Part shown: positions 1 to 64,000 of the stretch, in pieces
Position numbering within the stretch: position 1 is the first letter of the stretch
Layout of the letters: each line of letters starts with the position of its first letter
Assembly (NCBI RefSeq): GCF_024223415.1
Contig: NZ_CP100502.1
Length of the DNA stretch: 64,000 nucleotides
DNA from: Escherichia coli
GTDB lineage: Bacteria > Pseudomonadota > Gammaproteobacteria > Enterobacterales > Enterobacteriaceae
Reading direction: 5' to 3' (one strand)
Notes under the pieces: generated by a model
What the model saw: only the letters and a program-made list of their open reading frames with translations
Databases searched by the model: none
What the model was told of the DNA's origin: nothing
Position numbers and translations under genes: made by a program

Positions 1-1077
1 GTGTATAAATACACGGCACAATCGCTCCGCCATAAGCGACAGCTTGTGGCAGGTCTGAAGAATACTCCATATAACGCAGTACACTGGAGTCAGTTAGCAC
101 CCGAAGAGCAGATCCGTTTCTGGGAAGACTATGAAGCGGGAAGGGCGACCACTTTCCTGGTTGAACCGGAAAGGAAGCGCACGAAGCGTCGTCGTGGTGA
201 GCACTCCACCAAACCCAAATGCGAAAATCCGTCCTGGTATCGTCCTGAGCGCTATAAGGCGCTGAGCGGGCAGCTCGGGCACGCCTACAACCGTCTGGTG
301 AAAAAGGACCCGGTGACCGGCGAGCAGAGCCTGCGCATGCACATGTCTCTGCATCCTTTTTACGTGCAGAAACGAACGTATGCCGGTCGCAAATATGCTT
401 TCCGTCCGGAAAAACAACGCCTCCTCGATGCCGTCTGGCCGGTTCTGGTCAGCTTCAGTGATGCGGGCACACATACCGTAGGCATGAGTGTTTCCCGTCT
501 GGCCAGAGAAATCAGCCCGAAAGACAGCAAGGGGAAGGTTATTCCGGAACTGGAAGTGACGGTCTCCCGCCTTTCCCGTTTGCTGGCCGAACAGGTACGT
601 TTTGGTGTGCTGGGTGTTTCAGATGAAACCCTGTGGGACCGTGAAACCCGCCAGCGTCTGCCACGCTACGTCTGGATAACACCGGCAGGCTGGCAGATGC
701 TGGGCGTCGACATGGTAAAACTTCACGAACAGCAGCAGAAACGACTGCGTGAAAGTGAAATCCGCCAGCAGCTCATTCGGGAAGGTGTTCTGCGTGAGGA
801 TGAAGATATCTCCGTACATGCGGCCAGAAAACGCTGGTATCTGCAGCGCAGTCAGGATGCGCTGAAACACCGTCGTGCGAAAGCAGCAGCCAGTAAGCGC
901 GCCAGACGCCTGAAGAAACTGCCTGCCGACCAGCAGATTCATGAGATGGCAGAGTATCTCAGGAAGCGTCTGCCTCCGGATGAAGCCTATTTTTGTTCCG
1001 ATGACCATCTGAAGCGAATGGCCATCAGGGAGTTGCGTCAGCTTGAACTGACGCTGGCTGCCCCGCCACCGCACTAA
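1..1077 (+). CDS. Replication initiation protein, RepA/RepZ family (I-complex/IncFII-like replicon); ORF runs from the window edge so the true 5' end is probably upstream
   Basis: 358-aa ORF opening at position 1 with GTG; Arg/Lys-rich C-terminal half typical of RepA1/RepZ initiators; followed by hairpin-rich non-coding DNA; neighbouring backbone (cib, nikAB, trbABC, pnd) is IncI1-like. Confidence 0.55.
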   Translation: MYKYTAQSLRHKRQLVAGLKNTPYNAVHWSQLAPEEQIRFWEDYEAGRATTFLVEPERKRTKRRRGEHSTKPKCENPSWYRPERYKALSGQLGHAYNRLVKKDPVTGEQSLRMHMSLHPFYVQKRTYAGRKYAFRPEKQRLLDAVWPVLVSFSDAGTHTVGMSVSRLAREISPKDSKGKVIPELEVTVSRLSRLLAEQVRFGVLGVSDETLWDRETRQRLPRYVWITPAGWQMLGVDMVKLHEQQQKRLRESEIRQQLIREGVLREDEDISVHAARKRWYLQRSQDALKHRRAKAAASKRARRLKKLPADQQIHEMAEYLRKRLPPDEAYFCSDDHLKRMAIRELRQLELTLAAPPPH

Positions 1078-1650
1078 ACAGCACCATTCCCTCAGCACTG
1101 AATCATCACCAGCCCCTCCGGGGCTTTCGGCGCTGGTTCCGCTCAGCCCAAAATCCGCAGTAATCACCTTAAATCCCCTCAGAGGGGCATATCTGCCCAT
1201 AAAACCACGCATCAGTCATCAGAACATGGCCACGTTGTTTCAGTTATCCACATAAATCCGCAAACAAAGAACTTTAAGAAGCTGCAAACCTGAAACAGCA
1301 AACCTGCAATATAGTCTTAACCCCATTATTTAATCCCCTGCGTTGCTTCGCCGCAGGGAAAATCTTTATCTCTGAGACCACTGTGAACAAATACAAAGAG
1401 GCCTTCGCTTGCAGCGGCCAAGGCCGCGCCGCTCAGAATCTAAAAGCACCTCCCACGCTGACGCGCGGGCCCCGAACCTCACCGTTCTGAAACCACAACA
1501 AAAAAACATCAGGAATAAAAACACCACACAAACGCAGCACCGTGCCCACCCCTCATAACTGAAAAGCGAGGCCGCCCCCGCCCAAAGGGCGGGAACAACA
1601 TCGCTTTTAATTATGAATGTTGTAACTACATTTTCATCGCTGTCAGTCTT
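1078..1650. other. Non-coding hairpin-rich region downstream of rep gene (candidate CIS/origin region)
   Basis: No convincing ORF; GC-rich stem-loops at about 1336-1358 (ccctgcg...cgcaggg) and 1577-1593 (cccgccc aaa gggcggg); position matches where I-complex replicons carry CIS/ori. Confidence 0.3.
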
Positions 1651-2099
1651 CTGGCTGGATGTTCTCAGTACACGCTCGTAAGCGGCCCTGACGGCCCGCT
1701 AACGCGGAGATACGCCCCGACTTCGGGTAAACCCTCGTCGGGACCACTCCGACCGCGCACAGAAACTGTCTCATGGCTGAAAGCGGGTATGGCTTAGCAG
1801 GGCTGGGGATGGGTAAGGTGAAATCTATCAATCAGTACCGGCTGACGCCGGGCTTCGGCGGTTTTACTCCGGTATCACATGTAACCACAGCGTGCCGCCT
1901 TCCATGCCGCTGGCGCGGCATATCCTGGACGTATAGGAAATTGAAAAACCAGACGATACCGCTGTCCACGCCTTATGCCACGTGAGCCTTTCTGCTTTTC
2001 CCTCCACTCCGGTGGTTTCTCTCTCTGCATGGTCGATTTTTATACCGTAACAGGCTGTTTTTTATACCTGCACCGATTCCCGGGCACACTTAGCCTGTG

Positions 2100-2900
2100 T
2101 CAGGCCGGCATATACCTCAGCAGACTGATATCCCGCGCGTTTTTCTTCAGCCCTGATACATTCAGCCCCGCAATGGCCCGGCGGTATACCATCCGGCCGC
2201 CACACAGCACGCATTCGAACGGGTCACGACTCAGGAACTGTTTCACCATTTGTGCATAGCACACTTTCGCCACTGGTTCCGGCTTATCCATCCCCAGAGC
2301 ACGGTACACCTGCGGCAGCTTCTCTCCACACACCCGGTTGGCAAGGAACCCGAAGTATCTCACCATCTTAAAAAACTTCTCCGGGATGTGCTGTTTCAGC
2401 CTCGCGACCAGCTCCCGCTGTGTCAGCGTTTCCGTCGCCGTTTCTCCCGTTTTGTGGTCCAGGTAACGGAAGCTCAGACTCGCTCCTCCGTTGTAATGCG
2501 CCAGCCGGGAAGCCGCTATTGGTGGCTTCTTCAGATAACGACCCAGGTAGCGTGCCGTATTCCGCCCTCCGGCTGTCTTCTTCGACATGTACACATGCCA
2601 GTATTTTCCGCCGGCTTTCAGCACCAGGCTTCTCCACTGTGATTCCGTCGTGATATGTGACAACGATTCCGGCATCGCCAGACCTTCTGACCACGCTTTC
2701 AGAAGCAGCTGCCGCATATTCCACATCCACCGCGAACGCATCGCGTCTTTCAGGAAGCTCAGCTTTTTCCAGTGTCCGTGTTTATTCAGACCTCCGCAGG
2801 TCACTGACACATGCACATGCGGATGCCAGTTGAGACGACGGCCATACGTATGGATGGCGCAGAAGATACCGGGTTCCAGACCCCGTTTCCGGGCTGCATA
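2100..2900 (-). pseudogene. tnpA: IS91-family (rolling-circle, ISCR-like) transposase, C-terminal segment of a gene split by the Tn2-bounded insertion
   Basis: Reading frame continues upstream of the listed ORF to the insertion point; contains HTYGRRLNWHPHVH (HUH) and ARYLGRY (tyrosine) motifs; joins in frame with the 14248-14660 segment across the target duplication. Confidence 0.8.
2896..2900. repeat. 5-bp target site duplication GCATA (left copy)
   Basis: Identical pentamer directly flanks the outer ends of the two Tn2-type terminal inverted repeats (2896-2900 and 14248-14252). Confidence 0.8.
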
Positions 2901-2965
2901 GGGGTCTGACGCTCAGTGGAACGAAAACTCACGTTAAGGGATTTTGGTCATGAGATTATCAAAAA
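2901..2965. mobile_element. Tn2/Tn3 IRR-end fragment (38-bp inverted repeat at 2901-2938 plus 27 bp of adjacent Tn2 sequence)
   Basis: GGGGTCTGACGCTCAGTGGAACGAAAACTCACGTTAAG followed by GGATTTTGGTCATGAGATTATCAAAAAGG, identical to the bla-proximal end at 9298-9362. Confidence 0.85.
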
Positions 2966-3003
2966 GGGGAGCCCGCAGAATTCGGAAAAAATCGTACGCT
3001 AAG
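2966..3003. repeat. 38-bp terminal inverted repeat of a Tn21-subgroup transposon (Tn1721/Tn501-like, contains GAATTC)
   Basis: GGGGAGCCCGCAGAATTCGGAAAAAATCGTACGCTAAG overlapping the tnpA stop codon, as in Tn21-family elements. Confidence 0.7.
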
Positions 3004-5965
3004 GTTTTCCGGGCATCCGTAAGGGCCGAAACTTCCCGTCTTCCAGTCTGCGGCTCTGCCGCCAGACGTAATCGCCGGTTAGGTTGATGTGCTCCCAGCC
3101 CAGCGGCGACAGGAATTGCAGCAGCTCGCCGTCCACCGGCTTGCCGGCCTCGACCAACCCCTGGGTGGCGCGTTCCAGGTACACCGTGTTCCACAGCACG
3201 ATAGCCGCCGTCACCAGGTTGAGGCCGCTGGCCCGGTAGCGCTGCTGCTCGAAGCTCCGATCCCTGATTTCCCCAAGGCGGTTGAAGAACACCGCCCTGG
3301 CCAGCGAGTTGCGCGCCTCACCTTTGTTCAGGCCGGCATGCACGCGGCGGCGCAGTTCAACACTTTGCAGCCAGTCCAGGATGAACAGCGTGCGCTCGAT
3401 CCGGCCCAGCTCGCGCAGGGCCACGGCCAGTCCGTTCTGGCGCGGGTAGCTGCCGAGCTTGCGCAGCATCAGCGAGGCGGTGACGGTGCCCTGCTTGATC
3501 GAGCTGGCCAGGCGCAGGATGTCGTCCCAGTGGGCACGCACGTGCTTGATGTTCAGGGTGCCGCCGATCAGCGGGCGCAACGTCGGGTAGGCTTGCACGC
3601 CCTGCGGCACGTACAGCTTGGTTTCGCCGAGGTCGCGGATGCGCGGCGCGAAGCGGAAGCCTAGCAGGTGCATCAGGGCAAAGACGTGATCGGTGAAGCC
3701 GGCCGTGTCGGTGTAGTGCTCCTCGATCCGCAGGTCGGACTCGTGGTACAGCAGGCCGTCGAGCACATAGGTGGAATCGCGGACGCCGACATTCACCACG
3801 CGGGTGCTGAACGGCGCGTACTGGTCGGAGATATGGGTATAGAACAGCCGTCCCGGCTCGCTACCGTACTTCGGGTTGACGTGCCCGGTGCTCTCGCCCC
3901 GGCCACCCGCGCGGAAGCGCTGGCCATCGGAGGATGAGGTCGTGCCGTCGCCCCAGTGGGCGGCAAAGGCGTGGCGATACTGGTGGTTGACCAGCTCGGC
4001 CAAGGCCGCCGAATAGGTTTCGTCGCGGATGTGCCAGGCTTGCAGCCAGGACAGCTTGGCGTAGGTCAGGCCGGGGCTCGACTCGGCCATCTTGGTCAGC
4101 CCGAGGTTGATCGCATCACCGAGGATTGCGGACAGCAGCAACGTCCTGTCTTTGGCCTCGGCCCCGTCCTTCAAGTGGGTGAAGTGGCGGCTGAAGCCCG
4201 TCCAGTCGTCCACGTCCATCAGCAGTTCGGTGATCTTGATGCGCGGCAGTAACTGGCTGGTTTGGTCGATCAGCGCCTGCGCCCGATCCGGCACCGCCGC
4301 ATCCAGCGGGGTGATTTTCAGCCCTGACTCGGTGAGGATGGCATCGGGCAGCTCGTTGTCCTTGGCCAGGCGGGTGACGGTGGCCAACTGCTCGTCCAGC
4401 AGCTGCAAACGCTCTTCCAGGTACTGGTCGCTGTTCGGGTTGATCGCCAGGGGCAGGGCCTGCTCGCGCTTGAGTGCGGCGAACTTCTCGGCCGGCAGCA
4501 GGTAGTCGTCGAAGTCGCGGAACTGCCGCGAGCCCTTGACCCAGATGTCGCCGGAGCGCAGGGCGTTCTTCAGCTCGGACAGGGCGCAGATTTCGTAGAA
4601 TTTCCGGTCGAGGCCTTCCGGGGTGATCACCAGCGGCTTCCAGCGCGGCTTGATGAAGGCCGTGGGTGCATCGGCCGGCACCTTGCGCAGGTTGTCGGCG
4701 TTCATCTCACGCAGGGTCTGCACGGCTGCCAGCACGCCTTGCGCGGCCGGCGCGGCGCGCAGTTCCAGCACCTCCAGCAAGGCCGGCGTGTAACGGCGCA
4801 GGGTGGCGAAGTTCTCGCCGACCAGGTGCAGGTGGTCGAAGCCTTCCGGCCGGGCCAGCAGCTCGGCCTCGCTGACGCTCTCGGTGAACTCGTCCCAGGG
4901 AATCACCGCCTCGATGGCGGCATAGGGGTCGCTGCCGCTTTCCTTCGCTTCCAGCAGCGCCTGGCCGATCCTGGAGTACAGGCGCACCTTGTCGTTGATC
5001 GCCTTGCCCTGCTTCTGGAACTGCTGCTGATGCTTGTGCTTCGCGCCGCTGAACAGCTTGACCAGGATGCGGTCATGCAGATCGACCAGCTCATCGATCA
5101 CGGTCGCGGTGCTCTCCAGCACCACGGCGGCCAGGGTCGCGTAGCGGCGCTGCGGCTCGAACTTACCGAGGTCTTTGGGCGTCATCTGCCCACCCTCGCG
5201 GGCCAGCTTGAGCAGGCGGTTCTGGTGGATGTGCCGGCCCAGGCCTTCGGGCAAGTCCACCAACTGAAATGTCTTCAGCCGCTCGATGTGTTCCAGCATG
5301 TGCCGAGAGTTGGGTTTCAGCGGTGCCTGGCGCAGCCAGGTCAACCAGGTGATGCTGCTGCCGGCCTTGAGCTTCAACAGCTCGTCCAGCTTGGCCCGAT
5401 GCGAGTCCGTGAGTGGTTCGACCAGGGCGCGGTAGACCCGCCGATTGGCTCGCGCAATGGCTTCCGAGCAGGCCCGGTCAATCACGCTCAGCGCCGGCAG
5501 GATGCGTCGTTTCTGCCGTAGGCTCTCCAGGGCCTGACCGGCCAGCAGCAAGCCTTTGTCGGTCTGCTGGGCCAGCTCGGTTAGCTCGCGCACCAGGGCG
5601 CGGAAGTCGGACAGGCCGAACGGGGCCAGTTGCAGGTAGGTGCGCAGTTCCTGGGCATGCTCGCGACGGGTCACGTCGCGCTCGCCGTACTTTGCCCAGC
5701 TCGCCGGCTCGGCCTGGACTTGCTTCGCCACCCACAGGATGACCGGCTCGGGCAGCTCGCTGTCGGTTCCCAGCGCGTAACCGGGGTAGCGCAGCAGGCA
5801 GAGCTGCACGGCGAAGCCGAGGCGGTTGGCGTCGCCGCGTCGCTGGCGGATCAGCGACAGGTCGGAGTCGTTGAAGGTGTAGTAGCGGATCAGGTCATCC
5901 TGGCTTTCCGGCAGCGCAAGCAGGGTGTCCCGCTCCGTGGCCGAGAGGATCAAGCGACGCGGCAT
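2999..5965 (-). CDS. tnpA: Tn3-family transposase, Tn21 subgroup
   Basis: 988-aa ORF, recognised as Tn21/Tn1721-type TnpA by recall; immediately upstream of tnpR and res. Confidence 0.9.
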
Positions 5966-5968
5966 GTG

Positions 5969-6529
5969 TCAGTCGTCCGTGCGGAGGTACTGGTAGAGGG
6001 TTTCCCGGCTGATGTTGAACTCGCGGGCAAGCTGCGCCTTGGGCTCGCCGGCCGTCGCTCGCTGCCGCAGGGTAGCAGCCTGCTCATCGGACAGGGCTTT
6101 CTTGCGGCCCCGGTACGCGCCACGCTGCTTGGCCAAGGCGATGCCCTCACGCTGCCGCTCGCGGATCAGGGCGCGCTCGAACTCAGCGAAGGCCCCCATC
6201 ACCGACAGCATCAGGTTGGCCATCGGCGAGTCCTCGCCAGTGAACACCAGGCCCTCCTTCAGGAACTCGATGCGCACGCCGCGCTGAGTCAGCTTCTGTA
6301 CCAAGCGACGCAGGTCATCGAGGTTGCGGGCCAGCCGATCCATGCTGTGCACCACCACTGTATCGCCTTCGCGGACGAAGCTCAGCAGCGCTTCGAGCTG
6401 GGGGCGCTGGGTGTCCTTGCCCGATGCCTTGTCGGTGAACACCTTGCTCACCTGGGTTTGTTCCAGCTGGCGTTCCGGGTTCTGGTCAAAGCTGCTGACC
6501 CGGACGTAGCCGATGCGGTGCCCCTGCAC
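5969..6529 (-). CDS. tnpR: Serine resolvase of Tn21-subgroup transposon
   Basis: 186-aa ORF beginning MQGHRIGYVRVSS with catalytic serine motif and C-terminal HTH. Confidence 0.9.
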   Translation of the reverse strand: MQGHRIGYVRVSSFDQNPERQLEQTQVSKVFTDKASGKDTQRPQLEALLSFVREGDTVVVHSMDRLARNLDDLRRLVQKLTQRGVRIEFLKEGLVFTGEDSPMANLMLSVMGAFAEFERALIRERQREGIALAKQRGAYRGRKKALSDEQAATLRQRATAGEPKAQLAREFNISRETLYQYLRTDD

Positions 6530-6704
6530 GATGTCTCCTTGGTTGAAGGCGGCTTAAGTGCACTTTCTGTTCCGTTGTGCCTCAAAGCCCATTTCTGTCA
6601 GGCTGAAATCTATAACCTTCGCGGGCATGTGTCAAAAAATGGGAAAGCAGACTCTATTCTGACGAAGCGGCGCGGCCCTGCCTGACATCAAGTTAGGGTA
6701 TGCC
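6530..6704. promoter_or_regulatory. res (resolution) site region of the Tn21-like transposon
   Basis: Position between tnpR start and tnpM, as in Tn21; subsites not mapped. Confidence 0.5.
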
Positions 6705-7055
6705 TCAACCTGACGGCGGCGAATCACAAGCGTCCGGTTTGACGCTGGTTTCGGTCGCAGTGCTGGCCCGCGCCTGGAAGCGCTGATAGCACTCCAGCCC
6801 GCAGAAATGCTCCACGTACTCGGCCCCTTCCGGCGTGAAGGCGGCATCGAGCGGGATTTCCTTGCAGCACACGCAGCAACTGGTGCTCGGTTCATTGGCG
6901 TTCATGGTGGTGTTCCTCCATTGGTTGACGAAGCCGACGAAGGCCGCCGCCGGCATCGGCCTGGCGAACAGGAAACCCTGCACCGTGTCGCAACCCGCCT
7001 GCCGCAACCACGCAAGGCAGTCGGGTGTTTCCACACCCTCGGCTACCACCTCCAT
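6705..7055 (-). CDS. tnpM: TnpM (urf2M) of Tn21, start codon abutting integron IRi
   Basis: 116-aa C-terminal part of listed ORF beginning [21 protein letters not shown]; start lies directly against IRi at 7056. Confidence 0.6.
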
Positions 7056-7080
7056 TGTCGTTTTCAGAAGACGGCTGCAC
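7056..7080. repeat. IRi, 25-bp inverted repeat marking the intI1 end of a class 1 integron
   Basis: TGTCGTTTTCAGAAGACGGCTGCAC. Confidence 0.8.
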
Positions 7081-7257
7081 TGAACGTCAGAAGCCGACTG
7101 CACTATAGCAGCGGAGGGGTTGGATCCATCAGGCAACGACGGGCTGCTGCCGGCCATCAGCGGACGCAGGGAGGACTTTCCGCAACCGGCCGTTCGATGC
7201 GGCACCGATGGCCTTCGCGCAGGGGTAGTGAATCCGCCAGGATTGACTTGCGCTGCC

Positions 7258-8271
7258 CTACCTCTCACTAGTGAGGGGCGGCAGCGCATCAAGCGGTGAG
7301 CGCACTCCGGCACCGCCAACTTTCAGCACATGCGTGTAAATCATCGTCGTAGAGACGTCGGAATGGCCGAGCAGATCCTGCACGGTTCGAATGTCGTAAC
7401 CGCTGCGGAGCAAGGCCGTCGCGAACGAGTGGCGGAGGGTGTGCGGTGTGGCGGGCTTCGTGATGCCTGCTTGTTCTACGGCACGTTTGAAGGCGCGCTG
7501 AAAGGTCTGGTCATACATGTGATGGCGACGCACGACACCGCTCCGTGGATCGGTCGAATGCGTGTGCTGCGCAAAAACCCAGAACCACGGCCAGGAATGC
7601 CCGGCGCGCGGATACTTCCGCTCAAGGGCGTCGGGAAGCGCAACGCCGCTGCGGCCCTCGGCCTGGTCCTTCAGCCACCATGCCCGTGCACGCGACAGCT
7701 GCTCGCGCAGGCTGGGTGCCAAGCTCTCGGGTAACATCAAGGCCCGATCCTTGGAGCCCTTGCCCTCCCGCACGATGATCGTGCCGTGATCGAAATCCAG
7801 ATCCTTGACCCGCAGTTGCAAACCCTCACTGATCCGCATGCCCGTTCCATACAGAAGCTGGGCGAACAAACGATGCTCGCCTTCCAGAAAACCGAGGATG
7901 CGAACCACTTCATCCGGGGTCAGCACCACCGGCAAGCGCCGCGACGGCCGAGGTCTTCCGATCTCCTGAAGCCAGGGCAGATCCGTGCACAGCACCTTGC
8001 CGTAGAAGAACAGCAAGGCCGCCAATGCCTGACGATGCGTGGAGACCGAAACCTTGCGCTCGTTCGCCAGCCAGGACAGAAATGCCTCGACTTCGCTGCT
8101 GCCCAAGGTTGCCGGGTGACGCACACCGTGGAAACGGATGAAGGCACGAACCCAGTGGACATAAGCCTGTTCGGTTCGTAAGCTGTAATGCAAGTAGCGT
8201 ATGCGCTCACGCAACTGGTCCAGAACCTTGACCGAACGCAGCGGTGGTAACGGCGCAGTGGCGGTTTTCAT
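7258..8271 (-). CDS. intI1: Class 1 integron integrase
   Basis: 337-aa ORF beginning [49 protein letters not shown]. Confidence 0.95.
8156..8184 (+). promoter_or_regulatory. Integron cassette promoter Pc, weak variant (-35 TGGACA, 17-bp spacer, -10 TAAGCT); P2 inactive (14-bp spacer between TTGTTA and TACAGT)
   Basis: Hexamers read directly inside the intI1 coding region; no GGG insertion between TTGTTA and TACAGT near 8290. Confidence 0.7.
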
Positions 8272-8289
8272 GGCTTGTTATGACTGTTT

Positions 8290-8410
8290 TTTTGTACAGT
8301 CTATGCCTCGGGCATCCAAGCAGCAAGCGCGTTACGCCGTGGGTCGATGTTTGATGTTATGGAGCAGCAACGATGTTACGCAGCAGGGCAGTCGCCCTAA
8401 AACAAAGTTA
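8290..8410. other. attI1 recombination site region
   Basis: Sequence ending CCCTAAAACAAAGTTA at the cassette boundary upstream of dfrA1. Confidence 0.6.
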
Positions 8411-8427
8411 ACCTCTGAGGAAGAATT

Positions 8428-8901
8428 GTGAAACTATCACTAATGGTAGCTATATCGAAGAATGGAGTTATCGGGAATGGCCCTGATATTCCATGGAGTG
8501 CCAAAGGTGAACAGCTCCTGTTTAAAGCTATTACCTATAACCAATGGCTGTTGGTTGGACGCAAGACTTTTGAATCAATGGGAGCATTACCCAACCGAAA
8601 GTATGCGGTCGTAACACGTTCAAGTTTTACATCTGACAATGAGAACGTAGTGATCTTTCCATCAATTAAAGATGCTTTAACCAACCTAAAGAAAATAACG
8701 GATCATGTCATTGTTTCAGGTGGTGGGGAGATATACAAAAGCCTGATCGATCAAGTAGATACACTACATATATCTACAATAGACATCGAGCCGGAAGGTG
8801 ATGTTTACTTTCCTGAAATCCCCAGCAATTTTAGGCCAGTTTTTACCCAAGACTTCGCCTCTAACATAAATTATAGTTACCAAATCTGGCAAAAGGGTTA
8901 A
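8428..8901 (+). CDS. dfrA1: Trimethoprim-resistant dihydrofolate reductase DfrA1 (gene cassette)
   Basis: 157-aa ORF with GTG start, [52 protein letters not shown]. Confidence 0.9.
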
Positions 8902-8993
8902 CAAGTGGCAGCAACGGATTCGCAAACCTGTCACGCCTTTTGTACCAAAAGCCGCGCCAGGTTTGCGATCCGCTGTGCCAGGCGTTAAACATC
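8902..8993. other. attC (59-be) of the dfrA1 cassette
   Basis: Between dfrA1 stop and aadA1 start, ending GTTAAAC core. Confidence 0.5.
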
Positions 8994-9297
8994 ATGAGGG
9001 AAGCGGTGATCGCCGAAGTATCGACTCAACTATCAGAGGTAGTTGGCGTCATCGAGCGCCATCTCGAACCGACGTTGCTGGCCGTACATTTGTACGGCTC
9101 CGCAGTGGATGGCGGCCTGAAGCCACACAGTGATATTGATTTGCTGGTTACGGTGACCGTAAGGCTTGATGAAACAACGCGGCGAGCTTTGATCAACGAC
9201 CTTTTGGAAACTTCGGCTTCCCCTGGAGAGAGCGAGATTCTCCGCGCTGTAGAAGTCACCATTGTTGTGCACGACGACATCATTCCGTGGCGTTATC
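8994..9297 (+). pseudogene. aadA1: aadA1 streptomycin/spectinomycin adenylyltransferase, 3'-truncated (about 101 of 263 codons) by Tn2 IRR
   Basis: Begins MREAVIAEVSTQLSEVVGVIERHLEPTLLAVHLYGSAVDGGLKPHSDIDLL; reading frame runs straight into the Tn2 inverted repeat at 9298. Confidence 0.85.
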
Positions 9298-9335
9298 GGG
9301 GTCTGACGCTCAGTGGAACGAAAACTCACGTTAAG
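9298..9335. repeat. Tn2/Tn3 38-bp terminal inverted repeat (IRR, bla end)
   Basis: GGGGTCTGACGCTCAGTGGAACGAAAACTCACGTTAAG. Confidence 0.9.
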
Positions 9336-9444
9336 GGATTTTGGTCATGAGATTATCAAAAAGGATCTTCACCTAGATCCTTTTAAATTAAAAATGAAGT
9401 TTTAAATCAATCTAAAGTATATATGAGTAAACTTGGTCTGACAG

Positions 9445-10317
<873 letters not shown>

Positions 10318-10487
10318 TCAATATTATTGAAGCATTTACCAGGGTTATTGTCTCATGAGCGGATACATATTTGAATGTATTTAGAAAAATAAACAAATAG
10401 GGGTTCCGCGCACATTTCCCCGAAAAGTGCCACCTGACGTCTAAGAAACCATTATTATCATGACATTAACCTATAAAAATAGGCGTA

Positions 10488-11208
<721 letters not shown>

Positions 11209-14200
11209 ATGCCCGTTGACTTTCTGACCACTGAGCAGACTGAAAGCTATGGCAGATTCACCGGTGAACCGGATGAGCTTCAGCTGGCACGATATTTTCA
11301 CCTTGATGAAGCAGACAAGGAATTTATCGGAAAAAGCAGAGGTGATCACAACCGTCTGGGCATTGCCCTGCAAATTGGATGTGTCCGTTTTCTGGGCACC
11401 TTCCTCACCGATATGAATCATATTCCTTCCGGCGTCCGGCATTTTACCGCCAGACAGCTCGGGATTCGTGATATCACCGTTCTTGCAGAATACGGTCAGA
11501 GGGAAAATACCCGCCGTGAGCATGCAGCGCTGATACGTCAGCACTATCAGTATCGTGAATTTGCCTGGCCCTGGACATTTCGCCTTACCCGTCTTTTATA
11601 TACCCGGAGCTGGATAAGCAACGAACGTCCTGGCCTGCTTTTCGATCTGGCGACAGGGTGGCTTATGCAACATCGTATTATTCTCCCCGGAGCCACTACG
11701 CTGACCCGGTTGATTTCAGAGGTAAGGGAAAAGGCGACGTTGCGCCTGTGGAACAAACTGGCACTGATACCGTCAGCCGAACAGCGTTCACAGCTGGAGA
11801 TGCTGCTGGGGCCAACTGATTGCAGCCGCCTGTCTTTACTGGAATCACTGAAAAAGGGCCCTGTGACCATCAGTGGTCCGGCGTTTAATGAAGCAATTGA
11901 ACGCTGGAAAACTCTGAACGATTTTGGCCTGCATGCTGAAAACCTGAGTACACTCCCGGCTGTGCGCCTGAAAAATCTCGCACGTTATGCTGGTATGACT
12001 TCGGTGTTCAATATTGCCAGGATGTCACCGCAGAAAAGGATGGCGGTTCTGGTTGCCTTTGTCCTTGCATGGGAAACGCTGGCGCTGGATGATGCATTGG
12101 ACGTTCTGGACGCCATGCTGGCCGTTATCATCCGTGACGCCAGAAAGATTGGGCAGAAAAAACGGCTCCGCTCGCTGAAGGATCTGGATAAATCTGCATT
12201 GGCGCTCGCCAGCGCATGTTCGTACCTGCTGAAAGAAGAAACACCGGACGAATCGATTCGTGCTGAGGTGTTCAGCTACATCCCAAGGCAAAAGCTGGCT
12301 GAAATCATCACGCTTGTCCGTGAAATTGCCCGGCCCTCAGACGATAATTTTCATGAAGAAATGGTGGAGCAGTACGGGCGCGTTCGTCGTTTCCTGCCCC
12401 ATCTGCTGAATACCGTTAAATTTTCATCCGCACCTGCCGGGGTTACCACTCTGAATGCCTGTGACTACCTCAGCCGGGAGTTCAGCTCACGGCGGCAGTT
12501 TTTTGACGACGCACCAACGGAAATTATCAGTCGGTCATGGAAACGGCTGGTGATTAACAAGGAAAAACATATCACCCGCAGGGGATACACGCTCTGCTTT
12601 CTCAGTAAACTGCAGGATAGTCTGAGGCGGAGGGATGTCTACGTTACCGGCAGTAACCGGTGGGGAGATCCTCGTGCAAGATTACTACAGGGTGCTGACT
12701 GGCAGGCAAACCGGATTAAGGTTTATCGTTCTTTGGGGCACCCGACAGACCCGCAGGAAGCAATAAAATCTCTGGGTCATCAGCTTGATAGTCGTTACAG
12801 ACAGGTTGCTGCACGTCTTTGCGAAAATGAGGCTGTCGAACTCGATGTTTCTGGCCCGAAGCCCCGGTTGACAATTTCTCCCCTCGCCAGTCTTGATGAG
12901 CCGGACAGTCTGAAACGACTGAGCAAAATGATCAGTGATCTACTCCCTCCGGTGGATTTAACGGAGTTGCTGCTCGAAATTAACGCCCATACCGGATTTG
13001 CTGATGAGTTTTTCCATGCTAGTGAAGCCAGTGCCAGAGTTGATGATCTGCCCGTCAGCATCAGCGCCGTGCTGATGGCTGAAGCCTGCAATATCGGTCT
13101 GGAACCACTGATCAGATCAAATGTTCCTGCACTGACCCGACACCGGCTGAACTGGACAAAAGCGAACTATCTGCGGGCTGAAACTATCACCAGCGCTAAT
13201 GCCAGACTGGTTGATTTTCAGGCAACGCTGCCACTGGCACAGATATGGGGTGGAGGAGAAGTGGCATCTGCAGATGGAATGCGCTTTGTTACGCCAGTCA
13301 GAACAATCAATGCCGGACCGAACCGCAAATACTTTGGTAATAACAGAGGGATCACCTGGTACAACTTTGTGTCCGATCAGTATTCCGGCTTTCATGGCAT
13401 CGTTATACCGGGGACGCTGAGGGACTCTATCTTTGTGCTGGAAGGTCTTCTGGAACAGGAGACCGGGCTGAATCCAACCGAAATTATGACCGATACAGCA
13501 GGTGCCAGCGAACTTGTCTTTGGCCTTTTCTGGCTGCTGGGATACCAGTTTTCTCCACGCCTGGCTGATGCCGGTGCTTCGGTTTTCTGGCGAATGGACC
13601 ATGATGCCGACTATGGCGTGCTGAATGATATTGCCAGAGGGCAATCAGATCCCCGAAAAATAGTCCTTCAGTGGGACGAAATGATCCGGACCGCTGGCTC
13701 CCTGAAGCTGGGCAAAGTACAGGTTTCAGTGCTGGTCCGTTCATTGCTGAAAAGTGAACGTCCTTCCGGACTGACTCAGGCAATCATTGAAGTGGGGCGC
13801 ATCAACAAAACGCTGTATCTGCTTAATTATATTGATGATGAAGATTACCGCCGGCGCATTCTGACCCAGCTTAATCGGGGAGAAAGTCGCCATGCCGTTG
13901 CCAGAGCCATCTGTCACGGTCAAAAAGGTGAGATAAGAAAACGATATACCGACGGTCAGGAAGATCAACTGGGCACACTGGGGCTGGTCACTAACGCCGT
14001 CGTGTTATGGAACACTATTTATATGCAGGCAGCCCTGGATCATCTCCGGGCGCAGGGTGAAACACTGAATGATGAAGATATCGCACGCCTCTCCCCGCTT
14101 TGCCACGGACATATCAATATGCTCGGCCATTATTCCTTCACGCTGGCAGAACTGGTGACCAAAGGACATCTGAGACCATTAAAAGAGGCGTCAGAGGCAG

Positions 14201-14214
14201 AAAACGTTGCTTAA
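11209..14214 (+). CDS. tnpA: Tn2/Tn3 transposase
   Basis: About 1001 aa from MPVDFLTTEQTESYGRFTGEPDEL; stop codon lies inside the terminal repeat. Confidence 0.95.
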   Translation: MPVDFLTTEQTESYGRFTGEPDELQLARYFHLDEADKEFIGKSRGDHNRLGIALQIGCVRFLGTFLTDMNHIPSGVRHFTARQLGIRDITVLAEYGQRENTRREHAALIRQHYQYREFAWPWTFRLTRLLYTRSWISNERPGLLFDLATGWLMQHRIILPGATTLTRLISEVREKATLRLWNKLALIPSAEQRSQLEMLLGPTDCSRLSLLESLKKGPVTISGPAFNEAIERWKTLNDFGLHAENLSTLPAVRLKNLARYAGMTSVFNIARMSPQKRMAVLVAFVLAWETLALDDALDVLDAMLAVIIRDARKIGQKKRLRSLKDLDKSALALASACSYLLKEETPDESIRAEVFSYIPRQKLAEIITLVREIARPSDDNFHEEMVEQYGRVRRFLPHLLNTVKFSSAPAGVTTLNACDYLSREFSSRRQFFDDAPTEIISRSWKRLVINKEKHITRRGYTLCFLSKLQDSLRRRDVYVTGSNRWGDPRARLLQGADWQANRIKVYRSLGHPTDPQEAIKSLGHQLDSRYRQVAARLCENEAVELDVSGPKPRLTISPLASLDEPDSLKRLSKMISDLLPPVDLTELLLEINAHTGFADEFFHASEASARVDDLPVSISAVLMAEACNIGLEPLIRSNVPALTRHRLNWTKANYLRAETITSANARLVDFQATLPLAQIWGGGEVASADGMRFVTPVRTINAGPNRKYFGNNRGITWYNFVSDQYSGFHGIVIPGTLRDSIFVLEGLLEQETGLNPTEIMTDTAGASELVFGLFWLLGYQFSPRLADAGASVFWRMDHDADYGVLNDIARGQSDPRKIVLQWDEMIRTAGSLKLGKVQVSVLVRSLLKSERPSGLTQAIIEVGRINKTLYLLNYIDDEDYRRRILTQLNRGESRHAVARAICHGQKGEIRKRYTDGQEDQLGTLGLVTNAVVLWNTIYMQAALDHLRAQGETLNDEDIARLSPLCHGHINMLGHYSFTLAELVTKGHLRPLKEASEAENVA

Positions 14215-14247
14215 CGTGAGTTTTCGTTCCACTGAGCGTCAGACCCC
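14210..14247. repeat. Tn2/Tn3 38-bp terminal inverted repeat (IRL, tnpA end)
   Basis: CTTAACGTGAGTTTTCGTTCCACTGAGCGTCAGACCCC. Confidence 0.9.
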
Positions 14248-14252
14248 GCATA
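14248..14252. repeat. 5-bp target site duplication GCATA (right copy)
   Basis: Matches 2896-2900. Confidence 0.8.
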
Positions 14253-14660
14253 CAGCAGATTCTCCACCGCCAGACGGCACACGTCATTCAGCAGCCAGCG
14301 GTTGCTTTCGAACACCGGCCACAGCGTGTCCGGCAGGGTGAAGACCAGGTGCACCCAGTCGCAGTCAGGAAGACGATTCAGCTGTGTCGCTATCCACAGG
14401 TCTGTGGCCTTTTTTCCGCAGGACGGGCAGGCACGGCTGCCACATGAGTTAGTGACGTATCTGACGTGGGGGCACTCAGGTTTATCGCAGTTGTATTCCT
14501 TCACACCCAGTATCCGCGTGCCGCAGGCCAGCATTTTTGTGACAGCCTCAACCTCGATATCGCGCAGGCCGCCCGCATCCAGGAAGGATGTCCAGCACTG
14601 GTTGGCTGTGAACAGGCGTTTCAGCGGTCGGGGCTGAAAATCACCACCACTTCGGGTCAT
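14248..14660 (-). pseudogene. tnpA: IS91-family transposase, N-terminal zinc-binding segment of the gene split by the Tn2-bounded insertion
   Basis: CPHVRYVTNSCGSRACPSCGKK zinc-ribbon-like motif; frame joins 2100-2900 across the target duplication. Confidence 0.75.
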
Positions 14661-14913
14661 CCGCCTTCATCTCCGCTTCAGTTTCGTATAAATCAAAACG
14701 ACGGCAGGTATGGCAGAACGTGACGTATTCGTACGGTGAATCCGGGTACATTTTGTGGAAGGTTTCCCAGAAACAGACCGTACAGGAGGGATGACCGGCG
14801 ATAAAGTCTGTAAATACAGACTGATAAGGGTGATTATTGGCCCTGGCGACGGCTTTCAGAACCTCTTTCACCATTCTGGTGTGGACTTTCTGGTGCTCCA
14901 GGTTGTGTGACAT
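14641..14913 (-). CDS. Cys/His-rich ORF upstream of and overlapping the IS91-family tnpA start in another frame (upstream accessory ORF or frameshifted N-terminus)
   Basis: 90-aa ORF with HPSCTVCFWETFHKMY...CHTCRRF; overlaps tnpA by 20 nt in a different frame. Confidence 0.35.
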   Translation of the reverse strand: MSHNLEHQKVHTRMVKEVLKAVARANNHPYQSVFTDFIAGHPSCTVCFWETFHKMYPDSPYEYVTFCHTCRRFDLYETEAEMKADDPKWW

Positions 14914-15127
14914 GGGAACTCATTCTGGATGGTTACTCTGAAAGCTCATATTCTGCCACACCACGATTTGCAGCCGCCAGGCTGCCGTGGTTCATGGTTA
15001 GGTTTTGCGATAGTATATTTACGAGCTGATTAAGGTTTGGCATAGTGTGGTTCGTAAGAAAAATTACTATTATGCCTTGTCCTTAGTCAGCTTTTTTGTT
15101 TTTTGTCGTGTACAGAGAGAAGCCCCC

Positions 15128-15943
15128 ATGAATAAATCGCTCATCATTTTCGGCATCGTCAACATAACCTCGGACAGTTTCTCCGATGGAGGCCGGTATC
15201 TGGCGCCAGACGCAGCCATTGCGCAGGCGCGTAAGCTGATGGCCGAGGGGGCAGATGTGATCGACCTCGGTCCGGCATCCAGCAATCCCGACGCCGCGCC
15301 TGTTTCGTCCGACACAGAAATCGCGCGTATCGCGCCGGTGCTGGACGCGCTCAAGGCAGATGGCATTCCCGTCTCGCTCGACAGTTATCAACCCGCGACG
15401 CAAGCCTATGCCTTGTCGCGTGGTGTGGCCTATCTCAATGATATTCGCGGTTTTCCAGACGCTGCGTTCTATCCGCAATTGGCGAAATCATCTGCCAAAC
15501 TCGTCGTTATGCATTCGGTGCAAGACGGGCAGGCAGATCGGCGCGAGGCACCCGCTGGCGACATCATGGATCACATTGCGGCGTTCTTTGACGCGCGCAT
15601 CGCGGCGCTGACGGGTGCCGGTATCAAACGCAACCGCCTTGTCCTTGATCCCGGCATGGGGTTTTTTCTGGGGGCTGCTCCCGAAACCTCGCTCTCGGTG
15701 CTGGCGCGGTTCGATGAATTGCGGCTGCGCTTCGATTTGCCGGTGCTTCTGTCTGTTTCGCGCAAATCCTTTCTGCGCGCGCTCACAGGCCGTGGTCCGG
15801 GGGATGTCGGGGCCGCGACACTCGCTGCAGAGCTTGCCGCCGCCGCAGGTGGAGCTGACTTCATCCGCACACACGAGCCGCGCCCCTTGCGCGACGGGCT
15901 GGCGGTATTGGCGGCGCTGAAAGAAACCGCAAGAATTCGTTAA
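15128..15943 (+). CDS. sul2: Sulfonamide-resistant dihydropteroate synthase Sul2
   Basis: 271 aa from MNKSLIIFGIVNITSDSFSDGGRYLAPDAAIAQARKLMAEGADVIDLG. Confidence 0.95.
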   Translation: MNKSLIIFGIVNITSDSFSDGGRYLAPDAAIAQARKLMAEGADVIDLGPASSNPDAAPVSSDTEIARIAPVLDALKADGIPVSLDSYQPATQAYALSRGVAYLNDIRGFPDAAFYPQLAKSSAKLVVMHSVQDGQADRREAPAGDIMDHIAAFFDARIAALTGAGIKRNRLVLDPGMGFFLGAAPETSLSVLARFDELRLRFDLPVLLSVSRKSFLRALTGRGPGDVGAATLAAELAAAAGGADFIRTHEPRPLRDGLAVLAALKETARIR

Positions 15944-16029
15944 CTGCACATTCGGGATATTTCTCTATATTCGCGGTTCAGCAGGCATGTCCCCTTTGAG
16001 GGCGACCCGACGACAGGATAATCGACCTT

Positions 16030-16275
16030 ATGGTGCGCAAATATTTCGGCACAGACGGTATTCGTGGCAAAGCCAACGAAGGCGCGATGACGGCGGAAAC
16101 CGCCTTGCGCGTCGGCATGGCGGCTGGCCGTGTCTTTCGTCGCGGTGACCACCGCCATCGTGTCGTGATCGGCAAGGATACGCGCCTGTCGGGCTATATG
16201 CTTGAACCCGCGCTCACAGCCGGTTTCACCTCGATGGGCATGGACGTATTCCTTTTTGGCCCGCTGCCGACAACG
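16030..16275 (+). pseudogene. glmM: Truncated phosphoglucosamine mutase fragment, the usual sul2-associated relic
   Basis: [36 protein letters not shown]... then loss of similarity. Confidence 0.8.
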
Positions 16276-16507
16276 TATAGGAAGAATAAACGCCCTTTTC
16301 ACCCAAGTCCAACAGCTTTGGACCGCAGTTGACTCTTTCGACACCCCTGCGATGCAACCCAATCCGGCTGACGGGGAGCCAGCAACGCTGAAAATTTACC
16401 CTCCTCTTTCCCACTAGCGGCTCCTTTTCCGACAACCAGCACGGCGGATCCCTGCCGCGGCGCTGTGAACGCAGCATTTTGATTGGTATCGTTGGCCTTC
16501 AGGCTCG

Positions 16508-17644
16508 TCAGTCAAACAGACCCAGGAGCAGCTCAGCCGGTGGCGCCCGGCTTTCGGGTAACGCCCTGGTCCCGCTGGTTTCGGCTTTGTGCTTCAGGTG
16601 ATCAAGGATCTGCTTGATCACTATAGGGTCTTCAATGCAGGCGATGACTTTCATGGCGCCGCCGCAGCCGCTGCAGGTCTCGATGTCGATATTGAAAACA
16701 CGCTTGAGCCGTTGCGCCCATGTCATCGACGCTCGCCGTTGTGCTGGTGTTGCCGGTTCATCAGCCACCCTGACCTTGTTGCCCCTGCCCCGTTTTGCCG
16801 GCGTGACCAACGCCCGGTGCCGACTGTTGGGTGCGAACACCCCGTGGAAGCGGGTTAGGTTGACTCTGGGCTTCGGTACCAGGGCGGCCAGCCTTGCAAT
16901 GAAATCCAATGGTTCGAAAATGACGTGCGTGGTGCCGTCCCGGTACGGCGTCTTGAGCTGGTAGCGCACGTTGCCGCCTCGTGTTAACGACAGCCGCTTC
17001 TCGGATACCGCCGGGCGGCTGATGTACCGGCACAGCCGTTCGAGCTTCTTGCGTTCATCGGCCCTGGCCGCCACGCCGGCGTGCAGGCTGGACCCGGCTA
17101 CCTTGCCAATCCCGTCACCGAACGGATCACCACTGGTCGGCAGAGTTTGCAAAGTGAACACCTTTCGCCCCGCCTGTGAACCGACAGCGATACGGTAAGT
17201 GATCGAGTGCCCCAGCAGGGGTGTCATCGGGTCGTCATCCACCGCATCCGAGGCCAGATAGCTGTTTTCGACATCCCGTTCCAGCAGGCCTTGCCGTTCC
17301 AGATAGCGACCCACCCGGTGGGCGATGGTGTGCGTCAGCTGGGTGAGCTCTGGGGTGGTCGGCGCCTTGACCCAGCGGAAACGCGCTGAGCCGTGGGATT
17401 GCTCGACATACACACCGTCGAGAAACAGCATGTGGAAGTGAACATTCAGATTGAGCGCCGATCCAAAACGCTGGATCAGGGTGACCGCGCCCGTCTTGGC
17501 CACTTGGTGGGTATGGCCCGCTTTCTTGACCAGGTGCGTGGCAATGACGCGGTAAACGATGCCCAGCACCCACCCCATGATCTCGGGCCGGCTGGCAAAC
17601 AGGAAACGCAGCTGAAACGGGAAGCTCAACACCCACTGACGCAT
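16508..17644 (-). CDS. IS91-family ISCR2-like transposase, probably lacking the N-terminal zinc-binding region
   Basis: 378-aa ORF with HFH (HUH) and YxxxY motifs and ISCR-type C-terminus IDIETCSGCGGAMKVIACIEDPIVIKQILDHL; adjacent to sul2 and truncated glmM. Confidence 0.7.
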   Translation of the reverse strand: MRQWVLSFPFQLRFLFASRPEIMGWVLGIVYRVIATHLVKKAGHTHQVAKTGAVTLIQRFGSALNLNVHFHMLFLDGVYVEQSHGSARFRWVKAPTTPELTQLTHTIAHRVGRYLERQGLLERDVENSYLASDAVDDDPMTPLLGHSITYRIAVGSQAGRKVFTLQTLPTSGDPFGDGIGKVAGSSLHAGVAARADERKKLERLCRYISRPAVSEKRLSLTRGGNVRYQLKTPYRDGTTHVIFEPLDFIARLAALVPKPRVNLTRFHGVFAPNSRHRALVTPAKRGRGNKVRVADEPATPAQRRASMTWAQRLKRVFNIDIETCSGCGGAMKVIACIEDPIVIKQILDHLKHKAETSGTRALPESRAPPAELLLGLFD

Positions 17645-17971
17645 GGGTTGTTCGTCCTGGACGGCGAACCCGGCAAAGCTCCTGTAACATTGCTTCTTCC
17701 TGTTTTGTTAGCGTGACTGTCACGCTAGCGCCTTCCTCTTTGAGTCGCGCGCGGCGCCGGGCCTGGCGAATACGGGCTTGTTCACGCTGTCGGTCATTCA
17801 TATTTTTCCTCCACGTGACTGTCACGTTGAATTAAACTGGGCATTACCCCTGCGGGGCCGTTCTGCCGTGCTGCGCATCGAGCCGCTACGCGTCTCGCCC
17901 CTTCGGGCGGCGGCCACTAATGCCTCCGGCCTGCGGCCTCCGCGCTTCGCTTGTGACGATATCTGAATCGT

Positions 17972-17988
17972 TATATACTGTGTATATA
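17972..17988. promoter_or_regulatory. Palindromic operator-like site TATATAC-N3-GTATATA upstream of the toxin-antitoxin operon
   Basis: Perfect 7-bp inverted arms about 25 bp upstream of the antitoxin start. Confidence 0.4.
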
Positions 17989-18010
17989 CGTAGTAATGAC
18001 GAGGTGATAA

Positions 18011-18280
18011 ATGGCACAGGTTAATATGAGTTTAAGAATCGACGCTGAACTGAAGGATGCTTTTATGGCCGCTGCAAAAAGCATGGACCGTAATGGCTCT
18101 CAGTTAATTCGGGATTTTATGCGCCAGACCGTTGAACGGCAGCATAATACCTGGTTCCGTGACCAGGTTGAGGCAGGACGTCAGCAACTCGAGCGCGGCG
18201 ATGTGCTTCCCCATGACATGGTCGAATCTTCCGCTGCTGCATGGCGGGATGAAATGAGCAGGAAGGTTGCCGGTAAATGA
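18011..18280 (+). CDS. Antitoxin, ParD/RelB-like (YacA-like of IncI plasmids)
   Basis: 89-aa ORF with ribbon-helix-helix-like N-terminus; 4-nt overlap with downstream toxin gene. Confidence 0.7.
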   Translation: MAQVNMSLRIDAELKDAFMAAAKSMDRNGSQLIRDFMRQTVERQHNTWFRDQVEAGRQQLERGDVLPHDMVESSAAAWRDEMSRKVAGK

Positions 18281-18558
18281 TGGAGATATTCTGGACCATG
18301 CTGGCCAGCCAGGACAGGAAGCGCATTCGTAAGTACATTGCGGAGCAGAACCTGATGGCCGCCATTGAACTGGACGAACGGATTGGTTATTCAGCCAGCA
18401 GCCTGGCCGGGCAGCCGTATAAAGGCCGCAACGGTCGTGTGGAAGGTACCCGGGAACTGGTTATTCACCCGCATTTTGTTCTGGTTTATGAGGTCGACAG
18501 CCAGTGGGGAAAAGTGTATATCCTGCGCGTGTTGCATACTGCACAGAAGTGGCCATAG
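18277..18558 (+). CDS. Toxin, RelE/ParE superfamily (YacB-like)
   Basis: 93-aa ORF translationally coupled to the antitoxin; typical RelE/ParE size and composition. Confidence 0.7.
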   Translation: MMEIFWTMLASQDRKRIRKYIAEQNLMAAIELDERIGYSASSLAGQPYKGRNGRVEGTRELVIHPHFVLVYEVDSQWGKVYILRVLHTAQKWP

Positions 18559-18597
18559 AGGGGCTGTCCGGATATAAGGAAAGGAGATGCAATAACC

Positions 18598-19446
18598 ATG
18601 AATAATGATGAGCTGGCCACCAGACGTGCGCAGGCGATTGCCGAAGACAGGTGTTTCTCGAAAGGACGTTTGCGCGATGAATTCAGAATGAAACCAGCCC
18701 CCGGTGCTGAGCCGGTTAAGTGGTATAAAAATAGTTATGGTGGCAGGTTCGCTGTATACCGAATTGCAGACTGTGTTCCGATGCGTGAGAAACGCCCTCT
18801 GACGAGTAAACAACAGCTGGCTGGCCAGCGGCTTTCCGTTTTATCCCGACTAAACAGCACCAGTGGCCGGATGGCACGGCAGGCATATGACTGGCTGAGT
18901 CTGGCACCACTCTTTCTGGATACTGAAACGACAGGACTGGATAATACCGCGGAAGCCCTGGAAATCGGCCTGACCGATGCGGCCGGTCAGGTGGTATTTG
19001 AAACCAGGCTGAAGCCCACGGTCGCCATCGGGGCGCAGGCCGCCGCCGTGCATGGTATCAGTGAGCAGGCTCTCTGCGGCGCACCATCATGGACAGATGT
19101 GGCGCGGCAACTGCGTCATGCAATCGGGGACCGACCAGTAATTATCTTTAATGCCCGGTTCGACATCCGCATTCTGAAACAGACTGCTGCCGCACATAGC
19201 GATCCGGCTGACTGGCTGGAAGAACTGACGGTATATTGTGCGATGGAGCTGGCTGCAGGATATTATGGGGCCACCAACCGCTATGGCACGATTTCACTGG
19301 CCTGTGCTGCCAGTCAGGCCGGACTGACCTGGGAAGGGCAGGCACACTCAGCGATCGCCGACGCACGGATGACGGCAGGGGTGGTAAACGCTATTGCTGC
19401 ATATCATCTGGAACTGCTGCAGGAACAGGCACGGCTGAAAATCTGA
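18598..19446 (+). CDS. DEDD-family 3'-5' exonuclease (DnaQ-like) with N-terminal extension
   Basis: Exo I motif FLDTETTGL; 282 aa; strong SD AAGGAGA. Confidence 0.75.
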   Translation: MNNDELATRRAQAIAEDRCFSKGRLRDEFRMKPAPGAEPVKWYKNSYGGRFAVYRIADCVPMREKRPLTSKQQLAGQRLSVLSRLNSTSGRMARQAYDWLSLAPLFLDTETTGLDNTAEALEIGLTDAAGQVVFETRLKPTVAIGAQAAAVHGISEQALCGAPSWTDVARQLRHAIGDRPVIIFNARFDIRILKQTAAAHSDPADWLEELTVYCAMELAAGYYGATNRYGTISLACAASQAGLTWEGQAHSAIADARMTAGVVNAIAAYHLELLQEQARLKI

Positions 19447-19517
19447 CCGCCTGGCCTGTATACCGCAATCATTTACGTTATCCAGACGTAAATCCGCCGC
19501 TTGTTGCTGTCAGCATG

Positions 19518-19549
19518 TTAATGCTAATGTATGTGTACATTAGCATTAA
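19518..19549. repeat. 32-bp perfect palindrome TTAATGCTAATGTAT-GTG-TACATTAGCATTAA (copy 1)
   Basis: Read directly; near-identical copy at 20069-20108. Confidence 0.8.
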
Positions 19550-19562
19550 TGAGGGATGATAT

Positions 19563-20036
19563 GTGAGAGACAAAACCAGGGAGGCCATGCGGCTTTTTTT
19601 AGGCGGCAGGTGCTACACGGCTGAAAAACTTGAAAAGGATTATCTGGCTGAAGTGGCTAATTACAGTAACGACCGCTGGGAAGCACCGCAACGTGCCTCA
19701 CGCCTGGCTGCCAGCGTAAAGCGTTACAAGACATCAGAAATGCTGCGCTTTATTTTTGCTACCATTGCCTACGATCCCGATCCAGATTTAACCCCGCTAA
19801 CTGTGAGACGTTTGTGCAAGGCATTGTTCGGCAGAACCGGAAGCCAGTGGCTGGTTGTTGAAGTTTTTGGGGAGAAGGGGCGTCAGCACCGCAGCGCGGA
19901 CAGCAATCCGGAGATGGTGGAAAAAATGGCTGCCAGATATCGTCATGCCGCCGAACTACACTGGTCCGCAACGCTGGCAGAAATTGAACGGGTAAAGCGG
20001 CTTTATCAGACGAAAATTAAGAAATCCAAAAAATAA
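19563..20036 (+). CDS. Hypothetical protein bracketed by two copies of a long palindrome
   Basis: 157-aa ORF (GTG, or ATG at 19587); no recognisable domain. Confidence 0.5.
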   Translation: MRDKTREAMRLFLGGRCYTAEKLEKDYLAEVANYSNDRWEAPQRASRLAASVKRYKTSEMLRFIFATIAYDPDPDLTPLTVRRLCKALFGRTGSQWLVVEVFGEKGRQHRSADSNPEMVEKMAARYRHAAELHWSATLAEIERVKRLYQTKIKKSKK

Positions 20037-20068
20037 GTGGGTTGACTGCCATTGTTGTTCTTCTCCTT

Positions 20069-20108
20069 CATCATTAATGTTAATGTATGCATACATTAGC
20101 ATTAATGA
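20069..20108. repeat. Near-perfect palindrome (copy 2) downstream of the 19563-20036 ORF
   Basis: TCATTAATGTTAATGTATGCATACATTAGCATTAATGATG. Confidence 0.8.
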
Positions 20109-20170
20109 TGGTGCGTTAAAGTATCACTGGTATAATCTGGTAAAGAACATATTGAGAATGAGAACTTATC

Positions 20171-20404
20171 ATGTCGTCACGCAACTCTGTACATGATTTT
20201 ATAATGCTGCTCCCGGCGCTGCTGTTGGTTGGGTGGTTAGTTTTGGTGATAATTCTCATGTTTAGGGATGATAAATGTGACAAAACTTACCGTGAAGGTT
20301 CGTTTCCCGAATTTATTTGTCTCCATTCTGATCGCTCGTCACTTCGAGAAACCGATTCTGAGAGACTCATTGTCAAATATACAGAAATAAAATCACAAAA
20401 ATAG
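20171..20404 (+). CDS. Small predicted membrane protein (uncertain)
   Basis: 77-aa ORF with hydrophobic N-terminal helix; AT-rich; weak SD. Confidence 0.3.
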   Translation: MSSRNSVHDFIMLLPALLLVGWLVLVIILMFRDDKCDKTYREGSFPEFICLHSDRSSLRETDSERLIVKYTEIKSQK

Positions 20405-20778
20405 GTAAAACCAATAATACTATAGCTAAAAAATAGTTACTTTTCTGTATCACCCTGTCTCTCTCTGCTTTTTCATGGCTACTGTCATATTTATGTCTGT
20501 TGCGCGGTTTTGTTACTTTTTCATGACCGAACCCGAAATTTTGCGCGTCAATAAGAGACGTTGTGTAAACTCAGTCCTTTTATCTGGCAGGTTAACCCCT
20601 ATCAATCTTAGGATGAAACCACGCCATCCTCTGTTTGCCTGGTTATTAATTTCATAAAGACGATTGTTTTCCTCTCGTAGTTTTGTCCACTCTAAACAAA
20701 GTGTTATATCATCCAGTTCTGTGATGTGTTTCACTTTTCCATTGACAGTTACAGTGTTTATTCCATTTCCTGTGAGCA

Positions 20779-21312
20779 TCATCTTATGCCTTTTTTATCT
20801 TCATTTGGGACCGTGCTTTTCTTCGGAGTATCACTATTCGTTAACTGCTGTTTATCAATAAAATTCCTGATGTTATCAAGTGCTTCCTTTGTTTTTAGAA
20901 TGCGCTTGATATCCATTTCATCCCGCCCGGTCATTCTTTTTCCGGACAAAAGACGCTCAAGAAGCTCCTGTTTCGCATCAGGAGAATCTTTGGCGAGATC
21001 CATCAGGTTAAGCAAATCTTCACGATCGAGAGGAAAGAAGTATTTTACAAAATACTTGAAAAGCGAAAGAAAGTAGTATGCTGTCCATGCAATACAGAAA
21101 CCGATTCTGAGAAACTCATTGTCAACTATACAGAAATACAGGTATACAATCAGGAGAATAGGTAAAATCCATAATACTATAGCTAAAAAAATATATACGG
21201 GGATCAGGCGTCTGTATGCCCGTTCATGTTTATTCAGGATGAATAAAATCTTCTCCGCTTCTGAATCACACATAACATTCTCTTCCCATTTTTTCTGATA
21301 CGTAATGTCCAC
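20779..21312 (-). CDS. Predicted two-helix membrane protein
   Basis: 177-aa AT-rich ORF; hydrophobic stretch LIPVYIFLAIVLWILPILLIVYLYFCIV; contains one copy of a roughly 90-bp direct repeat. Confidence 0.5.
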   Translation of the reverse strand: MDITYQKKWEENVMCDSEAEKILFILNKHERAYRRLIPVYIFLAIVLWILPILLIVYLYFCIVDNEFLRIGFCIAWTAYYFLSLFKYFVKYFFPLDREDLLNLMDLAKDSPDAKQELLERLLSGKRMTGRDEMDIKRILKTKEALDNIRNFIDKQQLTNSDTPKKSTVPNEDKKGIR

Positions 21313-21328
21313 CTGTTATCAGGAGTGT

Positions 21329-21931
21329 TTATTGCCCAGAAATATTCTCCTGCTGTGCCTGCGTCCTGAGCCACTTTTGTTCTAATGTCGCCAGTCTGCG
21401 ACCGGCACTCTGTGCTTCAGAGTCTGAGACCTGCCCTTTGGGGTGACCATCCAGGCCATAACGTGGGACGCCGGCGACAGCTGTCCGCTGCAGATATACG
21501 CGGCGGGATGTGATGCAGGACACTGCACAGAGCCATTCGTCCATGGTCAGTTCTGTCTCCGGGTGTTCTGCCAGAAATGCCGAAATATCATTGCTTATGC
21601 CAATTTTCAGGGGAATAAATCCACCACCTTCAGCACGAAGATGAGGAAACAGGGCCTTTATTTTTTCCACGCACTCGTGAGTATACTCACGGGTCCAGTG
21701 GGAGGGACGTGGAAAACGGTGTCTTTTCTTTTTCTTCTTCCTGGCTGGCGCTTCGGGGATATGTGTTTCGACGGCAGATGAATTTATTCCGGCGGGGGCT
21801 GATTCTGCCGTCTGTTCAGTAAATACAGGTGCGATAATATCTGTTTTTTCGGATAAGGACGGTGGCGAAAAAGTACGACGTTTTTTCACCACAATGACGG
21901 GAGTTTTCCTTTCTTCCTGATTTTTTCCCAT
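21329..21931 (-). CDS. FinO/ProQ-domain RNA-binding protein (FopA-like)
   Basis: 200-aa ORF; basic N-terminus; C-terminal region resembling the FinO fold (KIKALFPHLRAEGGGFIPLKIGISNDISAFLAEHPE). Confidence 0.55.
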   Translation of the reverse strand: MGKNQEERKTPVIVVKKRRTFSPPSLSEKTDIIAPVFTEQTAESAPAGINSSAVETHIPEAPARKKKKKRHRFPRPSHWTREYTHECVEKIKALFPHLRAEGGGFIPLKIGISNDISAFLAEHPETELTMDEWLCAVSCITSRRVYLQRTAVAGVPRYGLDGHPKGQVSDSEAQSAGRRLATLEQKWLRTQAQQENISGQ

Positions 21932-22287
21932 AAATACCTCGGCTGGCTGGTTTTACTCTTTAATAATATCACAATCCATAAATTAGTAAATTTCCCATCA
22001 GGTGATTTTTCATGGCTAATAAGTCCATTCTCTGAATATTTATACTCGAGGTAGTTACAGTTATGGCGTGACAGTCGAATTGATATTCTACTGAACCCTG
22101 ACAGAAACATGGTTGATATATTCTATCACTTTAATGTTGTCATGATATAAATAAAAACAATTCATTTGAAAGGATATCAGAAGAAGATATCGGGGCGCAC
22201 AGTTCATCTCTGCCTTTGTTTCATGGGGGGTTCTTTGTATATTTTACTTACTGTTTAAGCATGTACATAAGGAGTGCTTTCATTATG

Positions 22288-23631
22288 CCAATGATACTTG
22301 TAAAGAAGAATCCCCGGGGCAAAGTGATTCGGGAGCTTAGCAGTGAGGAAGAGACTGCAGTAAAGACGGTCTGTGGACTGAAAAGGCCAGCAACCATGGC
22401 ACAACATAACCTGGCCAATGATCTTCTCCGGGAAATGCGTGAGTATGATGCATGGTTACAGTGTGACTGTATTCCGGGAGATTCGCCGGCCATGAATTTT
22501 GCTGCTCTTAAAAACAATACGGGTACTCTTTATCTGTCCAGTTTTAATCATGAGCATGCACCTGAATGCCCCATGTATCGTCAGTTATCCGGAAATGAAG
22601 AGGAAACATCCTTCGGAGCAAGCCGGCATCCCGTTAGCACCCGTATAAATTACAGAAACTTTTTACCACCTGATGACAGTAATTCTGTTATCAGACTGCA
22701 GGCCCGCTCTGCTTACCATAATGGTGAGCGCTCCTCCGTTCGCAAGAAACGTCCGCGCCTTGGCCGTTTACTCCTGTCGCTTATTGAAGATGCAGGGCTG
22801 AATAAACTGGATTCCCTGGCTAATCCCCGTATCCGGACTAATTATCGTGAGTGTCTTGATGCCATACGGCAGGTTACACTACAGCAGGAGTATATTCGGG
22901 GAAGAGCCTTATCTGAAATTATCCATTTCCGGCCAGGAATGTCTGAAAGGTCTCAGGAGCGGTTAATGGAAACGCTGGAGAATTCAGAACGACACTGGCC
23001 TGCCAGAAGAAAGCATATGTTCTTTCAGATTTTTATGGCGCAGCACATCTGTCGTGATGCTGTGGAAATTCACTGGGCGAACGGTAATATTCAGGTCATC
23101 AGACCTGTGCGGGGGATCAGTATTAATGGTGAAGCGCAGGGCGGAATACGTCCCCCTTACTGGGTTATTCTTGCTTTTTGCCGGAGTGCCGATGGCAGAA
23201 TCATCTGCAGTGAAGGGTATGCTCATGCTCTTTATCAACTGACATGTCCGGTGCCTGTGGACAGCAAACTGGAACGAAACACGCTCACTGCTCTTCTGAA
23301 TGTGGCCAGCTGGCTTAAAAGAAAGCCAGGTACGCCGGAATTAAGTCTGGAAAGGCCCCTGTTTGATACAGAAGTTTATGTTAATGGTGAAAAGAAATAT
23401 GTACTGCCGGATTTCATTGTCACAGCAAGGGCTCCTGACGGAAAGACGGCCAGAGTGGTCATCGAAACGATGGGATATGAAGACAGTGATTACTGCGCGA
23501 GAAAATCCAGGCAGCATACCGGCATGAAGCAGATTGGTGTTCTGCATACCGATCCACCGAAATGGCTGGATAACGATCATCCCCCTTTTAAGAAACATAT
23601 GTACGGTGTTTTTATGCATCTCAGGTACTGA
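22288..23631 (+). CDS. Hypothetical 447-aa protein, Cys/His-rich N-terminus and possible PD-(D/E)xK-like C-terminal motif
   Basis: Start MPMILVKKNPRG with SD; CDCIPG...HEHAPEC; C-terminal LPDFIV...VVIETMGYEDSDYCARK. Confidence 0.6.
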   Translation, partial: PMILVKKNPRGKVIRELSSEEETAVKTVCGLKRPATMAQHNLANDLLREMREYDAWLQCDCIPGDSPAMNFAALKNNTGTLYLSSFNHEHAPECPMYRQLSGNEEETSFGASRHPVSTRINYRNFLPPDDSNSVIRLQARSAYHNGERSSVRKKRPRLGRLLLSLIEDAGLNKLDSLANPRIRTNYRECLDAIRQVTLQQEYIRGRALSEIIHFRPGMSERSQERLMETLENSERHWPARRKHMFFQIFMAQHICRDAVEIHWANGNIQVIRPVRGISINGEAQGGIRPPYWVILAFCRSADGRIICSEGYAHALYQLTCPVPVDSKLERNTLTALLNVASWLKRKPGTPELSLERPLFDTEVYVNGEKKYVLPDFIVTARAPDGKTARVVIETMGYEDSDYCARKSRQHTGMKQIGVLHTDPPKWLDNDHPPFKKHMYGVFMHLRY

Positions 23632-23807
23632 GATATTTTGTGGCTCAGTTCTGTAACTTTTCCCGTAACATTGTCTGTTGTTACGGGAAAGTCCGGTTTT
23701 TGTATTGCACCAGAGAATACCCAGACTGTGATGCTGCCACAGTGTCAGCAGGCTTTCTGAACGGTATAACACCACTTCATGTTAATGATAATTACTATCA
23801 TTAAATC

Positions 23808-23868
23808 TTGACATGCCATTTTCTCCTTAATAAATTAGTACTGTATATGTATCCATATACGTAAGCAG
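23808..23868 (+). promoter_or_regulatory. Colicin promoter (-35 TTGACA) with overlapping LexA/SOS operator
   Basis: TTGACA at 23808-23813; TACTGTATATGTATCCATATACGTAAGCAGT at 23838-23868. Confidence 0.6.
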
Positions 23869-23909
23869 TTAATTCATTTGTTTTCCTCAGAGGATGAAGG
23901 AGATACCGA

Positions 23910-25790
23910 ATGTCTGACCCTGTACGTATTACAAATCCCGGTGCAGAATCGCTGGGATATGATTCAGATGGCCATGAAATTATGGCCGTTGATATTTATG
24001 TAAACCCTCCACGTGTCGATGTCTTTCATGGTACCCCGCCTGCATGGAGTTCCTTCGGGAACAAAACCATCTGGGGTGGAAACGAGTGGGTCGATGATTC
24101 CCCAACCCGAAGTGATATCGAAAAAAGGGACAAGGAAATCACAGCGTACAAAAACACGCTCAGCGCGCAGCAGAAAGAGAATGAGAATAAGCGTACTGAA
24201 GCTGGAAAACGCCTTTCTGCGGCAATTGCTGCAAGGGAAAAAGATGAAAACACACTGAAAACACTCCGTGCCGGAAACGCAGATGCCGCTGATATTACAC
24301 GACAGGAGTTCAGACTCCTGCAGGCAGAGCTGAGAGAATACGGATTCCGTACTGAAATCGCCGGATATGATGCCCTCCGGCTGCATACAGAGAGCCGGAT
24401 GCTGTTTGCTGATGCTGATTCTCTTCGTATATCTCCCCGCGAGGCCAGGTCGTTAATCGAACAGGCTGAAAAACGGCAGAAGGATGCGCAGAACGCAGAC
24501 AAGAAGGCCGCTGATATGCTTGCTGAATACGAGCGCAGAAAAGGTATTCTGGACACGCGGTTGTCAGAGCTGGAAAAAAATGGCGGGGCAGCCCTTGCCG
24601 TTCTTGATGCACAACAGGCCCGTCTGCTCGGGCAGCAGACACGGAATGACAGGGCCATTTCAGAGGCCCGGAATAAACTCAGTTCGGTGACGGAATCGCT
24701 TAAGACGGCCCGTAATGCATTAACCAGAGCTGAACAACAGCTGACGCAACAGAAAAACACGCCTGACGGCAAAACGATAGTTTCCCCTGAAAAATTCCCG
24801 GGGCGTTCATCAACAAATCATTCTATTGTTGTGAGTGGTGATCCGAGGTTTGCCGGTACGATAAAAATCACAACCAGCGCGGTCATCGATAACCGTGCAA
24901 ACCTGAATTATCTTCTGACCCATTCCGGTCTGGACTATAAACGCAATATTCTGAATGACCGGAATCCGGTGGTGACAGAGGATGTGGAAGGTGACAAGAA
25001 AATTTATAATGCTGAAGTTGCTGAATGGGATAAGTTACGGCAACGATTGCTTGATGCCAGAAATAAAATCACCTCTGCTGAATCTGCGATAAATTCGGCG
25101 AGAAATAACGTCAGTGCCAGAACAAATGAACAAAAGCATGCAAATGACGCTCTTAATGCCCTGTTGAAGGAAAAAGAGAATATCCGTAGCCAGCTTGCTG
25201 ACATCAATCAGAAAATAGCTGAAGAGAAAAGAAAAAGGGATGAAATAAATATGGTAAAGGATGCCATAAAACTCACCTCTGATTTCTACAGAACGATATA
25301 TGATGAGTTCGGTAAACAAGCATCCGAACTTGCTAAGGAGCTGGCTTCTGTATCTCAAGGGAAACAGATTAAGAGTGTGGATGATGCACTGAACGCTTTT
25401 GATAAATTCCGTAATAATCTGAACAAGAAATATAACATACAAGATCGCATGGCCATTTCTAAAGCCCTGGAAGCTATTAATCAGGTCCATATGGCGGAGA
25501 ATTTTAAGCTGTTCAGTAAGGCATTTGGTTTTACCGGAAAAGTTATTGATCGTTATGATGTTGCTGTGGAGTTACAAAAGGCTGTAAAAACGGACAACTG
25601 GCGTCCATTTTTTGTAAAACTTGAATCACTGGCAGCAGGAAGAGCTGCTTCAGCAGTTACAGCATGGGCGTTTTCCGTCATGCTGGGAACCCCTGTAGGT
25701 ATTCTGGGTTTTGCAATTATTATGGCGGCTGTGAGTGCGCTTGTTAATGATAAGTTTATTGAGCAGGTCAATAAACTTATTGGTATCTGA
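23910..25790 (+). CDS. cib: Pore-forming colicin of the Ia/Ib group (immunity partner favours Ib)
   Basis: 626-aa ORF MSDPVRITNPGAESLGYDSDGHEIMAVDIYVNPPRVDVFHG...; hydrophobic channel domain at C-terminus. Confidence 0.9.
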   Translation: MSDPVRITNPGAESLGYDSDGHEIMAVDIYVNPPRVDVFHGTPPAWSSFGNKTIWGGNEWVDDSPTRSDIEKRDKEITAYKNTLSAQQKENENKRTEAGKRLSAAIAAREKDENTLKTLRAGNADAADITRQEFRLLQAELREYGFRTEIAGYDALRLHTESRMLFADADSLRISPREARSLIEQAEKRQKDAQNADKKAADMLAEYERRKGILDTRLSELEKNGGAALAVLDAQQARLLGQQTRNDRAISEARNKLSSVTESLKTARNALTRAEQQLTQQKNTPDGKTIVSPEKFPGRSSTNHSIVVSGDPRFAGTIKITTSAVIDNRANLNYLLTHSGLDYKRNILNDRNPVVTEDVEGDKKIYNAEVAEWDKLRQRLLDARNKITSAESAINSARNNVSARTNEQKHANDALNALLKEKENIRSQLADINQKIAEEKRKRDEINMVKDAIKLTSDFYRTIYDEFGKQASELAKELASVSQGKQIKSVDDALNAFDKFRNNLNKKYNIQDRMAISKALEAINQVHMAENFKLFSKAFGFTGKVIDRYDVAVELQKAVKTDNWRPFFVKLESLAAGRAASAVTAWAFSVMLGTPVGILGFAIIMAAVSALVNDKFIEQVNKLIGI

Positions 25791-25807
25791 CACATAATGA
25801 TGCCCTT

Positions 25808-26155
25808 TCATTTTCCTGAAAGGGCTTTGCAGAGTATAAAAATTAAGTAAATGGCAACCACAGGAACTGATATAACGAAACAGAATAATTCAAATATTGC
25901 AGTTAAGCTTCCGCCAACTGGATTTGTAAAGAAGTCTTTTTGCCAGAATTCTTTCCCTGTAAACCTTATTACCATTTTCTGTATTATCCTCATTGAAAAA
26001 GGAAAAGTAATGGCACTGATAATGCATCCGATGAACGCATAAAACATTCTTGCATTTTCCTGGTTATCTTTCCATCCCAGATAAAAAACTGTAAGAATAA
26101 TGAGGATTGGTATCAGGCTTTTCAGTAAATACTTTACAGATATATCCAGTTTCAT
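25808..26155 (-). CDS. imm: Colicin Ib-type immunity protein (inner membrane)
   Basis: 115-aa hydrophobic ORF convergent with the colicin gene. Confidence 0.8.
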   Translation of the reverse strand: MKLDISVKYLLKSLIPILIILTVFYLGWKDNQENARMFYAFIGCIISAITFPFSMRIIQKMVIRFTGKEFWQKDFFTNPVGGSLTAIFELFCFVISVPVVAIYLIFILCKALSGK

Positions 26156-26273
26156 CTGGTTTCTCCTTTATTGTTATCGTGTACCGGTGCGTGATAACAT
26201 AATCACAGCATGATAATAATAATCAATAACAATAAGCTGTGTCACGTTTACATCATGGAACGGAGGTGCTCCT

Positions 26274-26594
26274 GTGACCTTTGAGCAGAAAAAAGCTCGG
26301 GCCATTGCCCTGATGGACAGCAAAAAGATGTGGCGGAGCAATTATGCCCCTCCTCTTCTGCGTATTCTCTGGCGGCTGGGTATCCGGCTTCCGCCATTAC
26401 CCTTTATGCCGTTCTGGCAGGTCACGGTGCTGACGGGGGGCTTATGGGGCATTTCCTGGGGATGTGCAATGTGGTTTATCTACTGGGGGCCGTCAGGAAT
26501 GGTGGCAGGTGAGGCCATTATTATAAGTATCACGGGGGGGGGTTTTGTCCGGACTGTGCATGGCCTCTTTCCACTGGTGGCGCAGGAAAGTTAA
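26274..26594 (+). CDS. Small predicted membrane protein
   Basis: 106-aa ORF with two Trp-rich hydrophobic segments. Confidence 0.45.
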   Translation: MTFEQKKARAIALMDSKKMWRSNYAPPLLRILWRLGIRLPPLPFMPFWQVTVLTGGLWGISWGCAMWFIYWGPSGMVAGEAIIISITGGGFVRTVHGLFPLVAQES

Positions 26595-26641
26595 CCGGCT
26601 GCCACCATGGGATGATGTGTAAACCGTGCACAGGCGTGTTC

Positions 26642-27232
26642 TTACGGAGCGGCACTTTCATTTATCTGTACGCGAACCTCCATTCCTGCATCGTGACAGG
26701 CCTGCAGCCACTGCGCCACTTCCAGCGGATCGCCCTCCCGGCGTACCACCCTGCCTTCTTTATTCCATAACTGCAGACAGGTGCTGCCGTCTAGACGCAC
26801 CACAAAATCCCCACGGCAGGCCTGATACGTTATGCCGTTCAGTTGCACCGCCAGATCAGTGGCAGAAGTGCCATCTGCGGGCAGACCTGCTGCCGGGACC
26901 AGCGGCAGTACGACGACTTCTGCCGCACGCTGTTCTGCCCGGAGGCGGTCCTGTTCTGCCAGCAGCAGAGGCTGTGCCACGGCCCGGCCGGCGTCCGTCA
27001 GCTCTACTGCCAGCTGCAGGTTCGGAGCGCGCAGGGTACGCAGCCAGCCGGCATCCTCCAGACGACGGCAGGAGGCGCGCAGGTTTGGCCCGTAGACCGG
27101 GGCTTCCCCGCTTCGCTCCAGCACCCGTTCTATGTCCCGCGTCAGCACGGGTCCTGGCCGTTTTTCATCAAGGGCAGCCAGCACAATCAGCACTCTCCGC
27201 TGCAGTGGCGACGGTCGGCGGCTCTGGGTCAT
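26642..27232 (-). CDS. Hypothetical protein with winged-helix-like N-terminus; markedly GC-rich gene
   Basis: 196-aa ORF; noticeably more GC-rich than flanking DNA; start overlaps stop of upstream ORF. Confidence 0.55.
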   Translation of the reverse strand: MTQSRRPSPLQRRVLIVLAALDEKRPGPVLTRDIERVLERSGEAPVYGPNLRASCRRLEDAGWLRTLRAPNLQLAVELTDAGRAVAQPLLLAEQDRLRAEQRAAEVVVLPLVPAAGLPADGTSATDLAVQLNGITYQACRGDFVVRLDGSTCLQLWNKEGRVVRREGDPLEVAQWLQACHDAGMEVRVQINESAAP

Positions 27233-27489
27233 TACCTGTCATCCTCCGGCCAGATGAGGTTTCTGAGGCGCTGAAAGTCGGCGTCAATGAGCTCCTGTCT
27301 CTTTATGGCATTCATTGAGGCATAGCCATTTATGGCCAGTTCATGCCAGAAGATCAGCACGGCTCCGGCTTTGGCTGACTCGCAGAGATAAATCGCGCCC
27401 TGGCTGTCCAGATTGCATTCCCGGATGCGTCGTTCCGCAAACCGGGTCAGTTGTTCATAGCTGAGTGAAAACGTCATTTCCTGATCCAT
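27232..27489 (-). CDS. Hypothetical small protein, first gene of a two-gene operon
   Basis: 85-aa ORF translationally coupled to the downstream gene. Confidence 0.5.
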   Translation of the reverse strand: MDQEMTFSLSYEQLTRFAERRIRECNLDSQGAIYLCESAKAGAVLIFWHELAINGYASMNAIKRQELIDADFQRLRNLIWPEDDR

Positions 27490-27839
27490 CCTGCACGCTC
27501 CATCTGATAATATTCTGACAGGTAATAATCATATCCTGAATGATTTGTGTGCTCCTGATTTCTGATAATATCAGATATGGTTTTATCATCAATGATGAAA
27601 ATCATATCTGATATGATTTTATGTGTATTTTTTATTATCATATCATTTGCGTCTTTTCTGCCGCGCAGATCCGGTTTCCGGCGGTTCCGGAGATTTAAAT
27701 TCCATCGGTACTGACAGGGCGTTAAACACAGGTATTATCGAACGGTTCTGTTTTCTAATGCTAAGCTTCAAACCAGCTGCCCATGCCGTCAATACAGATG
27801 CACCGATGCGCTTGCGTGGCTTTTCAGGGAGATAAAGTT

Positions 27840-28841
27840 ATGGCCGATCCATTCAATCTGCAGACCGATGTGGTCAGGCAGCATACGGTTCCCCGTTTTT
27901 TACTGAAGCATTTCAGTACGCCGGGAAAGGGTAAGCGGCAGCGCTTATACGCCTTTGACAAGGCTGCCGGGCGCGCCTATGCCACCACGCCGGATGACGC
28001 GACCGTCCGCAACACGTTCTACAACCTCGATAATCACCCGGACCGTCTGAGTCTTGAACCACTGCTGGGGATTTACGAGCACCACGCGGCACCGGTAATT
28101 GCAGCCCTGCTGGCGCACAGGGATATTCGCAGGCTGACAGATGATGAACGCTACAGGCTGGCCGTGTTTGTTGCCGTGCAGCGCGCACGAACCTTCGGTG
28201 AACTGGAGCGTATCTCAGGCATGATTTCGGTGCTTACCGATAAGATGGAGGCCATCGGCTCGACTAAAGAGCAGGCCATGGAAACCCTGGGCCTGTCGTC
28301 CGGGGGCGATACCAAGGATATTTTTCTGCGGCAGCTCGTCCAGCAGGTGTCACATATTGATCTCCTGCTGAAAAAGGACTGGTACCTTCTGGAAACCAGG
28401 CCAGAACGTCCGTTTTACGTATCAGACAATCCCGTAGTGCTTAAGAACAGCAATGACTTCGGTCCGTACGGTAATCTTGGTCTGGCCGTTCGCGGGATAC
28501 AGATTTACCTCCCCCTGTCATCGACGCTGATGCTGGCCATGTATTGCCCCTCCATCCGTGAACAGATGGTTCGTCAAAAGCAGCATCTTCAACATCTGCT
28601 CGCCAGGGCGCCGCATCTTATCCCCCGTCACATTCGGCCTTTTGAAAGACTGGAACATATCCGGAGGTATACGGACTATCTTCTTATGCCGCTTACCCCG
28701 GAGCATGTCACGCATTACAATTCCCTGCAGGTGGAGTTCGCGGAGCAGTACGTGTTCTGCGGTGAAAAGGATTTCTCTCTGGTTGAGAGAATGCTGGCCG
28801 ATAGTGAACGCTACCGGACTGGCCCGCGGTTTACGTTTTAG
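27840..28841 (+). CDS. DUF4238-family protein, candidate single-gene anti-phage defence
   Basis: N-terminal HTVPRFLLKHF matching the DUF4238 signature; 333 aa from MADPFNLQT with SD GGGAG. Confidence 0.65.
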   Translation: MADPFNLQTDVVRQHTVPRFLLKHFSTPGKGKRQRLYAFDKAAGRAYATTPDDATVRNTFYNLDNHPDRLSLEPLLGIYEHHAAPVIAALLAHRDIRRLTDDERYRLAVFVAVQRARTFGELERISGMISVLTDKMEAIGSTKEQAMETLGLSSGGDTKDIFLRQLVQQVSHIDLLLKKDWYLLETRPERPFYVSDNPVVLKNSNDFGPYGNLGLAVRGIQIYLPLSSTLMLAMYCPSIREQMVRQKQHLQHLLARAPHLIPRHIRPFERLEHIRRYTDYLLMPLTPEHVTHYNSLQVEFAEQYVFCGEKDFSLVERMLADSERYRTGPRFTF

Positions 28842-29016
28842 TCCGAATTCCGGCCTCACCTGTGCCGGAAAATGACGGCGGGAGCCCCTGTTGTACAGAG
28901 GAGTTTTGCCGTGTTGCACCCACGCGAAAGCGGCAGTGGTCACAGGGACCACCGCCGTAAGGAGATGGTGAGTATCTGTTGACATTCACCATCAGTTCGT
29001 GTAGCGTTGCGGCTAC

Positions 29017-29361
29017 TTACTTTAGCAGAGTAAATCTTCGGCAAGTGGCGGTAACCACTTTACCGATACCCCAGAGTAGTCCGCGCTTTACTGGCGTGAC
29101 CCATAGTGCCGAAACCGCAAATTTCGACACTATAAAGGCCTTCAGCCAGGGCACTACAAACCAGACCACCGCAGCACAGAGACCCACATAGGCCATAAGA
29201 AGCAAAATACAGAGACAGGCGCTCCAGTATTGCTTCTGGCAAATATGGTCCCTGGTTCCGATAACCAGGCGTTTAACGGTGGAGAAAATCGTCCAAATAA
29301 AATGGATTTCAGTCTGGAATGGGAATAGAACCGTTCCCTCGGTGTCTAACAAGTTTTTCAT
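29017..29361 (-). CDS. Predicted small membrane protein
   Basis: 114-aa ORF with SD GGGAGG 7 nt upstream; two hydrophobic helices. Confidence 0.4.
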   Translation of the reverse strand: MKNLLDTEGTVLFPFQTEIHFIWTIFSTVKRLVIGTRDHICQKQYWSACLCILLLMAYVGLCAAVVWFVVPWLKAFIVSKFAVSALWVTPVKRGLLWGIGKVVTATCRRFTLLK

Positions 29362-29859
29362 AGAACCCTCCCGGGTAAGTATTTACAAAAGTAACTGTCT
29401 TGATTTTGGTCATCTCAATAACCTCGTTTTTAAGTCAAAAGGCACCCGGCGCCTCACACACGTGAACGCTGTTAATGCCGTACAGAATGTTTTATCTTTC
29501 AGCTCTGTTATGATGTGTTCATTCGCATCCTCCTGTTTGTCATACCGATTTTAAGCTCGTTCCGGGGGCTCCCCGGAAAAAAATCCAAAAAAATCCGGGC
29601 CGGAATGGTGATAACCAGTCTGGCGGGAAATAAACGGATCTTGTTGGGGTGGAGCGGGACGGAACAATACTATGAGAGTAATGTTAACAGAAATCACCGC
29701 CTTTGTCAAGGCGCACTTATCCATTAAAGCAACTATAGCATAGTAATACTGATGTCAATTTAGCAAAAAGTGCTATCCGTCGTTCTGCTGTATGTCTATT
29801 TTCCTTCACCTCCGGGCAACCTGGCGAATACATTTTTACTTTTTTTGCCCCCTGCCCCC

Positions 29860-30114
29860 TCAGAGTACCGAGACGAAGAGATGTGTGGCCACGCCCTGCC
29901 GGCGTCCGGTAAACGGCCCCTGCGCCGTACCCGCTGACAGCCGGCATTTTCGCCCGGAACGGGTGAAGGCTGACTTGAGCGATTTGGAGGCCTCCCGCAG
30001 CGCATCCTCAAGACCGGTGTTCAGACAGAGCCTCACCACCGCCCCTGAAGGGAGACGGGCAATCTCCGCGAAACTCTCTCCGCCGGTAACATAGCGGCTC
30101 TGTCGTCCTTTCAT
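29860..30114 (-). CDS. Small GC-rich ORF downstream of the 308-aa gene
   Basis: 84-aa ORF with SD AGGAGG. Confidence 0.35.
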   Translation of the reverse strand: MKGRQSRYVTGGESFAEIARLPSGAVVRLCLNTGLEDALREASKSLKSAFTRSGRKCRLSAGTAQGPFTGRRQGVATHLFVSVL

Positions 30115-30158
30115 TGTATCCTCCTGATGATGCAGTTGTGCCCGCAGATCCGGGTCCG

Positions 30159-31085
30159 TTACAGCAGGTTTTCTTCCACCACGTTGATCAGCGCCTGAGC
30201 GACATCCCCGAGCGGGGTGGGATTGTGATCTTCTTCCACACCGTTGGTGTAAAGGTGAAGCTCACACACCCCGTCCACAAAACGGAAGGCCTTGTCCCAC
30301 CTGTCGGGTTCGGCGCTGATCAGGGCGCTGTAGCCCGGATCGGCGGTAAAGAGGCGGTATTCAAGCTCCGGGAACGGGATGTTCCACATCTGGGTGGCGT
30401 AATTTTCCGGGAGGCTCAGTGTAACGCGCCATGCGCCGCGGGCGTAATTTTCCGGGCGGTAGATACGCACCGTGATGCCATCCCGCGTCCAGCTGTCGCC
30501 GGTGAGGGCAGGCAGTTTTTTCAGGGCGCGGATGGCCTCGATATCTTGGTAAAAGCGGTGTTTTTTTTCCCTCAGTTGCGAGTAGAAGATATTTTTCCAG
30601 GCCTGGTCGATGGTTTCCCTGTCCCGGCCGGCGATCTCGGCAAACAGGGAGAAGGTCAGGGAGATCCCGCGCGGGATATTTTTCCACCCCTTAAGCACCT
30701 GGTCGGCACGGACCTGCAGGAAGGGGGTGTTGTTCAGTACCAACCGGCGGAGCTCCTCTTCCGTCGAGATCCCCAGCAGCTTCTGGTATTCCTGATTCCA
30801 GCGGGTGATAAAATGGCTCTGGTAGCGCTGCTCCATGACCTTAGCGTCCAGATAACTGGCCAGCTCCTCATCCAGGGAGGCGATGAGCGGGTTCTTCAGG
30901 GCAAAGCTGTCGATGACGTCGCGGAAGCTGTCTTCCAGGAACTCACGCAGAAACGTCGCCTTTGGCTTACGGGCGTGGCTTGCCAGGTCGGTGATCACCC
31001 GGTCGGTGTCAGCGGGGATGTTCCGCAGGGTATACGTTACGCTCTCTCCACCGTCGTTTGTCATGTCATGTTCTTTTTCACTCAT
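30159..31085 (-). CDS. Hypothetical protein with ribbon-helix-helix-like N-terminus and uncharacterised C-terminal domain
   Basis: 308-aa ORF; N-terminal VTYTLRNIPADTDRVITDLASHARKPKATFLREFL. Confidence 0.55.
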   Translation of the reverse strand: MSEKEHDMTNDGGESVTYTLRNIPADTDRVITDLASHARKPKATFLREFLEDSFRDVIDSFALKNPLIASLDEELASYLDAKVMEQRYQSHFITRWNQEYQKLLGISTEEELRRLVLNNTPFLQVRADQVLKGWKNIPRGISLTFSLFAEIAGRDRETIDQAWKNIFYSQLREKKHRFYQDIEAIRALKKLPALTGDSWTRDGITVRIYRPENYARGAWRVTLSLPENYATQMWNIPFPELEYRLFTADPGYSALISAEPDRWDKAFRFVDGVCELHLYTNGVEEDHNPTPLGDVAQALINVVEENLL

Positions 31086-31616
31086 CCCGCGTACCTTTTC
31101 ATGTGAGGGGGCATTGCTGCAATACTTATACTCTATCCTGGTTTTGAGTGTCTTTAAATACTGCGAAGCATACGTTTTTATAATTCGTATGCTTCGCTGT
31201 CTGTTTTCTGTTCACTTCCTTTTCTGAGATCCGAAAACCCCAGGTCACGGATCTTCCTCTCCCCCCACACAACGCCACCTCCTGTAAGCACAATATGTAG
31301 TGCTGCATTCAGCTGCTGATGACACTATATGTTGTGTTATTTCCCTTGCCTGTGATGCGCCGTGCAGGGGCGGAAAACAGCGATATGATTATTTCCTCAT
31401 CGTGGTACACTTCCGGAAAGTTGTGATATTCCGGAAAGTCGGATCTGACGGAAACGGCTCTCCGGTAATTTAACTGCGTGGTTATATGGATGCTTGTTAT
31501 CATGGTGATGATGATAACGGCATGATGTTATCAGACGGCGTGACGGTAAGGGCAGTGATGATGGATGACGTTATCGCATGACCGTCCCTGCCCGGAAAAG
31601 AAAAAAGGAGTCACCC

Positions 31617-32030
31617 ATGTTTTTTATTGAGAATGAAGGTCAGGCTGTCGCCAGAACGGATTACTGGCAGTCTGTACAGGCGCAGGCCGGATATGTCTAC
31701 CTCAGCTGGAATGCCGGCGCAGCCAGGCTGCTTGTCCCGGATGCGGCAAAACATTTACTCAGGGAGATGCGGGGAGCTGAGTACGTCATCATCAGTAAGG
31801 GAACGCTCCATGGCCGCGATGCGCTGGAACTGGTATTTGAAGACGGCAGCGATGCGCCGTTCGTGATCCACATGCTGAGTGAGCAGTGCGATCGCCTGCT
31901 CCCCGAAAACAACCAGGGAGGGGGTTTTGTTGTCACCGTCTGGACGCGTGGCGGTAACCAGCTCCGTTATCCGGGAAAATACCGGGTTGTGGAAAACCTG
32001 CCCGACGTTTCCCCGTGGAGTGAACACTGA
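31617..32030 (+). CDS. Hypothetical protein co-transcribed with tyrosine recombinase
   Basis: 137 aa from MFFIENEGQ with SD AAGGAG; stop overlaps recombinase start. Confidence 0.5.
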   Translation: MFFIENEGQAVARTDYWQSVQAQAGYVYLSWNAGAARLLVPDAAKHLLREMRGAEYVIISKGTLHGRDALELVFEDGSDAPFVIHMLSEQCDRLLPENNQGGGFVVTVWTRGGNQLRYPGKYRVVENLPDVSPWSEH

Positions 32031-32031
32031 T

Positions 32032-32811
32032 ATGCAGCACCTGCCGGCACCGATCCACCATGCCCGGGATGCCGCTCAGCTTCCTGTTGCCATCGATTAT
32101 CCGGCAGCGCTGGCACTCCGCCAGATGTCGATGGTTCATGATGAACTGCCCAAATACCTGCTGGCCCCTGAAGTGAGCGCCCTGCTCCATTACGTCCCGG
32201 ATCTGCGCCGCAAGATGCTGCTGGCCACACTGTGGAACACCGGTGCGCGCATTAATGAAGCACTGGCGCTGACGCGGGGGGATTTTTCGCTCACGCCTCC
32301 GTATCCGTTTGTGCAGCTTGCGACCCTGAAACAACGGACCGAAAAAGCCGCCAGGACGGCAGGAAGAACGCCCGCCGGGCAGCAGACTCACCGGCTGGTT
32401 CCGCTCTCCGACTCCTGGTACGTCAGCCAGCTGCAGACGATGGTGGCCACACTGAAAATCCCCATGGAACGGCGTAATAAACGAACAGGCAGGACAGAGA
32501 AAGCGCGGATCTGGGAAGTGACGGACAGAACGGTCAGGACCTGGATTGGGGAGGCGGTTGCCGCCGCTGCCGCTGATGGAGTGACGTTCTCTGTCCCGGT
32601 CACGCCACATACGTTCCGCCATTCCTATGCGATGCATATGCTGTATGCCGGTATACCGCTGAAGGTCCTGCAGAGTCTGATGGGGCATAAGTCCATCAGC
32701 TCAACGGAGGTCTACACGAAGGTGTTTGCACTGGATGTGGCTGCACGGCACCGGGTGCAGTTTTCGATGCCTGAGTCCGATGCGGTGTCTATGCTCAAAA
32801 GAATTCCATAA
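32032..32811 (+). CDS. Tyrosine site-specific recombinase (XerC/D-like; probable multimer-resolution enzyme)
   Basis: 259 aa; C-terminal HTFRHSYAMHMLYAGIPLKVLQSLMGHKSISSTEVYTKV (R-H-R-Y motif region). Confidence 0.8.
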   Translation: MQHLPAPIHHARDAAQLPVAIDYPAALALRQMSMVHDELPKYLLAPEVSALLHYVPDLRRKMLLATLWNTGARINEALALTRGDFSLTPPYPFVQLATLKQRTEKAARTAGRTPAGQQTHRLVPLSDSWYVSQLQTMVATLKIPMERRNKRTGRTEKARIWEVTDRTVRTWIGEAVAAAAADGVTFSVPVTPHTFRHSYAMHMLYAGIPLKVLQSLMGHKSISSTEVYTKVFALDVAARHRVQFSMPESDAVSMLKRIP

Positions 32812-32990
32812 GCTCTGACTTTTTTAAATCCCTTTCGGATATCTCATGGATATATTATCGGTATTTCATATTCTGTTGACATGCAGGACCGGTATAGAGT
32901 AAAAAAACATCTATTGAGTACCTCTTGGATATCCGAAAGGTGTCTTATGGGGTCTTTATGGGTATTACATGTGGATTCTGGAGATACACT

Positions 32991-33635
32991 ATGCCTGTTA
33001 TTGCTAATACGCATCCCAAAGGTGGTGTGGGTAAGACAACTTCATCCGTAAACATTGTTGGTGAAATGAAGTCTGATACAGTTGATCTGGATACTCATAC
33101 CGGGCTTTCTATCATTCTGGGGCTGAGACCTGAAGGAAAAGAAATTTCCGTGAAAGTACCCAAAACAGTGGATGAGTTAATCGAAATTATGACTCCCTAC
33201 AAGAACAGCGATAAGACGTTACTTATTGACTGTGGGGGATTTGACTCAGATCTTACCCGTACTGCGATTGCCTTTGCAGACTGCGTTATTGTTCCTTCAA
33301 AAGACTCCCTGACTGAACGTATTGGTTTGATGCATTTTGATGGAGTACTGGACGAAATCAGCTCTATCATGGGGACCGATATAACTGCTCACCTGTATCT
33401 CTGTAAAGTTAATCCTAACAAGAAGAAATTCCCTAAGCTTGATGCAATCCTGCCATCGTTCAAACATCTGAAGCTGATGAAGAGCCGCATTTCTGCTCGT
33501 GCAGAATTTGAGGATGTCATTGAGACTGGGATGGGAATCACTGAGTCTGTTCATGGGCGCTATTCGGCAGGAGGTAAGGAAGTTATTGCCCTGATCGAAG
33601 AAATCAATCATCTGATTGAAAATAACAAACAGTAA
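32991..33635 (+). CDS. ParA/ParF-like partition ATPase (small type Ib ParA)
   Basis: Deviant Walker A KGGVGKTT; 214 aa. Confidence 0.8.
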   Translation: MPVIANTHPKGGVGKTTSSVNIVGEMKSDTVDLDTHTGLSIILGLRPEGKEISVKVPKTVDELIEIMTPYKNSDKTLLIDCGGFDSDLTRTAIAFADCVIVPSKDSLTERIGLMHFDGVLDEISSIMGTDITAHLYLCKVNPNKKKFPKLDAILPSFKHLKLMKSRISARAEFEDVIETGMGITESVHGRYSAGGKEVIALIEEINHLIENNKQ

Positions 33636-33721
33636 GGTGTGTCTATTGGGTATCCATATAGTATCCTTTGGGCTTTTAATGGATATCTTTTAAGTATCTA
33701 ACAAACATCCTGGGTTATCTC

Positions 33722-34030
33722 ATGAGCAAAGCGAAATTTAGTGCACAGGCTGAAAAACTGAAAAACCTGGTGGATTCTGCCAGATTACAAACTTCTTCTT
33801 CTGCCGTAACAGCAACAGCCCCGTCTCAGCCAAATGAAGGTGCAGAGGAAGTTTCAGGTCGTCCCGTGGCTGCCAGGACGAAGGCTAAGAATCTTAAGGC
33901 CATACCGCTGTCGTATTTTGAAGCTCATGCGGAACTTAAAGCGACCAGTAAAACATCTCTGGATTTTAGCTCATATATTATTGAGGCTATAAGAGAGAAG
34001 CTTGAACGTGATGGTGCAATAGGTCAATAA
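33722..34030 (+). CDS. ParG/ParB-like small centromere-binding protein
   Basis: 102-aa ORF downstream of ParA; flanked by GGATATC/GGTATC-type repeats. Confidence 0.55.
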   Translation: MSKAKFSAQAEKLKNLVDSARLQTSSSAVTATAPSQPNEGAEEVSGRPVAARTKAKNLKAIPLSYFEAHAELKATSKTSLDFSSYIIEAIREKLERDGAIGQ

Positions 34031-34139
34031 ACTATCGGATACCTTAAGGGTATCTGATGTGTGTCTTTTAAATGCGTTATGGGGATTCTTCACGTACCTA
34101 AAGAGTCCCCATTAGACATCTTTCTGTTTATGGTGACAT

Positions 34140-34440
34140 GATTCGTCACCGCTTTCCTTTCCTCTCAGTTTCACCATTTCATTCCTTTTCCCTTAACCTG
34201 AACCATGATGTCCACGATGTTTTTATATTGCATTTATGTATCACATATAACCTTCATAATGTTTTTGTATCTATGATTTCCTCTGGTCTTAAAGTTGTGT
34301 GTACAATGTACATGCAATTTATCGTGTTTTTATGTTACATTTGTCCTTTCAAAAAGACCGTTTTTTCATTATAATTGAATATACATTGCATGTATGAAGC
34401 ATGTTTGTTTTTTCTATTTGTTTATGAGCAACGGAGACTG
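34140..34440. promoter_or_regulatory. parC-like centromere/promoter region upstream of parM
   Basis: AT-rich with reiterated short motifs. Confidence 0.4.
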
Positions 34441-34443
34441 GTT

Positions 34444-35424
34444 ATGAAAATCTTTATTGATGATGGTTCTACCAACATTAAACTTGCCTGGTTGGAGGAT
34501 GGTGACGTGAAAACGTTAATCAGCCCTAACAGCTTTAAACCGGAATGGTCTTTTAGTTTACTGGATGATGCTGCTCCGGCTAATTACGAGATCGACGGCG
34601 AGAAGTTTTCATTTGATCCATTAAGTGCTGATGCTGTCGTAACGACTGAAACACGCTATCAGTACAGTGATGTGAATGTTGTGGCCATTCAGCATGCGCT
34701 ACAGCAGACCGGCCTGAAAGCGCAGCCTGTTGATGTCATCGTCACATTGCCGATCTCTGAATACCTTGACGCCAACAATCAGAAAAATAAGCAAAACATT
34801 GAAAGAAAGAAAAAAAATGTGATGCGTGAAGTACGGGTGCAGGGGAGTGATGCATTTGTTATTCGCAGTGTTTCCGTTCTTCCTGAAAGTATTCCCGCTG
34901 GTTTCAGTGTTCTTGCGGGGCTTGAGGATGATGAATCCCTTTTGATCGTAGATCTCGGTGGTACAACTCTTGATGTGTCGCATGTTCGTAGCAAAATGAC
35001 AGGGATTACAAAAACCTGGTGTGATCCGAATATCGGCGTGTCCCTGATTACATCCGGGGTTAAGGAACAGATGGCTGTACATGCTAATACAAGAGTGAGC
35101 TCATTCCAGGCTGACAATATCATTGTGCACCGTAATGAACCTGACTACCTTTCCCGTCGCATTTATAATGCTGAACAGCGTGAGTCTATCATTAATGTTA
35201 TCAATGAACGGCAGAAGTTGCTTATTAAACGAGTTAATGATGTCATCAGCCGTTTCACCGACTATACACATGTAATGTGTGTTGGTGGTGGGGCTGAAAT
35301 TGTGGCCGAGGCTGTGAAGAACCTGACTAAGGTTCCTGATGAGCGCTTTTATCTGAGCTCATCCCCGCAGTTTGATTTAGTCATGGGAATGATAAAAATG
35401 AAAGGTGGTGTGACTAATGAGTGA
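34444..35424 (+). CDS. parM: ParM/StbA actin-like segregation ATPase
   Basis: MKIFIDDGSTNIKLAW...DLGGTTLDV, close similarity to R1 ParM. Confidence 0.9.
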   Translation: MKIFIDDGSTNIKLAWLEDGDVKTLISPNSFKPEWSFSLLDDAAPANYEIDGEKFSFDPLSADAVVTTETRYQYSDVNVVAIQHALQQTGLKAQPVDVIVTLPISEYLDANNQKNKQNIERKKKNVMREVRVQGSDAFVIRSVSVLPESIPAGFSVLAGLEDDESLLIVDLGGTTLDVSHVRSKMTGITKTWCDPNIGVSLITSGVKEQMAVHANTRVSSFQADNIIVHRNEPDYLSRRIYNAEQRESIINVINERQKLLIKRVNDVISRFTDYTHVMCVGGGAEIVAEAVKNLTKVPDERFYLSSSPQFDLVMGMIKMKGGVTNE

Positions 35425-35833
35425 TGAAAATAAATCCAGACGCTGCTCATTTGAACTTTTCCCGGATGAACGGACAGGAGATAAGATAGCAGATGAGCTC
35501 ATTGCAAATGAAAAACTGAAGGAGCGGGGACGTTTCATGCGCGCGATGTTAGTTACTGGTGCGGCGTTTGCAGCTATAGATAAACGTCTTCCTTTGCTGA
35601 TATCGGAGTTACTGACAGAAAATACGACTCTGGATGATATTAATAAGGTGATTTCCAGCGTAATACCAGGTGCTTTTTCGGTTGAAAAGAAATTGCTTGA
35701 ATTACTGGAAAAACAATCTGGTCTCCATACGTCTGTGGATTGCAGTACTCCTCTTACAGAGCAGAGTCTGTCGAGAAATGACGGTGAAGACCAGACCAGA
35801 AGAAACGCTGAAAATATGTTCGGAGATGACTGA
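35417..35833 (+). CDS. parR: ParR/StbB centromere-binding adaptor
   Basis: 138-aa ORF overlapping parM stop; resembles R1 ParR. Confidence 0.8.
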   Translation: MSDENKSRRCSFELFPDERTGDKIADELIANEKLKERGRFMRAMLVTGAAFAAIDKRLPLLISELLTENTTLDDINKVISSVIPGAFSVEKKLLELLEKQSGLHTSVDCSTPLTEQSLSRNDGEDQTRRNAENMFGDD

Positions 35834-35834
35834 A

Positions 35835-37109
35835 CTAACCCAGCCTGGCCAGGGGAATATCTCGCCATTTAGTTGTATAACACTGACTCAACATTTCCCG
35901 TTTCATTTGCCATTCAGGGGCGGTTCCTCGCCCCGCAAACCACACTTTCCCTTTTCCCGACTGGTTCAGTTCATCGAGTGTTTTCATTAACTTTTCACTG
36001 TTTTTACGGGGCTGGATTTCATCAAATAATCCCGGCTGCGCTATACCCGATGGTGTGAAATCAGCCAGCATGACACCTGCCTTCATATAGCGGTACCCTT
36101 CACGCCAGACATGGTTTAAGGCTCTGCATGCGGCGGCAATAATGTCCCGGCTGTCCTGTGTGGGCAATGGAAGCTTTTCCACAGCGGCATTGCTGTAACA
36201 GGGTTCTTTTACTGCAAAGGGTGATGTCCGTACAAATGTCGTCACCTGCCGGCAATACTGACGCTCCCCACGTAGTTTCTCTGCGGCCCGCTCTGCATAC
36301 TGAACAACAGCCTGGTGCATGGCATCTTTGTCTGTGATTCGTTCACCAAAACTGCGACTACAGACAATCTGCTGTTTTGCCGGTGGTGCTTCTTCCAGGG
36401 ATATGCAGGACTCGCCGTTGAGTTCGCGTACCGTACGCTCAAGAATGACGCTGAAGTTTTTCCGGATGAATGCCGTGTTAGCCTGCGCCAGCTGCAGTGC
36501 TGTGTTAATACCCAGCGCATTCAGCTTTTCCGTCAGTCTGTGTCCTACTCCCCAGACCTCACCAACTGGCTGCAGCCCCAGTAGCTTCAAGATCCGATTA
36601 CGGTTTTCTGCCGTCAGCGCGACCACTCCGGAAAACTGTGGCCATTGCTTTGTTGCCCACTGTGCACTTTTAGCCAGCGTTTTTGTAGGCGCAATGCCCA
36701 CCCCCATGGTGAGTCCTGTCCAGCTCTTTACCTGTTTCCTGAGCTGATGACCAAAAAACTCCGGAGAGATGCAATGATTTATCCCCCGCAAATCAATGAA
36801 CATTTCATCAATTGAGTAGGGCTCAACTGCGGGAGAAAGCGACTCCAGAACAGCCATAACCCGTTGGCTCATGCTGTGGTACAGCGCATAATTGCTGGAA
36901 AATACATGTATTTTCTTCTCCAGGCGCATTTGTCTCACCTGAAACCAGGGCTGCCCCATTCTGATGCCAAGGGCTTTTGCCTCCGGGCTGCGCGCGATCA
37001 CACAGCCATCGTTATTGCTGAGTACGATGACCGGTTCGTTGCGAAGGTCCGGGCGGAAAACTTTTTCACATGAGGCGTAGAAACTGTTGATATCAGCCAG
37101 TGCAAACAT
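35835..37109 (-). CDS. impB: Error-prone polymerase subunit, UmuC homologue
   Basis: 424-aa Y-family polymerase ORF (MFALADINSFYASCE). Confidence 0.9.
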   Translation of the reverse strand: MFALADINSFYASCEKVFRPDLRNEPVIVLSNNDGCVIARSPEAKALGIRMGQPWFQVRQMRLEKKIHVFSSNYALYHSMSQRVMAVLESLSPAVEPYSIDEMFIDLRGINHCISPEFFGHQLRKQVKSWTGLTMGVGIAPTKTLAKSAQWATKQWPQFSGVVALTAENRNRILKLLGLQPVGEVWGVGHRLTEKLNALGINTALQLAQANTAFIRKNFSVILERTVRELNGESCISLEEAPPAKQQIVCSRSFGERITDKDAMHQAVVQYAERAAEKLRGERQYCRQVTTFVRTSPFAVKEPCYSNAAVEKLPLPTQDSRDIIAAACRALNHVWREGYRYMKAGVMLADFTPSGIAQPGLFDEIQPRKNSEKLMKTLDELNQSGKGKVWFAGRGTAPEWQMKREMLSQCYTTKWRDIPLARLG

Positions 37110-37546
37110 CAGCGTAACTCCCGCGTCCTGTGTATCACGTGAGTGACAACACCAAAAATACAGATGTTTTCCGGATACAGTGTGCGGAACTCCGGGCTGT
37201 CTGAAACCGGCTCCAGTGCCGGGCGTGGGCGCAACAGCAGTCGTTTGACGGTGAACTCACCGTCGATCTCAGCGATAACGATGTCCCCGTGTTGTGGTTT
37301 TTCGGCCCTGTCCACTACCAGCAGATCACCATTCTGCACGCCAGCCTGGTTCATCGATTCACCGCTGGCGCGCAGAAAGAAGGTGGCTGCAGGTCTGCTG
37401 ATGCAATAGCTGTTCAGATCCAGTTCCTGCTCAGCATAATCAGTGGCAGGCGAAGGAAAACCGGCCTGGCAACGATCGGCAAACAACGGTCGCACGTAAC
37501 TGTCATCGCCTGAAGGGTCAGCCGGACGGTGATAAACGGTACTCAT
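37109..37546 (-). CDS. impA: UmuD homologue
   Basis: 145-aa ORF with LexA-like self-cleavage domain. Confidence 0.85.
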   Translation of the reverse strand: MSTVYHRPADPSGDDSYVRPLFADRCQAGFPSPATDYAEQELDLNSYCISRPAATFFLRASGESMNQAGVQNGDLLVVDRAEKPQHGDIVIAEIDGEFTVKRLLLRPRPALEPVSDSPEFRTLYPENICIFGVVTHVIHRTRELR

Positions 37547-37791
37547 GCTGCAGGCAGCCAGCTGTCGTCCTGCCAGATTTCTTCCAGCAGAGACAGGATA
37601 CGTTCTTTATCCTTGTCGTTGCGGGCTCCTGTGACAGATACAGACGGGGCGCTGCCCTGGTCTATACGCAGCCAGATTTCCGGGTAGTGTGGTTTCAGAC
37701 GTTGTTCGATTTCATTCTGTAGCGCCTGAAGTGTGCCTGATTTGAGGTTTTTTGTGCTCTGGCGGTCGAAAAGAATTTCAATGCGGATCAT
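37543..37791 (-). CDS. impC: ImpC, small first gene of the impCAB operon
   Basis: 82-aa ORF upstream of and overlapping impA. Confidence 0.75.
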   Translation of the reverse strand: MIRIEILFDRQSTKNLKSGTLQALQNEIEQRLKPHYPEIWLRIDQGSAPSVSVTGARNDKDKERILSLLEEIWQDDSWLPAA

Positions 37792-37814
37792 GTTCTCATC
37801 TCCCTTTTCTTTTG

Positions 37815-37830
37815 CTGTATGTATATACAG
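37815..37830. promoter_or_regulatory. LexA box (CTGT-N8-ACAG) in the impCAB promoter
   Basis: CTGTATGTATATACAG just upstream of impC. Confidence 0.8.
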
Positions 37831-38184
37831 TATTCTAATAACTGAATCCGCACACAGTCAAATGTCATTGTTGTGACTAAAAAACGCTCAATTCTCTGAG
37901 TGTGTGGCTGTATGCCTGCTGTGGGCTGCTGTGTCCAGCTTATCCACAGCATTTTGTGCACGGTTCTGTGGACAAAATACCTGGTTACCCAGGCCGTGCC
38001 GGCACGTTAACCGGGCTGCATCCGATGCAAGTGTGTCGCTGTCGCCGGCCTCCTCACCCGGTCACGTTTCGTCGTTCCTCCTCCACGCGCTGCGGCTTCG
38101 GGGCCGCACCTGCATTCGTATGCGGTCGCCCGGTAACAGGTGCGGCACGGCCTGATGGAGGCCGCATGTGAGAGGAGAATTCCC

Positions 38185-39111
38185 ATGCCAAACTGGTGCT
38201 CGAATCGTATGTATTTTTCTGGTGAACCGGCACAGATCGCTGAGATTAAACGACTGGCCAGCGGTGCAGTTACACCGCTTTATCGCCGCGCCACAAATGA
38301 AGGTATTCAGCTGTTTCTGGCCGGAAGTGCCGGACTTCTGCAGATCACTGAAAATATCCGCTCTGAACAGTGCCCCGGAGTGACGGCTGCCGGACGTGGT
38401 GCTGTATCGACGGAAAATATCGCGTTCACCCGCTGGCTGACACACCTGCAGAACGGTGTACTGCTGGATGAGCAAAACTGCCTGATGCTGCATGAACTCT
38501 GGCTGCAGAGCGGTACTGGACAGCGTCGCTGGGAAGGATTACCGGATGATGTCAGGGAAACCATCACTGTGCATTTCACCGCAAAAAGAGGTGACTGGTG
38601 TGACATCTGGGGTAGCGAGGATGTATCGGTGTGGTGGAACCGTCTGTGTGACAACGTAGTGCCGGAAAAAACCATGCCGTTTGACCTGCTGACGGTTCTG
38701 CCGACCCGCCTGGATGTTGAAGTGAATGGCTTTAATGGTGGTGTTCTGAACGGTGTTCCTTCTGCATATCACTGGTATACAGAACGGTATGGCGTGAAGT
38801 GGCCTTGTGGGTATGACCTGAATATCAGTAGTCAGGGAGACAACTGCATTCAGGTGGATTTCGACACGCCGTGGTGTCAGCCGGAAAGCGACGTTGTTGC
38901 AGCATTAAGCCGCCGTTTCGGCTGCACGCTGGAGCACTGGTACGCCGAACAGGGCTGCAATTTCTGTGGCTGGCAGTTGTATGAGCGCGGAGAGCTCGTT
39001 GATGTGCTCTGGGGGGAACTGGAATGGTCTTCCCCGACAGATGACGATGAGCTGCCGGAAGTCACCGGACCTGCGTGGATAGTCGACAAGGTGGCGCATT
39101 ACGGGGGATGA
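38185..39111 (+). CDS. Hypothetical leading-region protein
   Basis: 308 aa from MPNWCSNRMYF with SD GAGGAG. Confidence 0.55.
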   Translation: MPNWCSNRMYFSGEPAQIAEIKRLASGAVTPLYRRATNEGIQLFLAGSAGLLQITENIRSEQCPGVTAAGRGAVSTENIAFTRWLTHLQNGVLLDEQNCLMLHELWLQSGTGQRRWEGLPDDVRETITVHFTAKRGDWCDIWGSEDVSVWWNRLCDNVVPEKTMPFDLLTVLPTRLDVEVNGFNGGVLNGVPSAYHWYTERYGVKWPCGYDLNISSQGDNCIQVDFDTPWCQPESDVVAALSRRFGCTLEHWYAEQGCNFCGWQLYERGELVDVLWGELEWSSPTDDDELPEVTGPAWIVDKVAHYGG

Positions 39112-39495
39112 AGTATGACGGAGACGGGCGGGCAACCGCCCGTTTCTTTTCCGACAAAGGATGTCGCCGTGCTCCTCTGTTTACTGCGCCGGCTGATGCG
39201 GCGCGGCATAAACGCTGCCTGTGGTCAGTGTCCCGCGTCCGGCGGGCACGGGACGGGCGCTTTTACCGCTCCCGGCTGGCGTCGGTGACAGTGTACGCCA
39301 GCCTGTCGCCCTTTTCTGATGAACGCCCTTCAAGCCGCTTTCGCGGCATATTCTCGCCGTCAAAAAGACGACGGCTGCGATATTCCACGGTCGGCCTGAC
39401 CCGTTACCGGACGCGGTGAACAGCCCACAGGCAGCGGGGAACGGGCACCACAGGGGTGCCCTCCCGGTGCCCTCTGAGAAAGAAGGAGTGTTGTT

Positions 39496-40179
39496 ATGTC
39501 CCGTTTTGTCCTCGGTAACTGCATTGATGTTATGGCGCGTATTCCTGATAACGGCATTGATTTCATACTGACTGACCCGCCATACCTCGTCGGTTTTCGT
39601 GACCGACAGGGGCGTACCATCGCCGGCGATAAAACCGATGAATGGCTGCAACCAGCCTGTAATGAAATGTATCGCGTACTCAAAAAAGATGCGCTGATGG
39701 TCAGCTTCTACGGCTGGAACCGCGTCGATCGCTTTATGGCCGCCTGGAAAAATGCGGGATTCAGTGTGGTTGGGCACCTGGTCTTCACCAAAAACTACAC
39801 ATCGAAGGCCGCATATGTGGGTTATCGCCACGAATGCGCCTACGTTCTGGCAAAAGGCCGTCCGGCGCTGCCTCAGAAGCCATTACCCGACGTGCTGGGC
39901 TGGAAATATTCAGGCAATCGTCATCACCCGACGGAAAAGCCTGTTACCAGCCTGCAACCACTGATTGAGAGCTTCACACATCCGAACGCGATTGTGCTGG
40001 ACCCGTTTGCAGGCAGCGGCTCAACCTGCGTGGCTGCCCTTCAGTCCGGACGCCGGTATATCGGTATCGAGCTGCTTGAGCAGTATCACCGTGCCGGACA
40101 GCAACGTCTGGCTGCCGTACAGCGGGCCATGCAGCAGGGGGCCGCAAATGATGACTGGTTTATGCCGGAGGCTGCGTAA
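39496..40179 (+). CDS. Orphan DNA methyltransferase (N6-adenine/N4-cytosine type, DPPY motif)
   Basis: 227-aa ORF; DPPY motif and FAGSGST AdoMet-binding motif. Confidence 0.85.
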   Translation: MSRFVLGNCIDVMARIPDNGIDFILTDPPYLVGFRDRQGRTIAGDKTDEWLQPACNEMYRVLKKDALMVSFYGWNRVDRFMAAWKNAGFSVVGHLVFTKNYTSKAAYVGYRHECAYVLAKGRPALPQKPLPDVLGWKYSGNRHHPTEKPVTSLQPLIESFTHPNAIVLDPFAGSGSTCVAALQSGRRYIGIELLEQYHRAGQQRLAAVQRAMQQGAANDDWFMPEAA

Positions 40180-40401
40180 ATGAACTATGCCGGACATGAA
40201 AAACTTCGCGCCGAAGTGGCGGAGGTGGCCAATGCCATGTGCGACCTGCGTACAACCATGAATGAGATGGAGCGGCGGTACAGCTTTAATGCTGACACCC
40301 TGCCGGAACGTCTGGTGCGTCAGACGTTGTTTCGCGCAAACCGCCTCCTGATGGAGGCATATACCGAAATTCTGGAACTGGATTCCTGCTTCAAAGATTG
40401 A
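40180..40401 (+). CDS. Hypothetical small protein
   Basis: 73-aa ORF starting at the methylase stop. Confidence 0.45.
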   Translation: MNYAGHEKLRAEVAEVANAMCDLRTTMNEMERRYSFNADTLPERLVRQTLFRANRLLMEAYTEILELDSCFKD

Positions 40402-40412
40402 GGGGAGAGAGT

Positions 40413-40847
40413 ATGTACGGAACATGCGAAATACTCTGCCGGGAGCTGGCAGCAAAGTATCCGGCAGACACGCCACTGATGCTGGTTGTCTGGTCCCCTG
40501 AAGAGATTCAGGCCCTCGCTGACGGAATGGATATTTCCCTGTCCGATCATGAAATCAGGACCGTCCTGGCGCGCCTGGAGGACATCCCGGAAGACCAGCG
40601 GATTGAGTCCGGTATTTCTTCCGGCGTGGCGATGGAGATTATCAGCAACGTGAGAGAAAACCGCCAGGTGACCGTCCCTGCTGAACTGCTGGCGTCCCTG
40701 ATTCAGACCGCTGAACAGGCACTGTGGAAACGTGAATGGGCCGCCCGTGATAACGGCCTTGCCGTCCCGGAATGTGTTACCCGCCGTCAGGCAGTGATTA
40801 ATCAGGCCCGCACCCTGCTGAAAAACAACACACACGAAAACAACTGA
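40413..40847 (+). CDS. Hypothetical leading-region protein
   Basis: 144 aa from MYGTCEIL with SD. Confidence 0.5.
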
Positions 40848-40897
40848 TGTTATCGCCGCCTGCCCTGCGGGCGGCGATACAGGGAGAACGCTTAATC

Positions 40898-41668
40898 ATG
40901 AACAAAACGCTGAATGCACTGGTTTGTCGTCACGCCCGTAACCTGCTGCTGGCGCAGGGCTGGCCGGAAGAGACGGATGTTGACCAGCGAAATCCGAACT
41001 ATCCGGGCTGGATCAGCATTTACGTGCGGCTGGATGCGCCCCGGCTGGCGACGTTACTTATCAACCGTCACGGCGGCGTACTGCCGCCGCTCCTGGCCTC
41101 CGCCATTCAGAGACTGACCGGAACCGGGGCGGAACTGGTACTGTCCGGCAGTCAGTGGCAGTCGCTGCCGGTACTTCCGGCAGACGGAACGCAGGTGTCT
41201 TTCCCGTATGCCGGAGAATGGCTGACCGAAGACGAAATCAGGGCTGTTCTTGATGCGGTGCACGATGCGGTACGAAGCATCTGTTACCAGGTGGCAGAAG
41301 ATGCGCGGCGTATCCGTGCGGCGCTGACCACCACCGGTCAGACGTTGCTGACCCGCCAGACGCGCCGCTTTCGCCTGGTCGTGAAGGAAAGCGATCACCC
41401 CTGCTGGCTCGATGAAGATGACGAAAACCTGCCCGTGGTGCTCGATGCCATCGTGAACCGGGGAGCACGTTTTTCGTCGGTGGAAATGTACCTGGTCAGC
41501 GATTGTATTGAGCATATCCTGTCCTGTGGGCTGGCCTGCGATGTGCTGCGTATACCCGATGAACCGCCCCGCCGCTGGTTTGACCGTGGTGTTCTGCGGG
41601 AGGTGGTCCGGGAAGCCCGGACCGAAATCCGCAGCATGGCGGATGCCCTGGCAAAAATCCGGAAATGA
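40898..41668 (+). CDS. Hypothetical leading-region protein
   Basis: 256 aa from [10 protein letters not shown] with SD AGGGAGAA. Confidence 0.5.
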
Positions 41669-41726
41669 TGACACTGGCGGGGTAAATCCCCGCCTTTTTC
41701 CTGCCGGTCCCCGGACAGAGCACAAA

Positions 41727-42058
41727 GGAAGTCGCCGCCGGCTCCGCTTTACCCGGCCATGCGGGGCATGGCCTTGTGGGTTTTCAGTTATGTGGCCACC
41801 GTGTCGTGTGCGGGCTGTGCCGTGCCTCCATCTTAGCCGGGCTGGCAGGGATGCAAGGGTACGCTTCGCCGCTGCGGTCACCCGGTCCCTCCTTCCCGTC
41901 TGCCGTGATTTTCCGGTCGTTCACCCGCTCAGATTTCGCGGTCTCACCCTCCAACTCCCGCCAGCCGTGTGCGTCAGGCTGCGGCTTCCCTTGCGCCCTG
42001 TGCATCCCCGCCTTATCGCCCGGCTTTTATGGAGGCACGGCACCGCCCGGTGTCGCGG
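41727..42058. repeat. Leading-region GC-rich repeat, family B copy 1 (Frpo/ssi-like single-strand promoter candidate)
   Basis: About 330 bp nearly identical to 48711-49040; directly upstream of klcA/ardB-like gene. Confidence 0.7.
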
Positions 42059-42085
42059 AATATGTGAACAACGGAGGAATACATC

Positions 42086-42511
42086 ATGCAATATGCGAAA
42101 CCTGTCACTCTGAATGTTGAAGAGTGCGACCGTCTGTTTTTTCTGCCTTACCTGTTTGGCCAGGATTTTCTGTATGTCGAAGCGTCTGTGTACGCGCTGG
42201 CGAAAAAAATGATGCCGGAATATGAAGGCGGATTCTGGCACTTCATCCGCCTGCCGGACGGTGGCGGCTACATGATGCCGGATGGCGACCGTTTCCACAT
42301 AGTGAACGGTGCAAACTGGTTTGACCGTACCGTGAGTGCTGATGCCTGCGGCATCATTCTGACTTCCCTTGTGATTAACCGCCAGTTGTGGCTGTACCAC
42401 GACAGCGGTGATGCAGGACTGACCCAGCTTTACCGGATGCGCGATGCGCAGTTGTGGCGTCACATCGAATTTCACCCTGAATGCAACGCGATTTACGCGG
42501 CTCTGGACTGA
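42086..42511 (+). CDS. klcA: Antirestriction protein, KlcA/ArdB family
   Basis: 141 aa; [17 protein letters not shown] and C-terminal NAIYAALD motifs recalled from KlcA. Confidence 0.75.
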
Positions 42512-42557
42512 TTAACGGACGGGGCGGCAATGCCGCCCCTGTAAAGGAGACGAGAAA

Positions 42558-42980
42558 ATGTACTGTACTGTTAAAGAAATTATCCGCGAAGTGCTGGATA
42601 CAGACGTGCCGGACAGTGAATGCGTTTTTGCCGTGGTGCTGACCCGTGGGGATGTGCGTCACATAGCCCAGGACTGGAACCTGTCAGACGATGAGCTGGA
42701 AACCGTCATGCAGCGGCTGGACGATGCCTTTGAGCATGGTGCGGATGTCAGCGTTGTTCACGACGTTGTTCGTGAACTGATGGAAGAAAAGCGCGCCAGC
42801 CGTCATGTGACAGTCCCGGCGATGATGCTGGAAAAAGTGATGGCGCTGGCAGGCAGTGAAATGAAGCGCCTGTATGCCGTCGGAAGTGAGAACGGGGGCG
42901 ACGGTGACGCATTCGTCAGGGAGGAACGCGAAGCAATGGACGTTGTGTTACAGGCGCTGGACGGGGAGACGATGTCATGA
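42558..42980 (+). CDS. Hypothetical acidic leading-region protein
   Basis: 140-aa ORF with SD AAGGAGA. Confidence 0.5.
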   Translation: MYCTVKEIIREVLDTDVPDSECVFAVVLTRGDVRHIAQDWNLSDDELETVMQRLDDAFEHGADVSVVHDVVRELMEEKRASRHVTVPAMMLEKVMALAGSEMKRLYAVGSENGGDGDAFVREEREAMDVVLQALDGETMS

Positions 42981-43168
42981 ATATCAGCACAGAAACCCGC
43001 GAAATTCTGCGTAATTACAGGGCCGTGATTAATGCGCGGCGTCGTGAAATGGGGCAGAAACCGCTCACCACCGCGCAGATTGTTGATGAAATCTGCGATT
43101 TTGTGGCGAATCAGCAGGCGGTTTTCCTGGGCGGTCACTACATCTTACAGGGCAGCAGAAACAGGTGA
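42977..43168 (+). CDS. Hypothetical small protein
   Basis: 63-aa ORF overlapping upstream stop. Confidence 0.4.
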   Translation: MNISTETREILRNYRAVINARRREMGQKPLTTAQIVDEICDFVANQQAVFLGGHYILQGSRNR

Positions 43169-43404
43169 TACAGGGGCAGGCGGTGGAGGCCGCCTGTCAG
43201 CCCGCGCGAAAACCCCTGGCAGGCTGACGCCTGCCGGAAGGGAAGCGGGCCACGCTGGCGCGTCGCCCGTTACCCTTCCCGTCTGTGATGTGTCTGACTC
43301 AGGAGTGTTTCTTTCTTATGTTATGGAACTGTTCCTGATGTTGTTGTTCCTTTATCTGCTGCTCTGATTCTGACTACTGCAGTGTTGTTCTGTCTGCCGG
43401 GCGC

Positions 43405-43920
43405 ACCTTCGGCTCCCGGCTGCCTGGCGGCATCCGGTCGTCAGGCCCGACTCCGACAGGCAGCTGCTGGCGCACCCGCCAGTCTCCGCCGAACCCGCTG
43501 GCGCGGTTTCGGGCTGTCGCTACGGTCCGATGCGTGAAAACCCGGGCTTGCAGCGACCGTTCCGGTCGCGCCGCCTCTGTCGCGCCGTGACCTGCGCTCC
43601 CTGCACACCTGACGGTGTGTGAGGAAACTGCGCCTGATGGCGCAGCAGTCCTCCCTCCTGCCGCCACCTCTGCGGCCTGTTTCCCGCTGTGGACTTTCCG
43701 GGGGGCAGACGTAACCCCCTCCCGTTCCATCTGTCCAGGGTGAGATGCACCGGCCACAAAATTTTTAGCCATGAACCCGGCAAAAAATTTTGCGTCCGCC
43801 CCCGGACAGCTGTCCCGTGAGGCGGTAAACGGGCCCCCATCGGAAAGGTCCACTGCGGGGAGAAACCCCTGTGAAGTGGACGGCAGGAGGAGCTTTCGCT
43901 CCTCTGAAGGGGCACATGAA
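43405..43920. repeat. Leading-region GC-rich repeat, family A copy 1 (Frpo/ssi-like)
   Basis: About 515 bp highly similar to 49739-50255 and, in part, 52815-53150; directly upstream of ssb. Confidence 0.7.
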
Positions 43921-43973
43921 CGTCCCGTCTCCGGTATCCGGTTTATCTCACATCTTTCAGTCAGGAGGTTCTT

Positions 43974-44501
43974 ATGAGTGCACGTGGTATCAACAAGGTC
44001 ATCCTCGTCGGGCGTCTGGGCAATGATCCGGAGGTCCGTTACATCCCCAACGGTGGCGCAGTGGCAAACCTGCAGGTGGCCACGTCAGAAAGCTGGCGCG
44101 ACAAACAGACGGGGGAGATGCGGGAGCAGACGGAATGGCACCGTGTTGTGCTGTTCGGCAAGCTCGCGGAAGTGGCAGGTGAATATCTGCGCAAGGGCGC
44201 GCAGGTCTACATCGAGGGGCAACTCCGTACCCGTAGCTGGGACGACAACGGCATCACCCGCTACATCACTGAAATTCTTGTTAAGACCACGGGCACCATG
44301 CAGATGCTGGGGAGTGCACCACAGCAGAACGCTCAGGCGCAACCGAAGCCTCAGCAGAATGGGCAGCCACAGAGTGCTGACGCGACGAAAAAAGGTGGCG
44401 CGAAAACGAAAGGCCGTGGACGTAAGGCCGCGCAGCCCGAGCCTCAGCCGCAAACGCCGGAGGGGGAGGATTACGGGTTTTCAGACGACATCCCGTTCTG
44501 A
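43974..44501 (+). CDS. ssb: Plasmid single-stranded DNA-binding protein
   Basis: 175 aa; OB-fold N-terminus, Gln/Pro-rich linker, acidic tail DDIPF. Confidence 0.95.
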
Positions 44502-44516
44502 TCGGGCTGACTGTGA

Positions 44517-44792
<276 letters not shown>

Positions 44793-44850
44793 GAGAGGTG
44801 CCGGACGCGCGAACGTCCGGCAGGACATAAGCAATTATAAGGGGATGATT

Positions 44851-46809
44851 ATGCCTGTAACGAAGTGTGAACCAGAAACCACCCGCAAAGCAAGCCGTAA
44901 ATCTGCAAAAACGCAGGAAACTGCCCTGTCTGCCCTGCTGGCGCAGACGGAGGAAGTGAGCGTGCCGCTGGCCTCACTGATTAAATCACCGCTGAATGTG
45001 CGCACGGTGCCGTATTCTGTGGAGTCCGTCAGCGAACTGGCTGGGTCCATTAAGGGCGTTGGCCTGTTGCAGAATCTGGTCGTGCATACCCTGCCTGGTG
45101 ACCGTTACGGTGTCGCCGCAGGTGGTCGCCGACTGGCTGCACTCAACATGCTGGCAGAGCGCAACATCCTTCCGGCTGACTGGCCTGTCCGTGTGAAGGT
45201 CATCCCGCAGGAACTGGCGACTGCCGCATCGATGACCGAGAACGGTCATCGTCGGGATATGCACCCTGCCGAACAGATTGCCGGATTCCGCGCATTGGCG
45301 CAGGAAGGCAAAACACCTGCACAGACTGGCGACCTGCTGGGCTATTCACCCCGCCACGTTCAGCGAATGCTGAAACTGGCAGACCTTGCGCCTGTCATCC
45401 TCGATGCGCTGGCAGAGGACCGCATCACCACCGAGCACTGTCAGGCGCTGGCGCTGGAGAGCGACACCGCGCGTCAGGTGCAGGTGTTTGAAGCGGCCTG
45501 CCAGTCAGGATGGGGCGGTAAACCGGATGTGCGGGTTATCCGCAACCTGATTACGGAAAGTGAAGTGGCAGTGAAGGACAACACTAAATTCCGCTTTGTG
45601 GGGGCTGATGCCTTCTCGCCAGACGAATTGCGCACCGATTTGTTCAGCGATGACGGGGACGGTTATGTCGACCGCGTGGCGCTCGATGCCGCCCTGCTGG
45701 AAAAACTCCAGGCTGTTGCAGAGTTCCTTCGGGAAGCCGAAGGCTGGGAATGGTGCGCCGGGCGCATGGAGCCTGTCGGTGAGTGCCGTGAGGATGCCGG
45801 AACATACCGCTGTCTGCCGGAGCCGGAAGCGGTGCTGACGGAGGCGGAAGACGAACGCCTGAACGAACTGATGACGCGTTACGACGCGCTGGAAAACCAG
45901 TGTGAGGAATCCGACCTGCTGGAAGCAGAAATGAAGCTGATGCGCTGCATGGCGAAGGTCAGAGCGTGGACGCCGGAGATACGTGCCGGAAGCGGTGTGG
46001 TGGTGTCCTGGCGTTATGGCAACGTATGTGTCCAGCGTGGTGTGCAGTTGCGCAGTGAAGATGACGCGACTGACGACGCTGACCGCACGGAACAGGTGCA
46101 GGAGAAAGCGTCAGTGGAGGAAATCAGCCTGCCGTTGCTGACGAAAATGTCCTCAGAGCGCACGCTGGCAGTCCAGGCGGCACTCATGCAGCAGCCGGAC
46201 AAATCTCTGGCACTGCTGGCATGGACGCTCTGCCTGAATGTGTTTGGCAGCGGGGCGTACAGTAAACCAGCACAAATCAGCCTGGAATGTGAACATTATT
46301 CGCTGACCAGCGATGCGCCATCGGGGAAGGAAGGTGCCGCATTCATGGCGCTGATGGCAGAAAAATCCCGTCTTGCAGCCCTGCTGCCGGAGGGATGGTC
46401 ACGGGACATGACGACATTCCTGTCCCTCAGTCAGGAGGTGCTGTTATCCCTGCTCAGTTTCTGCACCGCATGCAGCCTTAACGGTGTCCAGACCCGTGAG
46501 TGTGGTCACACGTCACGCAGTCCGCTTGACTCGCTGGAAAGCGCTATCGGATTCCACATGCGCGACTGGTGGCAGCCGACAAAAGCAAACTTCTTCGGAC
46601 ACCTGAAAAAGCCGCAGATTATCGCAGCCCTGAATGAGGCCGGACTGTCCGGTGCCGCACGGGACGCGGAGAAGATGAAGAAAGGTGATGCGGCTGAACA
46701 TGCAGAGCACCATATGAAAGACAACCGCTGGGTTCCAGGCTGGATGTGTGCACCACATCCACAGACAGATGCCACTGAACGCACCGATAACCTGGCTGAT
46801 GCCGCCTGA
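44851..46809 (+). CDS. ParB-like nuclease-domain protein of the leading region
   Basis: 652 aa from MPVTKCEP; N-terminal ParB/Srx-like region. Confidence 0.75.
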   Translation: MPVTKCEPETTRKASRKSAKTQETALSALLAQTEEVSVPLASLIKSPLNVRTVPYSVESVSELAGSIKGVGLLQNLVVHTLPGDRYGVAAGGRRLAALNMLAERNILPADWPVRVKVIPQELATAASMTENGHRRDMHPAEQIAGFRALAQEGKTPAQTGDLLGYSPRHVQRMLKLADLAPVILDALAEDRITTEHCQALALESDTARQVQVFEAACQSGWGGKPDVRVIRNLITESEVAVKDNTKFRFVGADAFSPDELRTDLFSDDGDGYVDRVALDAALLEKLQAVAEFLREAEGWEWCAGRMEPVGECREDAGTYRCLPEPEAVLTEAEDERLNELMTRYDALENQCEESDLLEAEMKLMRCMAKVRAWTPEIRAGSGVVVSWRYGNVCVQRGVQLRSEDDATDDADRTEQVQEKASVEEISLPLLTKMSSERTLAVQAALMQQPDKSLALLAWTLCLNVFGSGAYSKPAQISLECEHYSLTSDAPSGKEGAAFMALMAEKSRLAALLPEGWSRDMTTFLSLSQEVLLSLLSFCTACSLNGVQTRECGHTSRSPLDSLESAIGFHMRDWWQPTKANFFGHLKKPQIIAALNEAGLSGAARDAEKMKKGDAAEHAEHHMKDNRWVPGWMCAPHPQTDATERTDNLADAA

Positions 46810-46863
46810 TGAACAACCACACCGCCCCGCCGGAGACGGGGCGGCAGCAAGGGAGATACCGTG

Positions 46864-47298
46864 ATGAAAACTGAACTGACCCTGAATGCCCTGCAGTCCA
46901 TGAACGCACAGGAATATGAAGATATCCGTGCTGCGGGAAGCGATATGCGCCGTAATCTCACTCACGAGGTGATGCGTGAAGTGGACGCACCGGCTAACTG
47001 GATGATGAATGGCGAGTATGGCAGTGAGTTCGGGGGCTTTTTCCCCGTCCAGGTTCGTTTCACGCCAGCCCACGAACGTTTCCACCTGGCATTATGTTCG
47101 CCGGGAGACGTCTCTCAGCTCTGGATGCTGGTTCTGGTGAATTGTGGTGGACAGCCTTTCGCCGTCGTTCAGGTGCAACATATCTTCACGCCTGTCGCTA
47201 TCAGTCACACGCTGGCGCTTGCCGCGACACTTGATGCGCAGGGGTACAGTGTTAACGACATCATCCATATCCTGATGGCAGAAGGAGGTCAGGCATGA
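46864..47298 (+). CDS. psiB: Plasmid SOS inhibition protein PsiB
   Basis: 144 aa [32 protein letters not shown]. Confidence 0.9.
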
Positions 47299-48014
47299 GC
47301 GCACGTTCACGGGCACTGATCCCCCTCAGCGCAGAGCAACAGGCCGCCATGCAGGCTGTGGCTGTCACCGAACAACGTCGTCGTCAGGGACGCACACTTT
47401 CAGCATGGCCTTATGCCAGCGCTTTCTTTCGCTGCCTGAATGGCAGTCGCCGGATTTCGCTGACCGATCTCCGCTTTTTTGCTCCTGCGCTGACGAAGGA
47501 GGAATTTCATGGCAACCGTCTCCTGTGGCTGGCTGCCGTGGATAAACTGATTGAAAGTTTTGGTGAAGTCTGTGTTCTTCCCCTGCCATCCGATGCGGGG
47601 CATCGTCTGTTCCCGTCCGTTCCTTTTCGTGAAGGTGAGCGGCGTCGTCAGAAAACCACGCTGACAGAGCAGAAATACAGCCGCCAGCGGGAACGTGAGG
47701 CAGAACGACGGGAACTGGAATACCAGACATGTTTTGCTCAGGCGCAGATTGACCTTGCGTTTCATACTCCCGCCACGGTCGGAAGCTGGTTGTCCCGCTG
47801 GTCTGGTGTTGTTGAGGAGCATGATCTGGAAACGATTTTCTGGGGGTGGTGCGGGCGTTTTCCATCACTGTCATCATTTGACCGGTTTTTCTGGCAGGAG
47901 GAACCACTCTGGCGGCTGATTTTTGAAGCCGGTGAGGCCGGTCGTGGTGCACCGGTACAGGTACGTGCACTTGAGCAGTGGATGATCCCGAACAAGCTGG
48001 AGAACGCAATATGA
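47295..48014 (+). CDS. psiA: PsiA
   Basis: 239-aa ORF overlapping psiB stop. Confidence 0.85.
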
Positions 48015-48607
48015 TGAAATCAGACGAACAATATCAGGTTCCCGTGTGGATGCGACCTCTGTTGCCGTTGCTCTGCAATACCGGTGGTAATGATCCGGAG
48101 GAACTGCTGAATGATACAGAAACCACCGCCAGTGCGAATATTGTCCGTTATGTACTGATAGTTGCAGTGCGGTCGCAGATTGATCTGCTGCAGCTACTGT
48201 ACAGGAAAGGACTGTTGCGCACAGAGATACCAGGTGGCTTTTCACCGGAAGAAGCGCAGGAACTCCTGGATAATCTGGTGCGCAGCCATATCAGCAAGGC
48301 GTTGTCGGGTGAGCGAATGGCAGCCCGTGACAGAAATGCCGATCTGACCTGGATTCGCCAGCAACTGGTCGATGCCGCCTGGTTTGTCCGTGCCACACTG
48401 GAAGCGCATGGGATGGGCGTCGGAAATGAGAGTCCCTCTGCTCCGCCGGAGACAATGCCGGACATACAGACACGGGAACTGGTTATGTTGATCAAGCGAC
48501 TGGCATCATCGCTGAAAGCGGTGAAACCCGACAGTAGCGTGGTGCGTGAAGCGCAGGACTGGCTGTGCGACAGAAAACTTGTGGATATCACAGATATTCT
48601 CCGGTGA
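48011..48607 (+). CDS. Hypothetical leading-region protein
   Basis: 198-aa ORF overlapping psiA stop. Confidence 0.5.
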   Translation: MMKSDEQYQVPVWMRPLLPLLCNTGGNDPEELLNDTETTASANIVRYVLIVAVRSQIDLLQLLYRKGLLRTEIPGGFSPEEAQELLDNLVRSHISKALSGERMAARDRNADLTWIRQQLVDAAWFVRATLEAHGMGVGNESPSAPPETMPDIQTRELVMLIKRLASSLKAVKPDSSVVREAQDWLCDRKLVDITDILR

Positions 48608-48710
48608 ACCAGACATGTATATTTTACGCAGGGACACGCCGATCATGATCGTTTCATATCAGGGGTGGTCTGGAGGTCATGCGGCGTGTCCTCTGCACTC
48701 GCCGGAATAA

Positions 48711-49040
48711 GGAAGTCGCCGGCGGCTCCGCTTTTACCCGGCCATGCGGGGCATGGCCTTGTGGGTTTTCAGCTCTGTGGCCTCAGCGTCGTGTGCGGGC
48801 TGTGCCGTGCCTCCATCTTAGCCGGGCTGGCAGGGATGCAAGGGTACGCTTCGCCGCTGCGGTCACCCGGTCCCTCCTTCCCGTCTGCCGTGATTTTCCG
48901 GTCGTTCACCCGCTCAGATTTCGCGGTCTCACCCTCCAACTCCCGCCAGCCGTGTGCGTCAGGCTGCGGCTTCCCTTGCGCCCTGTGCATCCCCGCCTTA
49001 TCGCCCGGCTTTTATGGAGGCACGGCACCGCCCGGTGTCG
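48711..49040. repeat. Leading-region repeat, family B copy 2 (Frpo/ssi-like)
   Basis: Nearly identical to 41727-42058; directly upstream of ardA. Confidence 0.7.
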
Positions 49041-49069
49041 CAGAACATGTGACTATGGAGGATTCGGGA

Positions 49070-49570
49070 ATGTCTGTTGTTGCACCTGCTGTATACGTTG
49101 GAACCTGGCACAAATACAACTGTGGAAGCATCGCTGGCCGCTGGTTTGACCTGGCCACGTTTGATGATGAACGCGACTTTTTCGCCGCCTGCCGCTCTCT
49201 TCACCAGGATGAAGCCGATCCTGAACTGATGTTTCAGGATTATGAGGGATTCCCGGGGAATATGGCCTCAGAATGCCATATCAACTGGGCCTATGTTGAA
49301 GGCTTCCGCCAGGCGCGGGATGAAGGCTGCGAAGAGGCTTATCGTCTCTGGGTGGATGATACCGGTGAGACGGATTTTGACACCTTCCGCGATGCCTGGT
49401 GGGGCGAGGCTGACAGTGAGGAGGCTTTTGCGGTTGAGTTCGCCAGTGATACCGGCCTGCTGGCTGACGTGCCGGAGACGGTGGCGCTCTATTTTGACTA
49501 TGAGGCGTATGCGCGGGATTTATTCCTGGACTCCTTCACCTTTATTGACGGTCATGTGTTCCGTCGGTGA
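49070..49570 (+). CDS. ardA: Antirestriction protein ArdA (DNA mimic)
   Basis: 166-aa highly acidic protein [28 protein letters not shown]. Confidence 0.9.
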
Positions 49571-49738
49571 TTTACTCCCCCGCTCCGGCGGGGGTATGGC
49601 CTGCCAGGCCGCCGGAAAACCCTGGCAGGCTTACGCCTGCCTGAAATGCAGGAGGGCCGCGCCTGCGGCGCTGCCCTTCCTGCCCGTCATGGTGTGAGGC
49701 ATTTTTCTGTTATGTCGTTTCTGTTGTTCTGATTTCCG

Positions 49739-50255
49739 GAGGCGGGGACACCTTCGGCTCCCGGCTGCCTGGCGGCATCCGGTCGTCAGGCCCGACTCCG
49801 ACAGGCAGCTGCTGGCGCACCCGCCAGTCTCCGCCGAACCCGCTGGCGCGGTTTCGGGCTGCCGCTACGGTCCGATGTCTGAAAAACCAGGCTTGCAGCG
49901 ACCGTTCCGGTCGCGCCGCCCCTGTCGCGCCGGAAACGGCGCTCCCTGCACACCTTACGGTGTGTAAGGCAACTGCGCCTGATGGCGCAGTCAACCCTTC
50001 CGCCGCCACCCCTGCGGCCTGTTTCCCGCTGTGGACTTTCCGGGGGCTGGAGTAACCACATCCCGTTTCAGCAGTCCAGGGGAAGATATACCGTCCACAA
50101 AATTTTTAGCCATAAACCCGGCAAAAAATTTTGCGTCCGCCCCCGGACAGCTGCCCCGTGACGTGGTGACGGACGCCCCATCGGAAAGGTCCACTGCGGG
50201 GAGAAACCCCGAAGAAGTGGACGGCAGAAGGGGCTTTCGCCCCTCCGGGGAGCAA
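49739..50255. repeat. Leading-region repeat, family A copy 2 (Frpo/ssi-like)
   Basis: Highly similar to 43405-43920. Confidence 0.7.
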
Positions 50256-50298
50256 CCGGTCGGCCCGGCGACCTGATTCAGCAGAAGGAGATGTTTTC

Positions 50299-50733
50299 AT
50301 GACAGTCAGCAGCACGATTTCCGTTTTTTGCCGCGACGGGGTGTTCCGTACCGTTTACTGCCACCTGCACGGGGAGCCGACCTGGAACGGTCGCATCCTG
50401 CATACTCACTATGCCACCGGTCAGCAGGCCGAAGCCCTGGTTGAACACGGTGATATCCGTTGCCTCGGTCCCCGTTGTGACAAACCCGCCGGGCATACGC
50501 TTCAGAACCCGGTGGACGGTGTGACGGCTTATTACGGACGTGACAGTGGTTTCCGGATGGACAGTGAGGCGCGTGAGTACCGTTCTTTCAGGGAGGCTAT
50601 TGCCACTGAAAGCACTGAAGAGGTGCGCTTCCATTATGTGTTCATCGACGGCTACTGGAAGGTGATGTACCGCACGCCGGAAGGCTGGAAGATGAAAGCG
50701 CTCGCGCTGGCACTGCGTCGCTGTCCGAAATGA
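50299..50733 (+). CDS. Hypothetical protein directly downstream of a family A repeat
   Basis: 144-aa ORF with SD AGGAGA. Confidence 0.55.
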   Translation: MTVSSTISVFCRDGVFRTVYCHLHGEPTWNGRILHTHYATGQQAEALVEHGDIRCLGPRCDKPAGHTLQNPVDGVTAYYGRDSGFRMDSEAREYRSFREAIATESTEEVRFHYVFIDGYWKVMYRTPEGWKMKALALALRRCPK

Positions 50734-50824
50734 AAAAAAGGCAGGGCGATAAACCCTGCCTCTCTCCGCCGTTACTTCCCCGCCAGGAAGAGCGGCAGTC
50801 ATCAACAACATAAGGAGTAATATT

Positions 50825-51091
50825 GTGAGACCATCAATTATCTTCGCAACCGCCGAGTATGTAAAGCGTCTGCGTGAAGAGTGCCTGCGGGAGAATAAAC
50901 CCCTGCACCGCCATACCCGCTTCAGACGTCAGGAGCTGGCACAGGATGAGATTAACCCGGACGTCCTGGCGATGAGCGGCCATATCGCCAGACGCTGCAG
51001 TGAGCAGAAGCGGGTGCGTATCCCCGCTATGAAAGTCAGCGAATGGGGCCACCTGCTCCGCGCGCTTGAAATTGAGCGGGTCTGCCACTGA
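50825..51091 (+). CDS. Hypothetical small basic protein
   Basis: 88-aa ORF, GTG start, SD AAGGAG. Confidence 0.45.
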   Translation: MRPSIIFATAEYVKRLREECLRENKPLHRHTRFRRQELAQDEINPDVLAMSGHIARRCSEQKRVRIPAMKVSEWGHLLRALEIERVCH

Positions 51092-51155
51092 TTAACCCTT
51101 GCCGTCTGCCTGTGCAGGCGGCAGGATACGTTCAGACATCTCACCAGGAGGAACC

Positions 51156-52097
51156 GTGAGTAAGAAGAAAAACACCACAACGCCCACGCCGCATGATGCC
51201 GCGTTCCGGTCGTTCCTGGCGAATCCCGACGTCGCCAGAGATTTTCTGGAACTGCATCTTCCTGCGGAGTACCGGCAGTTGTGCGACCTGTCCACGCTGA
51301 AGCTGGAACCCGCCACCTTTGTTGAGCCGGACCTGCATCAGTACGCCAGCGATATCCTCTGGAGCGTGAAAACCACCGGGGGTGAAGATGGTTATGTTTA
51401 TACGCTCATCGAGCACCAGAGCACCGAAAATCTGTACATGCCTTTTCGCATGTTACGCTACAGTGTGGCGGCGATGCAGAGACATCTGGAGCAGCACAAA
51501 ACGTTGCCACTGGTCATTCCGGTGCTGTTCTATCACGGTGAGCGCAGCCCGTACCCGTACAGCATGAACTGGCTGGACTGTTTTGAGAATCCGGCGCTTG
51601 CGGCTAAAATATACACAAAGCCGTTTCCGCTGGTTGATATCACTGTCGTTGATGACAATGAAATCATGAACCATCGCCGGATGGCCGCACTGACGCTGCT
51701 GATGAAGCATATCCGTCAGCGGGATATGCTGATGTGTCTGGACAACCTGGTCAGAGCACTGCAGGACATCCAGGATGAAGAGCAGATTACAGTTCTTTTC
51801 AACTATCTGCTTAATGGCAGCGAACATGTAACGGTTGAATTTTTGCAGACGCTGGCGCAGCGACTGCCGCAGCACGAGGACAGCATTATGACACTGGCAG
51901 AACGTCTTAAGCAGGAAGGTATCCAGCAAGGTATCCAGCAGGGTATCCAGCAGGGTATCCAGCAGGGAGTTCAGCAGGGGGCGCTTCAAAAAGCACGGGA
52001 AATCGCCCGGGAGCTCCGGAACGCGGGAATGCCGGCAGCACAAATCTGTCAGCTGACCGGACTTTCTGAAGCTGAACTGAAGAACATCACTCACTGA
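51156..52097 (+). CDS. Rpn-family (YhgA-like) recombination-promoting nuclease
   Basis: 313 aa from GTG; PD-(D/E)xK-type N-terminal region, C-terminal QQGIQQG repeat. Confidence 0.75.
   Translation: MSKKKNTTTPTPHDAAFRSFLANPDVARDFLELHLPAEYRQLCDLSTLKLEPATFVEPDLHQYASDILWSVKTTGGEDGYVYTLIEHQSTENLYMPFRMLRYSVAAMQRHLEQHKTLPLVIPVLFYHGERSPYPYSMNWLDCFENPALAAKIYTKPFPLVDITVVDDNEIMNHRRMAALTLLMKHIRQRDMLMCLDNLVRALQDIQDEEQITVLFNYLLNGSEHVTVEFLQTLAQRLPQHEDSIMTLAERLKQEGIQQGIQQGIQQGIQQGVQQGALQKAREIARELRNAGMPAAQICQLTGLSEAELKNITH
51918..51977 (+). repeat. Five tandem 12-bp repeats (GGTATCCAGCAG-like) encoding (QQGI)n within the Rpn gene
   Basis: Read directly. Confidence 0.85.
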
Positions 52098-52158
52098 TGA
52101 GAGCCAAAAGGCCCGGCAAAATGCCGGGCCTTTTGCCAGCAGGAGCAGAGAAAACAGT

Positions 52159-52329
52159 ATGACGATTGCAGAACGTCTTATACAGAAAGGTTTTGAAAAA
52201 GGTGCTCTTGAAGTGGCGCGGGAAATAGCCTGCCGGCTTCGGGATATGGGCTGGACGCCGGAACGGATTCAGGAGGCCACGGGACTTTCCGGTGAAGAAC
52301 TGAAAAAACTGTTTCCTGATGAGCAGTAG
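52159..52329 (+). CDS. Small ORF resembling the C-terminal domain of the adjacent Rpn protein (RpnS-like)
   Basis: 56-aa MTIAERLIQKGFEKGALEVAREIACRLRDMGWTPERIQEATGLSGEELKKLFPDEQ; parallels Rpn C-terminus; SD AGGAGCAGAG. Confidence 0.5.
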   Translation: MTIAERLIQKGFEKGALEVAREIACRLRDMGWTPERIQEATGLSGEELKKLFPDEQ

Positions 52330-52359
52330 CCTGGCATTCTGCCAGGCTGTGAACCACGC

Positions 52360-52611
52360 TCACACATCCTCTGCCGTTTCCCCCAGTTCATTTTCCAGAC
52401 GCCTGATGATATCTGCCTTGCGCATCCCCTGCATGTGAGGCAGCAGGTCACGGACTGAAAGTGCCTGGGTGGTCCTCCAGACGGTGACATCCACCTGTTC
52501 CGCATTTTCCCAGGCGTGCCATGTTCTCTGTGTCACGCCAAATTCTCTGGCCGCTTTTTCGCGTGACCAGAGCATGCTTTTTCGCCAGATTCGCAGTTCC
52601 CAGCCGGTCAT
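52360..52611 (-). CDS. Small helix-turn-helix regulator (XRE-like)
   Basis: 83-aa ORF with HTH-like segment. Confidence 0.5.
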   Translation of the reverse strand: MTGWELRIWRKSMLWSREKAAREFGVTQRTWHAWENAEQVDVTVWRTTQALSVRDLLPHMQGMRKADIIRRLENELGETAEDV

Positions 52612-52814
52612 AAAACACCTTTGAAAAAGTGAAAAAACTTCACTTTATTTTATCACCATAACCACCAAATCAGCGCGAAAAATAAGTGTGAAAAAGTGAA
52701 GGAATTTCACTTTTTTTGATTGTAGGTGTCGTGCTGTTTTCTCTGTTTTCACCTGTGCGGGAGTGGTGTGCCAGTGACCACCACATGCCATTGTTGCGCC
52801 GTCGTTTTTCTTCA

Positions 52815-53150
52815 GTCGCGCCGGATGCGGCGCTCCCTGCACACCTTACGGTGTGTAAGGCCACTGCGCCTGATGGCGCAGCTGTCTCTGCCTGTCTGCC
52901 GCCGCACTGCGGCCTGTTCTCCGCAGATGGACTTTCCGGGGGTACATACACGACCACATCCCGTTTCAGTCGTCCAGGGGAGAGATGTACCAGCCACAAA
53001 ACTTTTTGCCGCAGGCGTCAAAAACTTTTGCGTCTGCCCCCGGACAACTGCCCCGTGACGTGGTGAGCGTCCCCCGTCGGAAAGGTCCACTGCGGGGAAA
53101 TCCCCGAAGACCCGGACGGCAGAAGGAGCTTCGCTCCTCCGGGAAATGAC
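52815..53150. repeat. Leading-region repeat, family A copy 3 (partial)
   Basis: Aligns with the distal two-thirds of the family A repeats. Confidence 0.65.
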
Positions 53151-53187
53151 CTGGCTGACCCGGCAGTCGTGACGATGAGGAGACAAT

Positions 53188-54039
53188 GTGATGAATCAGA
53201 CTTTACCCACTGCTGACCTGAATACTGCCGGCACGACAGATGTTATTCCGTCTGTGGCCATCGACCGCATCATCGCGCAGCGTAACGAAGGTATTGCACT
53301 GTTCATGCAGGCGATGGAATGCCTGGCGACAGCGCGCAGGATTCTGCTTGATGCGTCAGGTGATATTTTTCTTTACGGTTTTGAAGACTGCGTGACCGAC
53401 TCCGTTCGGTGCATGGATAAACCGGAAGAAGCGAAAAGGAATATCACCCGTCTTGCCGACCGGAAAATCTGGGACCGCCTGATGACGGATACGGGGATGT
53501 ACACCTTCATGAGTTCATGTCAGCGTGATGAGTGGAACAGCCAGCTGATGAGCGACACCTGTCCTGAAATCACCCTGGACAATGTACTGGCAACTTTTCG
53601 CCATCTGAATGCCAGTAAGATGCAGACATTTGAACAGGGACTGATTGATGTCTACCGGAAATTGTCATGGGATTACAGAACCAATAATCCCTGCCGTCTG
53701 GGCAAGAGAATCATTATTGAAAACCTGCTGTACCGCTGGAGTAACGGGCGTGTTACGCTGGACTGCAGCGGACGGGAGGCACTGGATGACCTGGTACGTC
53801 CGTTTTATCTGCTGGAGGGGCGCAACGTTCCTGACTTCCGGAGCAGCATCGGGGCGCAGTACGGTGAATTTATCGGGAACGGCGACAATGTCGGTAAGCT
53901 GTTAGAAGGGGAATATTTTACGGTGCGTGGCTACCAGAAAGGGACCGTACACATTGTCTTTAAGCGTCCTGACCTTGTTGAAAAACTGAATGATATTATT
54001 GCACGGCATTATCCTGGTTCATTGCCGCCACGAGTCTGA
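53188..54039 (+). CDS. Hypothetical protein directly downstream of the partial family A repeat
   Basis: 283-aa ORF with SD GAGGAG. Confidence 0.55.
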   Translation: MMNQTLPTADLNTAGTTDVIPSVAIDRIIAQRNEGIALFMQAMECLATARRILLDASGDIFLYGFEDCVTDSVRCMDKPEEAKRNITRLADRKIWDRLMTDTGMYTFMSSCQRDEWNSQLMSDTCPEITLDNVLATFRHLNASKMQTFEQGLIDVYRKLSWDYRTNNPCRLGKRIIIENLLYRWSNGRVTLDCSGREALDDLVRPFYLLEGRNVPDFRSSIGAQYGEFIGNGDNVGKLLEGEYFTVRGYQKGTVHIVFKRPDLVEKLNDIIARHYPGSLPPRV

Positions 54040-54123
54040 TTAAACAGAAAAGCCCTGGTATTTATGCCGGGGCTTTTTTTCTGTAATCATCATAATATCA
54101 GAACATGATGTGACATTGTCACA

Positions 54124-54465
54124 TCAATTGTTGTTCATATCGATGCCATCTTTCCTGGCTGAATCTGTCTTTTTAGATGCTGTTTTAGAGGAAGAACGGC
54201 GGGATGGCTTTTTCGATTCTGCTTCCCGAATAATGTCACGAAGTGCCTTCTCTCCTACTTCATACCCTGCATTTTTGAGCGTATCACGAACATCTGCCAG
54301 TGTATAACCCTTTGTCCTTACCAGAACAATAATGTCATCACGAATGGCATCAAGAAAATCACGCAATGTTTTCCGTTGAGCGGTGAGATCTGGCAATTCC
54401 GATAAAGCAGCTTTTGCCAGCTGGATGTCATCATCTGAGTAAAATTTTTTAGAAGCCATTGGCAC
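54124..54465 (-). CDS. Hypothetical protein transcribed divergently from nikA next to oriT
   Basis: 113-aa ORF with Lys/Ser-rich C-terminal tail. Confidence 0.45.
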   Translation of the reverse strand: MPMASKKFYSDDDIQLAKAALSELPDLTAQRKTLRDFLDAIRDDIIVLVRTKGYTLADVRDTLKNAGYEVGEKALRDIIREAESKKPSRRSSSKTASKKTDSARKDGIDMNNN

Positions 54466-54559
54466 TTTCTCTCCGTTTCATGTTGAAGTCTGATTTTATC
54501 ATCAAAAACTGACTCCTGGCAGGGCTGCGCCCTGCCTCTGCCGTCTGCATAAGACTATG

Positions 54560-54692
54560 ATGCACAAAAATAACAGGCTATAATGGCCTGAAAAACGGGA
54601 CAGGATGTGCAATTGTAATACCGTCACACGCGACGCTATTACAATTGCCATCTGGTCAGGGCTTCGCCCCGACACCCCGTAAGGAGCCTGAA
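54560..54692. other. Putative origin of transfer (oriT)
   Basis: Immediately upstream of nikA; inverted repeat GCAATTGTAATAC ... TATTACAATTGC around 54609-54658. Confidence 0.5.
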
Positions 54693-55025
54693 GTGAGTGA
54701 TAGTGCGGTAAGAAAGAAAAGTGAGGTACGGCAAAAGACAGTTGTCAGGACACTCAGATTCTCTCCTGTTGAGGATGAAACCATCAGGAAAAAAGCTGAA
54801 GATTCCGGACTTACTGTATCTGCTTACATCCGAAATGCAGCACTGAATAAGCGAATTAACTCCCGTACAGATGATGCTTTTCTGAAGGAGTTAATGAGAC
54901 TGGGAAGGATGCAGAAGCATCTGTTTGTTCAGGGAAAAAGAACCGGTGACAAGGAATACGCAGAAGTGCTTGTTGCCATAACCGAACTTACAAATACATT
55001 GCGTAAACAGTTAATGGAAGGTTGA
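54693..55025 (+). CDS. nikA: Relaxosome accessory protein NikA (ribbon-helix-helix)
   Basis: 110 aa from GTG, MSDSAVRKKSEVRQKTVVRTLRFSPVEDETIRKK. Confidence 0.85.
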   Translation: MSDSAVRKKSEVRQKTVVRTLRFSPVEDETIRKKAEDSGLTVSAYIRNAALNKRINSRTDDAFLKELMRLGRMQKHLFVQGKRTGDKEYAEVLVAITELTNTLRKQLMEG

Positions 55026-55035
55026 GGATTCTCCG

Positions 55036-57735
55036 GTGAATGCAGTCATTCCGAAAAAGAGAAGGGACGGCAAGTCTTCGTTCGAAGACCTGGTATCCTA
55101 CGTCTCTGTCCGGGATGACATGACCGATGAGGAACTGGATTTATCTTCTTCTTCGCAGGCTGAACAACCGCACCGAAGCCGTTTCAGTCGCCTTGTTGAT
55201 TATGCGACACGTCTTCGAAATGAGTCATTCGTGGCGCTGGTTGATGTCATGAAGGACGGCTGCGAATGGGTCAACTTTTATGGTGTCACCTGCTTTCATA
55301 ACTGTACTTCTCTTGAAACTGCCGCTGCAGATATGGAGTACATTGCCCGGCAGGCACACTATGCAAAAGATGACACTGATCCTGTTTTTCACTACATCCT
55401 TTCCTGGCAGTCACATGAAAGCCCGCGTCCGGAACAGATTTATGACAGTGTACGTCATACGCTGAAATCACTCGGCCTTGCCGACCATCAGTATGTCTCT
55501 GCCGTGCATACTGATACAGATAATCTGCACGTCCATGTGGCTGTTAACCGGGTACACCCTGAAACGGGTTATCTGAACCGGTTATCCTGGAGTCAGGAAA
55601 AACTCAGTCGTGCCTGCCGTGAGCTTGAACTGAAGCATGGTTTTGCTCCGGATAACGGTTGCTGGGTCCATGCACCGGGAAATCGTATCGTTCGCAAAAC
55701 CGCCGTTGAACGTGATCGCCAGAACGCGTGGACACGCGGGAAAAAACAAACTTTTCGCGAGTATGTCGCGCAGACAGCGGTCGCTGGTTTACGCAGTGAA
55801 CCTGTAAATGACTGGTTATCCCTGCATCGTCGTCTTGCGGAAGATGGTCTGTACCTGTCTCAGATGGACGGAAAATTTCTGGTGATGGATGGCTGGGATC
55901 GCAACAGGGAAGGTGTACAGCTTGACTCGTTTGGTCCCTCCTGGTGTGCAGAAAAACTCATGAAAAAAATGGGTGACTACACGCCAGTACCAAAAGACAT
56001 TTTCAGCCAGGTGGAAGCACCAGGACGCTATAATCCGGACTTCATTGCCGCTGATGTTCGCCCGGAAAAAATCGCTGAAACAGAAAGTCTGCAGCAGTAT
56101 GCCTGTCGTCATCTTGGAGAACGTCTGCCGGAAATGGCACGGGAAGGACGGCTGGAAAACTGCCAGGCTATTCACCGCACACTGGCTGAAGCGGGATTAT
56201 GGATGCGTGTTCAGCATGGTCACCTGGTTATCTGTGACGGTTATGATCATAACCAGACTCCCGTTCGTGCTGACAGCGTATGGTCGCTGCTGACGCTCGA
56301 CAATGTGAATCAACTCGATGGTGGCTGGCAGCCTGTACCAACAGATATTTTCCGCCAGGTTACGCCAACAGAACGCTTCCGTGGTCGTCGTATGGAGAGC
56401 TGTCCTGCGACCGATAAAGAATGGCACCGTATGCGTACAGGCACGGGGCCGCAGGGGGCTATCAAACGCGAACTGTTTTCTGACAAAGAAAGTCTGTGGG
56501 GATACAGCATCAGCCATTGTAGCCCTCAGATTGAAGAAATGATCACACAGGGTGAGTTTACCTGGCAGCGTTGTCATGAGCTGTTTGCACAACAGGGACT
56601 GATGCTACAGAAACAACATCACGGGCTTGTTGTCGTTGATGCCTTTAATCATGAGCAAACGCCGGTGAAGGCCAGCAGCATTCATCCTGATCTGACACTG
56701 GGGCGTGCAGAGCCACAGGCCGGACCTTTTGTGAGTGCCCCAGCAGATTTGTTTGACAGGGTGCAACCTGAAAGTCGCTATAACCCGGAGCTGGCTGTCA
56801 GTGACAGGTACGGGGTCAGCAGTAAACGTGACCCAATGCTGCGCCGGCAGCGACGTGAAGCCAGAGCTGAGGCCCGTGCTGACCTGCGTGCCCGCTATCT
56901 GGCATGGCGTGAACAATGGCGTAAACCAGATCTGCGTTATGGGGAACGTTGTCGGGAAATTCATCAGGCATGCCGTCTGCGGAAGTCACACATTCGTGCG
57001 CAGTACGATGATCCGGCATTACGTAAGCTGCATTATCACATTGCAGAAGTTCAGCGAATGCAGGCATTGATCAGGCTGAAAGAAGACATCAGGGATGAGC
57101 GACAGAAACTTATTGCTGATGGGAAATGGTATCCACCCTCTTACCGTCAGTGGGTCGAAATTCAGGCTGCTCAGGGAGACAGGGCTGCTGTATCGCAGCT
57201 GAGAGGCTGGGATTATCGCGATCGCCGTAAAGACAGGTCACGCACAACGACGACAGACCGCTGTGTCGTGCTTTGTGAACCGGGCGGAACGCCGGTATAC
57301 GGTAATACCGGTGATCTCGAGGCCCGTCTGCAGAAGAACGGGAGTGTTCGTTTCCGTGACCGTCGGACGGGAGAGTTTGTCTGTACGGATTATGGTGACA
57401 GGGTTGTTTTCCGTAATCACCATGACCGCAATGCGCTGGCAGATAAACTGGATTTGATTGCACCGGTATTATTCGGGCGTGATCCACGCATGGGTTTTGA
57501 ACCAGAAGGAAACGACAAACAATTTAACCAGGTCTTTGCTGAAATGGTTGCCTGGCATAATGTGACAGGCCGTACCGGTCACGAAGACTACAGGATTACG
57601 CGACCGGACGTGGATCATCACCGTGAAGGAAGTGAACGCTACTACCGCGATTATATCGCGGCGAACAGCAACAATGACGCATCACTGCCTCCGCCGGAGC
57701 AGGATAAACGCTGGGAACCGCCTTCTCCAGGTTAA
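55036..57735 (+). CDS. nikB: Relaxase NikB
   Basis: 899-aa ORF with relaxase histidine motif HVHVAVNRVHPETG. Confidence 0.9.
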   Translation: MNAVIPKKRRDGKSSFEDLVSYVSVRDDMTDEELDLSSSSQAEQPHRSRFSRLVDYATRLRNESFVALVDVMKDGCEWVNFYGVTCFHNCTSLETAAADMEYIARQAHYAKDDTDPVFHYILSWQSHESPRPEQIYDSVRHTLKSLGLADHQYVSAVHTDTDNLHVHVAVNRVHPETGYLNRLSWSQEKLSRACRELELKHGFAPDNGCWVHAPGNRIVRKTAVERDRQNAWTRGKKQTFREYVAQTAVAGLRSEPVNDWLSLHRRLAEDGLYLSQMDGKFLVMDGWDRNREGVQLDSFGPSWCAEKLMKKMGDYTPVPKDIFSQVEAPGRYNPDFIAADVRPEKIAETESLQQYACRHLGERLPEMAREGRLENCQAIHRTLAEAGLWMRVQHGHLVICDGYDHNQTPVRADSVWSLLTLDNVNQLDGGWQPVPTDIFRQVTPTERFRGRRMESCPATDKEWHRMRTGTGPQGAIKRELFSDKESLWGYSISHCSPQIEEMITQGEFTWQRCHELFAQQGLMLQKQHHGLVVVDAFNHEQTPVKASSIHPDLTLGRAEPQAGPFVSAPADLFDRVQPESRYNPELAVSDRYGVSSKRDPMLRRQRREARAEARADLRARYLAWREQWRKPDLRYGERCREIHQACRLRKSHIRAQYDDPALRKLHYHIAEVQRMQALIRLKEDIRDERQKLIADGKWYPPSYRQWVEIQAAQGDRAAVSQLRGWDYRDRRKDRSRTTTTDRCVVLCEPGGTPVYGNTGDLEARLQKNGSVRFRDRRTGEFVCTDYGDRVVFRNHHDRNALADKLDLIAPVLFGRDPRMGFEPEGNDKQFNQVFAEMVAWHNVTGRTGHEDYRITRPDVDHHREGSERYYRDYIAANSNNDASLPPPEQDKRWEPPSPG

Positions 57736-57771
57736 AAAAAAGGCCGCGCCAGAATCCGGCGCGGCCACTGT

Positions 57772-60063
57772 TCAGTACATTCCGTCCCAGTCCGGACGGT
57801 TGGTTTTTTTATGATGAAACCCGTTTACAGGACGCCCTGTCGGGTGGTTATTGTCCTGTGGAAGCGTTAACAGGTTTATACCTGCTCTTTCTGCTCTCAC
57901 TGATATCTGATTTTCCTCTTTTGTTTCAGGTAGTTCTGGTCTGTTCAGCGTGATATAGCGAATTCGTCGCTCTTCCCGTGTGGTCGTTTTAAGCGTATTC
58001 ACCGCTGTTTCCCACAAGGCACTTTCACGTGCGTTGATATCTGTGTCGTACTCTTCCAGCATTGCCATAGCCGCCTGACGTCCTGCAATGCGTTGCTGGA
58101 ATGTATCCACGATCGTGTGCGGCTCTGTGCGAATTTTTCGTCTTTTTCTGGAGGGTTTTGCAGTCAGGACGCCAATGATGGCACTGACATTTTCCGGTGA
58201 CGGTATTCGACGTTGAGTAGTACGGGGAACAAGACGGCGGAGACGGTCCAGGCGTGGCGCATCCACGCTGATATACCTGTTTATAACAACGGGATCGCTG
58301 CTGCAGCTTTTCTCATCGTCAGGGATGAAGAATGATGCTGATGGTACGGTTTCTCCCCGGAAAATAGAAAAGAACTCGCCAGGATGAAGTTCAATCAACT
58401 CCTGAACATTTATCTTGCTTTCCATCAGGATGCTGATTTGTGGGCTGTCAATCCATGATTCACCAAATATGCCGTCCTGACGCTGCAGGTTGTTCATTCT
58501 CGCCCTGGCTTCTTCACCGGCGGCGCTTTTCAGCGTTCTGGCCGTACTACCCTCGCTGACAATCCTGCCGGCAAATTTTGTCCCCGTGTTCTGCATCAGT
58601 GTTGCAGTATTCGTGGCTGTTGTCTGTCCTTCTATACGTTCCTGGTCCTGTGCCATCAAAATCAGAGCAAAATCCAGTGAACGCACCTGAGTGGCTTCCA
58701 CAGCAATACGGTCCGTATAGTATGCCCCCACTTCATCAAGGAAACACAGATAAGGGAAACGCCCCTTATATTTTTTGACTTCCAGTGCATCGGAATCAGT
58801 TCCTTCGAGGCGGTAGCCCAAATCACGGGCGAGAATCATACTTTTCTGGGTGATAAACATTCGTCCAAGAGCAGACGTTGTATGCGCTGATGTATCCAGA
58901 GCGGGGATCATTACCATCAGAATCCTGTCGCTGTGAATGCTGTCACGGATATCGATATCACCGGAATCTTCAGCAAAAATATCCCCGAATGCTTCCGTGA
59001 ATGTGCTGAAAGTTTCAGAAAACTGCCCGGAGAGATAAGCATGTTGTTTTCTGGGTTCTTCCGTCCAGGCTGATGGTGTCCTGACCAGCGACAGGTCGAA
59101 ACCGGGAACGTCCTGAAGGTAGTTACGTAACGGTGCGATAGCTTCTTCCGGCCACTGATCATCGAGGCCACGACAGTAAAGTTTGGCCATCCCTTCGAGA
59201 GTCATATGTTCACGGAGCATCTGCAGCGACATTGTTTTGCCTTCGCGCACACACCAGAATTTAGTACCAAATACTAGTGCCTTATTCATGGCAATGGCCC
59301 GGGACTGCCACTCGCCCCCCTGGACGTTCTGGGGCAGCATTGACTGCATTGTCTCCGCTGTGAATGCCTCAGTGCTGTAACAGAAGGGATTCCAGGTATT
59401 TGACTGAGGACGCGTTTTTTCACCACTCAGAATGATTTCACTGCGGGATTTTCCTCCGTTCATGAAGTTAATGACTTCCACATCGTCTTCACGTCCAAAG
59501 CGTCTGGCCAGATACCAGATCGTTCTTGCCGTATCATTCTGTGCCTTGCCATCGACAAGGGTGAATCCTCTTGCCCAGCAAAGTGGGTTAATCGCCCAGG
59601 CAAAGATGGTTTCCGTTTTACCGCCACCGGTGGTGGCGAAAAACATTATATGGCGGGTCAGATCGTCCATACTCAGCCATAACTCCCTGCCAATATCCCT
59701 GACGCGTTGATAACCAACATAGAATATGCCGCTGGCCGGTGATTCCAGAATGACCTCATACTGGAACAGGGTTGGCCAGAAGCTGAAAAGACTTCTTTTA
59801 ATCATTCTGTCCTGTGACGGGTCAGCACATTCCAGCGTCATGGGCATACGAAGAGGGCAGCGCCATCGCTGCAGACTAAATACCAGCATTGTTATCAGTG
59901 TGAACAACAGACATGCCGGTAATGCAAGTGGCCAGATAAAACTGGCCACAAGACTTGCCACCAGGCAAAAGCCATAGATATTGAGACTCTGGAGTGCATT
60001 CCAGACAGGATTTCCCCAGGCTGTACGGTGTAAAAGCTCGGGGTTAACGCGATGTTCACTCAT
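57772..60063 (-). CDS. trbC: Conjugation protein TrbC (Walker A ATPase)
   Basis: 763-aa ORF; N-terminal membrane helices; FATTGGGKTE. Confidence 0.8.
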   Translation of the reverse strand: MSEHRVNPELLHRTAWGNPVWNALQSLNIYGFCLVASLVASFIWPLALPACLLFTLITMLVFSLQRWRCPLRMPMTLECADPSQDRMIKRSLFSFWPTLFQYEVILESPASGIFYVGYQRVRDIGRELWLSMDDLTRHIMFFATTGGGKTETIFAWAINPLCWARGFTLVDGKAQNDTARTIWYLARRFGREDDVEVINFMNGGKSRSEIILSGEKTRPQSNTWNPFCYSTEAFTAETMQSMLPQNVQGGEWQSRAIAMNKALVFGTKFWCVREGKTMSLQMLREHMTLEGMAKLYCRGLDDQWPEEAIAPLRNYLQDVPGFDLSLVRTPSAWTEEPRKQHAYLSGQFSETFSTFTEAFGDIFAEDSGDIDIRDSIHSDRILMVMIPALDTSAHTTSALGRMFITQKSMILARDLGYRLEGTDSDALEVKKYKGRFPYLCFLDEVGAYYTDRIAVEATQVRSLDFALILMAQDQERIEGQTTATNTATLMQNTGTKFAGRIVSEGSTARTLKSAAGEEARARMNNLQRQDGIFGESWIDSPQISILMESKINVQELIELHPGEFFSIFRGETVPSASFFIPDDEKSCSSDPVVINRYISVDAPRLDRLRRLVPRTTQRRIPSPENVSAIIGVLTAKPSRKRRKIRTEPHTIVDTFQQRIAGRQAAMAMLEEYDTDINARESALWETAVNTLKTTTREERRIRYITLNRPELPETKEENQISVRAERAGINLLTLPQDNNHPTGRPVNGFHHKKTNRPDWDGMY

Positions 60064-61126
60064 GGCCAGACTCGCTGTCGGTGGTTTTCAGGAATAAATT
60101 AAGCGTGCCAGTTTCCTGCAGAATTCCTGTAGGCAGATGCCAGCCGGTGTCGGACAGCACCCATGGGGTACCGGCAAATCCGAACTTACGGAAGGCGACA
60201 TTGTTAACATCAATCGCAGCTCTGGCTGCTTTCAGGCATGTTTCATCTGCAGGCGTTGTTTCTTCTGATGGCGTCATCATTCCGTTATCTGCGGAATACA
60301 GTCGGTGCCAGCCGGCAGCACGTTTCTGAGCATCTTTTTCACACAGCAGTGGTGCCACACGGTCGGTGGATTCCTCTCCACCAATAACTGAAACCGGGTA
60401 GATAACGACATTGAAGTCGCTGGCCAGGCGTTTTAAGGCCGGCTCCAGAAGTCTGCAGTTAGGACAGGCAGGATCGAGAAATGCGAACAGGGTTCGTTCA
60501 TGACCGGATGACAGGTTGATGGTAAACATGCCCCGATCGGCGTTCCGCTTCAGAACAGTAGCCAGATTATGTCGCGCAGCTGCGGCTTCCGGATTTTTGC
60601 TTGTGATTGTTTTCTCCGGGACCTGGACGTCTTTTTTCGGGGGAACCGGGAGTTGAATGCCTTCATTTAATGGCACAGTGTGATTCAGGTGAGGGGGTAG
60701 CAGTCGTGGCTCACCTGCTGTCTGTACTGCTTCGGGCGTTGTATCATCCCAGAATACACGATCAACATAGCGGAACAGAGAGAAGCCAATCGTTGCCATT
60801 ACGAACAGCACAACGCTGGCGATTATGCCACGGAACAAAGGTGTTCTGCTGAAGCGGCGTTCCATCAGATATTCAAGGCGCAGGCAGGAATCAATAGCTG
60901 TAAGTATCTGGTCAGCGTTATGCTCCTGTTTATCAATCAGGACGGTTTCTCTGTTACGGGTGCCCATGGCGTCAAAGGCTATATGAATCAGTTGATTATT
61001 TCGTGTTACCAGCCCTGACAGGGCATCCCGTGGAAGGACGGCAATAATTTCTGTCCTGCCATCCGGCCAGATTGCCTGCACGGAAATATGTTTTGCAATG
61101 CGTGTTGCAAAGTACTCGATTGTCAT
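60056..61126 (-). CDS. trbB: Conjugation protein TrbB, thioredoxin-fold disulfide isomerase-like
   Basis: 356-aa ORF with CPNC motif. Confidence 0.8.
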   Translation of the reverse strand: MTIEYFATRIAKHISVQAIWPDGRTEIIAVLPRDALSGLVTRNNQLIHIAFDAMGTRNRETVLIDKQEHNADQILTAIDSCLRLEYLMERRFSRTPLFRGIIASVVLFVMATIGFSLFRYVDRVFWDDTTPEAVQTAGEPRLLPPHLNHTVPLNEGIQLPVPPKKDVQVPEKTITSKNPEAAAARHNLATVLKRNADRGMFTINLSSGHERTLFAFLDPACPNCRLLEPALKRLASDFNVVIYPVSVIGGEESTDRVAPLLCEKDAQKRAAGWHRLYSADNGMMTPSEETTPADETCLKAARAAIDVNNVAFRKFGFAGTPWVLSDTGWHLPTGILQETGTLNLFLKTTDSESGHE

Positions 61127-61144
61127 TTTCAGTTCTCCGGATAA

Positions 61145-62353
61145 TCAGAATTCGTTGTCTGTAGCAGGTGTGCGGGGCAGGATGTCGTCGGTGAGGGACC
61201 AGTTGGTCAGGATGCGGCGTTTCCGGTCGCGATCTGGTTGTGGTTCATCCCAGATAAGACCGAGACTGAGCATATCCCGCCGTAAGCCTTCCACCGCTTC
61301 ATCAACACAGGGTTCAGGGCAGGGAAGACCAAAACGCATGGCTTCGGCCTCTGCACGTGCAACGGCCACCACGCCAGCGCCTTCAATAAATCCTTTCGTG
61401 GTATTGGCGCGGTGTAATGCATAAAACAGCGTCCTGTCCACGCCTTTCAGCCAAATCCAGTTGGGTGGCGTAAGCCGCAGGTCATGTGCATACAGCCAGA
61501 CCAGCCCACTGCGGACGTAGCGATGTTGTTTCAGCCATTGCTGTGCTCCGTTGCTTTTAATCACTCTCTGGAAAGCTGATTTGGCCAGTGAATAAACAGG
61601 GGTACAGAATTTCCCACTGTCCCGTTTGCTTTTAATTCTGCATGAGAGGTTCAGTGTATCCATGAGCTTTAATGCTGCCTTACGATCATCCAGGAAATAC
61701 TGAAGACCAAATATGGCAAAGAGCGCTTTTTCATGTGGTGCCATGTCTTTCCAGGACGTTAAAGGTTTACCCAACTGGGCCATGAAACATCGTCTTGCAG
61801 CTGCAACATCGAGCTGCATATTGGTGATGAGAGTATGCTGCTCGACAAATGCTTCCGGGGTGAGAGCAACCCGCCGTTCAGGTCGTTTGCCACCATGAAA
61901 GAGTTTTTCCGGATCACCATCTGCCAGTACAGGGGCGATAGCAGGGGACAACGAAGCAAAGATGTGTGGCAGTCGGGTAATATCTACTGGTCTGCGGGTG
62001 AAACGACTTTGTCCCGGATGTTGATACCACTCCCACAAACACCAGAGTGTCACAGGTAAGAGGTACATCCACAGAATACCTATGGTCTGCTCCATGACAT
62101 TAACCCACTGGCTATAGCTTATGTTGGCGGCGTTGTTACCGGTCATGGCAAGCAGGTTGTATCGTGGTGCTGCATAGTTATGAAATGGTCCCCAGTCAAC
62201 CAGTCCCCATAAGGTATGAAGAATCAGGCAGCTGGCGTAAACCACTTCCGGCAAGAATAACCATATAACGAATAGCAGCAGGATAAGAAGGACACCAACA
62301 GCGCCCCATATCTGCATAGGATCTTCTGCGACAGGCTGTCGATTGTAAGACAT
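61145..62353 (-). CDS. trbA: Conjugation protein TrbA
   Basis: 402-aa ORF with N-terminal membrane segment. Confidence 0.75.
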   Translation of the reverse strand: MSYNRQPVAEDPMQIWGAVGVLLILLLFVIWLFLPEVVYASCLILHTLWGLVDWGPFHNYAAPRYNLLAMTGNNAANISYSQWVNVMEQTIGILWMYLLPVTLWCLWEWYQHPGQSRFTRRPVDITRLPHIFASLSPAIAPVLADGDPEKLFHGGKRPERRVALTPEAFVEQHTLITNMQLDVAAARRCFMAQLGKPLTSWKDMAPHEKALFAIFGLQYFLDDRKAALKLMDTLNLSCRIKSKRDSGKFCTPVYSLAKSAFQRVIKSNGAQQWLKQHRYVRSGLVWLYAHDLRLTPPNWIWLKGVDRTLFYALHRANTTKGFIEGAGVVAVARAEAEAMRFGLPCPEPCVDEAVEGLRRDMLSLGLIWDEPQPDRDRKRRILTNWSLTDDILPRTPATDNEF

Positions 62354-62644
62354 GACAAAGTCTCCATTTCTGGAATTTAAATCAAACGGAAAGGTTAAAA
62401 ATTTATTTGCAGGCGATAAGAGCTAACCAGAGGAATTAGCCGTGCGATAAAAGGATTGTTGCAGATACGAAAGTCGTTAGAATAGCTGCGGGCGCTTGAG
62501 GCTGTATGCCGAAAGCGTTTTGTGGACGGTATACAGCAGAAAGCCCCTGGAGATTTTTTTATCAATCAACCAAGGGCTCTACTGTAATGCCTAGACAACA
62601 TTATAGTAGCCCGATAACCGCCGTAAGGCAATGGAGGGGCTATG

Positions 62645-62797
62645 ATGCCACAGCGAACGTTTTTAATGATGTTAATCGTCATCTGTGTGACGATTCTGTG
62701 TTTTGTCTGGATGGTGAGGGATTCGCTTTGCGGACTCCGGCTCCAGCAGGGAAACACAGTGCTTGTGGCAACGTTAGCCTACGAAGTTAAACGTTAA
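62645..62797 (+). CDS. pndA: Hok-family toxin PndA (type I toxin-antitoxin); overlapping pndC-like frame and antisense RNA expected upstream
   Basis: 50-aa MPQRTFLMMLIVICVTILCFVWMVRDSLCGLRLQQGNTVLVATLAYEVKR; below the size cutoff of the ORF track. Confidence 0.85.
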   Translation: MPQRTFLMMLIVICVTILCFVWMVRDSLCGLRLQQGNTVLVATLAYEVKR

Positions 62798-62868
62798 CGG
62801 GCAACACGGCGGCAGGTTTTCTGCCGCCGCTTTGTTGCGAAGGCTGACCTCATTGCGCCCTTTCTTCT

Positions 62869-63120
62869 TCAATGAAGCGTATCCGGTATTGTTTCATTTT
62901 CCCTGAAGCCGATTAGCTCCAGCCGAATGCCTTTGCCATCGGGGGCCACGTTCTGCATTTCGCAGATACCACGTCGGGTCATGAGTGTGAAGGCTGTCAT
63001 TGCCAGCATGGCTAACGCGTTTTCCTCGCTTCCGCTGCGTTTCTCGAGAGCATCGGCAATTTCTTCTATGCTCCCCACCTGAAAGCAAGAGTCGAATTCT
63101 TTACTCCACTTTTCTGACAT
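62869..63120 (-). CDS. Hypothetical small protein
   Basis: 83-aa ORF. Confidence 0.4.
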   Translation of the reverse strand: MSEKWSKEFDSCFQVGSIEEIADALEKRSGSEENALAMLAMTAFTLMTRRGICEMQNVAPDGKGIRLELIGFRENETIPDTLH

Positions 63121-63606
63121 CGGATTTTCTCTCTGTATTTATGGGTAGTTATCGAACTGAATGTGCCAGTTTTTTCAGGAGACGGCAAAGTTGAGATGAT
63201 TGGTTCTGATTCAGAGCATGAGTTTCCTCGGTGTGACGGGCATGTCGGGCGGATTTTGAGAAACAACAGATGTAAAAAAACCGACTGGTGAGGTCGGTTT
63301 TTTTACTGTTCCGTTACAGAGTGGGTGGCCCTGACCGGAGGAAATCTCTTTTCAACTAACGTTCTTATAATAGCGAGCTGTTCATTTGATAGCAACCATC
63401 CTTATAATCCGCAGGTTAGCTCTGTCTGGCGACACTTCTGCCGTGATATCCATCGGGACTATGGATGCAAGATTTTAAGTCCTGGCTGAACAAACAGGTG
63501 GTGCTGTGTTCAGTGCTCTGGCAGGAGGAAGTCTCTTTTCAACTAACACTGAAAGTGCCGTTGTGACAGGCAATGTAAGAGTAAGCAACGGTGATTTCCT
63601 CCAGTG

Positions 63607-63714
63607 ATGGAGAAGCGGATGATTAATCTGTTAATCATCGTTCTCAGGGCAGTAGTTGCCGTTGCAAACGCGCTGATTGCTGTTCTGGAACTGATCCGGG
63701 AACTTGTCGACTGA
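63607..63714 (+). CDS. Candidate small hydrophobic peptide
   Basis: MEKRMINLLIIVLRAVVAVANALIAVLELIRELVD; followed by a hairpin at about 63735-63762; not in ORF track (<60 aa). Confidence 0.3.
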   Translation: MEKRMINLLIIVLRAVVAVANALIAVLELIRELVD

Positions 63715-63778
63715 TAAGCCTGGAAACGTAACTAAGGGCAGGGAGTTACCGCTTCCTGCCCTTTAACAAAAAGAGATC

Positions 63779-63955
63779 TCACGTTAAAAATTTGTACCCT
63801 TCTTTAACTTCCAGTGCCTGCTCCTTTGACTCAAACATCAGTCTTGTTTTCCCGGGAACGCCCCATGAAATGTATTCAACATCTATCCACCATTTTCCAT
63901 ATTCTTTATATGGCCCGGATATTACTTTTTTGACAAAGGCGTCTACCAGATTCAT
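63779..63955 (-). CDS. Candidate small protein convergent with the hydrophobic peptide ORF
   Basis: 58-aa MNLVDAFVKKVISGPYKEYGKWWIDVEYISWGVPGKTRLMFESKEQALEVKEGYKFLT with SD AAGGA; not in ORF track. Confidence 0.3.
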   Translation of the reverse strand: MNLVDAFVKKVISGPYKEYGKWWIDVEYISWGVPGKTRLMFESKEQALEVKEGYKFLT

Positions 63956-64000
63956 TATTTTTTCCTTTTTGTGTTGAAAATAATTAATGCCAGAGCACAG

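Follow-up and report, generated by a model that had tools for sequence, protein, structure and literature searches.

The yadA gene and its two bracketing palindromes: a candidate self-contained module of Enterobacterales plasmids

Background

Among described systems, the REP/RAYT units (REPtrons) and IS200/IS605 share with the locus reported here a small gene placed between copies of a palindrome of ~30–40 bp; extra solo copies occur in intergenic regions and the palindrome sequence varies with the protein clade. Autoregulated genes that adjoin the sites of their own product include tus with TerB, rtp of Bacillus subtilis with IRI/IRII, and the par2 locus of pB171 with parC1 and parC2 around parAB. 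These resemble the present locus in that the gene lies beside or between the sites of its own product, with one site at the 5' control region. The Acinetobacter pdif (XerC/D) modules, integron cassettes and lox/FRT systems are similar in another respect, as short dyad sites delimit a unit found in many backbones and both solo and occupied states are seen at one locus.

A homologue described in the literature is PSLT047, a 162-aa product encoded between tlpA and mig-5 on pSLT, the virulence plasmid of Salmonella (Gonzalo-Asensio et al. 2013, PMC3815029). Circular RACE identified a primary PSLT047 transcript, for which the longest clone was 740 nt. An antisense RNA of 597 nt, IesR-1, starts beside the mig-5 promoter and overlaps the PSLT047 3'UTR, and its 3' end was predicted by the authors to form a stem-loop. 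Interruption of IesR-1 led to an increase in the level of the PSLT047 protein. The protein was reported as confined to some Salmonella serovars and palindromes were not mentioned (PMC3815029). PSLT047 is the only member of its family with experimental data, and a search of the literature for the exact dyad sequence and for yadA with IncI1 returned nothing relevant besides this paper.

Results and discussion

The dyad pair of the IncI1 plasmid

The window, which is the whole stretch of 64,000 nucleotides analysed, belongs to an IncI1 plasmid, and the stretch carrying the module is 100% identical to ColIb-P9. The preliminary description placed two long palindromes on either side of a 157-aa ORF at 19563–20036, and both copies are present at those places. 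They had been called perfect palindromes of 32–40 bp, which holds for the presence of the dyads and for the arms of the left copy only, and the four central bases of that copy are asymmetric. The left dyad (19518–19549, 32 bp) reads TTAATGCTAATGTA TGTG TACATTAGCATTAA and consists of two perfect 14-nt arms around the non-symmetric centre TGTG. It abuts a Shine-Dalgarno-like GAGGGA read from the sequence at 19551–19556 on the + strand, between the dyad and the GTG start codon at 19563, and the distance from the end of the dyad to this codon is 13 nt. The right dyad extends over 20069–20110 and contains a 32-bp core at 20074–20105, TTAATGTTAATGTA TGCA TACATTAGCATTAA, in which TGCA is the centre and the arms fail to match at a single place (a T at position 7 faces a G). 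The symmetry of this copy reaches outward locally to 21+21 nt (CATCATTAATG...CATTAATGATG). The stop codon of the ORF ends at 20036, 32 nt from the extended right dyad and 37 nt from its core. Neither dyad is assigned a strand.

Read as direct repeats, the left and right copies are 89% identical over 38 nt, and each 14-nt arm includes just three G or C bases (counted by eye). A pattern search for the form TTAATGCTAATGTA-N4-TACATTAGCATTAA allowing up to 3 mismatches returned only these two sites, at 19518–19549 and 20074–20105, from the 64 kb window, with 0.00 expected from 100 shuffles, and the 14-nt half-site is present four times in the window against 0.2 expected. The unit of dyad, gene and dyad spans 19518–20105 (588 bp, + strand), and in alignments of homologous modules the similarity starts and stops exactly at these limits. 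The two palindromes and the enclosed gene would appear to be one self-contained, plasmid-specific module.

Sub-threshold matches to the Rfam entry 'mir-155' were recorded on both strands at 19515–19552. The first 11 nt of the dyad equal the start of miR-155, presumably a resemblance by chance. The dyads match no Rfam family, so a known RNA family was rejected as their identity and the sub-threshold miRNA matches are considered spurious.

The module has the same neighbours as in ColIb-P9, where the order is the yacA/yacB toxin-antitoxin pair, the exonuclease gene yacC and then yadA. The region upstream of the module in the window (18011–19446) encodes yacA, yacB (ParE-family toxin, PF05016) and yacC, a 282-aa DnaQ/RNase T-like 3'-5' exonuclease, and yacC is carried along with the yadA module as one block, at 97–98% identity, in IncF plasmids. 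Further upstream, a 378-aa ORF on the − strand (16508–17644) is found at the place of the ColIb-P9 repA region as judged by coordinate offset, so the window departs from ColIb-P9 upstream of yacA. Downstream, an extended -10 motif (TGGTATAAT, 20128–20136) is located 23 nt past the right dyad and precedes a 77-aa ORF (20171–20404). It is attributed to this neighbouring gene and not to the module because a dyad-free IncK2/Z plasmid (L034) with a different upstream region keeps the stretch. A direct repeat of ~95 nt is present at 20347–20433 and 21096–21190, with an overall identity of 85% that rises to 95% in the first 43 nt. The first copy covers the end of the 77-aa ORF on its 3' side, and the second is inside a 177-aa ORF on the opposite strand.

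The yadA gene product

The ORF at 19563–20036 (+ strand) is annotated as a hypothetical protein in ColIb-P9 and carries the name YadA in some databases. The RefSeq form is shorter and starts at the ATG at 19587; judged from the sequence, the GTG at 19563 is the likelier start since the N-terminal residues encoded from it are conserved in homologues. The 157-aa product belongs to the PSLT047 family and exhibits 52% identity to the pSD_77/pSLT protein (E=1e-55, full-length homology). PSLT047 is therefore a true homologue, and its gene on pSLT is surrounded by the same two dyads. The two loci differ in that IesR-1 lies in a spacer specific to pSLT, and no counterpart is found beside the module of the window. 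The YadA family comprises 125 representatives at 50% clustering, fragments counted.

No Pfam, NCBIfam or PHROG family was matched by YadA, and no PDB relative was identified either by profile search against PDB sequences or by fold comparison. The AF2 model, which was built on a 42-sequence alignment (pLDDT 92, pTM 0.89), predicts an all-helical protein of six helices, the last of which is 41 residues long. The family is mostly basic, with a pI of 9.3–9.9 in five of the seven homologues and two that are not basic. Five residues are near-invariant (K53, K56, R91, Q95 and R107). A recognisable DNA-binding domain was detected neither by sequence nor by fold, and an AF2 model of a tandem fusion did not give a confident dimer (pTM 0.47). 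In 6 of the 42 members, residues 58–104 gave weak sub-threshold matches (best E=0.003) to DUF3646, which represents the C-terminal part of DNA polymerase III tau/gamma, and these are probably noise; the gene that adjoins yadA in IncI1 encodes the DnaQ-like exonuclease.

The family also lacks an invariant catalytic Tyr, Ser or His and an invariant His-x-His. An identity as an HUH transposase or RAYT was rejected on these grounds together with the absence of a Y1_Tnp match and the all-helical model, and it is here that the module departs from the REP/RAYT units, as YadA is not an HUH/Y1 protein. The layout resembles that of a REPtron in that yadA is flanked by dyads; dispersed solo copies exist, and they are few per replicon. 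The dyads number one to three per plasmid instead of hundreds, they are essentially plasmid-borne and the orientation of the copies is not fixed.

Distribution and conservation of the module

Of 72,556 plasmid records, 2,571 or more contain the dyad and 3,632 (~5%) contain a member of the YadA family. The dyad-bearing records come from Escherichia, Klebsiella, Salmonella, Enterobacter and other genera. Across 5,426 complete E. coli genomes, 4,004 dyad places were located on plasmids as opposed to 58 on chromosomes, and a search of phage records for YadA gave no matches. This plasmid specificity argues against a host-regulon operator, which is considered unlikely given that chromosomal E. coli copies are so scarce.

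The same dyad brackets all seven yadA homologues compared, which range from 44 to 100% identity and come from a variety of replicon types. The six used for comparison with the window (44–83% protein identity) originate from a Salmonella IncFII/X1 plasmid, Klebsiella IncFIB and IncFII plasmids, an IncX1 plasmid, an IncHI1A plasmid and a Photobacterium plasmid. When the seven modules are aligned, similarity is confined to the interval bounded by the two dyads, with unrelated sequence on either side. Scanning a single genome for each species yielded 13 stretches, eight of which have yadA adjoining a dyad, six of them with dyads on both sides, and in a metagenome scan covering at least 120 loci, 149 of 190 dyads abut yadA. 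The preliminary description proposed a search of other plasmids for variability of the intervening gene. The gene is not variable: that between the dyads belongs to the yadA family in each of the 77 two-sided modules examined.

Conservation and geometry were evaluated on 61 unique modules of 536–589 bp. The left dyad ends 12–15 nt before the start codon in 50 of these, and a purine-rich Shine-Dalgarno sequence lies between dyad and start in other modules as it does in the window. The right dyad begins 8–29 nt past the stop codon in most of the 61, or overlaps the stop. Arm positions 6–14 and 19–27 are mostly 95–99% conserved (lowest 90%) among modules with proteins down to ~45% identity, the outer five positions are looser, and the most variable positions are 15 and 18 in the centre. 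Changes in the arms are one-sided in 90 cases and compensated in 11. The relative orientation of the two asymmetric centres is inconsistent between modules, and a strand bias of G:T versus A:C mismatches is dominated by a few lineages, which makes it not interpretable.

Some loci have more elaborate layouts. The metagenomic locus L111 (1242–2081) carries a full yadA module and, immediately after it, a second gene of yadA type (44% identity) that is truncated and reads in the opposite direction, with the dyad between them common to both. A third dyad 72–123 bp from one of the flanking copies creates a one-sided short array in L062 (2582–3224), L135, L029, L031, L158 and L161.

Ten family members at 25–35% identity were inspected for their own repeats. 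Dyad repeats are found on both sides of the gene in seven, upstream only in one and downstream only in one (on an 812-bp contig), and one is ambiguous. Drifted or different dyads occupy the same places in L029, L031, L032, L033, L158 and L161, all at 25–35% identity. Examples are TTAAGGCTAAnGTAtgcaTTCrTTAGCTTTA in L161, AAATGCTAACCTAtcgaTTCATTAGCATT in L158, AAAGTAAACGTAtgcgTACGTTTACTTT in L160 and CTAATGGAtataTCCATTAG in L032, and in L030 the gene is flanked on either side by a dyad of unrelated sequence, GCGTGAGTnACTCACGC. The variants in L029, L033 and L157 have the same change in both arms, so that the symmetry is kept. Drift of the site that tracks the divergence of the protein is what a protein paired with a cognate site should show, and concerted evolution of the two repeats could contribute to it.

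Dyads as candidate YadA-binding sites

The reading that is tentatively preferred, at somewhat less than even chances, is that the dyads are cognate YadA-binding sites that would autoregulate and insulate yadA and would act as crossover points incidentally. Protein-binding sites were one of the options in the preliminary description and are the best supported of them, on the basis of strict symmetry, conserved arms, a free centre, linkage to one protein family and drift of the site in distant homologues. Conserved half-sites on either side of a free centre in a dyad-symmetric site are also what is expected of the operator of a dimeric repressor, and they are found here.

Under this proposal YadA would bind the dyads, probably as a symmetric oligomer. 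The left site abuts the ribosome-binding site, and because just 12–15 nt separate it from the start codon it must overlap either the promoter or the 5' leader. Binding of YadA at this site would result in autoregulation. The right site, directly past the stop codon, may close the unit as a second operator or as a roadblock, and once transcribed its hairpin may mark or stabilise the 3' ends of transcripts. The 32-bp sequence would be a crossover point since plasmids with little else in common have almost the same version of it. An exchange between the left and right copies would delete yadA and leave a solo dyad, and recombination between plasmids would produce mosaic junctions at the dyad.

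The sequence TGcTAATGT in each arm reads as an extended -10-like motif, and no promoter in or beside the dyad passed a standard scan. Evidence from pSLT counts in favour of the binding-site reading, as PSLT047 has a primary transcript of its own and the level of the protein is controlled via the 3' region (PMC3815029). The helical protein with its near-invariant residues and mostly high pI, and the lack of a canonical terminator, also count for it. Counting against it are the missing DNA-binding domain, the low-confidence dimer model, the two homologues that are not basic, the negative promoter scan and an IncX4 plasmid that has a solo dyad but no yadA. The symmetric variants and the stability of the hairpins fit a structure in single-stranded nucleic acid equally well. 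The likeness to tus/TerB, rtp and par2 is limited in the same way, for the binding of YadA is putative, its fold is not a recognisable DNA-binding fold, and it has no ParA partner and no known role in replication or partition.

Solo dyads and mosaic junctions

Dyads that are not part of a complete module fall into ~19 flank clusters, several of which are truncated modules or contig ends. One solo copy is at the locus of the window itself: an IncK2/Z plasmid has the left (yacC) and right flanks of the window at 92% identity with one chimeric dyad between them and without yadA. The left arm of this dyad is that of the left copy, and the centre and flank are those of the right copy. An IncF solo dyad and the IncX1 module have homologous right flanks, and in one plasmid a high-identity match to the window begins exactly at the left dyad. 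The complete IncX4 plasmid NZ_CP062215 contains one dyad and yadA is nowhere on the plasmid, so some dyads are without a cognate protein in cis. This solo dyad is situated downstream of a HigBA-like toxin-antitoxin operon and upstream of a GC-rich element of 280 bp.

The 280-bp element (L004, 2217–2497, NZ_CP062215) has internal inverted repeats and precedes a J-domain gene, at a distance of 20 bp from the solo dyad. The element has matches in 1,776 plasmids, often several per plasmid, and is absent from the window. As a guess, it may be a leading-region single-strand promoter or an ssi-type element.

The dyads do mark recombination junctions. A second explanation, judged unlikely, is that the module is a mobile cassette. 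The dyads would then be site-specific recombination sites, and a circle of yadA and one dyad would enter and leave solo dyads elsewhere, with YadA or another recombinase as the catalyst and a logic like that of lox, pdif, an attC cassette or a REP/RAYT unit. Inverted repeats of 13–14 bp with a spacer resemble lox/FRT and resolvase crossover sites. A discrete unit with unrelated flanks in every replicon type suits such a cassette, as do the IncK2/Z locus, the clusters of solo dyads, the shared IncF and IncX1 flank and the match that starts at the left dyad. Against it, YadA is an all-helical protein that bears no signature of a recombinase, a transposase or an HUH enzyme and lacks an invariant Tyr, Ser or His for catalysis, nothing but yadA was found between close dyad pairs, and the asymmetric centres have no consistent relative orientation. 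A dyad-free site with intact flanks was also not found around the IncI1, IncX1 and pSLT modules, where the only case was the IncK2 solo. Ordinary recombination or slippage at a shared conserved 32-bp island would suffice for such junctions and needs no dedicated enzyme, and deep divergence by itself accounts for similarity that ends at the dyads.

The proposal of the preliminary description that recombination sites flank a cassette is thus borne out as far as the discrete unit, the solo copies and the mosaic junctions are concerned, and it falls short on the cargo. As yadA is invariant between the dyads, the module is not a carrier of assorted genes in the manner of an integron or pdif module. 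It differs from these systems and from lox further in the absence of an Xer-like site, an attC core and a linked recombinase. A Xer dif/cer/pdif site was rejected because the window contains no sequence within 3 mismatches of GGTGCGYAYAA-N6-TTATGKTAAAT, and an integron attC cassette was rejected because of the invariant cargo, with no GTTRRRY cores seen in the dyad and no adjoining integrase.

A related idea, also improbable, is that YadA and the dyads represent a previously unrecognised plasmid element. YadA could be a protein of new fold that, on recognising the dyad or its hairpin, would transfer or copy its own dyad-flanked gene from one plasmid to another, as a REPtron counterpart without an HUH enzyme. 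It could instead act in trans on co-resident solo dyads, in which case those beside toxin-antitoxin operons and leading-region elements would provide for cross-talk between plasmids.

Hairpins and terminators

The dyads might function without YadA as hairpins in RNA or single-stranded DNA that stabilise, process or end the yadA transcript and insulate it from its neighbours in a REP-like manner, an explanation regarded as doubtful. Folding of the RNA, a check put forward in the preliminary description, gave stable hairpins with energies of −17 to −25 kcal/mol and z-scores of −3 to −6.8, and these have fixed places at either end of the cistron, one 5' and one 3'. The two-arm changes by which the variants in L029, L033 and L157 stay perfect dyads agree with a structural role, and several solo copies are positioned just downstream of toxin-antitoxin operons and other genes. 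On pSLT, most PSLT047 clones end before the overlap with IesR-1, and the RACE data suggest that transcripts often end near the right copy (PMC3815029). The 3' end of IesR-1 with its predicted stem-loop would fall at about the right dyad, because the RNA is 597 nt and the spacer is 654 bp. These points are offset by several others: a hairpin role does not need ~97% identity of the site across proteins that are 45% identical, the one-sided arm changes far outnumber the compensated ones, a U-tract is absent, some pSLT transcripts read through (the longest clone compares with an ORF of 489 nt; PMC3815029), and the constant bracketing of one gene family is left unexplained.

Bidirectional hairpin terminators in the canonical sense, another option of the preliminary description, are not supported. 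The stems are AT-rich, the sequences after the dyads are TGAGGG and TGATGG with no T-run, a terminator scan of 19300–20400 returned no terminator-like site on either strand, and a hairpin alone would not fix the sequence; a canonical Rho-independent terminator was ruled out. The outcome named in the preliminary description as a refutation, that the palindrome would prove to be a common terminator unrelated to gene content, was not borne out: the dyad is tied to yadA and is no generic terminator.

Least probable is that the dyads are sites of another plasmid regulator or recombinase or of a host protein, with yadA as its most constant target. In favour of this are a dyad that stays the same among plasmids with YadA proteins only half alike, the solo dyad (functional if at all) on a plasmid without yadA, and the presence, in several contexts, of a serine recombinase gene no more than a few kb away. 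Against it, E. coli chromosomal copies are almost nil, no second gene is consistently linked across the contexts examined and the dyad sequence shifts where YadA is distant.

Conclusions

Thousands of plasmids of enterobacteria carry this module of 590 bases, of which there seems to be no earlier description. Its carriers include major resistance and virulence backbones, namely IncI1, IncF, IncX1, IncHI1, the Klebsiella IncFIB/FII plasmids and Salmonella pSLT, and yet yadA is annotated merely as hypothetical despite its presence in about a twentieth of catalogued plasmids. If YadA binds the dyads, its fold would be new among DNA-binding proteins, and the plasmid backbone would have a conserved function in regulation or maintenance. 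If the dyads recombine, they would help to account for the mosaic junctions between unrelated plasmid types. Either way, the 32-bp sequence is a sharp and easily searched marker of Enterobacterales plasmid DNA.

Follow-up and report, generated by a model that had tools for sequence, protein, structure and literature searches.

The stretch of Escherichia coli DNA analyzed here, 64,000 nucleotides long and referred to below as the window, is by sequence comparison IncI1 plasmid backbone. Over the 2.8 kb surrounding the feature under study, the window matches many IncI1 plasmids at 100% identity, among them ColIb-P9 (NC_002122.1; window position = ColIb-P9 position + 15616), and ~470 PLSDB records carry at least 80% of this whole region (19500-22300). 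The local gene order starts on the plus strand with the toxin-antitoxin pair yacA-yacB, a 3'-5' exonuclease gene, yadA, and the 77-aa open reading frame (ORF) yaeA (20171-20404). A block of three genes follows on the minus strand, beyond which yagA lies on the plus strand. The first gene of the block, fopA (21329-21931), encodes an RNA chaperone of the ProQ/FinO family; it was renamed from yafB, and its product assists and speeds the antisense pairing of Inc with repZ (PMC7491321). It is followed by yafA (20779-21273), which encodes a 164-aa membrane protein of unknown function, and then by a gene for a hypothetical protein of 88/89 aa (20513-20779). Pfam, NCBIfam, and PADLOC gave no family match for YafA, the 89-aa protein, or YaeA. 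Our literature search returned nothing on yaeA or on the repeat described below, and the FopA papers are silent about the locus.

An earlier note on this DNA had described the yafA product as a membrane protein of 177 aa. The protein is indeed a membrane protein, but 164 aa is the better length. Diverged yafA alleles have CTG in place of the GTG at 21312 that would open the 177-aa ORF. The ATG at 21273, in contrast, is conserved, has GGGAAGAG ahead of it, and gives the 164-aa protein that PGAP annotates; since only the ATG is kept, we prefer the 164-aa annotation. Judging from its relatives in sequence collections, YafA is a widespread, uncharacterized membrane protein of conjugative plasmids. 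The homologue at the same position in pESBL is annotated "Protein YafA," and yafA was among the genes not required in the pESBL transposon data (PMC4288162). By tblastn, homologues of YafA occur in 2800 plasmid records, ~1500 of them at <60% identity. Among the matches listed, those at 31 to 49% identity lie mostly beside traR in F-type transfer regions, and one of them is labeled yfiA.

One copy of a direct repeat of ~90 bp lies inside yafA, and the other lies on the far side of the 89-aa gene, which thus sits between the two. The repeat had previously been placed at 20351-20435 and 21100-21192; it is real, and those coordinates are a few bases off. We measured copy 1 at 20347-20433 (87 bp) and copy 2, on the minus strand, at 21096-21190 (95 bp). 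Their alignment spans 95 columns, interrupted once by an 8-nt gap in copy 1, and the identity is 83% with the gap counted and ~88% of aligned bases. When either copy was used as a blastn query against the whole window, its partner was recovered at an E value of ~1e-24 and every other match had an E value of 0.02 or worse, which sets the number of copies at exactly two and excludes chance as their source. Beyond the repeat, local (Smith-Waterman) scores of the flanks on either side were at the level of shuffled sequences (p values of 0.25 and 0.65), and the unrelated flanks therefore leave a sharply bounded pair of ~90 bp. A possible extension of homology into the flanks ("HEKAERDR" versus "HERAYRR," weak in tblastn) was rejected, its Smith-Waterman score being no better than those of shuffles. 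Copy 2 encodes YafA residues 28 to 60 (IFLAIVLWILPILLIVYLYFCIVDNEFLRIGF), which make up most of the first transmembrane helix and the start of the next loop; the earlier description of this copy as encoding the hydrophobic core of a minus-strand membrane protein was accurate.

What had been overlooked is that, on the opposite strand, the yaeA ORF has its 3' end in copy 1. This ORF, whose name comes from one UniRef entry and which PGAP usually leaves unannotated, encodes a protein whose single transmembrane helix is N-terminal. The final 19 codons of yaeA and its stop codon lie inside copy 1 on the plus strand, where the residues SLR are followed by ETDSERLIVKYTEIKSQK and then the stop. Since copy 1 provides the end and the stop codon of yaeA, it always travels with yaeA; yaeA was always seen with the yafA-derived tail and never without it, and the C-terminal tail of YaeA varies between lineages. 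Inspection of the sequence shows a perfect extended -10 element, TGGTATAAT (20128-20136, plus strand), which lies within the conserved yaeA module, 35 nt before the yaeA ATG. It is conserved in lineages L003, L010, and L011 and is kept in all yaeA-bearing architectures, while the -35 region upstream differs among them; our consensus promoter scan missed the element because its -35 is poor. Directly upstream of this promoter is a near-perfect, operator-like palindrome (20069-20110).

Related plasmids carry this region in several arrangements. That of the window (type A, ~470 PLSDB records) consists of yaeA, copy 1, a 78-bp segment that we call M (20434-20511, lying between the end of copy 1 and the 89-aa gene stop codon), the 89-aa gene, yafA, and fopA. 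In type C (L010, L011, L015, and L017), yaeA, copy 1, and M are followed by an acetyltransferase gene and fopA, yafA being absent. Type H (L012 to L014) has yaeA, copy 1, M, the acetyltransferase gene, a 156-aa yafA, and fopA, and type D (L004) has M, the acetyltransferase gene, and fopA, with yaeA and copy 1 absent. Type B (L003, IncK2/Z) is made up of yaeA, a single hybrid copy of the repeat, the N-terminal part of yafA, and fopA. A toxin-antitoxin pair precedes the 89-aa gene, yafA, and fopA in types E and G (L006 and L009), where homology to the window begins at 20511, and type F (L007 and L008) has a 62% yafA allele and fopA.

The left part of the window arrangement (yaeA, copy 1, and M) is thus common to types C and H and the right part (the 89-aa gene, yafA, and fopA) is common to type E, which makes the arrangement a mosaic; the two parts meet no more than a few bases from the stop codon of the 89-aa gene. 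M, for its part, is a mosaic module of its own, since in L004 (2501-2577) it is 100% identical, follows unrelated sequence, and lies upstream of the acetyltransferase gene without copy 1. The idea that the L004 sequence to the left of M is the 3' end of a group II intron was dropped, as it had no Rfam match. The left boundary of M is the exact end of copy 1, and several junctions fall at the same base. The acetyltransferase gene, which is of the hexapeptide type (plus strand; L013 3393-3980), and the 89-aa gene (minus strand; 20512-20759 in the window) are alternative cassettes in a slot between M and the 3' end of yafA. The 88/89-aa gene is missing from the plasmids with the hybrid copy, and the acetyltransferase gene takes its place in others.

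With respect to yafA, copy 1 corresponds to an internal stretch (approximately codons 28 to 60) and includes neither end of the gene. The 8-nt gap breaks the yafA frame, so that the homologous peptide is split over two frames on the minus strand: "...YFLAIVLLVLPIFVILFLYI," which runs into a stop, and "FYFCIFDNESLRIGF." The peptide in the yafA frame ends after "FLYI," and its continuation, "FCIFDNESLRIGF," is in a different frame. The gap sits at the CTGTATTT/CTGTATAG short tandem repeat of yafA, where the alleles of other I-complex plasmids, at 59 to 62% identity, have a 9-nt indel, and by its sequence this tandem looks like a slippage-prone spot. We considered whether copy 1 derives from one of these diverged alleles and rejected this origin; there was no blastn match to them, and copy 1 aligns with the IncI1-type allele.

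Comparing copy 1 with yafA codon by codon from the alignments, we found that none of ~9 substitutions is synonymous. All change an amino acid, those in the yafA frame being W>L, I>V, L>F, L>V, V>L, V>F, and F>S. This is the pattern expected without purifying selection, albeit from a small sample for which we estimate a P value of ~0.08 under neutrality, assuming that ~1/4 of random changes are synonymous. The peptide still looks hydrophobic because most of the changes retain T at the second codon position, and drift that retains this T preserves apparent hydrophobicity without selection. The 8-nt gap and most of the substitutions are common to five lineages with copy 1, which implies descent from one ancestral event, and these lineages later acquired further substitutions and 1-nt indels. 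Mean pairwise differences were 0.044 for copy 1, 0.041 for the rest of yaeA, and 0.026 for M, a rate for copy 1 like that of neighboring non-coding DNA. Copy 1 therefore has the hallmarks of a gene relic, namely, homology to part of an intact gene, truncation with disruption of the frame, and a record of changes and indels that lacks the imprint of purifying selection. The partial gene duplication proposed in the earlier note is correct insofar as copy 1 is homologous to an internal part of yafA; what it left out is that the copy is a dead fragment.

The same note had read copy 1 as encoding a short hydrophobic peptide on the minus strand, perhaps a small toxin-like paralogue. Such an ORF is present as described, with a GTG start and 26 aa (MIQKSNYFLAIVLLVLPIFVILFLYI; 20373-20453, minus strand). 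However, the 26-aa frame joins its GTG only if an allele has six A's at 20428-20433. Seven A's is the state of yafA itself, and alleles with seven yield MIQKSNYFFSYSIISFTYFCDCFLYI (L010) or an unrelated 55-aa ORF (L011), neither of which is a transmembrane peptide. The ORF is thus intact in two of four lineages, those of the window type and the L013 type, and since it is frameshifted in the sister lineages L010 and L011, the peptide is not conserved; the L010-type yaeA cluster is the commonest, occurring on a larger number of contigs (723) than any other. Architectures B, D, E, F, and G lack the 26-aa ORF. It had no match in Pfam (E values up to 10) or PADLOC (E values up to 1), our consensus scan listed no promoter-like site for it, and inspection by eye revealed no convincing ribosome-binding site, only a weak GAGAG upstream of the GTG.

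Given this lack of in-frame conservation, of promoter and translation signals of its own, and of a match to a toxin family, we consider it extremely unlikely that copy 1 encodes a functional 26-aa toxin-like hydrophobic peptide paralogous to the YafA transmembrane helix. The existence of the ORF with its GTG start is consistent with such a peptide, as is its retention in L013 with one conservative change, and read-through from the fopA-yafA-89aa block could transcribe it, as no terminator was found after the 89-aa gene. Weighing against these points are the frameshift in the commonest yaeA cluster, the absence of synonymous substitutions, and the fact that the frame meets its GTG only through one missing A in a homopolymer. 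The locus does share with type I toxin-antitoxin systems (Hok/Sok, PndA/PndB, TisB/IstR, Ibs/Sib, and Ldr/Rdl) a hydrophobic ORF that is very short and is overlapped by an opposite-strand convergent transcript, and a setting on a conjugative plasmid. It differs from them in that the ORF derives from the transmembrane helix of a larger gene rather than from a toxin family, and no dedicated promoter, folded 5' untranslated region, or discrete antisense RNA was found at the locus. These observations urge caution, in that short hydrophobic ORFs in AT-rich gene relics are not to be taken for toxins.

Two small features lie close to the 26-aa ORF. A mini-ORF at 20454-20486 on the minus strand, which reads MTVAMKKQRETG or MKKQRETG before its stop, has a TGA that overlaps the GTG of the 26-aa ORF (GTGA), and this overlap could allow coupled translation of the latter. 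In addition, CATGAAAAAG recurs at 20470-20479, 20517-20526, and 22007-22016 in the minus-strand sense, probably by chance.

The plasmids of type B bear on the consequences of carrying two copies. In L003, a single copy begins with the left flank of copy 1 and continues with copy-2 sequence and the right flank of copy 2, and 749 bp is absent; one hybrid copy is thus present, the outer flanks are retained, and the interval is lost. The copy-2 part is 100% identical to intact IncI1 yafA over 225 nt, the right flank of copy 2 is 99.25% identical through fopA, and a truncated yafA of 74 aa overlaps a yaeA of 81 aa. In its sequence, this merged form is the product expected of recombination between the two copies. 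Among PLSDB plasmids, 57 carry its junction, with E. coli, Salmonella, and E. fergusonii as hosts, and the junction is 100% identical in 30 of the 30 records listed; by sequence it is most likely a single event inherited by one lineage. H103, a candidate for an independent second deletion, was rejected upon finding that it has the acetyltransferase architecture rather than a merged copy. Counting against the deletion account is the position of the crossover, which would have to fall in the first (leftmost) 17 nt of the repeat, and 17 nt is short for RecA-dependent recombination.

The order of events could also have been the reverse, with the merged form, in which yaeA abuts a truncated yafA, being the older and the two-copy IncI1 form arising later as the 89aa-yafA block and M recombined in. 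The constant presence of the yafA-derived tail on yaeA fits a yaeA module that joined and truncated yafA, and all of the junctions in the region resemble cassette exchanges. We nevertheless regard this order as unlikely, since the yafA part of the merged form is identical to the intact gene over those 225 nt, yet copy 1 has drifted by ~12% and carries the 8-nt gap in every two-copy lineage. A long-standing pseudogene should differ from the live gene, so the merged form sampled here is more simply explained as a recent deletion or allelic exchange. Although the evolutionary direction between the merged and two-copy forms is not proven by these sequences, the choice concerns history only; copy 1 is a relic under either order.

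Taken together, these results make it probable that copy 1 is a non-functional yafA relic left by recombination in the mosaic region of I-complex plasmids. We propose that an 87-bp internal piece of yafA would have been left in the variable stretch that separates fopA from the replication genes (IncI1, IncB/O, IncK, and IncZ). The piece, having lost both gene ends, would have taken the frame-breaking 8-nt deletion at the short tandem repeat and drifted by ~12%, and it would merely happen to supply the last 19 codons and stop of yaeA on the opposite strand, presumably without a function of its own. Together with the matching segment of intact yafA, it would constitute a direct repeat around 749 bp, and recombination between the copies would remove the 89-aa gene along with the part of yafA that encodes the C-terminal two thirds of the protein; a product of this kind is seen in a plasmid lineage.

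As far as can be read from the DNA, the only demonstrable effect of copy 1 is structural. Far from being a conserved gene for a small toxin, the feature is a recombination scar and gene remnant of an ordinary kind. It resembles the gene remnants and scars of mosaic plasmid backbones in being a decayed, doubly truncated fragment near the intact gene with junctions at module boundaries, and the merged form resembles the direct-repeat deletions of such backbones, in which a derivative has one hybrid copy and has lost the intervening DNA. The sole quirk relative to ordinary gene remnants is that this one gives yaeA, on the opposite strand, its C-terminal tail and stop codon. The relic is of little importance beyond plasmid annotation, where it accounts for an unannotated repeat in a very common resistance-plasmid backbone and reveals that the end of the yaeA ORF falls within a yafA remnant in antisense orientation.

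Because yaeA runs in the opposite orientation, its transcript would contain ~87 nt able to pair with yafA mRNA, in a duplex with a predicted energy of -102 kcal/mol. The 3' part of this transcript might therefore act as an antisense RNA against the first-helix region of yafA and repress yafA in trans, possibly with the help of FopA. The extended -10 promoter and its operator-like palindrome point yaeA toward copy 1, and the adjoining fopA encodes a chaperone that speeds the pairing of Inc with repZ (PMC7491321). However, copy 1 is retained without any yafA in L010, L015, and L017, which counts against a role as antisense partner of yafA mRNA. Similarly, the type H yafA of L013 has lost 18 nt, which reduces the stretch alignable with copy 1 to 55 nt, and no compensating change is seen in copy 1; regulator and target thus do not consistently co-occur, nor do they co-vary. 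Around copy 1 and M, a terminator scan found none, and RNA folds gave one marginal long-range stem (z = -2.1), the others scoring at or above the shuffle mean. An Rfam scan of 15000-25000 matched no family at the copy 1 region, its sole return being a spurious mir-155 on the palindrome. Of the elements of a discrete, terminated small RNA, the promoter alone is thus present, and in any event a yaeA transcript that lacks a terminator would continue antisense into the 89-aa gene and yafA. The top FopA ligands named from the RIP-seq data are Inc, STnc1590, mgtM, and STnc700 (PMC7491321), and none of these named ligands is a transcript of this locus. Based on these data, we consider repression of yafA in trans by the yaeA transcript very unlikely.

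The locus does resemble FinP/traJ with FinO and Inc/repZ with FopA in placing a long transcript-mRNA complementarity beside a gene for a FinO-domain chaperone. In contrast to these systems, the complementarity here simply follows from the duplication of a gene fragment, a terminated stem-loop small RNA was not found, and the would-be regulator persists without its target. In a broader version, the operator-controlled yaeA transcript of the IncI1 allele would continue past copy 1, antisense to the 89-aa gene and yafA, and act as a switch; it would shut down the distal fopA operon genes in cis and would use the 87-nt copy to do so in trans. We regard this version as very unlikely indeed. Were it true, the merged-copy plasmids would be its hard-wired version, a convergent, overlapping pair of small membrane-protein genes.

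A second copy of the palindrome upstream of yaeA lies just upstream of yadA (19518-19549). Both are near perfect and 32 to 42 bp long (TTAATGYTAATGTATGYRTACATTAGCATTAA), and from their sequences they look like operators for one dimeric repressor controlling both plus-strand units. They also form a 38-bp direct repeat around yadA (19518-19555 and 20074-20111), and L011 has a single palindrome and no yadA. This difference is probably, to judge from the repeat, a second repeat-bounded indel near the first. One, and probably two, such indels help to make the segment from the replication genes to fopA a patchwork in I-complex plasmids.

As for YaeA itself, a relationship to Hok/Gef proteins was considered and set aside, "RDDKCDKTYREG" and "RKSLCEIRYRDG" being alike by eye only and Pfam returning only a sub-threshold match to DWORF. 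A protein of 81 aa encoded at 3501-3746 of L016 has a YaeA-like N terminus and transmembrane helix (~84% over 33 aa), a "KCD..Y" motif in common with YaeA, and a C terminus that differs from that of YaeA; its gene lies downstream of genes for topoisomerase III, hha, and hns on an unrelated plasmid-like contig. At the sequence level, this relative hints that yaeA belongs to a real small-protein family.

Follow-up and report, generated by a model that had tools for sequence, protein, structure and literature searches.

The product of the open reading frame at 21329..21931 is, judged by its sequence and gene position, the published FopA (YafB), an RNA chaperone of ColIb-P9-type IncI1 plasmids, and we consider it highly likely that the gene encodes a chaperone of the Inc RNA that limits RepZ and IncI1 copy number. 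FopA is already known, as it is published, named in RefSeq, and present on one of the best-studied plasmid backbones; its function would be transferred to the protein described here from FopA of Salmonella Typhimurium SL1344, from which it differs by three residues. Throughout, "the window" is the whole 64,000-nt stretch of Escherichia coli DNA that was analysed.

The gene at 21329..21931 is fopA of an IncI1 plasmid

Positions 21329..21931 correspond exactly to an ORF of 200 aa from ATG to stop, as claimed in the initial annotation, which gave no strand; the ORF is on the minus strand and encodes a protein of 22.4 kDa with a pI of 9.5. A GAGG Shine-Dalgarno sequence (21937..21940, minus strand), read from the upstream sequence, lies 7 nt 5' of the ATG. 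A possible sigma-70 promoter with an extended TG (TTTACT-16-TATTAT; 21963..21990, minus strand) matches by consensus only, and because promoter-like sites in this region are no more numerous than in shuffled sequences, we regard the match as weak. A pseudogene or chance ORF was ruled out by conservation and synonymous substitution, and also because homologues are present in 3260 plasmid records.

The assignment of this CDS as fopA (= yafB) is based on the ORF, its Pfam domain (see below), and comparison with annotated plasmids. Specifically, E. coli pF1005-1 (NZ_OY754354.1) matches the window at 100% identity over 25 kb starting with base 1, and its CDS table has WP_000517695.1 at 21329-21931, matching the window coordinates. 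The 2.5 kb around fopA are 100% identical at the DNA level to many IncI1 plasmids including ColIb-P9 (NC_002122), the Shigella sonnei plasmid P9 that serves as the reference IncI1 plasmid; the yafB locus of ColIb-P9 encodes the same WP_000517695.1 under the RefSeq product name "ProQ/FINO family protein", and there is no difference at the gene level. In ColIb-P9, the ORF is flanked by two genes for hypothetical proteins on the yafA side and by yagA on the other, and it lies upstream of the genes for colicin Ib and its immunity protein. The initial annotation had called the product a candidate and had pointed to a FopA protein on a related Salmonella colicin plasmid. On SL1344 pCol1B9, FopA, formerly YafB, is described as a 22-kDa protein encoded between yafA and yagA, in which Tyr146 and Arg157 are conserved within the FinO domain (Gerovac et al. 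2020, RNA 26:1448; PMC7491321). Using RefSeq NC_017718, the twin of HE654725 (the accession given in PMC7491321), we found that the pCol1B9 protein is identical to the window protein in 197/200 residues (98.5%) over the full length, with P23L, S113N, and T189M (relative to SL1344) as the only substitutions; both basic N-terminal stretches are shared, and Tyr146 (21494-21496, minus strand) and Arg157 (21461-21463, minus strand) occupy exactly those positions. Because of this identity, the shared gene position, and the presence of Tyr146/Arg157, this comparison was right, and the FopA of that plasmid is more than a relative: the gene is fopA itself, in the same context, and the label "candidate" was too cautious for a protein that is already characterised.

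The neighbourhood is shared as well, with the order yafA-yafB-yagA-cib and the colicin Ib and immunity genes on pCol1B9. In the window, yafA (164 aa; 20779-21273, minus strand) is an annotated CDS downstream of fopA, followed by an annotated CDS of 88 aa (20513-20779, minus strand), the start/stop codons of which overlap with those of yafA; yagA (448 aa; 22285-23631, plus strand) and an ORF of 157 aa (19563-20036, plus strand) are conserved neighbours of fopA. None of these four neighbours has a match in Pfam. In a terminator scan, the minus strand showed no terminator-like site in the fopA-yafA interval; because fopA is not separated from the downstream ORFs by such a site, co-transcription is possible, and fopA, yafA, and the 88-aa ORF may form an operon. 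A colicin gene (626 aa) and a convergent gene for a "colicin 1B immunity protein" are annotated at 23910-26155, and this pairing confirms that the plasmid is of the ColIb type, in line with the earlier suggestion of an I-complex plasmid; the colicin accession is WP_001283341.1 here versus WP_010891256.1 in ColIb-P9.

Different from pCol1B9, the plasmid described here is an E. coli-type IncI1 plasmid with a resistance insertion of ~16 kb (1929-17949, relative to ColIb-P9) between repZ and yacA. This insertion contains a TnAs1 transposase and resolvase, Tn3 with blaTEM-1, sul2, and IS91/ISVsa3 fragments as well as a class 1 integron with intI1-dfrA1 and a truncated aadA-like cassette. Between intI1 and dfrA1, Rfam RF02912 (AAC_AAD_leader/attI site) matches at 8361-8432 (plus strand; 70.6 bits), corresponding to the attI1 site of the integron. 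At the other end of the window, matches to the sok antitoxin RNA (62490-62647, plus strand; 134 bits) and AgrB (63272-63359, minus strand; 55 bits) probably represent post-segregational killing loci of the hok/sok type in the leading/maintenance region of the plasmid.

FopA homologues are widespread on conjugative plasmids

In a tblastn search of PLSDB, the 3260 plasmid records with FopA homologues were mainly conjugative plasmids of Escherichia, Salmonella, Klebsiella, and Shigella (2219 records from Escherichia versus 501 from Salmonella). While 476 of the 3260 records are at least 99% identical, identity in the remainder tails off gradually to ~27%. The ~60-kb plasmids with 35% identity to FopA are IncI2 plasmids, and in the one example checked, p3543_mcr-1, a 198-aa protein of the PcnR type is encoded ~2 kb from repA. 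PcnR (YaeC) of IncI2 plasmids such as pHNSHP45 also has 198 aa, a FinO domain, and the same architecture (Yang et al. 2021, NAR; PMC8053102), and a PcnR-type protein is 36% identical to FopA across aa 8-176.

FopA has a FinO/ProQ domain with a conserved 3'-end pocket and an altered N-cap

The FinO/ProQ domain of FopA comprises aa 84-186 (Pfam envelope; 21374..21682, minus strand). It matches PF04352 with 47.7 bits (E=1.7e-12; model positions 4-102/109), well above the gathering score of 27 bits, in the very profile search for which the initial annotation had proposed that a missing match would refute its reading. By phmmer against PDB sequences, the best matches among solved structures were the N-terminal domain of ProQ (5NB9; E=1.5e-5) and Legionella RocC (7RGS/T/U); with a clade profile, the ProQ match improved to E=1e-8, and below ProQ and RocC this search returned chance matches to MHC class I only. 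An AlphaFold2 model based on an alignment of 23 clade members was of moderate quality (mean pLDDT 65), with aa ~78-198 at 70-90; in this model, five helices (81-94, 116-122, 130-140, 143-150, and 170-198) and a β-hairpin (strands 156-158 and 164-167) match the mostly α-helical FinO fold. When the model was compared with the PDB using Foldseek, ranks 1-24 were all FinO-domain proteins (RocC, FinO 1DVO, Neisseria NMB1681, and Legionella Lpp1663), with probabilities of 0.8-1.0 and TM scores of 0.43-0.51 normalised to the target. The likeness to FinO 1DVO was reached via this fold comparison only (E=5e-4) and was not found by pairwise sequence search. Thus, the resemblance of the C-terminal half to the FinO fold that had been noticed in the sequence is supported by profile, sequence, and fold comparisons alike.

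We also considered whether the protein is FinO or ProQ proper. It scored 25 bits with the NCBIfam FinO model NF010317 (cut-off 136) and 24.9 bits with the ProQ model NF003434 (cut-off 127); ProQ proper is recognised by a score exceeding the equivalog cut-off together with a Tudor-like domain at the C-terminus, and FopA ends 14 aa past the FinO domain. Because both scores are far below the cut-offs, FopA is a member of the ProQ/FinO family but neither FinO nor ProQ. ProQ and RocC are chromosomally encoded; both carry additional sequence at the C-terminus, a Tudor-like domain in the global binder ProQ and a long extension in RocC. The extension of FopA is N-terminal, and its N-cap lacks the basic residues. 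FopA is the sole FinO-domain ORF in the 64-kb window.

To place FopA residues on the RocC numbering, we used the HMMER (phmmer) alignment, which recovered all of the residues discussed in PMC9674577 (I51, G52, S70-R75, T82, R83, Y87, and R97). In RocC, Gly52, Tyr87, and Arg97 have roles in the pocket for the 3'-terminal nucleotide (PMC9674577), and FopA Gly111, Tyr146, and Arg157 align with these three residues. The pocket is kept in FopA (I110, G111, T141, S142, Y146, and R157, of which I110, G111, and T141 correspond to RocC I51, G52, and T82), and ProQ and RocC share with FopA the PLKIGI turn as well as the Thr, Tyr, and Arg. In the alignment of the FopA clade, R157 never varies, and G111 and Y146 hardly do.

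The N-cap is different. In RocC, Lys71, Lys73, and Arg75 bind the hairpin backbone, the Arg is ~80% conserved in the family, and the R75D substitution lowers binding more than 100-fold (PMC9674577). The equivalent segment of FopA is T-M-D-E-W-L (aa 129-134; 21530..21547, minus strand), aligned with S-K-S-K-L-R (S70-R75) of RocC and S-K-T-Q-L-R of ProQ; it retains the capping Thr129 and has Met130, Glu132, and Leu134 in place of K71, K73, and R75. Similarly, FinO has the N-cap Arg121 where FopA has Leu134. D131, E132, and W133 are nearly invariant across the clade. The missing basic N-cap marks FopA as a variant of the PF04352 family and does not exclude it from the family. Because FopA lacks the basic N-cap residues of RocC, ProQ, and FinO, its binding mode may differ from the canonical one; the altered N-cap suggests a modified grip on the hairpin, possibly offset by the adjacent poly-lysine patch, and such a grip fits the weak Kd of ~1 µM and the loop protection reported for FopA.

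The basic N-terminal extension contains a conserved motif

The initial annotation had described the N-terminus as strongly basic, and this is the case: aa 1-83 contain 18 K/R versus 9 D/E (pI 10.4), while the charge of aa 84-186 is close to neutral. The basic residues include two patches, KKRR (aa 16-19) and RKKKKKRHR (aa 64-72); the latter, recognised from sequence and charge count, is part of a segment R-K-K-K-K-K-R-H-R-F-P-R (aa 64-75; 21707..21742, minus strand) that abuts the FinO domain on its N-terminal side. In the AlphaFold2 model, aa 1-5 and 24-63 have pLDDT values below 50 and the basic N-terminus is predicted to be disordered.

Within this extension, the basic motif K-T-P-V-I-V-V-K-K-R-R (aa 9-19; 21875..21907, minus strand) lies in a predicted-disordered region (pLDDT <55) and is nearly invariant in the clade alignment. 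It is identical in 11/11 residues in the IncI2 PcnR-type protein (CDS 2939-3535), for which overall identity to FopA is just 36%, so that this short, predicted-disordered segment is conserved more strongly between the two proteins than the FinO domain. Because 5/11 codons of the motif differ synonymously between the two genes, selection acts on the peptide.

Based on these observations, we propose, as a tentative idea that we rate as less likely than not, that proteins of the FopA/PcnR clade keep the 3' pocket, have replaced the basic N-cap K-x-K-x-R by the acidic/aromatic D-E-W, and would make the backbone contacts and promote annealing via the disordered basic extension, chiefly KTPVIVVKKRR. 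If this were true, the N-terminal peptide rather than the FinO domain would set the choice of long perfect hairpins of the Inc type as well as the chaperone activity. Plasmid copy number would then depend on this peptide, and so, in consequence, would resistance-gene dosage on this plasmid.

FinO of F-like plasmids (1DVO) resembles FopA in that it is plasmid-borne, combines a FinO domain with a basic N-terminal extension, and is a chaperone for a cis-antisense RNA/mRNA pair; its target is FinP/traJ, i.e. conjugation, as opposed to replication for FopA. Because the record of the F plasmid that we used has no finO annotation and the ORF passes the end of the record, we obtained the first 132 aa of FinO by translation. 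Its N-terminus, MTEQKRPVLTLKRK, weakly resembles KTPVIVVKKRR. BLASTP of FopA against the 132-aa fragment aligned a 12-residue N-terminal motif only (E=0.35), and hhalign of the FopA-clade profile against the fragment gave a probability of 0.4%; based on these values, the likeness is weak and not significant, and we dropped a common FinO/FopA motif as a case of homology.

The shared FinO domain and this faint likeness at the N-terminus, together with the GenBank labels "FinO bacterial conjugation repressor" and "conjugation repressor protein" (LC567083 yafB and LC567064 ydbA), could be taken to indicate that FopA represses conjugative transfer as a fertility inhibitor of the FinO type. We consider this extremely improbable: the labels are carried over from the family name, the score with the NCBIfam FinO model is far below its cut-off, the Rfam scan of the window gave no match to FinP or traJ, tra transcripts are absent from the top FopA ligands listed in PMC7491321, and FinO of Salmonella does not bind pCol1B9 RNAs, the two target sets being distinct. 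Likewise, the earlier suggestion that the protein could act on conjugation transcripts found no support. Of note, yafB/ydbA of the IncI complex are labelled conjugation repressors in LC567083, LC567054, and LC567064, and for FopA this label is unsupported.

FopA likely acts on the Inc/repY/repZ control region

The replication control region lies at the start of the window and just before it. Positions 1-1928 of the window correspond to ColIb-P9 410-2337 and include the 3' part of the repY leader ORF (1-58, plus strand; 29 codons with the ATG at ColIb-P9 378 and the stop codon at window positions 56-58) and repZ, the replication initiator gene (46-1077, plus strand; annotated as repA and identified by the ColIb-P9 match). 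The repY-repZ mRNA, encoded from window 1..1077, is the target of Inc and FopA. Because the window begins inside repY, the Inc gene itself lies outside: on the circular plasmid, the Inc stem-loop (ColIb-P9 301-349) is located 61-109 nt before window base 1, which is base 1 of records that were rotated to start inside repY and thereby cut off the Inc gene. We therefore examined the Inc region on matching complete records (pF1005-1, ColIb-P9, and pCol1B9). Over the 180 nt preceding base 1, pF1005-1 differs from ColIb-P9 and pCol1B9 by a single base, which lies outside the stem-loop, and the stem-loop region of pF1005-1 is that of pCol1B9. The antisense strand folds into a predicted 19-bp hairpin (-33.4 kcal/mol, z=-5.9) followed by UUUU, which fits the published description of Inc. 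At gathering thresholds, the Rfam scan of the whole window gave no family for the Inc RNA or the repZ leader and matched only sok, the attI/aminoglycoside-leader motif, and AgrB-like sequences.

The published experiments with SL1344 FopA connect the protein to this region. As reported in PMC7491321, FopA sediments in lighter gradient fractions once treated with RNase, and its RIP-seq reads are dominated by Inc, a ~70-nt cis-antisense RNA of the repZ leader; repZ mRNA, which is of low abundance, and a small number of chromosomal RNAs are enriched as well. The same study reports that purified FopA has an apparent Kd of ~1 µM for Inc, for a fragment of the repZ leader, and for the complex formed beforehand, and that it accelerates Inc-repZ complex formation ~sevenfold and shields Inc from RNases A and T1, including at the loop residue G46. 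Accordingly, the part of the initial annotation that envisaged action on the antisense RNA controlling replication agrees with what that study gives as the main ligand of FopA, the Inc RNA of the repZ system. The affinity of ~1 µM is weak and does not distinguish Inc from the repZ leader or the duplex, a point against a model with Inc as the target in that it does not by itself account for specificity.

Combining these data with our sequence comparisons, we suggest the following sequence of events. The C-terminal FinO domain would grip the 3' end of the Inc terminator hairpin via the Gly111, Tyr146, and Arg157 pocket, while the disordered basic N-terminal extension would supply the annealing activity. 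In this way, FopA would protect Inc and speed the annealing of Inc to the repY-repZ mRNA leader, and this pairing would block translation of repY as well as formation of the pseudoknot needed for repZ translation; with less RepZ initiator, plasmid copy number would be held down. A 2023 review similarly describes that Inc and FopA disrupt the pseudoknot required for repZ translation and that the plasmid thereby limits its copy number (PMC9977716). The copy-number outcome for FopA in that review is an extrapolation: in the text of PMC7491321, the word "deletion" has no occurrences and "copy number" refers to protein copies only, with no plasmid copy-number measurement, and our literature search for a later functional study of FopA, or for a fopA deletion or copy-number experiment with any IncI1 plasmid, found none. 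We thus infer an effect on copy number in vivo, drawing in part on the analogy with PcnR, and the division of labour within FopA is likewise our inference.

For PcnR, the effect is demonstrated: this protein represses the replication initiator, and deletion of pcnR raises IncI2 copies from ~1 to ~10, i.e. repression is tenfold in vivo (PMC8053102). According to published work, PcnR binds directly to the stem-loop of the repR leader, independently of the antisense RNA, and IncI2 plasmids, unlike IncI1 plasmids, lack the pseudoknot. We therefore considered that FopA could repress replication mainly by itself binding a stem-loop in the repY/repZ leader and blocking translation of the leader peptide without involvement of the antisense RNA, a possibility for IncI1 that was raised by the PcnR authors. 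The 36% identity and the exactly shared N-terminal motif are in agreement with such a mode, as are the tenfold change in copy number brought about by PcnR on its stem-loop, the binding of the repZ leader alone with a Kd equal to that for Inc, and the enrichment of repZ mRNA in the coIP reported in PMC7491321. By contrast, PMC7491321 also reports that Inc rather than repZ dominates the RIP-seq reads and that FopA accelerates Inc-repZ pairing, and control in IncI1 is based on the pseudoknot that IncI2 lacks. We consider this mode unlikely as the explanation for FopA; the two modes are not mutually exclusive and both could operate.

The chromosomal RNAs among the FopA ligands raise the question of whether the main selected role of FopA is to bind host transcripts and tune the host for the plasmid, with Inc as a secondary ligand. 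The other top RIP-seq targets listed in PMC7491321 are chromosomal (STnc1590, STnc700, and mgtM), FopA is reported there to build up in late stationary phase and under SPI-2-inducing conditions, and the review in PMC9977716 speculates on expanding cross-talk with the core genome. These targets are specific to Salmonella, but the gene is carried mostly by E. coli plasmids, as is evident from the counts above; moreover, FopA and Inc/repZ are reported in PMC7491321 to have the same phylogenetic distribution, and relatives of FopA are located close to the replicon. We regard a primarily host-directed role as quite improbable and conclude that chaperoning of Inc, with limitation of RepZ and copy number, is the function that best describes fopA.

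Implications for IncI-complex plasmids

The annotation of 21329..21931 should read fopA/yafB, Inc-RNA chaperone, and not "conjugation repressor". Genes of the FopA type are carried by thousands of resistance and colicin plasmids of the IncI complex, and, as for the related PcnR, their products probably contribute to the control of copy number and thereby to the fitness cost of these plasmids and the dosage of their resistance genes.

Follow-up and report, generated by a model that had tools for sequence, protein, structure and literature searches.

YagA, a long-annotated backbone protein of IncI-type resistance plasmids, carries a predicted Bax1-type nuclease domain and a putative metal site

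What is known about the closest relatives of the plasmid protein YagA? Bax1 (DUF790; NF053694) is an archaeal XPB-associated NER endonuclease that cleaves ss/ds junctions. [quoted passage not shown] The second family, DUF1173 (PF06666), comprises proteobacterial proteins of approximately 400 aa, whose architecture was published in 2011 as an N-terminal CxC..Hx3-5C motif joined to a C-terminal PD-(D/E)xK-like domain related to DUF790; in the same paper, DUF1173 was called devoid of an active-site signature (PMC3045609). Our literature searches for yagA, DUF1173, PF06666 and PF27227 gave no functional study, and turned up neither biochemistry nor genetics on YagA or on any DUF1173-like protein.

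In the window, by which we mean the whole 64,000-nucleotide stretch of DNA analysed, yagA is a single long open reading frame on the + strand (22285–23631; 448 aa and a TGA stop), recorded in RefSeq as 'protein YagA' (WP_001132032.1). Its product is 100% identical to ColIb-P9 YagA, the interval is 99.9–100% identical in ColIb-P9 and in >1300 plasmids, and the source replicon is an IncI1/ColIb-P9-type plasmid. A sequence-only reading of this DNA had recognised the frame but began it 3 nt late, as a 447-aa product of 22288–23631; position 22288 is the CCA (Pro) codon directly after the ATG. Because the Shine-Dalgarno sequence read 10 nt ahead of that ATG (AAGGAG, 22269–22274, + strand), the RefSeq annotation and the homologues, which share this start Met, all agree, we place the start at 22285. 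The gene stands alone between fopA, with which it forms a conserved divergent pair across a 353-bp spacer, and the colicin Ib gene cib, which begins at 23910, 279 bp beyond yagA, just where the same reading had located a colicin gene. Its further claim of a dedicated promoter was not confirmed: a consensus scan upstream of yagA gave no full sigma-70 match on the + strand, and inspection by eye suggests only a candidate extended −10 element (TGaTATAAA, 22143–22151, + strand). An intrinsic terminator (23658–23701, + strand), with a perfect 12-bp stem (23659–23670/23679–23690), an 8-nt loop and a T-run, stands between yagA and cib. A repeat search found nothing besides this hairpin, and an Rfam search of 16–34 kb gave no match. 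The chromosomal yagA of E. coli K-12 is an unrelated CP4-6 prophage gene with only the name in common. 'YagA' family 67 of Samuel et al. (2024), which has a GIY-YIG-like annotation and a median distance of 9.5 ORFs from oriT, also appears to be a different protein of the same name; in the window, yagA lies >20 kb from psiB and ardA.

Public annotation already covers the gene, its family and its fold class. The sequence-only reading could not place the protein in a known family, yet YagA belongs to Pfam PF27227 (Endonuc-like_C), a structural relative of DUF1173; precomputed PF27227 matches cover cluster P0001, which is 99% identical, and nearly every full-length homologue. The full-length Foldseek matches of YagA are 'DUF1173 domain-containing' proteins (E 1e-22 to 1e-26), the UniRef cluster of a 53%-identical homologue carries the name 'DUF1173 family protein', and YagA agrees with DUF1173 in length and architecture. 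The DUF1173 Pfam HMM, however, does not match YagA at E<=10 and among 30 diverse relatives reaches E<=1e-3 in one and E<=0.1 in two, and the YagA branch has PF27227 as a model of its own, apart from DUF1173. Pfam DUF790 gave an i-E of 0.4 for the full-length protein and 0.033 for the isolated domain, neither reaching the curated threshold, and E<=1e-3 in 10/35 relatives. The NCBIfam model 'endonuclease Bax1' matched relative P0143 with an E of 1.7e-3, and a YagA relative scored 17 bits on it against a cutoff of 500. With full-length YagA, phmmer/hmmsearch comparison with the PDB gave nothing significant, and neither did NCBIfam, where the sole, weak match was to the BPTD_3080 REase.

The C-terminal region of YagA very probably has a PD-(D/E)xK fold of the Bax1 type. 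A fold check found the alpha-beta-beta-beta-alpha-beta core of restriction-endonuclease-like folds, and profile comparison places a Bax1-type domain at aa ~325–425 (23257–23559, + strand), which bears out the PD-(D/E)xK-like pattern noticed earlier from the letters. When the nuclease-domain profile (A3) was compared with the PDB, four Bax1 sequences were the only matches (E 3.8e-4 to 3.1e-3); D376 is aligned with AfBax1 D305, and E394 with AfBax1 E318. The motif common to the two is PDF...(V/I)(Y/V)(I/V)E(I/T)xG...Y..(R/K)K, represented in YagA by L374-P-D376-F-I-V and V391-V-I-E394-T-M-G-Y-E-D-S-D-Y403-C-A-R-K407. From its position in the fold, we infer that E330 may be equivalent to AfBax1 E275; a 45-aa fragment search for a collection of Bax1 homologues with which to compare E330 and E275 profile to profile found none. 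The codons concerned, all on the + strand, are 23272–23274 (E330), 23353–23355 (R357), 23410–23412 (D376), 23464–23466 (E394), 23491–23493 (Y403) and 23503–23505 (K407). Conservation was assessed in 131 full-length family representatives of <=50% mutual identity, in which E330, D376, E394, Y403 and K407 are each 98–100% conserved (D376, E394 and K407 in 129/131; Y403 in 128/131). The signature is a variant one: E330, P375-D376 and E394 are present, the +2 residue after E394 is M396 where the canonical signature has Lys, and, as is also seen in Bax1, a near-invariant Lys (K407) is carried by the following helix. Position 357 is Lys in 130/131 relatives and Arg in IncI/K YagA, a change that could lower activity. 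YagA is probably catalytically active.

The N-terminal module (22462–22569, + strand) has the motif W-L-x-C-x-C ... H-x3-C with the spacing C60-x-C62-x28-H91-x3-C95 (codons at 22462, 22468, 22555 and 22567, respectively). The CDC...HEHAPEC spacing that had been taken as a hint of metal binding is indeed present as C60-D-C62 and H89-E-H91-A-P-E-C95, H91 being the conserved His of the H89-E-H91 pair, and its key residues are near-invariant in the same representatives (C60 and C62, 130/131; H91, 131/131; C95, 128/131) and invariant or near-invariant in alignments A1 and A2. This 3Cys+1His set is a putative metal site, and the conservation of its motif and of the nuclease motif is far beyond chance. 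Such a ligand set is compatible with Zn and also with a mitoNEET-type 2Fe-2S cluster. A matching CxC...H...C motif has been published for DUF1173 (PMC3045609). The module is followed by a basic, low-confidence linker (aa ~135–155, ...RSSVRKKRPR; 22687–22749, + strand; pLDDT <50 at aa 133–153 in model m11dd6c85572f), then by a conserved helix, L-x-R-L-L-x-x-L-I-E-D-A-G-L-N (aa 158–172), in which L159 and L163 are at least 85% conserved among the 131, and finally by a central beta-rich domain (aa ~245–320; 23017–23244, + strand) that is possibly an OB-like barrel.

yagA is plasmid-restricted. It occurs in 904/5426 complete E. coli genomes, where 1000 copies are plasmid-borne and 22 chromosomal; it was found in 0/50,697 phage records, and YagA had no match in PHROGs. 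A search for related loci with alignment A1 gave 13 loci, all in Enterobacterales. Across diverged homologues, the gene is housed in a rep-par-res-umuDC block: among 29 loci, 14 encode ParA and 12 a Rep initiator no more than 3 kb away, 15 encode a ResD-like integrase no more than 6 kb away, and 12 encode UmuC no more than 10 kb away; on Serratia plasmids the homologue and parAB are arranged like an operon.

The gene is often broken. Approximately 19% of the yagA-carrying E. coli genomes have it truncated or interrupted, frequently by IS or bla insertions (IS2, IS3 and ISEcp1 cases were seen). In TraDIS of pMS7163B, where intact yagA is gene 070, insertions were tolerated (Log2MPM 12.9, as compared with 7.6 for parA and 1.0 for repA) and were not depleted after mating (Log2FC +2.04) (PMC10286972, S1 Table A). 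This tolerance, together with the lack of depletion, excludes a core role in maintenance or transfer, and under laboratory conditions the plasmid can do without YagA for replication, partition and mating. The IncI/K alleles have a dN/dS of 0.17–0.48, and all of their differences fall outside aa 209–435.

How might such a protein act? Our preferred reading, held tentatively, is that the yagA product is an accessory DNA nuclease of ~51 kDa belonging to the plasmid backbone, built from a metal site, a disordered basic linker, a middle region of helices and a beta-barrel, and a C-terminal PD-(D/E)xK domain of the Bax1/DUF790 type. It would be a Mg2+/Mn2+-dependent endonuclease whose N-terminal half picks the DNA substrate and whose C-terminal domain cleaves it. 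The substrate would probably be defined by DNA structure (an ss/ds junction, a flap, a fork or a bubble) and not by sequence, given that the closest sequence relative, Bax1, is structure-specific, that a partner methyltransferase or helicase is lacking and that carriage brings no evident toxicity; structure specificity is nonetheless an attribution that we make with some doubt. Because yagA accompanies the block of replication, partition, resolution and umuDC genes on low-copy conjugative plasmids, the protein may process or repair plasmid DNA intermediates under conditions outside standard culture, with damage, entry into new hosts and replicon conflict as candidates, and we regard this particular role as rather doubtful. 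The rep/par vicinity also gathers plasmid defence and toxin-antitoxin cargo, an observation that counts against it.

A serious rival, if on balance an unlikely one, is that YagA is a single-gene anti-MGE nuclease serving defence or inter-replicon competition, in which the metal module and barrel would sense foreign DNA (for example the ends of incoming phage or plasmid DNA, modified bases, or transfer or replication intermediates) and would thereupon release the C-terminal nuclease, much as Shedu or Type IV restriction enzymes do. Several features agree with this rival: the variable N-terminal half is coupled to a PD-(D/E)xK nuclease with its catalytic set intact, the gene stands alone with no methyltransferase, and neither maintenance nor mating depends on it, as is true of defence genes. 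Its location is also suggestive, in that IncI1 yagA occupies the margin of the variable stretch from repZ to resD, where colicin Ib, ibfA (T5/BF23 exclusion), a DUF4238 gene and, in R64, pifA are also found; the neighbours of homologues include a PARIS-like AAA_15+DUF4435 pair, TIR+DUF4238, AAA_13, RES/HEPN, Ppl, and DUF6361 with a helicase. Other observations, however, speak against it. First, no PADLOC-DB v2 HMM matched YagA or 10 diverse relatives. Second, defence genes usually move via prophages or chromosomal islands, but yagA is absent from the phage collections and almost absent from E. coli chromosomes. Third, rep/par/res synteny is kept over 30–57% protein divergence, which resembles backbone inheritance rather than mobile cargo. 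Finally, the nearest sequence relative, Bax1, is a repair nuclease, and the phage exclusion known for ColIb-P9 has been mapped to a different gene. A broader form of this idea, that YagA and the DUF1173-like proteins are plasmid/ICE-specific, metal-cluster-guided nucleases that cut replication or transfer intermediates of competing plasmids or invading DNA, and so constitute an uncatalogued single-gene anti-MGE system for replicon conflict, is one we consider distinctly unlikely. A classical R-M endonuclease is ruled out, since no cognate methyltransferase is adjacent; none was conserved as a neighbour across the 29 loci, and the nearest methylase gene is ~16 kb off, in the leading region.

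It is improbable that YagA is instead a DNA-binding protein with a nuclease fold but no catalytic activity, which would serve as a regulator, as a scaffold for the par/rep region or as an anti-nuclease decoy. Such a view was put forward for DUF1173 by Laganeckas et al., in whose description that family has no PD-(D/E)xK signature (PMC3045609), and this alternative would accommodate the Met at the canonical Lys position, the replacement of near-invariant Lys357 by Arg in the IncI/K clade, the absence of toxicity despite the missing methyltransferase, and the adjacency of yagA to partition genes. The near-complete conservation of three acids and K407 across the 131 representatives, however, would be hard to explain without catalysis. 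Moreover, Bax1 has the same Lys-less E-(I/T)-x-G, with its Lys on the following helix, and yet is an active nuclease that needs the aligned Asp.

The remaining proposal, that yagA is a regulator, release or accessory factor of the colicin Ib module or the ColIb-P9 abortive-infection gene, has in its favour a position 279 bp 5' of cib on the same strand and the historical record 'uncharacterized protein in cib 5' region' (UniProt P04481), but it is effectively refuted by the intact yagA of IncK2/Z and IncB/O plasmids without any colicin gene, and a residual chance is all that we would grant it. Homologues also occur on colicin-free RepE plasmids, and membership in a colicin operon is ruled out by these carriers and by the strong terminator before cib, which has a promoter of its own. 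The gene abi/ibfA corresponds to NC_002122 nt 13401–13745 and, with the offset of +15616, to 29017–29361 on the opposite (−) strand of the window; it is not yagA.

The interpretation offered by the sequence-only reading is supported, and what we add is incremental; an unusual mechanism is not implied by the data. The IncI/K/B/O plasmids whose backbone includes yagA are nevertheless major vehicles of blaCTX-M and blaCMY, and the gene is a frequent landing site for resistance insertions. A conserved, predicted nuclease of active appearance, with no assigned purpose in so common a backbone, marks a gap in plasmid biology, and if the anti-MGE reading were true, roughly one in six sequenced E. coli strains would carry an uncatalogued system. 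The function of YagA is now a testable hypothesis, for which point mutants of E330, D376, E394 and K407, the change R357K and Bax1-style substrates can be specified.

How, then, does YagA compare with known systems? With Bax1 it shares P-D-F ... hydrophobic-E-(I/T)-x-G ... Y-x-x-(R/K)-K, the lack of a +2 Lys and the predicted PD-(D/E)xK fold, and the ss/ds junctions cut by Bax1 are the model for the substrate type proposed here; the partner XPB helicase gene, the N-terminal XPB-binding domain and the Cas2-like domain of Bax1 are absent. The minimal nucleases of the VRR-Nuc, Hjc and restriction-endonuclease-like groups share with YagA the alpha-beta-beta-beta-alpha-beta core and the placement of three acids, one in helix 1, an Asp where strand 2 begins and a Glu in strand 3, but they possess the canonical ExK that YagA lacks, and YagA, with its several domains and 448 aa, has a beta-hairpin inserted after strand 1 and before strand 2. 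Both Shedu (SduA) and the Type IV restriction enzymes are stand-alone, have no methyltransferase and combine an N-terminal sensor-like region with a C-terminal PD-(D/E)xK nuclease. The design logic of YagA is analogous to theirs, but it has no PADLOC sequence match, and its plasmid-restricted distribution and backbone synteny differ from a defence-island distribution. In contrast to DUF1173 as described in 2011, E, D, E and K are all kept in the YagA family, which suggests that the 'no active site' description of that superfamily deserves revisiting for the YagA branch; by its predicted Bax1-type domain, YagA is an ordinary member of a known enzyme superfamily.

The window represents a conjugative plasmid of the IncI1/I-gamma type. 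Over the 1.8 kb surrounding yagA, it shares 100% identity with E. coli pLH09-a-B and 99.9% with ColIb-P9 (NC_002122), and this region matches 1365 PLSDB plasmids, 1295 of which are conjugative. RefSeq names the ORF yagA, encoding "protein YagA" (WP_001132032.1). A sequence-only reading had placed a 447-aa ORF at 22288-23631; its frame and its stop at 23631 stand, and its start moves to the ATG at 22285, 10 nt past AAGGAG, which gives a CDS of 448 aa (22285-23631, + strand). Position 22288 is the Pro codon directly after this ATG, and YagA homologues share the same initiator Met. Upstream, a 353-bp spacer (21932-22284) faces the divergent fopA/yafB gene (21329-21931, - strand), whose product is a ProQ/FinO RNA-binding protein (PMC7491321). 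Downstream, before the colicin Ib gene (from 23910), lies a terminator-like hairpin with a perfect 12-bp stem and a T-run (23658-23701). Because of this spacer and hairpin, we agree that yagA is a stand-alone gene; its supposed own promoter region fared less well, in that a consensus scan of the + strand upstream of yagA found no sigma consensus promoter. A candidate extended -10 element lies at 22143-22151 (+ strand). The fopA-yagA pair is kept in IncI1, IncK2/Z and IncB/O plasmids, and the two genes have equal TraDIS Log2FC values (approximately +2). Given the conserved divergent arrangement, they possibly share regulation.

What kind of protein does yagA encode? A word-indexed search recovered 115 relatives, down to 33% identity and all from Enterobacterales, and when 1.84 billion representatives were searched exhaustively with a profile, 771 clusters were retrieved at E<=1e-3, mostly full-length (420-470 aa). 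In an alignment of 131 full-length representatives, the conserved residues form two groups. The N-terminal group comprises C60 and C62 (130/131 each), H91 (131/131) and C95 (128/131), a degree of conservation showing that the metal-binding-like "CDC...HEHAPEC" spacing pointed out earlier is a genuine site of three Cys and one His, the His being H91, not H89. The C-terminal group comprises S327 and E330 (131/131 each), K357 and P358 (130/131 each), D376, E394, G397 and K407 (129/131 each), P375 and Y403 (128/131 each), and R331 and F377 (125/131 each). Thus, in the pattern "LPDFIV...VVIETMGY...YCARK", D376, E394, Y403 and K407 are conserved, whereas the intervening acidic residues D400 and D402 are not. 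An AlphaFold2 model (29-sequence alignment; mean pLDDT 81.7, pTM 0.76) predicts that the Cys/His site lies in an alpha/beta N-terminal module (aa 1-100), which is followed by a basic linker modelled with low confidence (aa ~100-155), a conserved helix (aa 158-169) with more helices after it, a beta-rich domain (aa 245-320) and an alpha-beta-(hairpin)-beta-beta-alpha-beta domain (aa 328-423). Fold prediction, the proposed check of the two modules, is therefore consistent with both.

The C-terminal domain points to Bax1, the archaeal XPB-associated endonuclease. First, Pfam DUF790, the Bax1 family, gives a sub-threshold match to YagA (aa 369-415) that grows stronger among relatives (23/29 at E<=0.1; 5/30 at E<=1e-3) and with their isolated domains (10/35 at E<=1e-3), and the NCBIfam "endonuclease Bax1" model matched one relative (E 1.7e-3). 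Second, when a profile of the isolated nuclease domain (A3) was compared with all PDB sequences at E<=10, the sole matches were Bax1 proteins, namely those of A. fulgidus (AfBax1; 6P66_B, E 3.8e-4), P. furiosus (8GY8, E 4.6e-4) and S. tokodaii (6P4F/6P4W/6P4O, E 1.8-3.1e-3). Third, the motifs correspond one by one, c-R-P-D-F...v-I-E-T-M-G...Y-l-e-R-K in YagA against f-I-P-D-F...v-Y-I-E-I-A-G...Y-L-R-K-K in AfBax1, and counting along the alignment equates D376 with D305 and E394 with E318. In the nuclease domain of Bax1, the acids that bind metal are E275, D305 and E318, and D305A (SsBax1 D301A) abolishes the activity of this domain (DuPrez et al., PMC7293015); from its position on the first core helix, the invariant E330 probably corresponds to E275. 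Bax1, like YagA, has its Lys on the next helix rather than at +2, and the imperfect "ExK" of YagA is explained by its site being this Bax1 variant. The PD-(D/E)xK-like C-terminus that had been suggested is thus borne out at the level of sequence comparison.

Is YagA needed by the plasmid? Of the 904 E. coli genomes with yagA, only 731 have at least 80% of it in one piece, and in natural plasmids it is often broken, with documented insertions of IS2, IS3, IS481, ISEcp1-blaCTX-M-55 and an ampicillin-resistance cassette. In the I-complex plasmid pMS7163B, where intact yagA is gene 070 (c5488..6834), the TraDIS insertion density of yagA was normal (Log2MPM 12.9, versus 7.6 for parA, 7.8 for parB and 1.0 for repA), and its mutants were retained after surface mating (Log2FC +2.04, comparable to that of many neutral genes; PMC10286972 S1 Table A); according to the authors, only the replicon and parAB are required for maintenance (PMC10286972). 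Because yagA is often broken in nature, tolerates insertions and is dispensable for mating, YagA is an accessory function outside the replication, partition or transfer machinery. Three IncI/K alleles differ by 10-11 aa, confined to positions 34-208 and 436 so that 209-435 is free of differences, with pairwise dN/dS of 0.17-0.48 (only 8-20 substitutions), a pattern in which selection is still visible.

This accessory gene is carried in a plasmid-backbone setting. It occurs in 904 of 5426 complete E. coli genomes, where plasmids carry 1000 copies and chromosomes 22; the chromosomal copy among the matches listed is a partial fragment. No match was found in 50,697 phage records or in PHROGs. The IncI1 order is repZ ... 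yacAB - DnaQ-like exonuclease - ... - fopA <> yagA - cib - imm - DUF4238 - ibfA ... - resD - parA - parM/stbB - impCAB - leading region. In IncK2/Z and IncB/O plasmids without the colicin, parAB directly follows fopA-yagA, and repA is 3.5 kb off. RepE-type plasmids of Enterobacter, Citrobacter, Kosakonia, Cronobacter and Pectobacterium carry homologues of 30-57% identity in the order resD - parA/parG - YagA - repE - umuDC - parM/stbB. Serratia MOBF plasmids have ssb - parA - parB - two small ORFs - YagA on one strand with tight spacing, followed by a methylase gene, klcA, a large ParB-like gene and psiBA; the parA-to-YagA stretch (locus L012, 4197-8323) is operon-like. In Sphingomonas, the homologue is flanked by repA/SLT on one side and by a toprim - strawberry-notch - ParB set on the other. 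When all ORFs were clustered across 29 loci, the recurrent neighbours at up to 3 kb were ParA (14 loci) and a Rep initiator (12); a ResD-like integrase recurred within 6 kb (15) and UmuC within 10 kb (12), and no constant immediate partner gene emerged. A copy with a 100% identical product in a Collinsella sp. MAG (JAIJJM010000080.1, 4595-5938 of locus L024) is almost certainly a binning artefact, an enterobacterial plasmid fragment.

How might YagA act? We infer that it is a metal-dependent endonuclease, the N-terminal half of which (metal module, basic linker and barrel) would select the substrate. A DNA structure would be favoured over a sequence as the target, because Bax1, the closest sequence relative, is junction-specific, the fold matches Hjc and VRR-Nuc are also structure-specific, YagA has no methyltransferase or helicase partner, and carriage of the gene has no evident toxic effect. 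Co-inheritance with rep, par, res and umuDC across large sequence distances favours a conditional role in which YagA would process or repair plasmid DNA intermediates, perhaps upon damage, establishment in new hosts or replicon conflict. The leading alternative, a single-gene nuclease against mobile genetic elements, fits a design of sensor plus nuclease, the fact that yagA is dispensable, and the defence or competition genes nearby (colicin Ib, ibfA, DUF4238, PARIS-like, TIR and RES neighbours); however, yagA is absent from phages, chromosomes (the 22 copies aside) and PADLOC, and its synteny is backbone-like. An inactive DNA-binding protein is less likely, although Arg is fixed at position 357 (window codon 23353-23355) in the IncI/K/B/O clade, and there alone, in place of the otherwise invariant Lys of the K-P-L-F-D motif, because the catalytic residue set is invariant. 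Membership in the colicin module is excluded by the hairpin and T-run before cib and by the colicin-free plasmids carrying yagA, and identity with the ColIb-P9 gene ibfA/abi, reported to exclude phages T5 and BF23, by the mapping of ibfA to 29017-29361 (- strand; offset from NC_002122 13401-13745), where RefSeq has an unnamed 114-aa "hypothetical protein".

Other features of the plasmid deserve mention. The DUF4238-domain gene (27840-28841, + strand), flanked by the colicin Ib immunity gene and ibfA, is possibly a defence gene; in a Kosakonia plasmid (locus L007, 1799-2929), such a gene adjoins a TIR-domain gene near a YagA homologue, and at locus L004 a PARIS-like AAA_15 and DUF4435 pair (5201-7232) lies 3 kb from another. 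Two overlapping ORFs of 196 and 85 aa (26642-27489, - strand), both annotated as hypothetical, lie in an island of ~60% GC located between the immunity gene and DUF4238. The yacA/yacB toxin-antitoxin pair and the DnaQ-like 3'-5' exonuclease gene (18011-19446, + strand), with impCAB/umuDC, give the plasmid several DNA-metabolism accessories. In a low-GC stretch (20000-21300, 36-43%) with ORFs at 20513-20779 and 20779-21273 (both - strand), the larger product looks membrane-associated. In ColIb-P9, repZ is ~1 kb from yacAB, whereas here a resistance island (1-17000) with TnAs1/Tn3 transposases, a class 1 integron with dfrA1 and an aadA cassette, blaTEM-1 and sul2 lies upstream instead.

Where does YagA belong? 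The earlier view that it could not be placed in a known family is superseded. Its homologues, including a 99%-identical cluster, have precomputed Pfam PF27227 "Endonuc-like_C", and a Foldseek search of AFDB50 matched YagA over its full length (E 1e-22 to 1e-26) with "DUF1173 domain-containing proteins" of Sphingomonadales, Rhizobiales, Burkholderia, Legionella, Xanthomonas, Vibrio and Aeromonas and also recovered UniProt P04481 (listed as "Uncharacterized protein in cib 5' region"). A literature search found no function assigned to YagA, which is an uncharacterised member of a known enzyme kind: yagA has been annotated for decades, the Pfam family is already named "endonuclease-like", and the DUF1173 architecture was published in 2011. 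New here are the Bax1 active-site link with its residue-level predictions, the conservation of the site in the YagA branch, and the recurrent rep-par-res synteny combined with published TraDIS dispensability. The interest of YagA is modest, and lies mainly in how common the gene is in resistance plasmids. DUF1173 (PF06666) proteins, of ~400 aa, combine an N-terminal CysXCysXnHisX3-5Cys motif with a C-terminal PD-(D/E)xK-related domain, nearest to DUF790 and DUF1064, that is said to be without an active-site signature (Laganeckas et al. 2011, PMC3045609). YagA matches this architecture exactly, yet scores under the DUF1173 HMM threshold; therefore, it is a sister branch of DUF1173 in the same superfamily, one that, in contrast to DUF1173 as published, keeps the catalytic residues.

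Follow-up and report, generated by a model that had tools for sequence, protein, structure and literature searches.

The sequences of colicin Ib and of its immunity gene date from 1986 (Mankovich et al., cited in PMC3879352). On pCol1B9_SL1344, the plasmid of Salmonella Typhimurium SL1344 (NC_017718), both dual repression of the locus and prophage-dependent release of the colicin have been demonstrated (PMC3879352, PMC7374059). LexA and Fur both repress the cib promoter; reporter and immunoblot measurements showed an induction of cib that depends on Fur and LexA, an iron chelator induces, and induction of Pcib by mitomycin C has been published as well (PMC3879352). Colicin systems of group B have no lysis genes, and in Salmonella prophage lysis genes were shown to bring about release of the colicin (PMC7374059).

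Colicin Ia (PDB 1cii; cia/iia on IncI1 plasmids, e.g., NZ_CP122723) is also 626 aa long and has the same translocation and CirA-binding domains as colicin Ib; its locus has the same promoter and operators and the same convergent layout, again without a lysis gene. The colicin E1 operon (cea-imm-kil) encodes a related channel domain and an immunity protein of the same family, PF03526. Its imm gene runs in the direction opposite to that of the colicin gene, and LexA controls the operon. Colicin E1 belongs to group A (Tol-dependent, BtuB); its operon includes a lysis gene downstream and a pair of overlapping LexA boxes, and it is not known to be under Fur control (PMC3879352, PMC4675545). The locus described below differs from the E1 operon in having no lysis gene and in carrying one putative LexA box together with a putative Fur box.

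The gene pair and its products

The window, that is, the whole 64,000-nucleotide stretch of Escherichia coli DNA that was analysed, contains a colicin gene, cib, facing an immunity gene, imm. Inspection of the open reading frames and of the sequence found all elements named in an earlier sequence-only reading, essentially where that reading had placed them (Table 1); the two genes are convergent, with their stop codons 17 nt apart. With RefSeq NC_002122 as the ColIb-P9 reference (Shigella sonnei plasmid P9), positions 23640-26300 of the window are 99.96% identical to reference positions 8024-10684, with a single mismatch across 2661 bp. The two share genes, gene order and orientation, promoter, Fur box, LexA box and hairpin, as well as the flanks: yagA upstream, and a frameshifted DUF6404 gene plus two hypothetical genes downstream. 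We regard the locus, with a probability of about 0.97, as cib and imm of an IncI-type conjugative plasmid and essentially the ColIb-P9 allele; no observation spoke against this reading. It is already known, an ordinary and long-known colicin Ib toxin-immunity pair.

At least 80% of the cib-imm locus is present in 575 plasmid records. pCol1B9_SL1344 has the same architecture, with a locus DNA identity of 99.0%; Cib differs at 7 residues and Imm at 3, and the neighbouring DUF6404 gene, frameshifted here, is intact there (115 aa). A close relative of the plasmid is pF1005-1 (NZ_OY754354), to which the window is identical over positions 1-18000 and shows 2 mismatches in 17700-32300; pF1005-1 has two IS21 copies that are absent from the window. 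Between repA and yacA, the present plasmid has some 15.6 kb of transposon, integron and resistance DNA that ColIb-P9 lacks.

Table 1. Features of the cib-imm locus, in window coordinates; a full stop in the strand column means that no strand is assigned.
Feature	Position	Strand	Details and basis
Fur box (putative)	23781-23799	+	GTTAATGATAATTACTATC; 9 bp upstream of -35
cib promoter (predicted)	23808-23836	+	-35 TTGACA (23808-23813), 17-nt spacer, -10 TAAATT (23831-23836); consensus scan 10/12
LexA box (putative)	23839-23858	.	TACTGTATATGTATCCATAT; 3 bp after -10, over expected transcription start
Right-hand rest of the 31-nt string	23859-23869	.	ACGTAAGCAGT; only an outer CAG half-site; weight matrix
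Shine-Dalgarno of cib	23897-23902	+	AAGGAG; 7 nt before ATG; read from sequence
cib, colicin Ib structural gene	23910-25790	+	626 aa; 1 residue off ColIb-P9 Cib
TonB box (presumed), N-terminal translocation domain	23976-23990	+	EIMAV, aa 23-27; motif seen at residue 23
CirA receptor-binding domain	24753-25064	+	aa 282-385; Pfam Colicin_Ia, 2hdi_B match
Pore-forming (channel) domain	25227-25778	+	aa 440-623, with hydrophobic hairpin near C-terminus; PF01024, 8iom
Type-specific cassette (channel domain and imm)	25245-26178	.	Ia/Ib DNA similarity lost; blastn vs Ia locus
Inverted repeat	25802-25825	.	9 bp, perfect, GCCCTTTCA / TGAAAGGGC, 6-nt loop; between convergent genes, overlaps imm stop codon
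imm, colicin Ib immunity gene	25808-26155	-	115 aa, three hydrophobic segments; end coordinate is the start codon
Shine-Dalgarno of imm	26163-26168	-	AAGGAG; read from sequence
Second Fur-box-like site	26212-26230	+	GATAATAATAATCAATAAC; overlaps predicted -10 of imm and of divergent DUF6404 gene
imm promoter (predicted)	26216-26245	-	GTGACA, 18-nt spacer, TATTAT; consensus scan 10/12

The exact Cib sequence is found on at least 1000 contigs and carries the name 'Cib'; over its 626 aa, D547E is the sole residue difference from ColIb-P9 Cib (D547 here, E in P9). Its domains were established by profile and structure searches. Pfam Colicin_Ia (PF11504) matches residues 282-353 (E 6e-51, 170.9 bits), and the pore-forming domain PF01024 matches residues 440-623 (E 3e-48, 164.7 bits, cutoff 23.4); all Pfam matches of the colicin and imm frames exceed their cutoffs and are not due to chance. 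The C-terminal 195 residues (432-626) equal PDB 8iom, 'Colicin 1B' (also 9k2h), save for the first residue of that chain. The PDB search further aligned residues 23-623 with colicin Ia (1cii) and residues 281-385 with a colicin Ia fragment (2hdi_B, E 8e-64), and it returned the channel domains of colicins E1 (2i88, E 3e-33), A, B, N and S4 and of pyocin S5. NCBIfam holds no specific model for the colicin, for Ib or Ia immunity proteins or for YagA; its SMC and Rad50 matches were set aside as weak coiled-coil noise, far below the cutoffs.

The channel domain contains the hydrophobic stretch AASAVTAWAFSVMLGTPVGILGFAIIMAAVSALV, its C-terminal hydrophobic hairpin, and this hairpin together with the family domain points to a pore-forming colicin. 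The receptor-binding domain and the motif EIMAV, which we take to be the TonB box from knowledge of colicin Ia, suggest the Ia/Ib type of group B, i.e., a TonB-dependent, CirA-binding protein. The cib product would thus act as a pore-forming colicin of group B that depends on TonB: the central domain would bind CirA, the iron-regulated outer-membrane receptor, the N-terminal domain with its TonB box would drive import, and the C-terminal domain would kill the target cell by forming a voltage-gated channel in its inner membrane.

Imm is identical to the Imm of ColIb-P9 (WP_000762570.1, 'colicin 1B immunity protein'), and UniRef, where IMMJ_ECOLX is the representative, names the exact sequence 'Colicin-Ib immunity protein'. 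It matches the colicin E1-type immunity family PF03526 at 32.6 bits (cutoff 25), and its Kyte-Doolittle hydropathy profile peaks three times, around residues 12-20, 46-49 and 88-106. The family profile and the three predicted transmembrane segments are those expected of an E1-type immunity protein, probably a small inner-membrane protein that would specifically neutralise the Ib channel domain. A PDB sequence search with Imm returned nothing even at E<=1, so there is no solved structure with which to compare it.

The inverted repeat between the two genes folds stably, at -16.2 kcal/mol on the plus strand (z = -2.6) and at -16.6 kcal/mol on the minus strand (z = -2.9). The terminator scan did not call this hairpin because no T-run follows it; from its position and folding it is probably a bidirectional terminator.

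Promoter and operators

The hexamers and spacer of the predicted cib promoter are identical in the Ia locus, and the promoter region as a whole is 99% identical between Ia and Ib loci. Just after it lies the 31-nt operator string TACTGTATATGTATCCATATACGTAAGCAGT, present once in the window, at 23839-23869. The plain pattern CTGT-N8-ACAG with at most one mismatch did not pick up the cib operator (2 mismatches in box 1, 3 in box 2), so a weight matrix was needed; it was symmetrised and built from 17 chromosomal LexA sites. With this matrix, the left part of the string (23839-23858) scores 15.7 bits and ranks third among about 64,000 positions, the training sites spanning 13.0-27.6 bits; its right half reads CAT instead of CAG, and the score is at the low end of genuine sites. 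This box does not differ between the Ia and Ib loci. Its place just after the -10 and over the expected transcription start suggests that cib belongs to the SOS (LexA) regulon.

The string can also be read as a whole, as a dual overlapping operator to which two LexA dimers would bind cooperatively, and two overlapping LexA boxes are indeed described for most group A colicin promoters (PMC4675545, PMC3879352). Good outer half-sites (TACTGT ... GCAGT) flank the string, and the string accommodates two 16-mers with a 4-nt overlap, CTGT-N8-CCAT and CCAT-N8-GCAG. We nevertheless find a second box unlikely: the right-hand 20-mer (23851-23870) scores -0.35 bits and ranks 259th in the window, the sole Ia/Ib substitution in the string, at 23859, falls in this right part, and PMC4675545, citing Gillor et al. 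2008, gives Pcib one LexA binding site, with Fur supplying a 'double lock' instead. On these grounds, the promoter appears to depart from the dual-box arrangement of most colicin promoters. The SOS control proposed in the sequence-only reading is thus retained with one credible LexA box and not two, and that reading had missed the Fur box.

For Pcib, the literature reports induction by iron limitation and puts a putative Fur site upstream of the -35 hexamer (PMC4675545, PMC3879352). The corresponding site here matches the consensus GATAATGATAATCATTATC at 16 of 19 positions, and the 64 kb contain only 2 sites with at most 3 mismatches, against a chance expectation of 0.00. The Ia locus has the box too, and the one substitution there, at 23793, brings it closer to the consensus. 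A Fur box at the promoter would place cib in the Fur regulon. Two repressors would then hold the promoter off, LexA just downstream of -10 and Fur just upstream of -35, and full expression would therefore need DNA damage as well as iron limitation.

For imm, 'both natural promoters' of cib and imm are mentioned in the literature (PMC3879352). The promoter predicted here, whose exact position comes from the consensus scan, falls in DNA common to the Ia and Ib loci, and imm would be read from it convergently to cib. The second Fur-box-like site, the only other one in the window with at most 3 mismatches, overlaps this region; it is AT-rich, simple sequence and does not vary among ColIb-P9, pCol1B9_SL1344 and an Ia plasmid. 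The adjacent DUF6404 gene, which encodes a membrane protein, accompanies the locus on those IncI plasmids and the one IncF plasmid that were examined. If the site were functional, imm and DUF6404 would be iron-regulated with the toxin, and colicin I loci would perhaps have in DUF6404 an accessory that has gone unrecognised; we consider this a long shot.

Integrity and type of the locus

Degraded relatives of the locus do exist: a colicin-less IncI1 plasmid keeps the cib promoter and the first 17 nt of cib, an IncF plasmid carries a 107-aa colicin fragment, and on another plasmid an IS1 insertion lies under the match. That the present locus is likewise defunct, left over as a pseudogene or deletion scar and no longer a working toxin-immunity pair, is very improbable, since both reading frames are full length, the Shine-Dalgarno sites and predicted promoters are intact, and the colicin is a single conservative residue away from the functional reference ColIb-P9.

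The type of the colicin was established by alignment with the Ia and Ib references. Overall, the protein is 82% identical to colicin Ia. In residues 1-420 the two differ at 3 positions (265, 394 and 401), none of them within 282-385, whereas identity falls to 44% over the last 200 aa, and Imm shares 25% identity with a protein of 111 aa that is annotated as colicin 1A immunity. This low identity implies a different immunity specificity, and Ia and Ib producers would not be cross-immune. At the DNA level, blastn against the Ia locus gave two alignments, 23640-25244 (98.1%) and 26179-26300 (95.1%), and none between them; the type-specific cassette in this gap has a GC content of 0.377, compared with 0.531 for the window. 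An Ib-type channel domain and, next to it, the cognate 115-aa Ib immunity protein mark the pair as Ib by sequence. The sequence-only reading had favoured Ib over Ia from the length of the immunity protein, leaving the matter to an alignment of the C-terminal 200 aa and of Imm; that alignment settles it for Ib, and an Ia-type immunity protein was not found. The idea that the locus is colicin Ia (cia/iia), which could draw on the nearly identical N-terminal 420 residues, promoter, Fur box and LexA box and on a RefSeq label that reads only 'colicin Ia central receptor-binding domain-containing protein', is refuted by the 'Colicin 1B' channel domain and the ColIb-P9 Imm, and its probability is practically nil.

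Release and significance

The locus has the gene organisation of group B, with no cognate lysis gene. Six small plus-strand reading frames (20-63 aa) downstream of or overlapping the colicin stop codon had no Pfam match at E<=10; a lipobox regular expression detected no small reading frame anywhere in the 64 kb; and tblastn with three lysis-protein sequences gave only noise at E<=100, the best match (E=0.06) lying far from the locus. Together with the layout of the reading frames and the Pfam matches, these searches bear out the earlier description of an operon of the colicin I type, in which the immunity gene is convergent and a lysis gene is absent. As the locus has no such gene, release of colicin Ib would depend on lysis by other means.

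The colicin Ib locus adds nothing to biology: dual Fur/LexA control and lysis-gene-free, prophage-assisted release are already published. The practical value lies in annotation, as RefSeq names only the Ia receptor-binding domain and the alignment gives the Ib allele, which determines the competitors that the host kills and the producers to which it is immune. The carrier is a multiresistance IncI plasmid (TEM-1, dfrA1, aadA, sul2), and because cib and imm sit on it, they may help the host of this plasmid to compete in inflamed, iron-poor guts.

Colicin type and gene content

The sequence-only reading had favoured colicin Ib over colicin Ia for this locus, and alignment upholds that preference. 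Three typing references were used: the Ia locus on NZ_CP122723 (its 111-aa immunity product carries the annotation 'colicin 1A immunity protein'), the plasmid ColIb-P9 (NC_002122) and pCol1B9_SL1344 (NC_017718). ColIb-P9 differs from window 23640-26300 by 1 mismatch in 2661 bp (99.96% identity); its immunity protein (Imm) is identical, and its colicin (Cib) differs at D547E only. The locus of pCol1B9_SL1344 is 99.0% identical, with 7 substitutions in Cib and 3 in Imm. In contrast, DNA similarity to the Ia locus is already present upstream of the promoter, continues as far as window 25244, is absent after that point and is back at 26179, a position 24 bp ahead of the imm start codon. GC content is 0.377 in the type-specific cassette (25245-26178), against 0.531 for the window. 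Colicin Ia shows only 3 differences from Cib over residues 1-420, whereas identity over the last 200 residues is 44%; the Ia immunity protein, whose alignment had been proposed as a check, has 25% identity to Imm, and an Ia-type immunity was not found. Sources name these exact sequences 'Cib' and 'Colicin-Ib immunity protein' (UniRef representative IMMJ_ECOLX). On these DNA and protein alignments and source names, the locus is assigned to colicin Ib.

Two Pfam domains are present in Cib: Colicin_Ia at residues 282-353 (E 6e-51) and, at residues 440-623 (E 3e-48), the colicin pore-forming domain. Among solved structures, colicin Ia (1cii) aligns with Cib residues 23-623 and its fragment 2hdi_B with residues 281-385; residues 432-626 align with the 'Colicin 1B' chain of 8iom/9k2h, to which they are identical except for the chain's first residue. 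Imm belongs to the Pfam colicin E1-type immunity family (32.6 bits; cutoff 25) and has three hydrophobic segments; a search of solved structures found no relative of it.

The convergent immunity gene and the lack of a lysis gene, both claimed from sequence inspection, also hold. The imm frame faces cib, and the two stop codons lie 17 nt apart. Downstream of the colicin stop, the plus-strand ORFs (20-63 aa) include none with a signal peptide or lipobox, and the six small ORFs tested had no Pfam match even at E<=10. Across all 64 kb, a regular-expression search returned no lipoprotein-type small ORFs, and tblastn with three colicin lysis proteins gave a best E of 0.06, far from the locus. Between the genes, a perfect 9-bp inverted repeat overlaps the imm stop codon and folds at about -16 kcal/mol on each strand (z about -2.7). 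This hairpin is plausibly a bidirectional terminator; the consensus scan made no terminator call because no T-run follows it.

Features of the colicin locus and of other sites in the window
Feature	Position	Strand	Basis
intI1, class 1 integron integrase gene	7258-8271	-	
Perfect CTGT-N8-ACAG, GACTGTTTTTTTGTACAGTC	8282-8301		LexA matrix, 15.9 bits
yagA, 448 aa as annotated	22285-23631		
Strong terminator-like hairpin, then T-run	23658-23691		
Predicted Fur box, GTTAATGATAATTACTATC	23781-23799		16/19 consensus matches
cib -35 TTGACA; 17-nt spacer; TAAATT	first base 23808; TAAATT 23831-23836	+	consensus scan
Predicted LexA box, TACTGTATATGTATCCATAT	23839-23858		LexA matrix, 15.7 bits
Shine-Dalgarno AAGGAG ahead of cib	23897-23902	+	sequence reading
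cib ORF, 626 aa	23910..25790	+	ORF reading
Inverted repeat, 9 bp	25802-25825		folding
imm ORF, 115 aa	25808..26155	-	ORF reading
Second Fur-box-like site, GATAATAATAATCAATAAC	26212-26230		16/19 matches
Predicted imm promoter GTGACA-18-TATTAT	26245-26216	-	consensus scan
DUF6404 gene	26274-26621		Pfam PF19942, E 6e-27
Top-scoring LexA box, TGCTGTATGTATATACAGTA	37813-37832		LexA matrix, 27.9 bits

Predicted LexA and Fur sites

The 31-nt string cited as a LexA-type operator occurs once, at 23839-23869, and neither of its 16-mers fits CTGT-N8-ACAG with at most one mismatch. Positions were scored with a symmetrised weight matrix trained on 17 LexA sites of the chromosome (training range 13.0-27.6 bits). 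The left 20-mer ranks 3 of about 64,000 positions and lies within the training range, whereas the right-hand one (23851-23870) takes rank 259 with -0.35 bits. From these scores, the cib promoter has one credible predicted LexA box; the left part of the proposed operator thus stands and the right-hand part does not. The box starts 3 bp past the -10 and spans the expected transcription start. A single box agrees with the literature, which gives one LexA binding site for this promoter and two overlapping sites for most group A colicins (PMC4675545).

The predicted Fur box, absent from the sequence-only reading, has its last base 9 bp ahead of the -35 and is one of only two Fur-consensus sites with at most 3 mismatches in the window (shuffles, 0.00). 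The literature puts a putative Fur site on the upstream side of the -35 (PMC4675545). Mitomycin C and the iron chelator DTPA each induced ColIb protein as well as a reporter driven by the cib promoter, and induction was strongest with the two combined (PMC3879352). The Ia promoter region is 99% identical, with the LexA box invariant.

Elsewhere in the window, the top-scoring LexA box, a perfect CTGT-N8-ACAG, lies just upstream of a minus-strand operon, evidently the DinI-like/umuD/Y-family polymerase (impCAB-type) one; ColIb-P9 is collinear there, whereas pF1005-1 has an IS21 copy. Another perfect match lies 11 bp upstream of intI1; integron integrases are known to come under SOS control.

Plasmid setting and neighbouring genes

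The window covers the replication, leading and early transfer region of an IncI-type conjugative plasmid. pF1005-1 (NZ_OY754354, E. coli, hen, France) is identical over window 1-18000, has 2 mismatches over 17700-32300, and carries two IS21 insertions that the window lacks. ColIb-P9 is collinear from yacA on (99.7%). Relative to it, the interval from repA to yacA (about 2000-17900) holds an insertion of about 15.6 kb of mobile resistance DNA, including TnAs1-family and Tn3 transposases, a class 1 integron (dfrA1, aadA cassette), blaTEM-1 and sul2. The Ib locus occurs at >=80% of its length in 575 plasmid records; the Ia version or remnants occur in many more.

Colicin-less IncI1 plasmids (NZ_CP091675, 3501-3727, and the other plasmid matches H13-H16) retain the stretch between yagA and cib, including the cib promoter and its Fur and LexA boxes, plus 17 nt from the start of cib; past that point nothing matches the query. 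Judged by sequence, this remnant is a deletion scar that left behind an orphan, putatively doubly repressed promoter. In pCol1B9_SL1344 (8900-10174), the RefSeq colicin CDS starts at 8900 and has 424 aa, and the 626-aa frame from 8294 is fully open, with no stop codon; the short CDS appears to be an artefact of start-site annotation, and this is the plasmid used for the ColIb experiments.

A gap of 118 bp separates imm from the divergent DUF6404 gene. The second Fur-box-like site lies in this gap, where it overlaps the predicted -10 hexamer of each gene; its sequence is unchanged in ColIb-P9, in pCol1B9_SL1344 and in an Ia plasmid. The DUF6404 gene adjoins imm and is frameshifted in the window at a G9 run (26534-26542); 115-aa copies are intact on pCol1B9_SL1344 and Ia plasmids, and RefSeq has no CDS at this position in ColIb-P9 and pF1005-1. 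An IncF plasmid has a colicin fragment and immunity gene, then DUF6404 and two hypothetical genes; these three genes therefore seem to travel with the locus. On the other side, directly upstream of cib, yagA has no match in Pfam or NCBIfam, and the hairpin at its end would insulate the cib promoter from upstream transcription.

Proposed mechanism

The system is already known; the additions here are the Fur box and the reduction of the operator to one LexA box. With sufficient iron and no DNA damage, Fur and LexA together would repress the cib promoter; SOS induction with iron limitation would relieve both, and Cib would build up. Imm, transcribed from its own predicted promoter (DNA common to the Ia and Ib loci), would guard the producer's inner membrane. 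Toxin release would depend on lysis from other causes, e.g., SOS-induced prophages, after which the toxin would bind CirA on target cells, cross the outer membrane in a TonB-dependent manner and form a depolarising channel.
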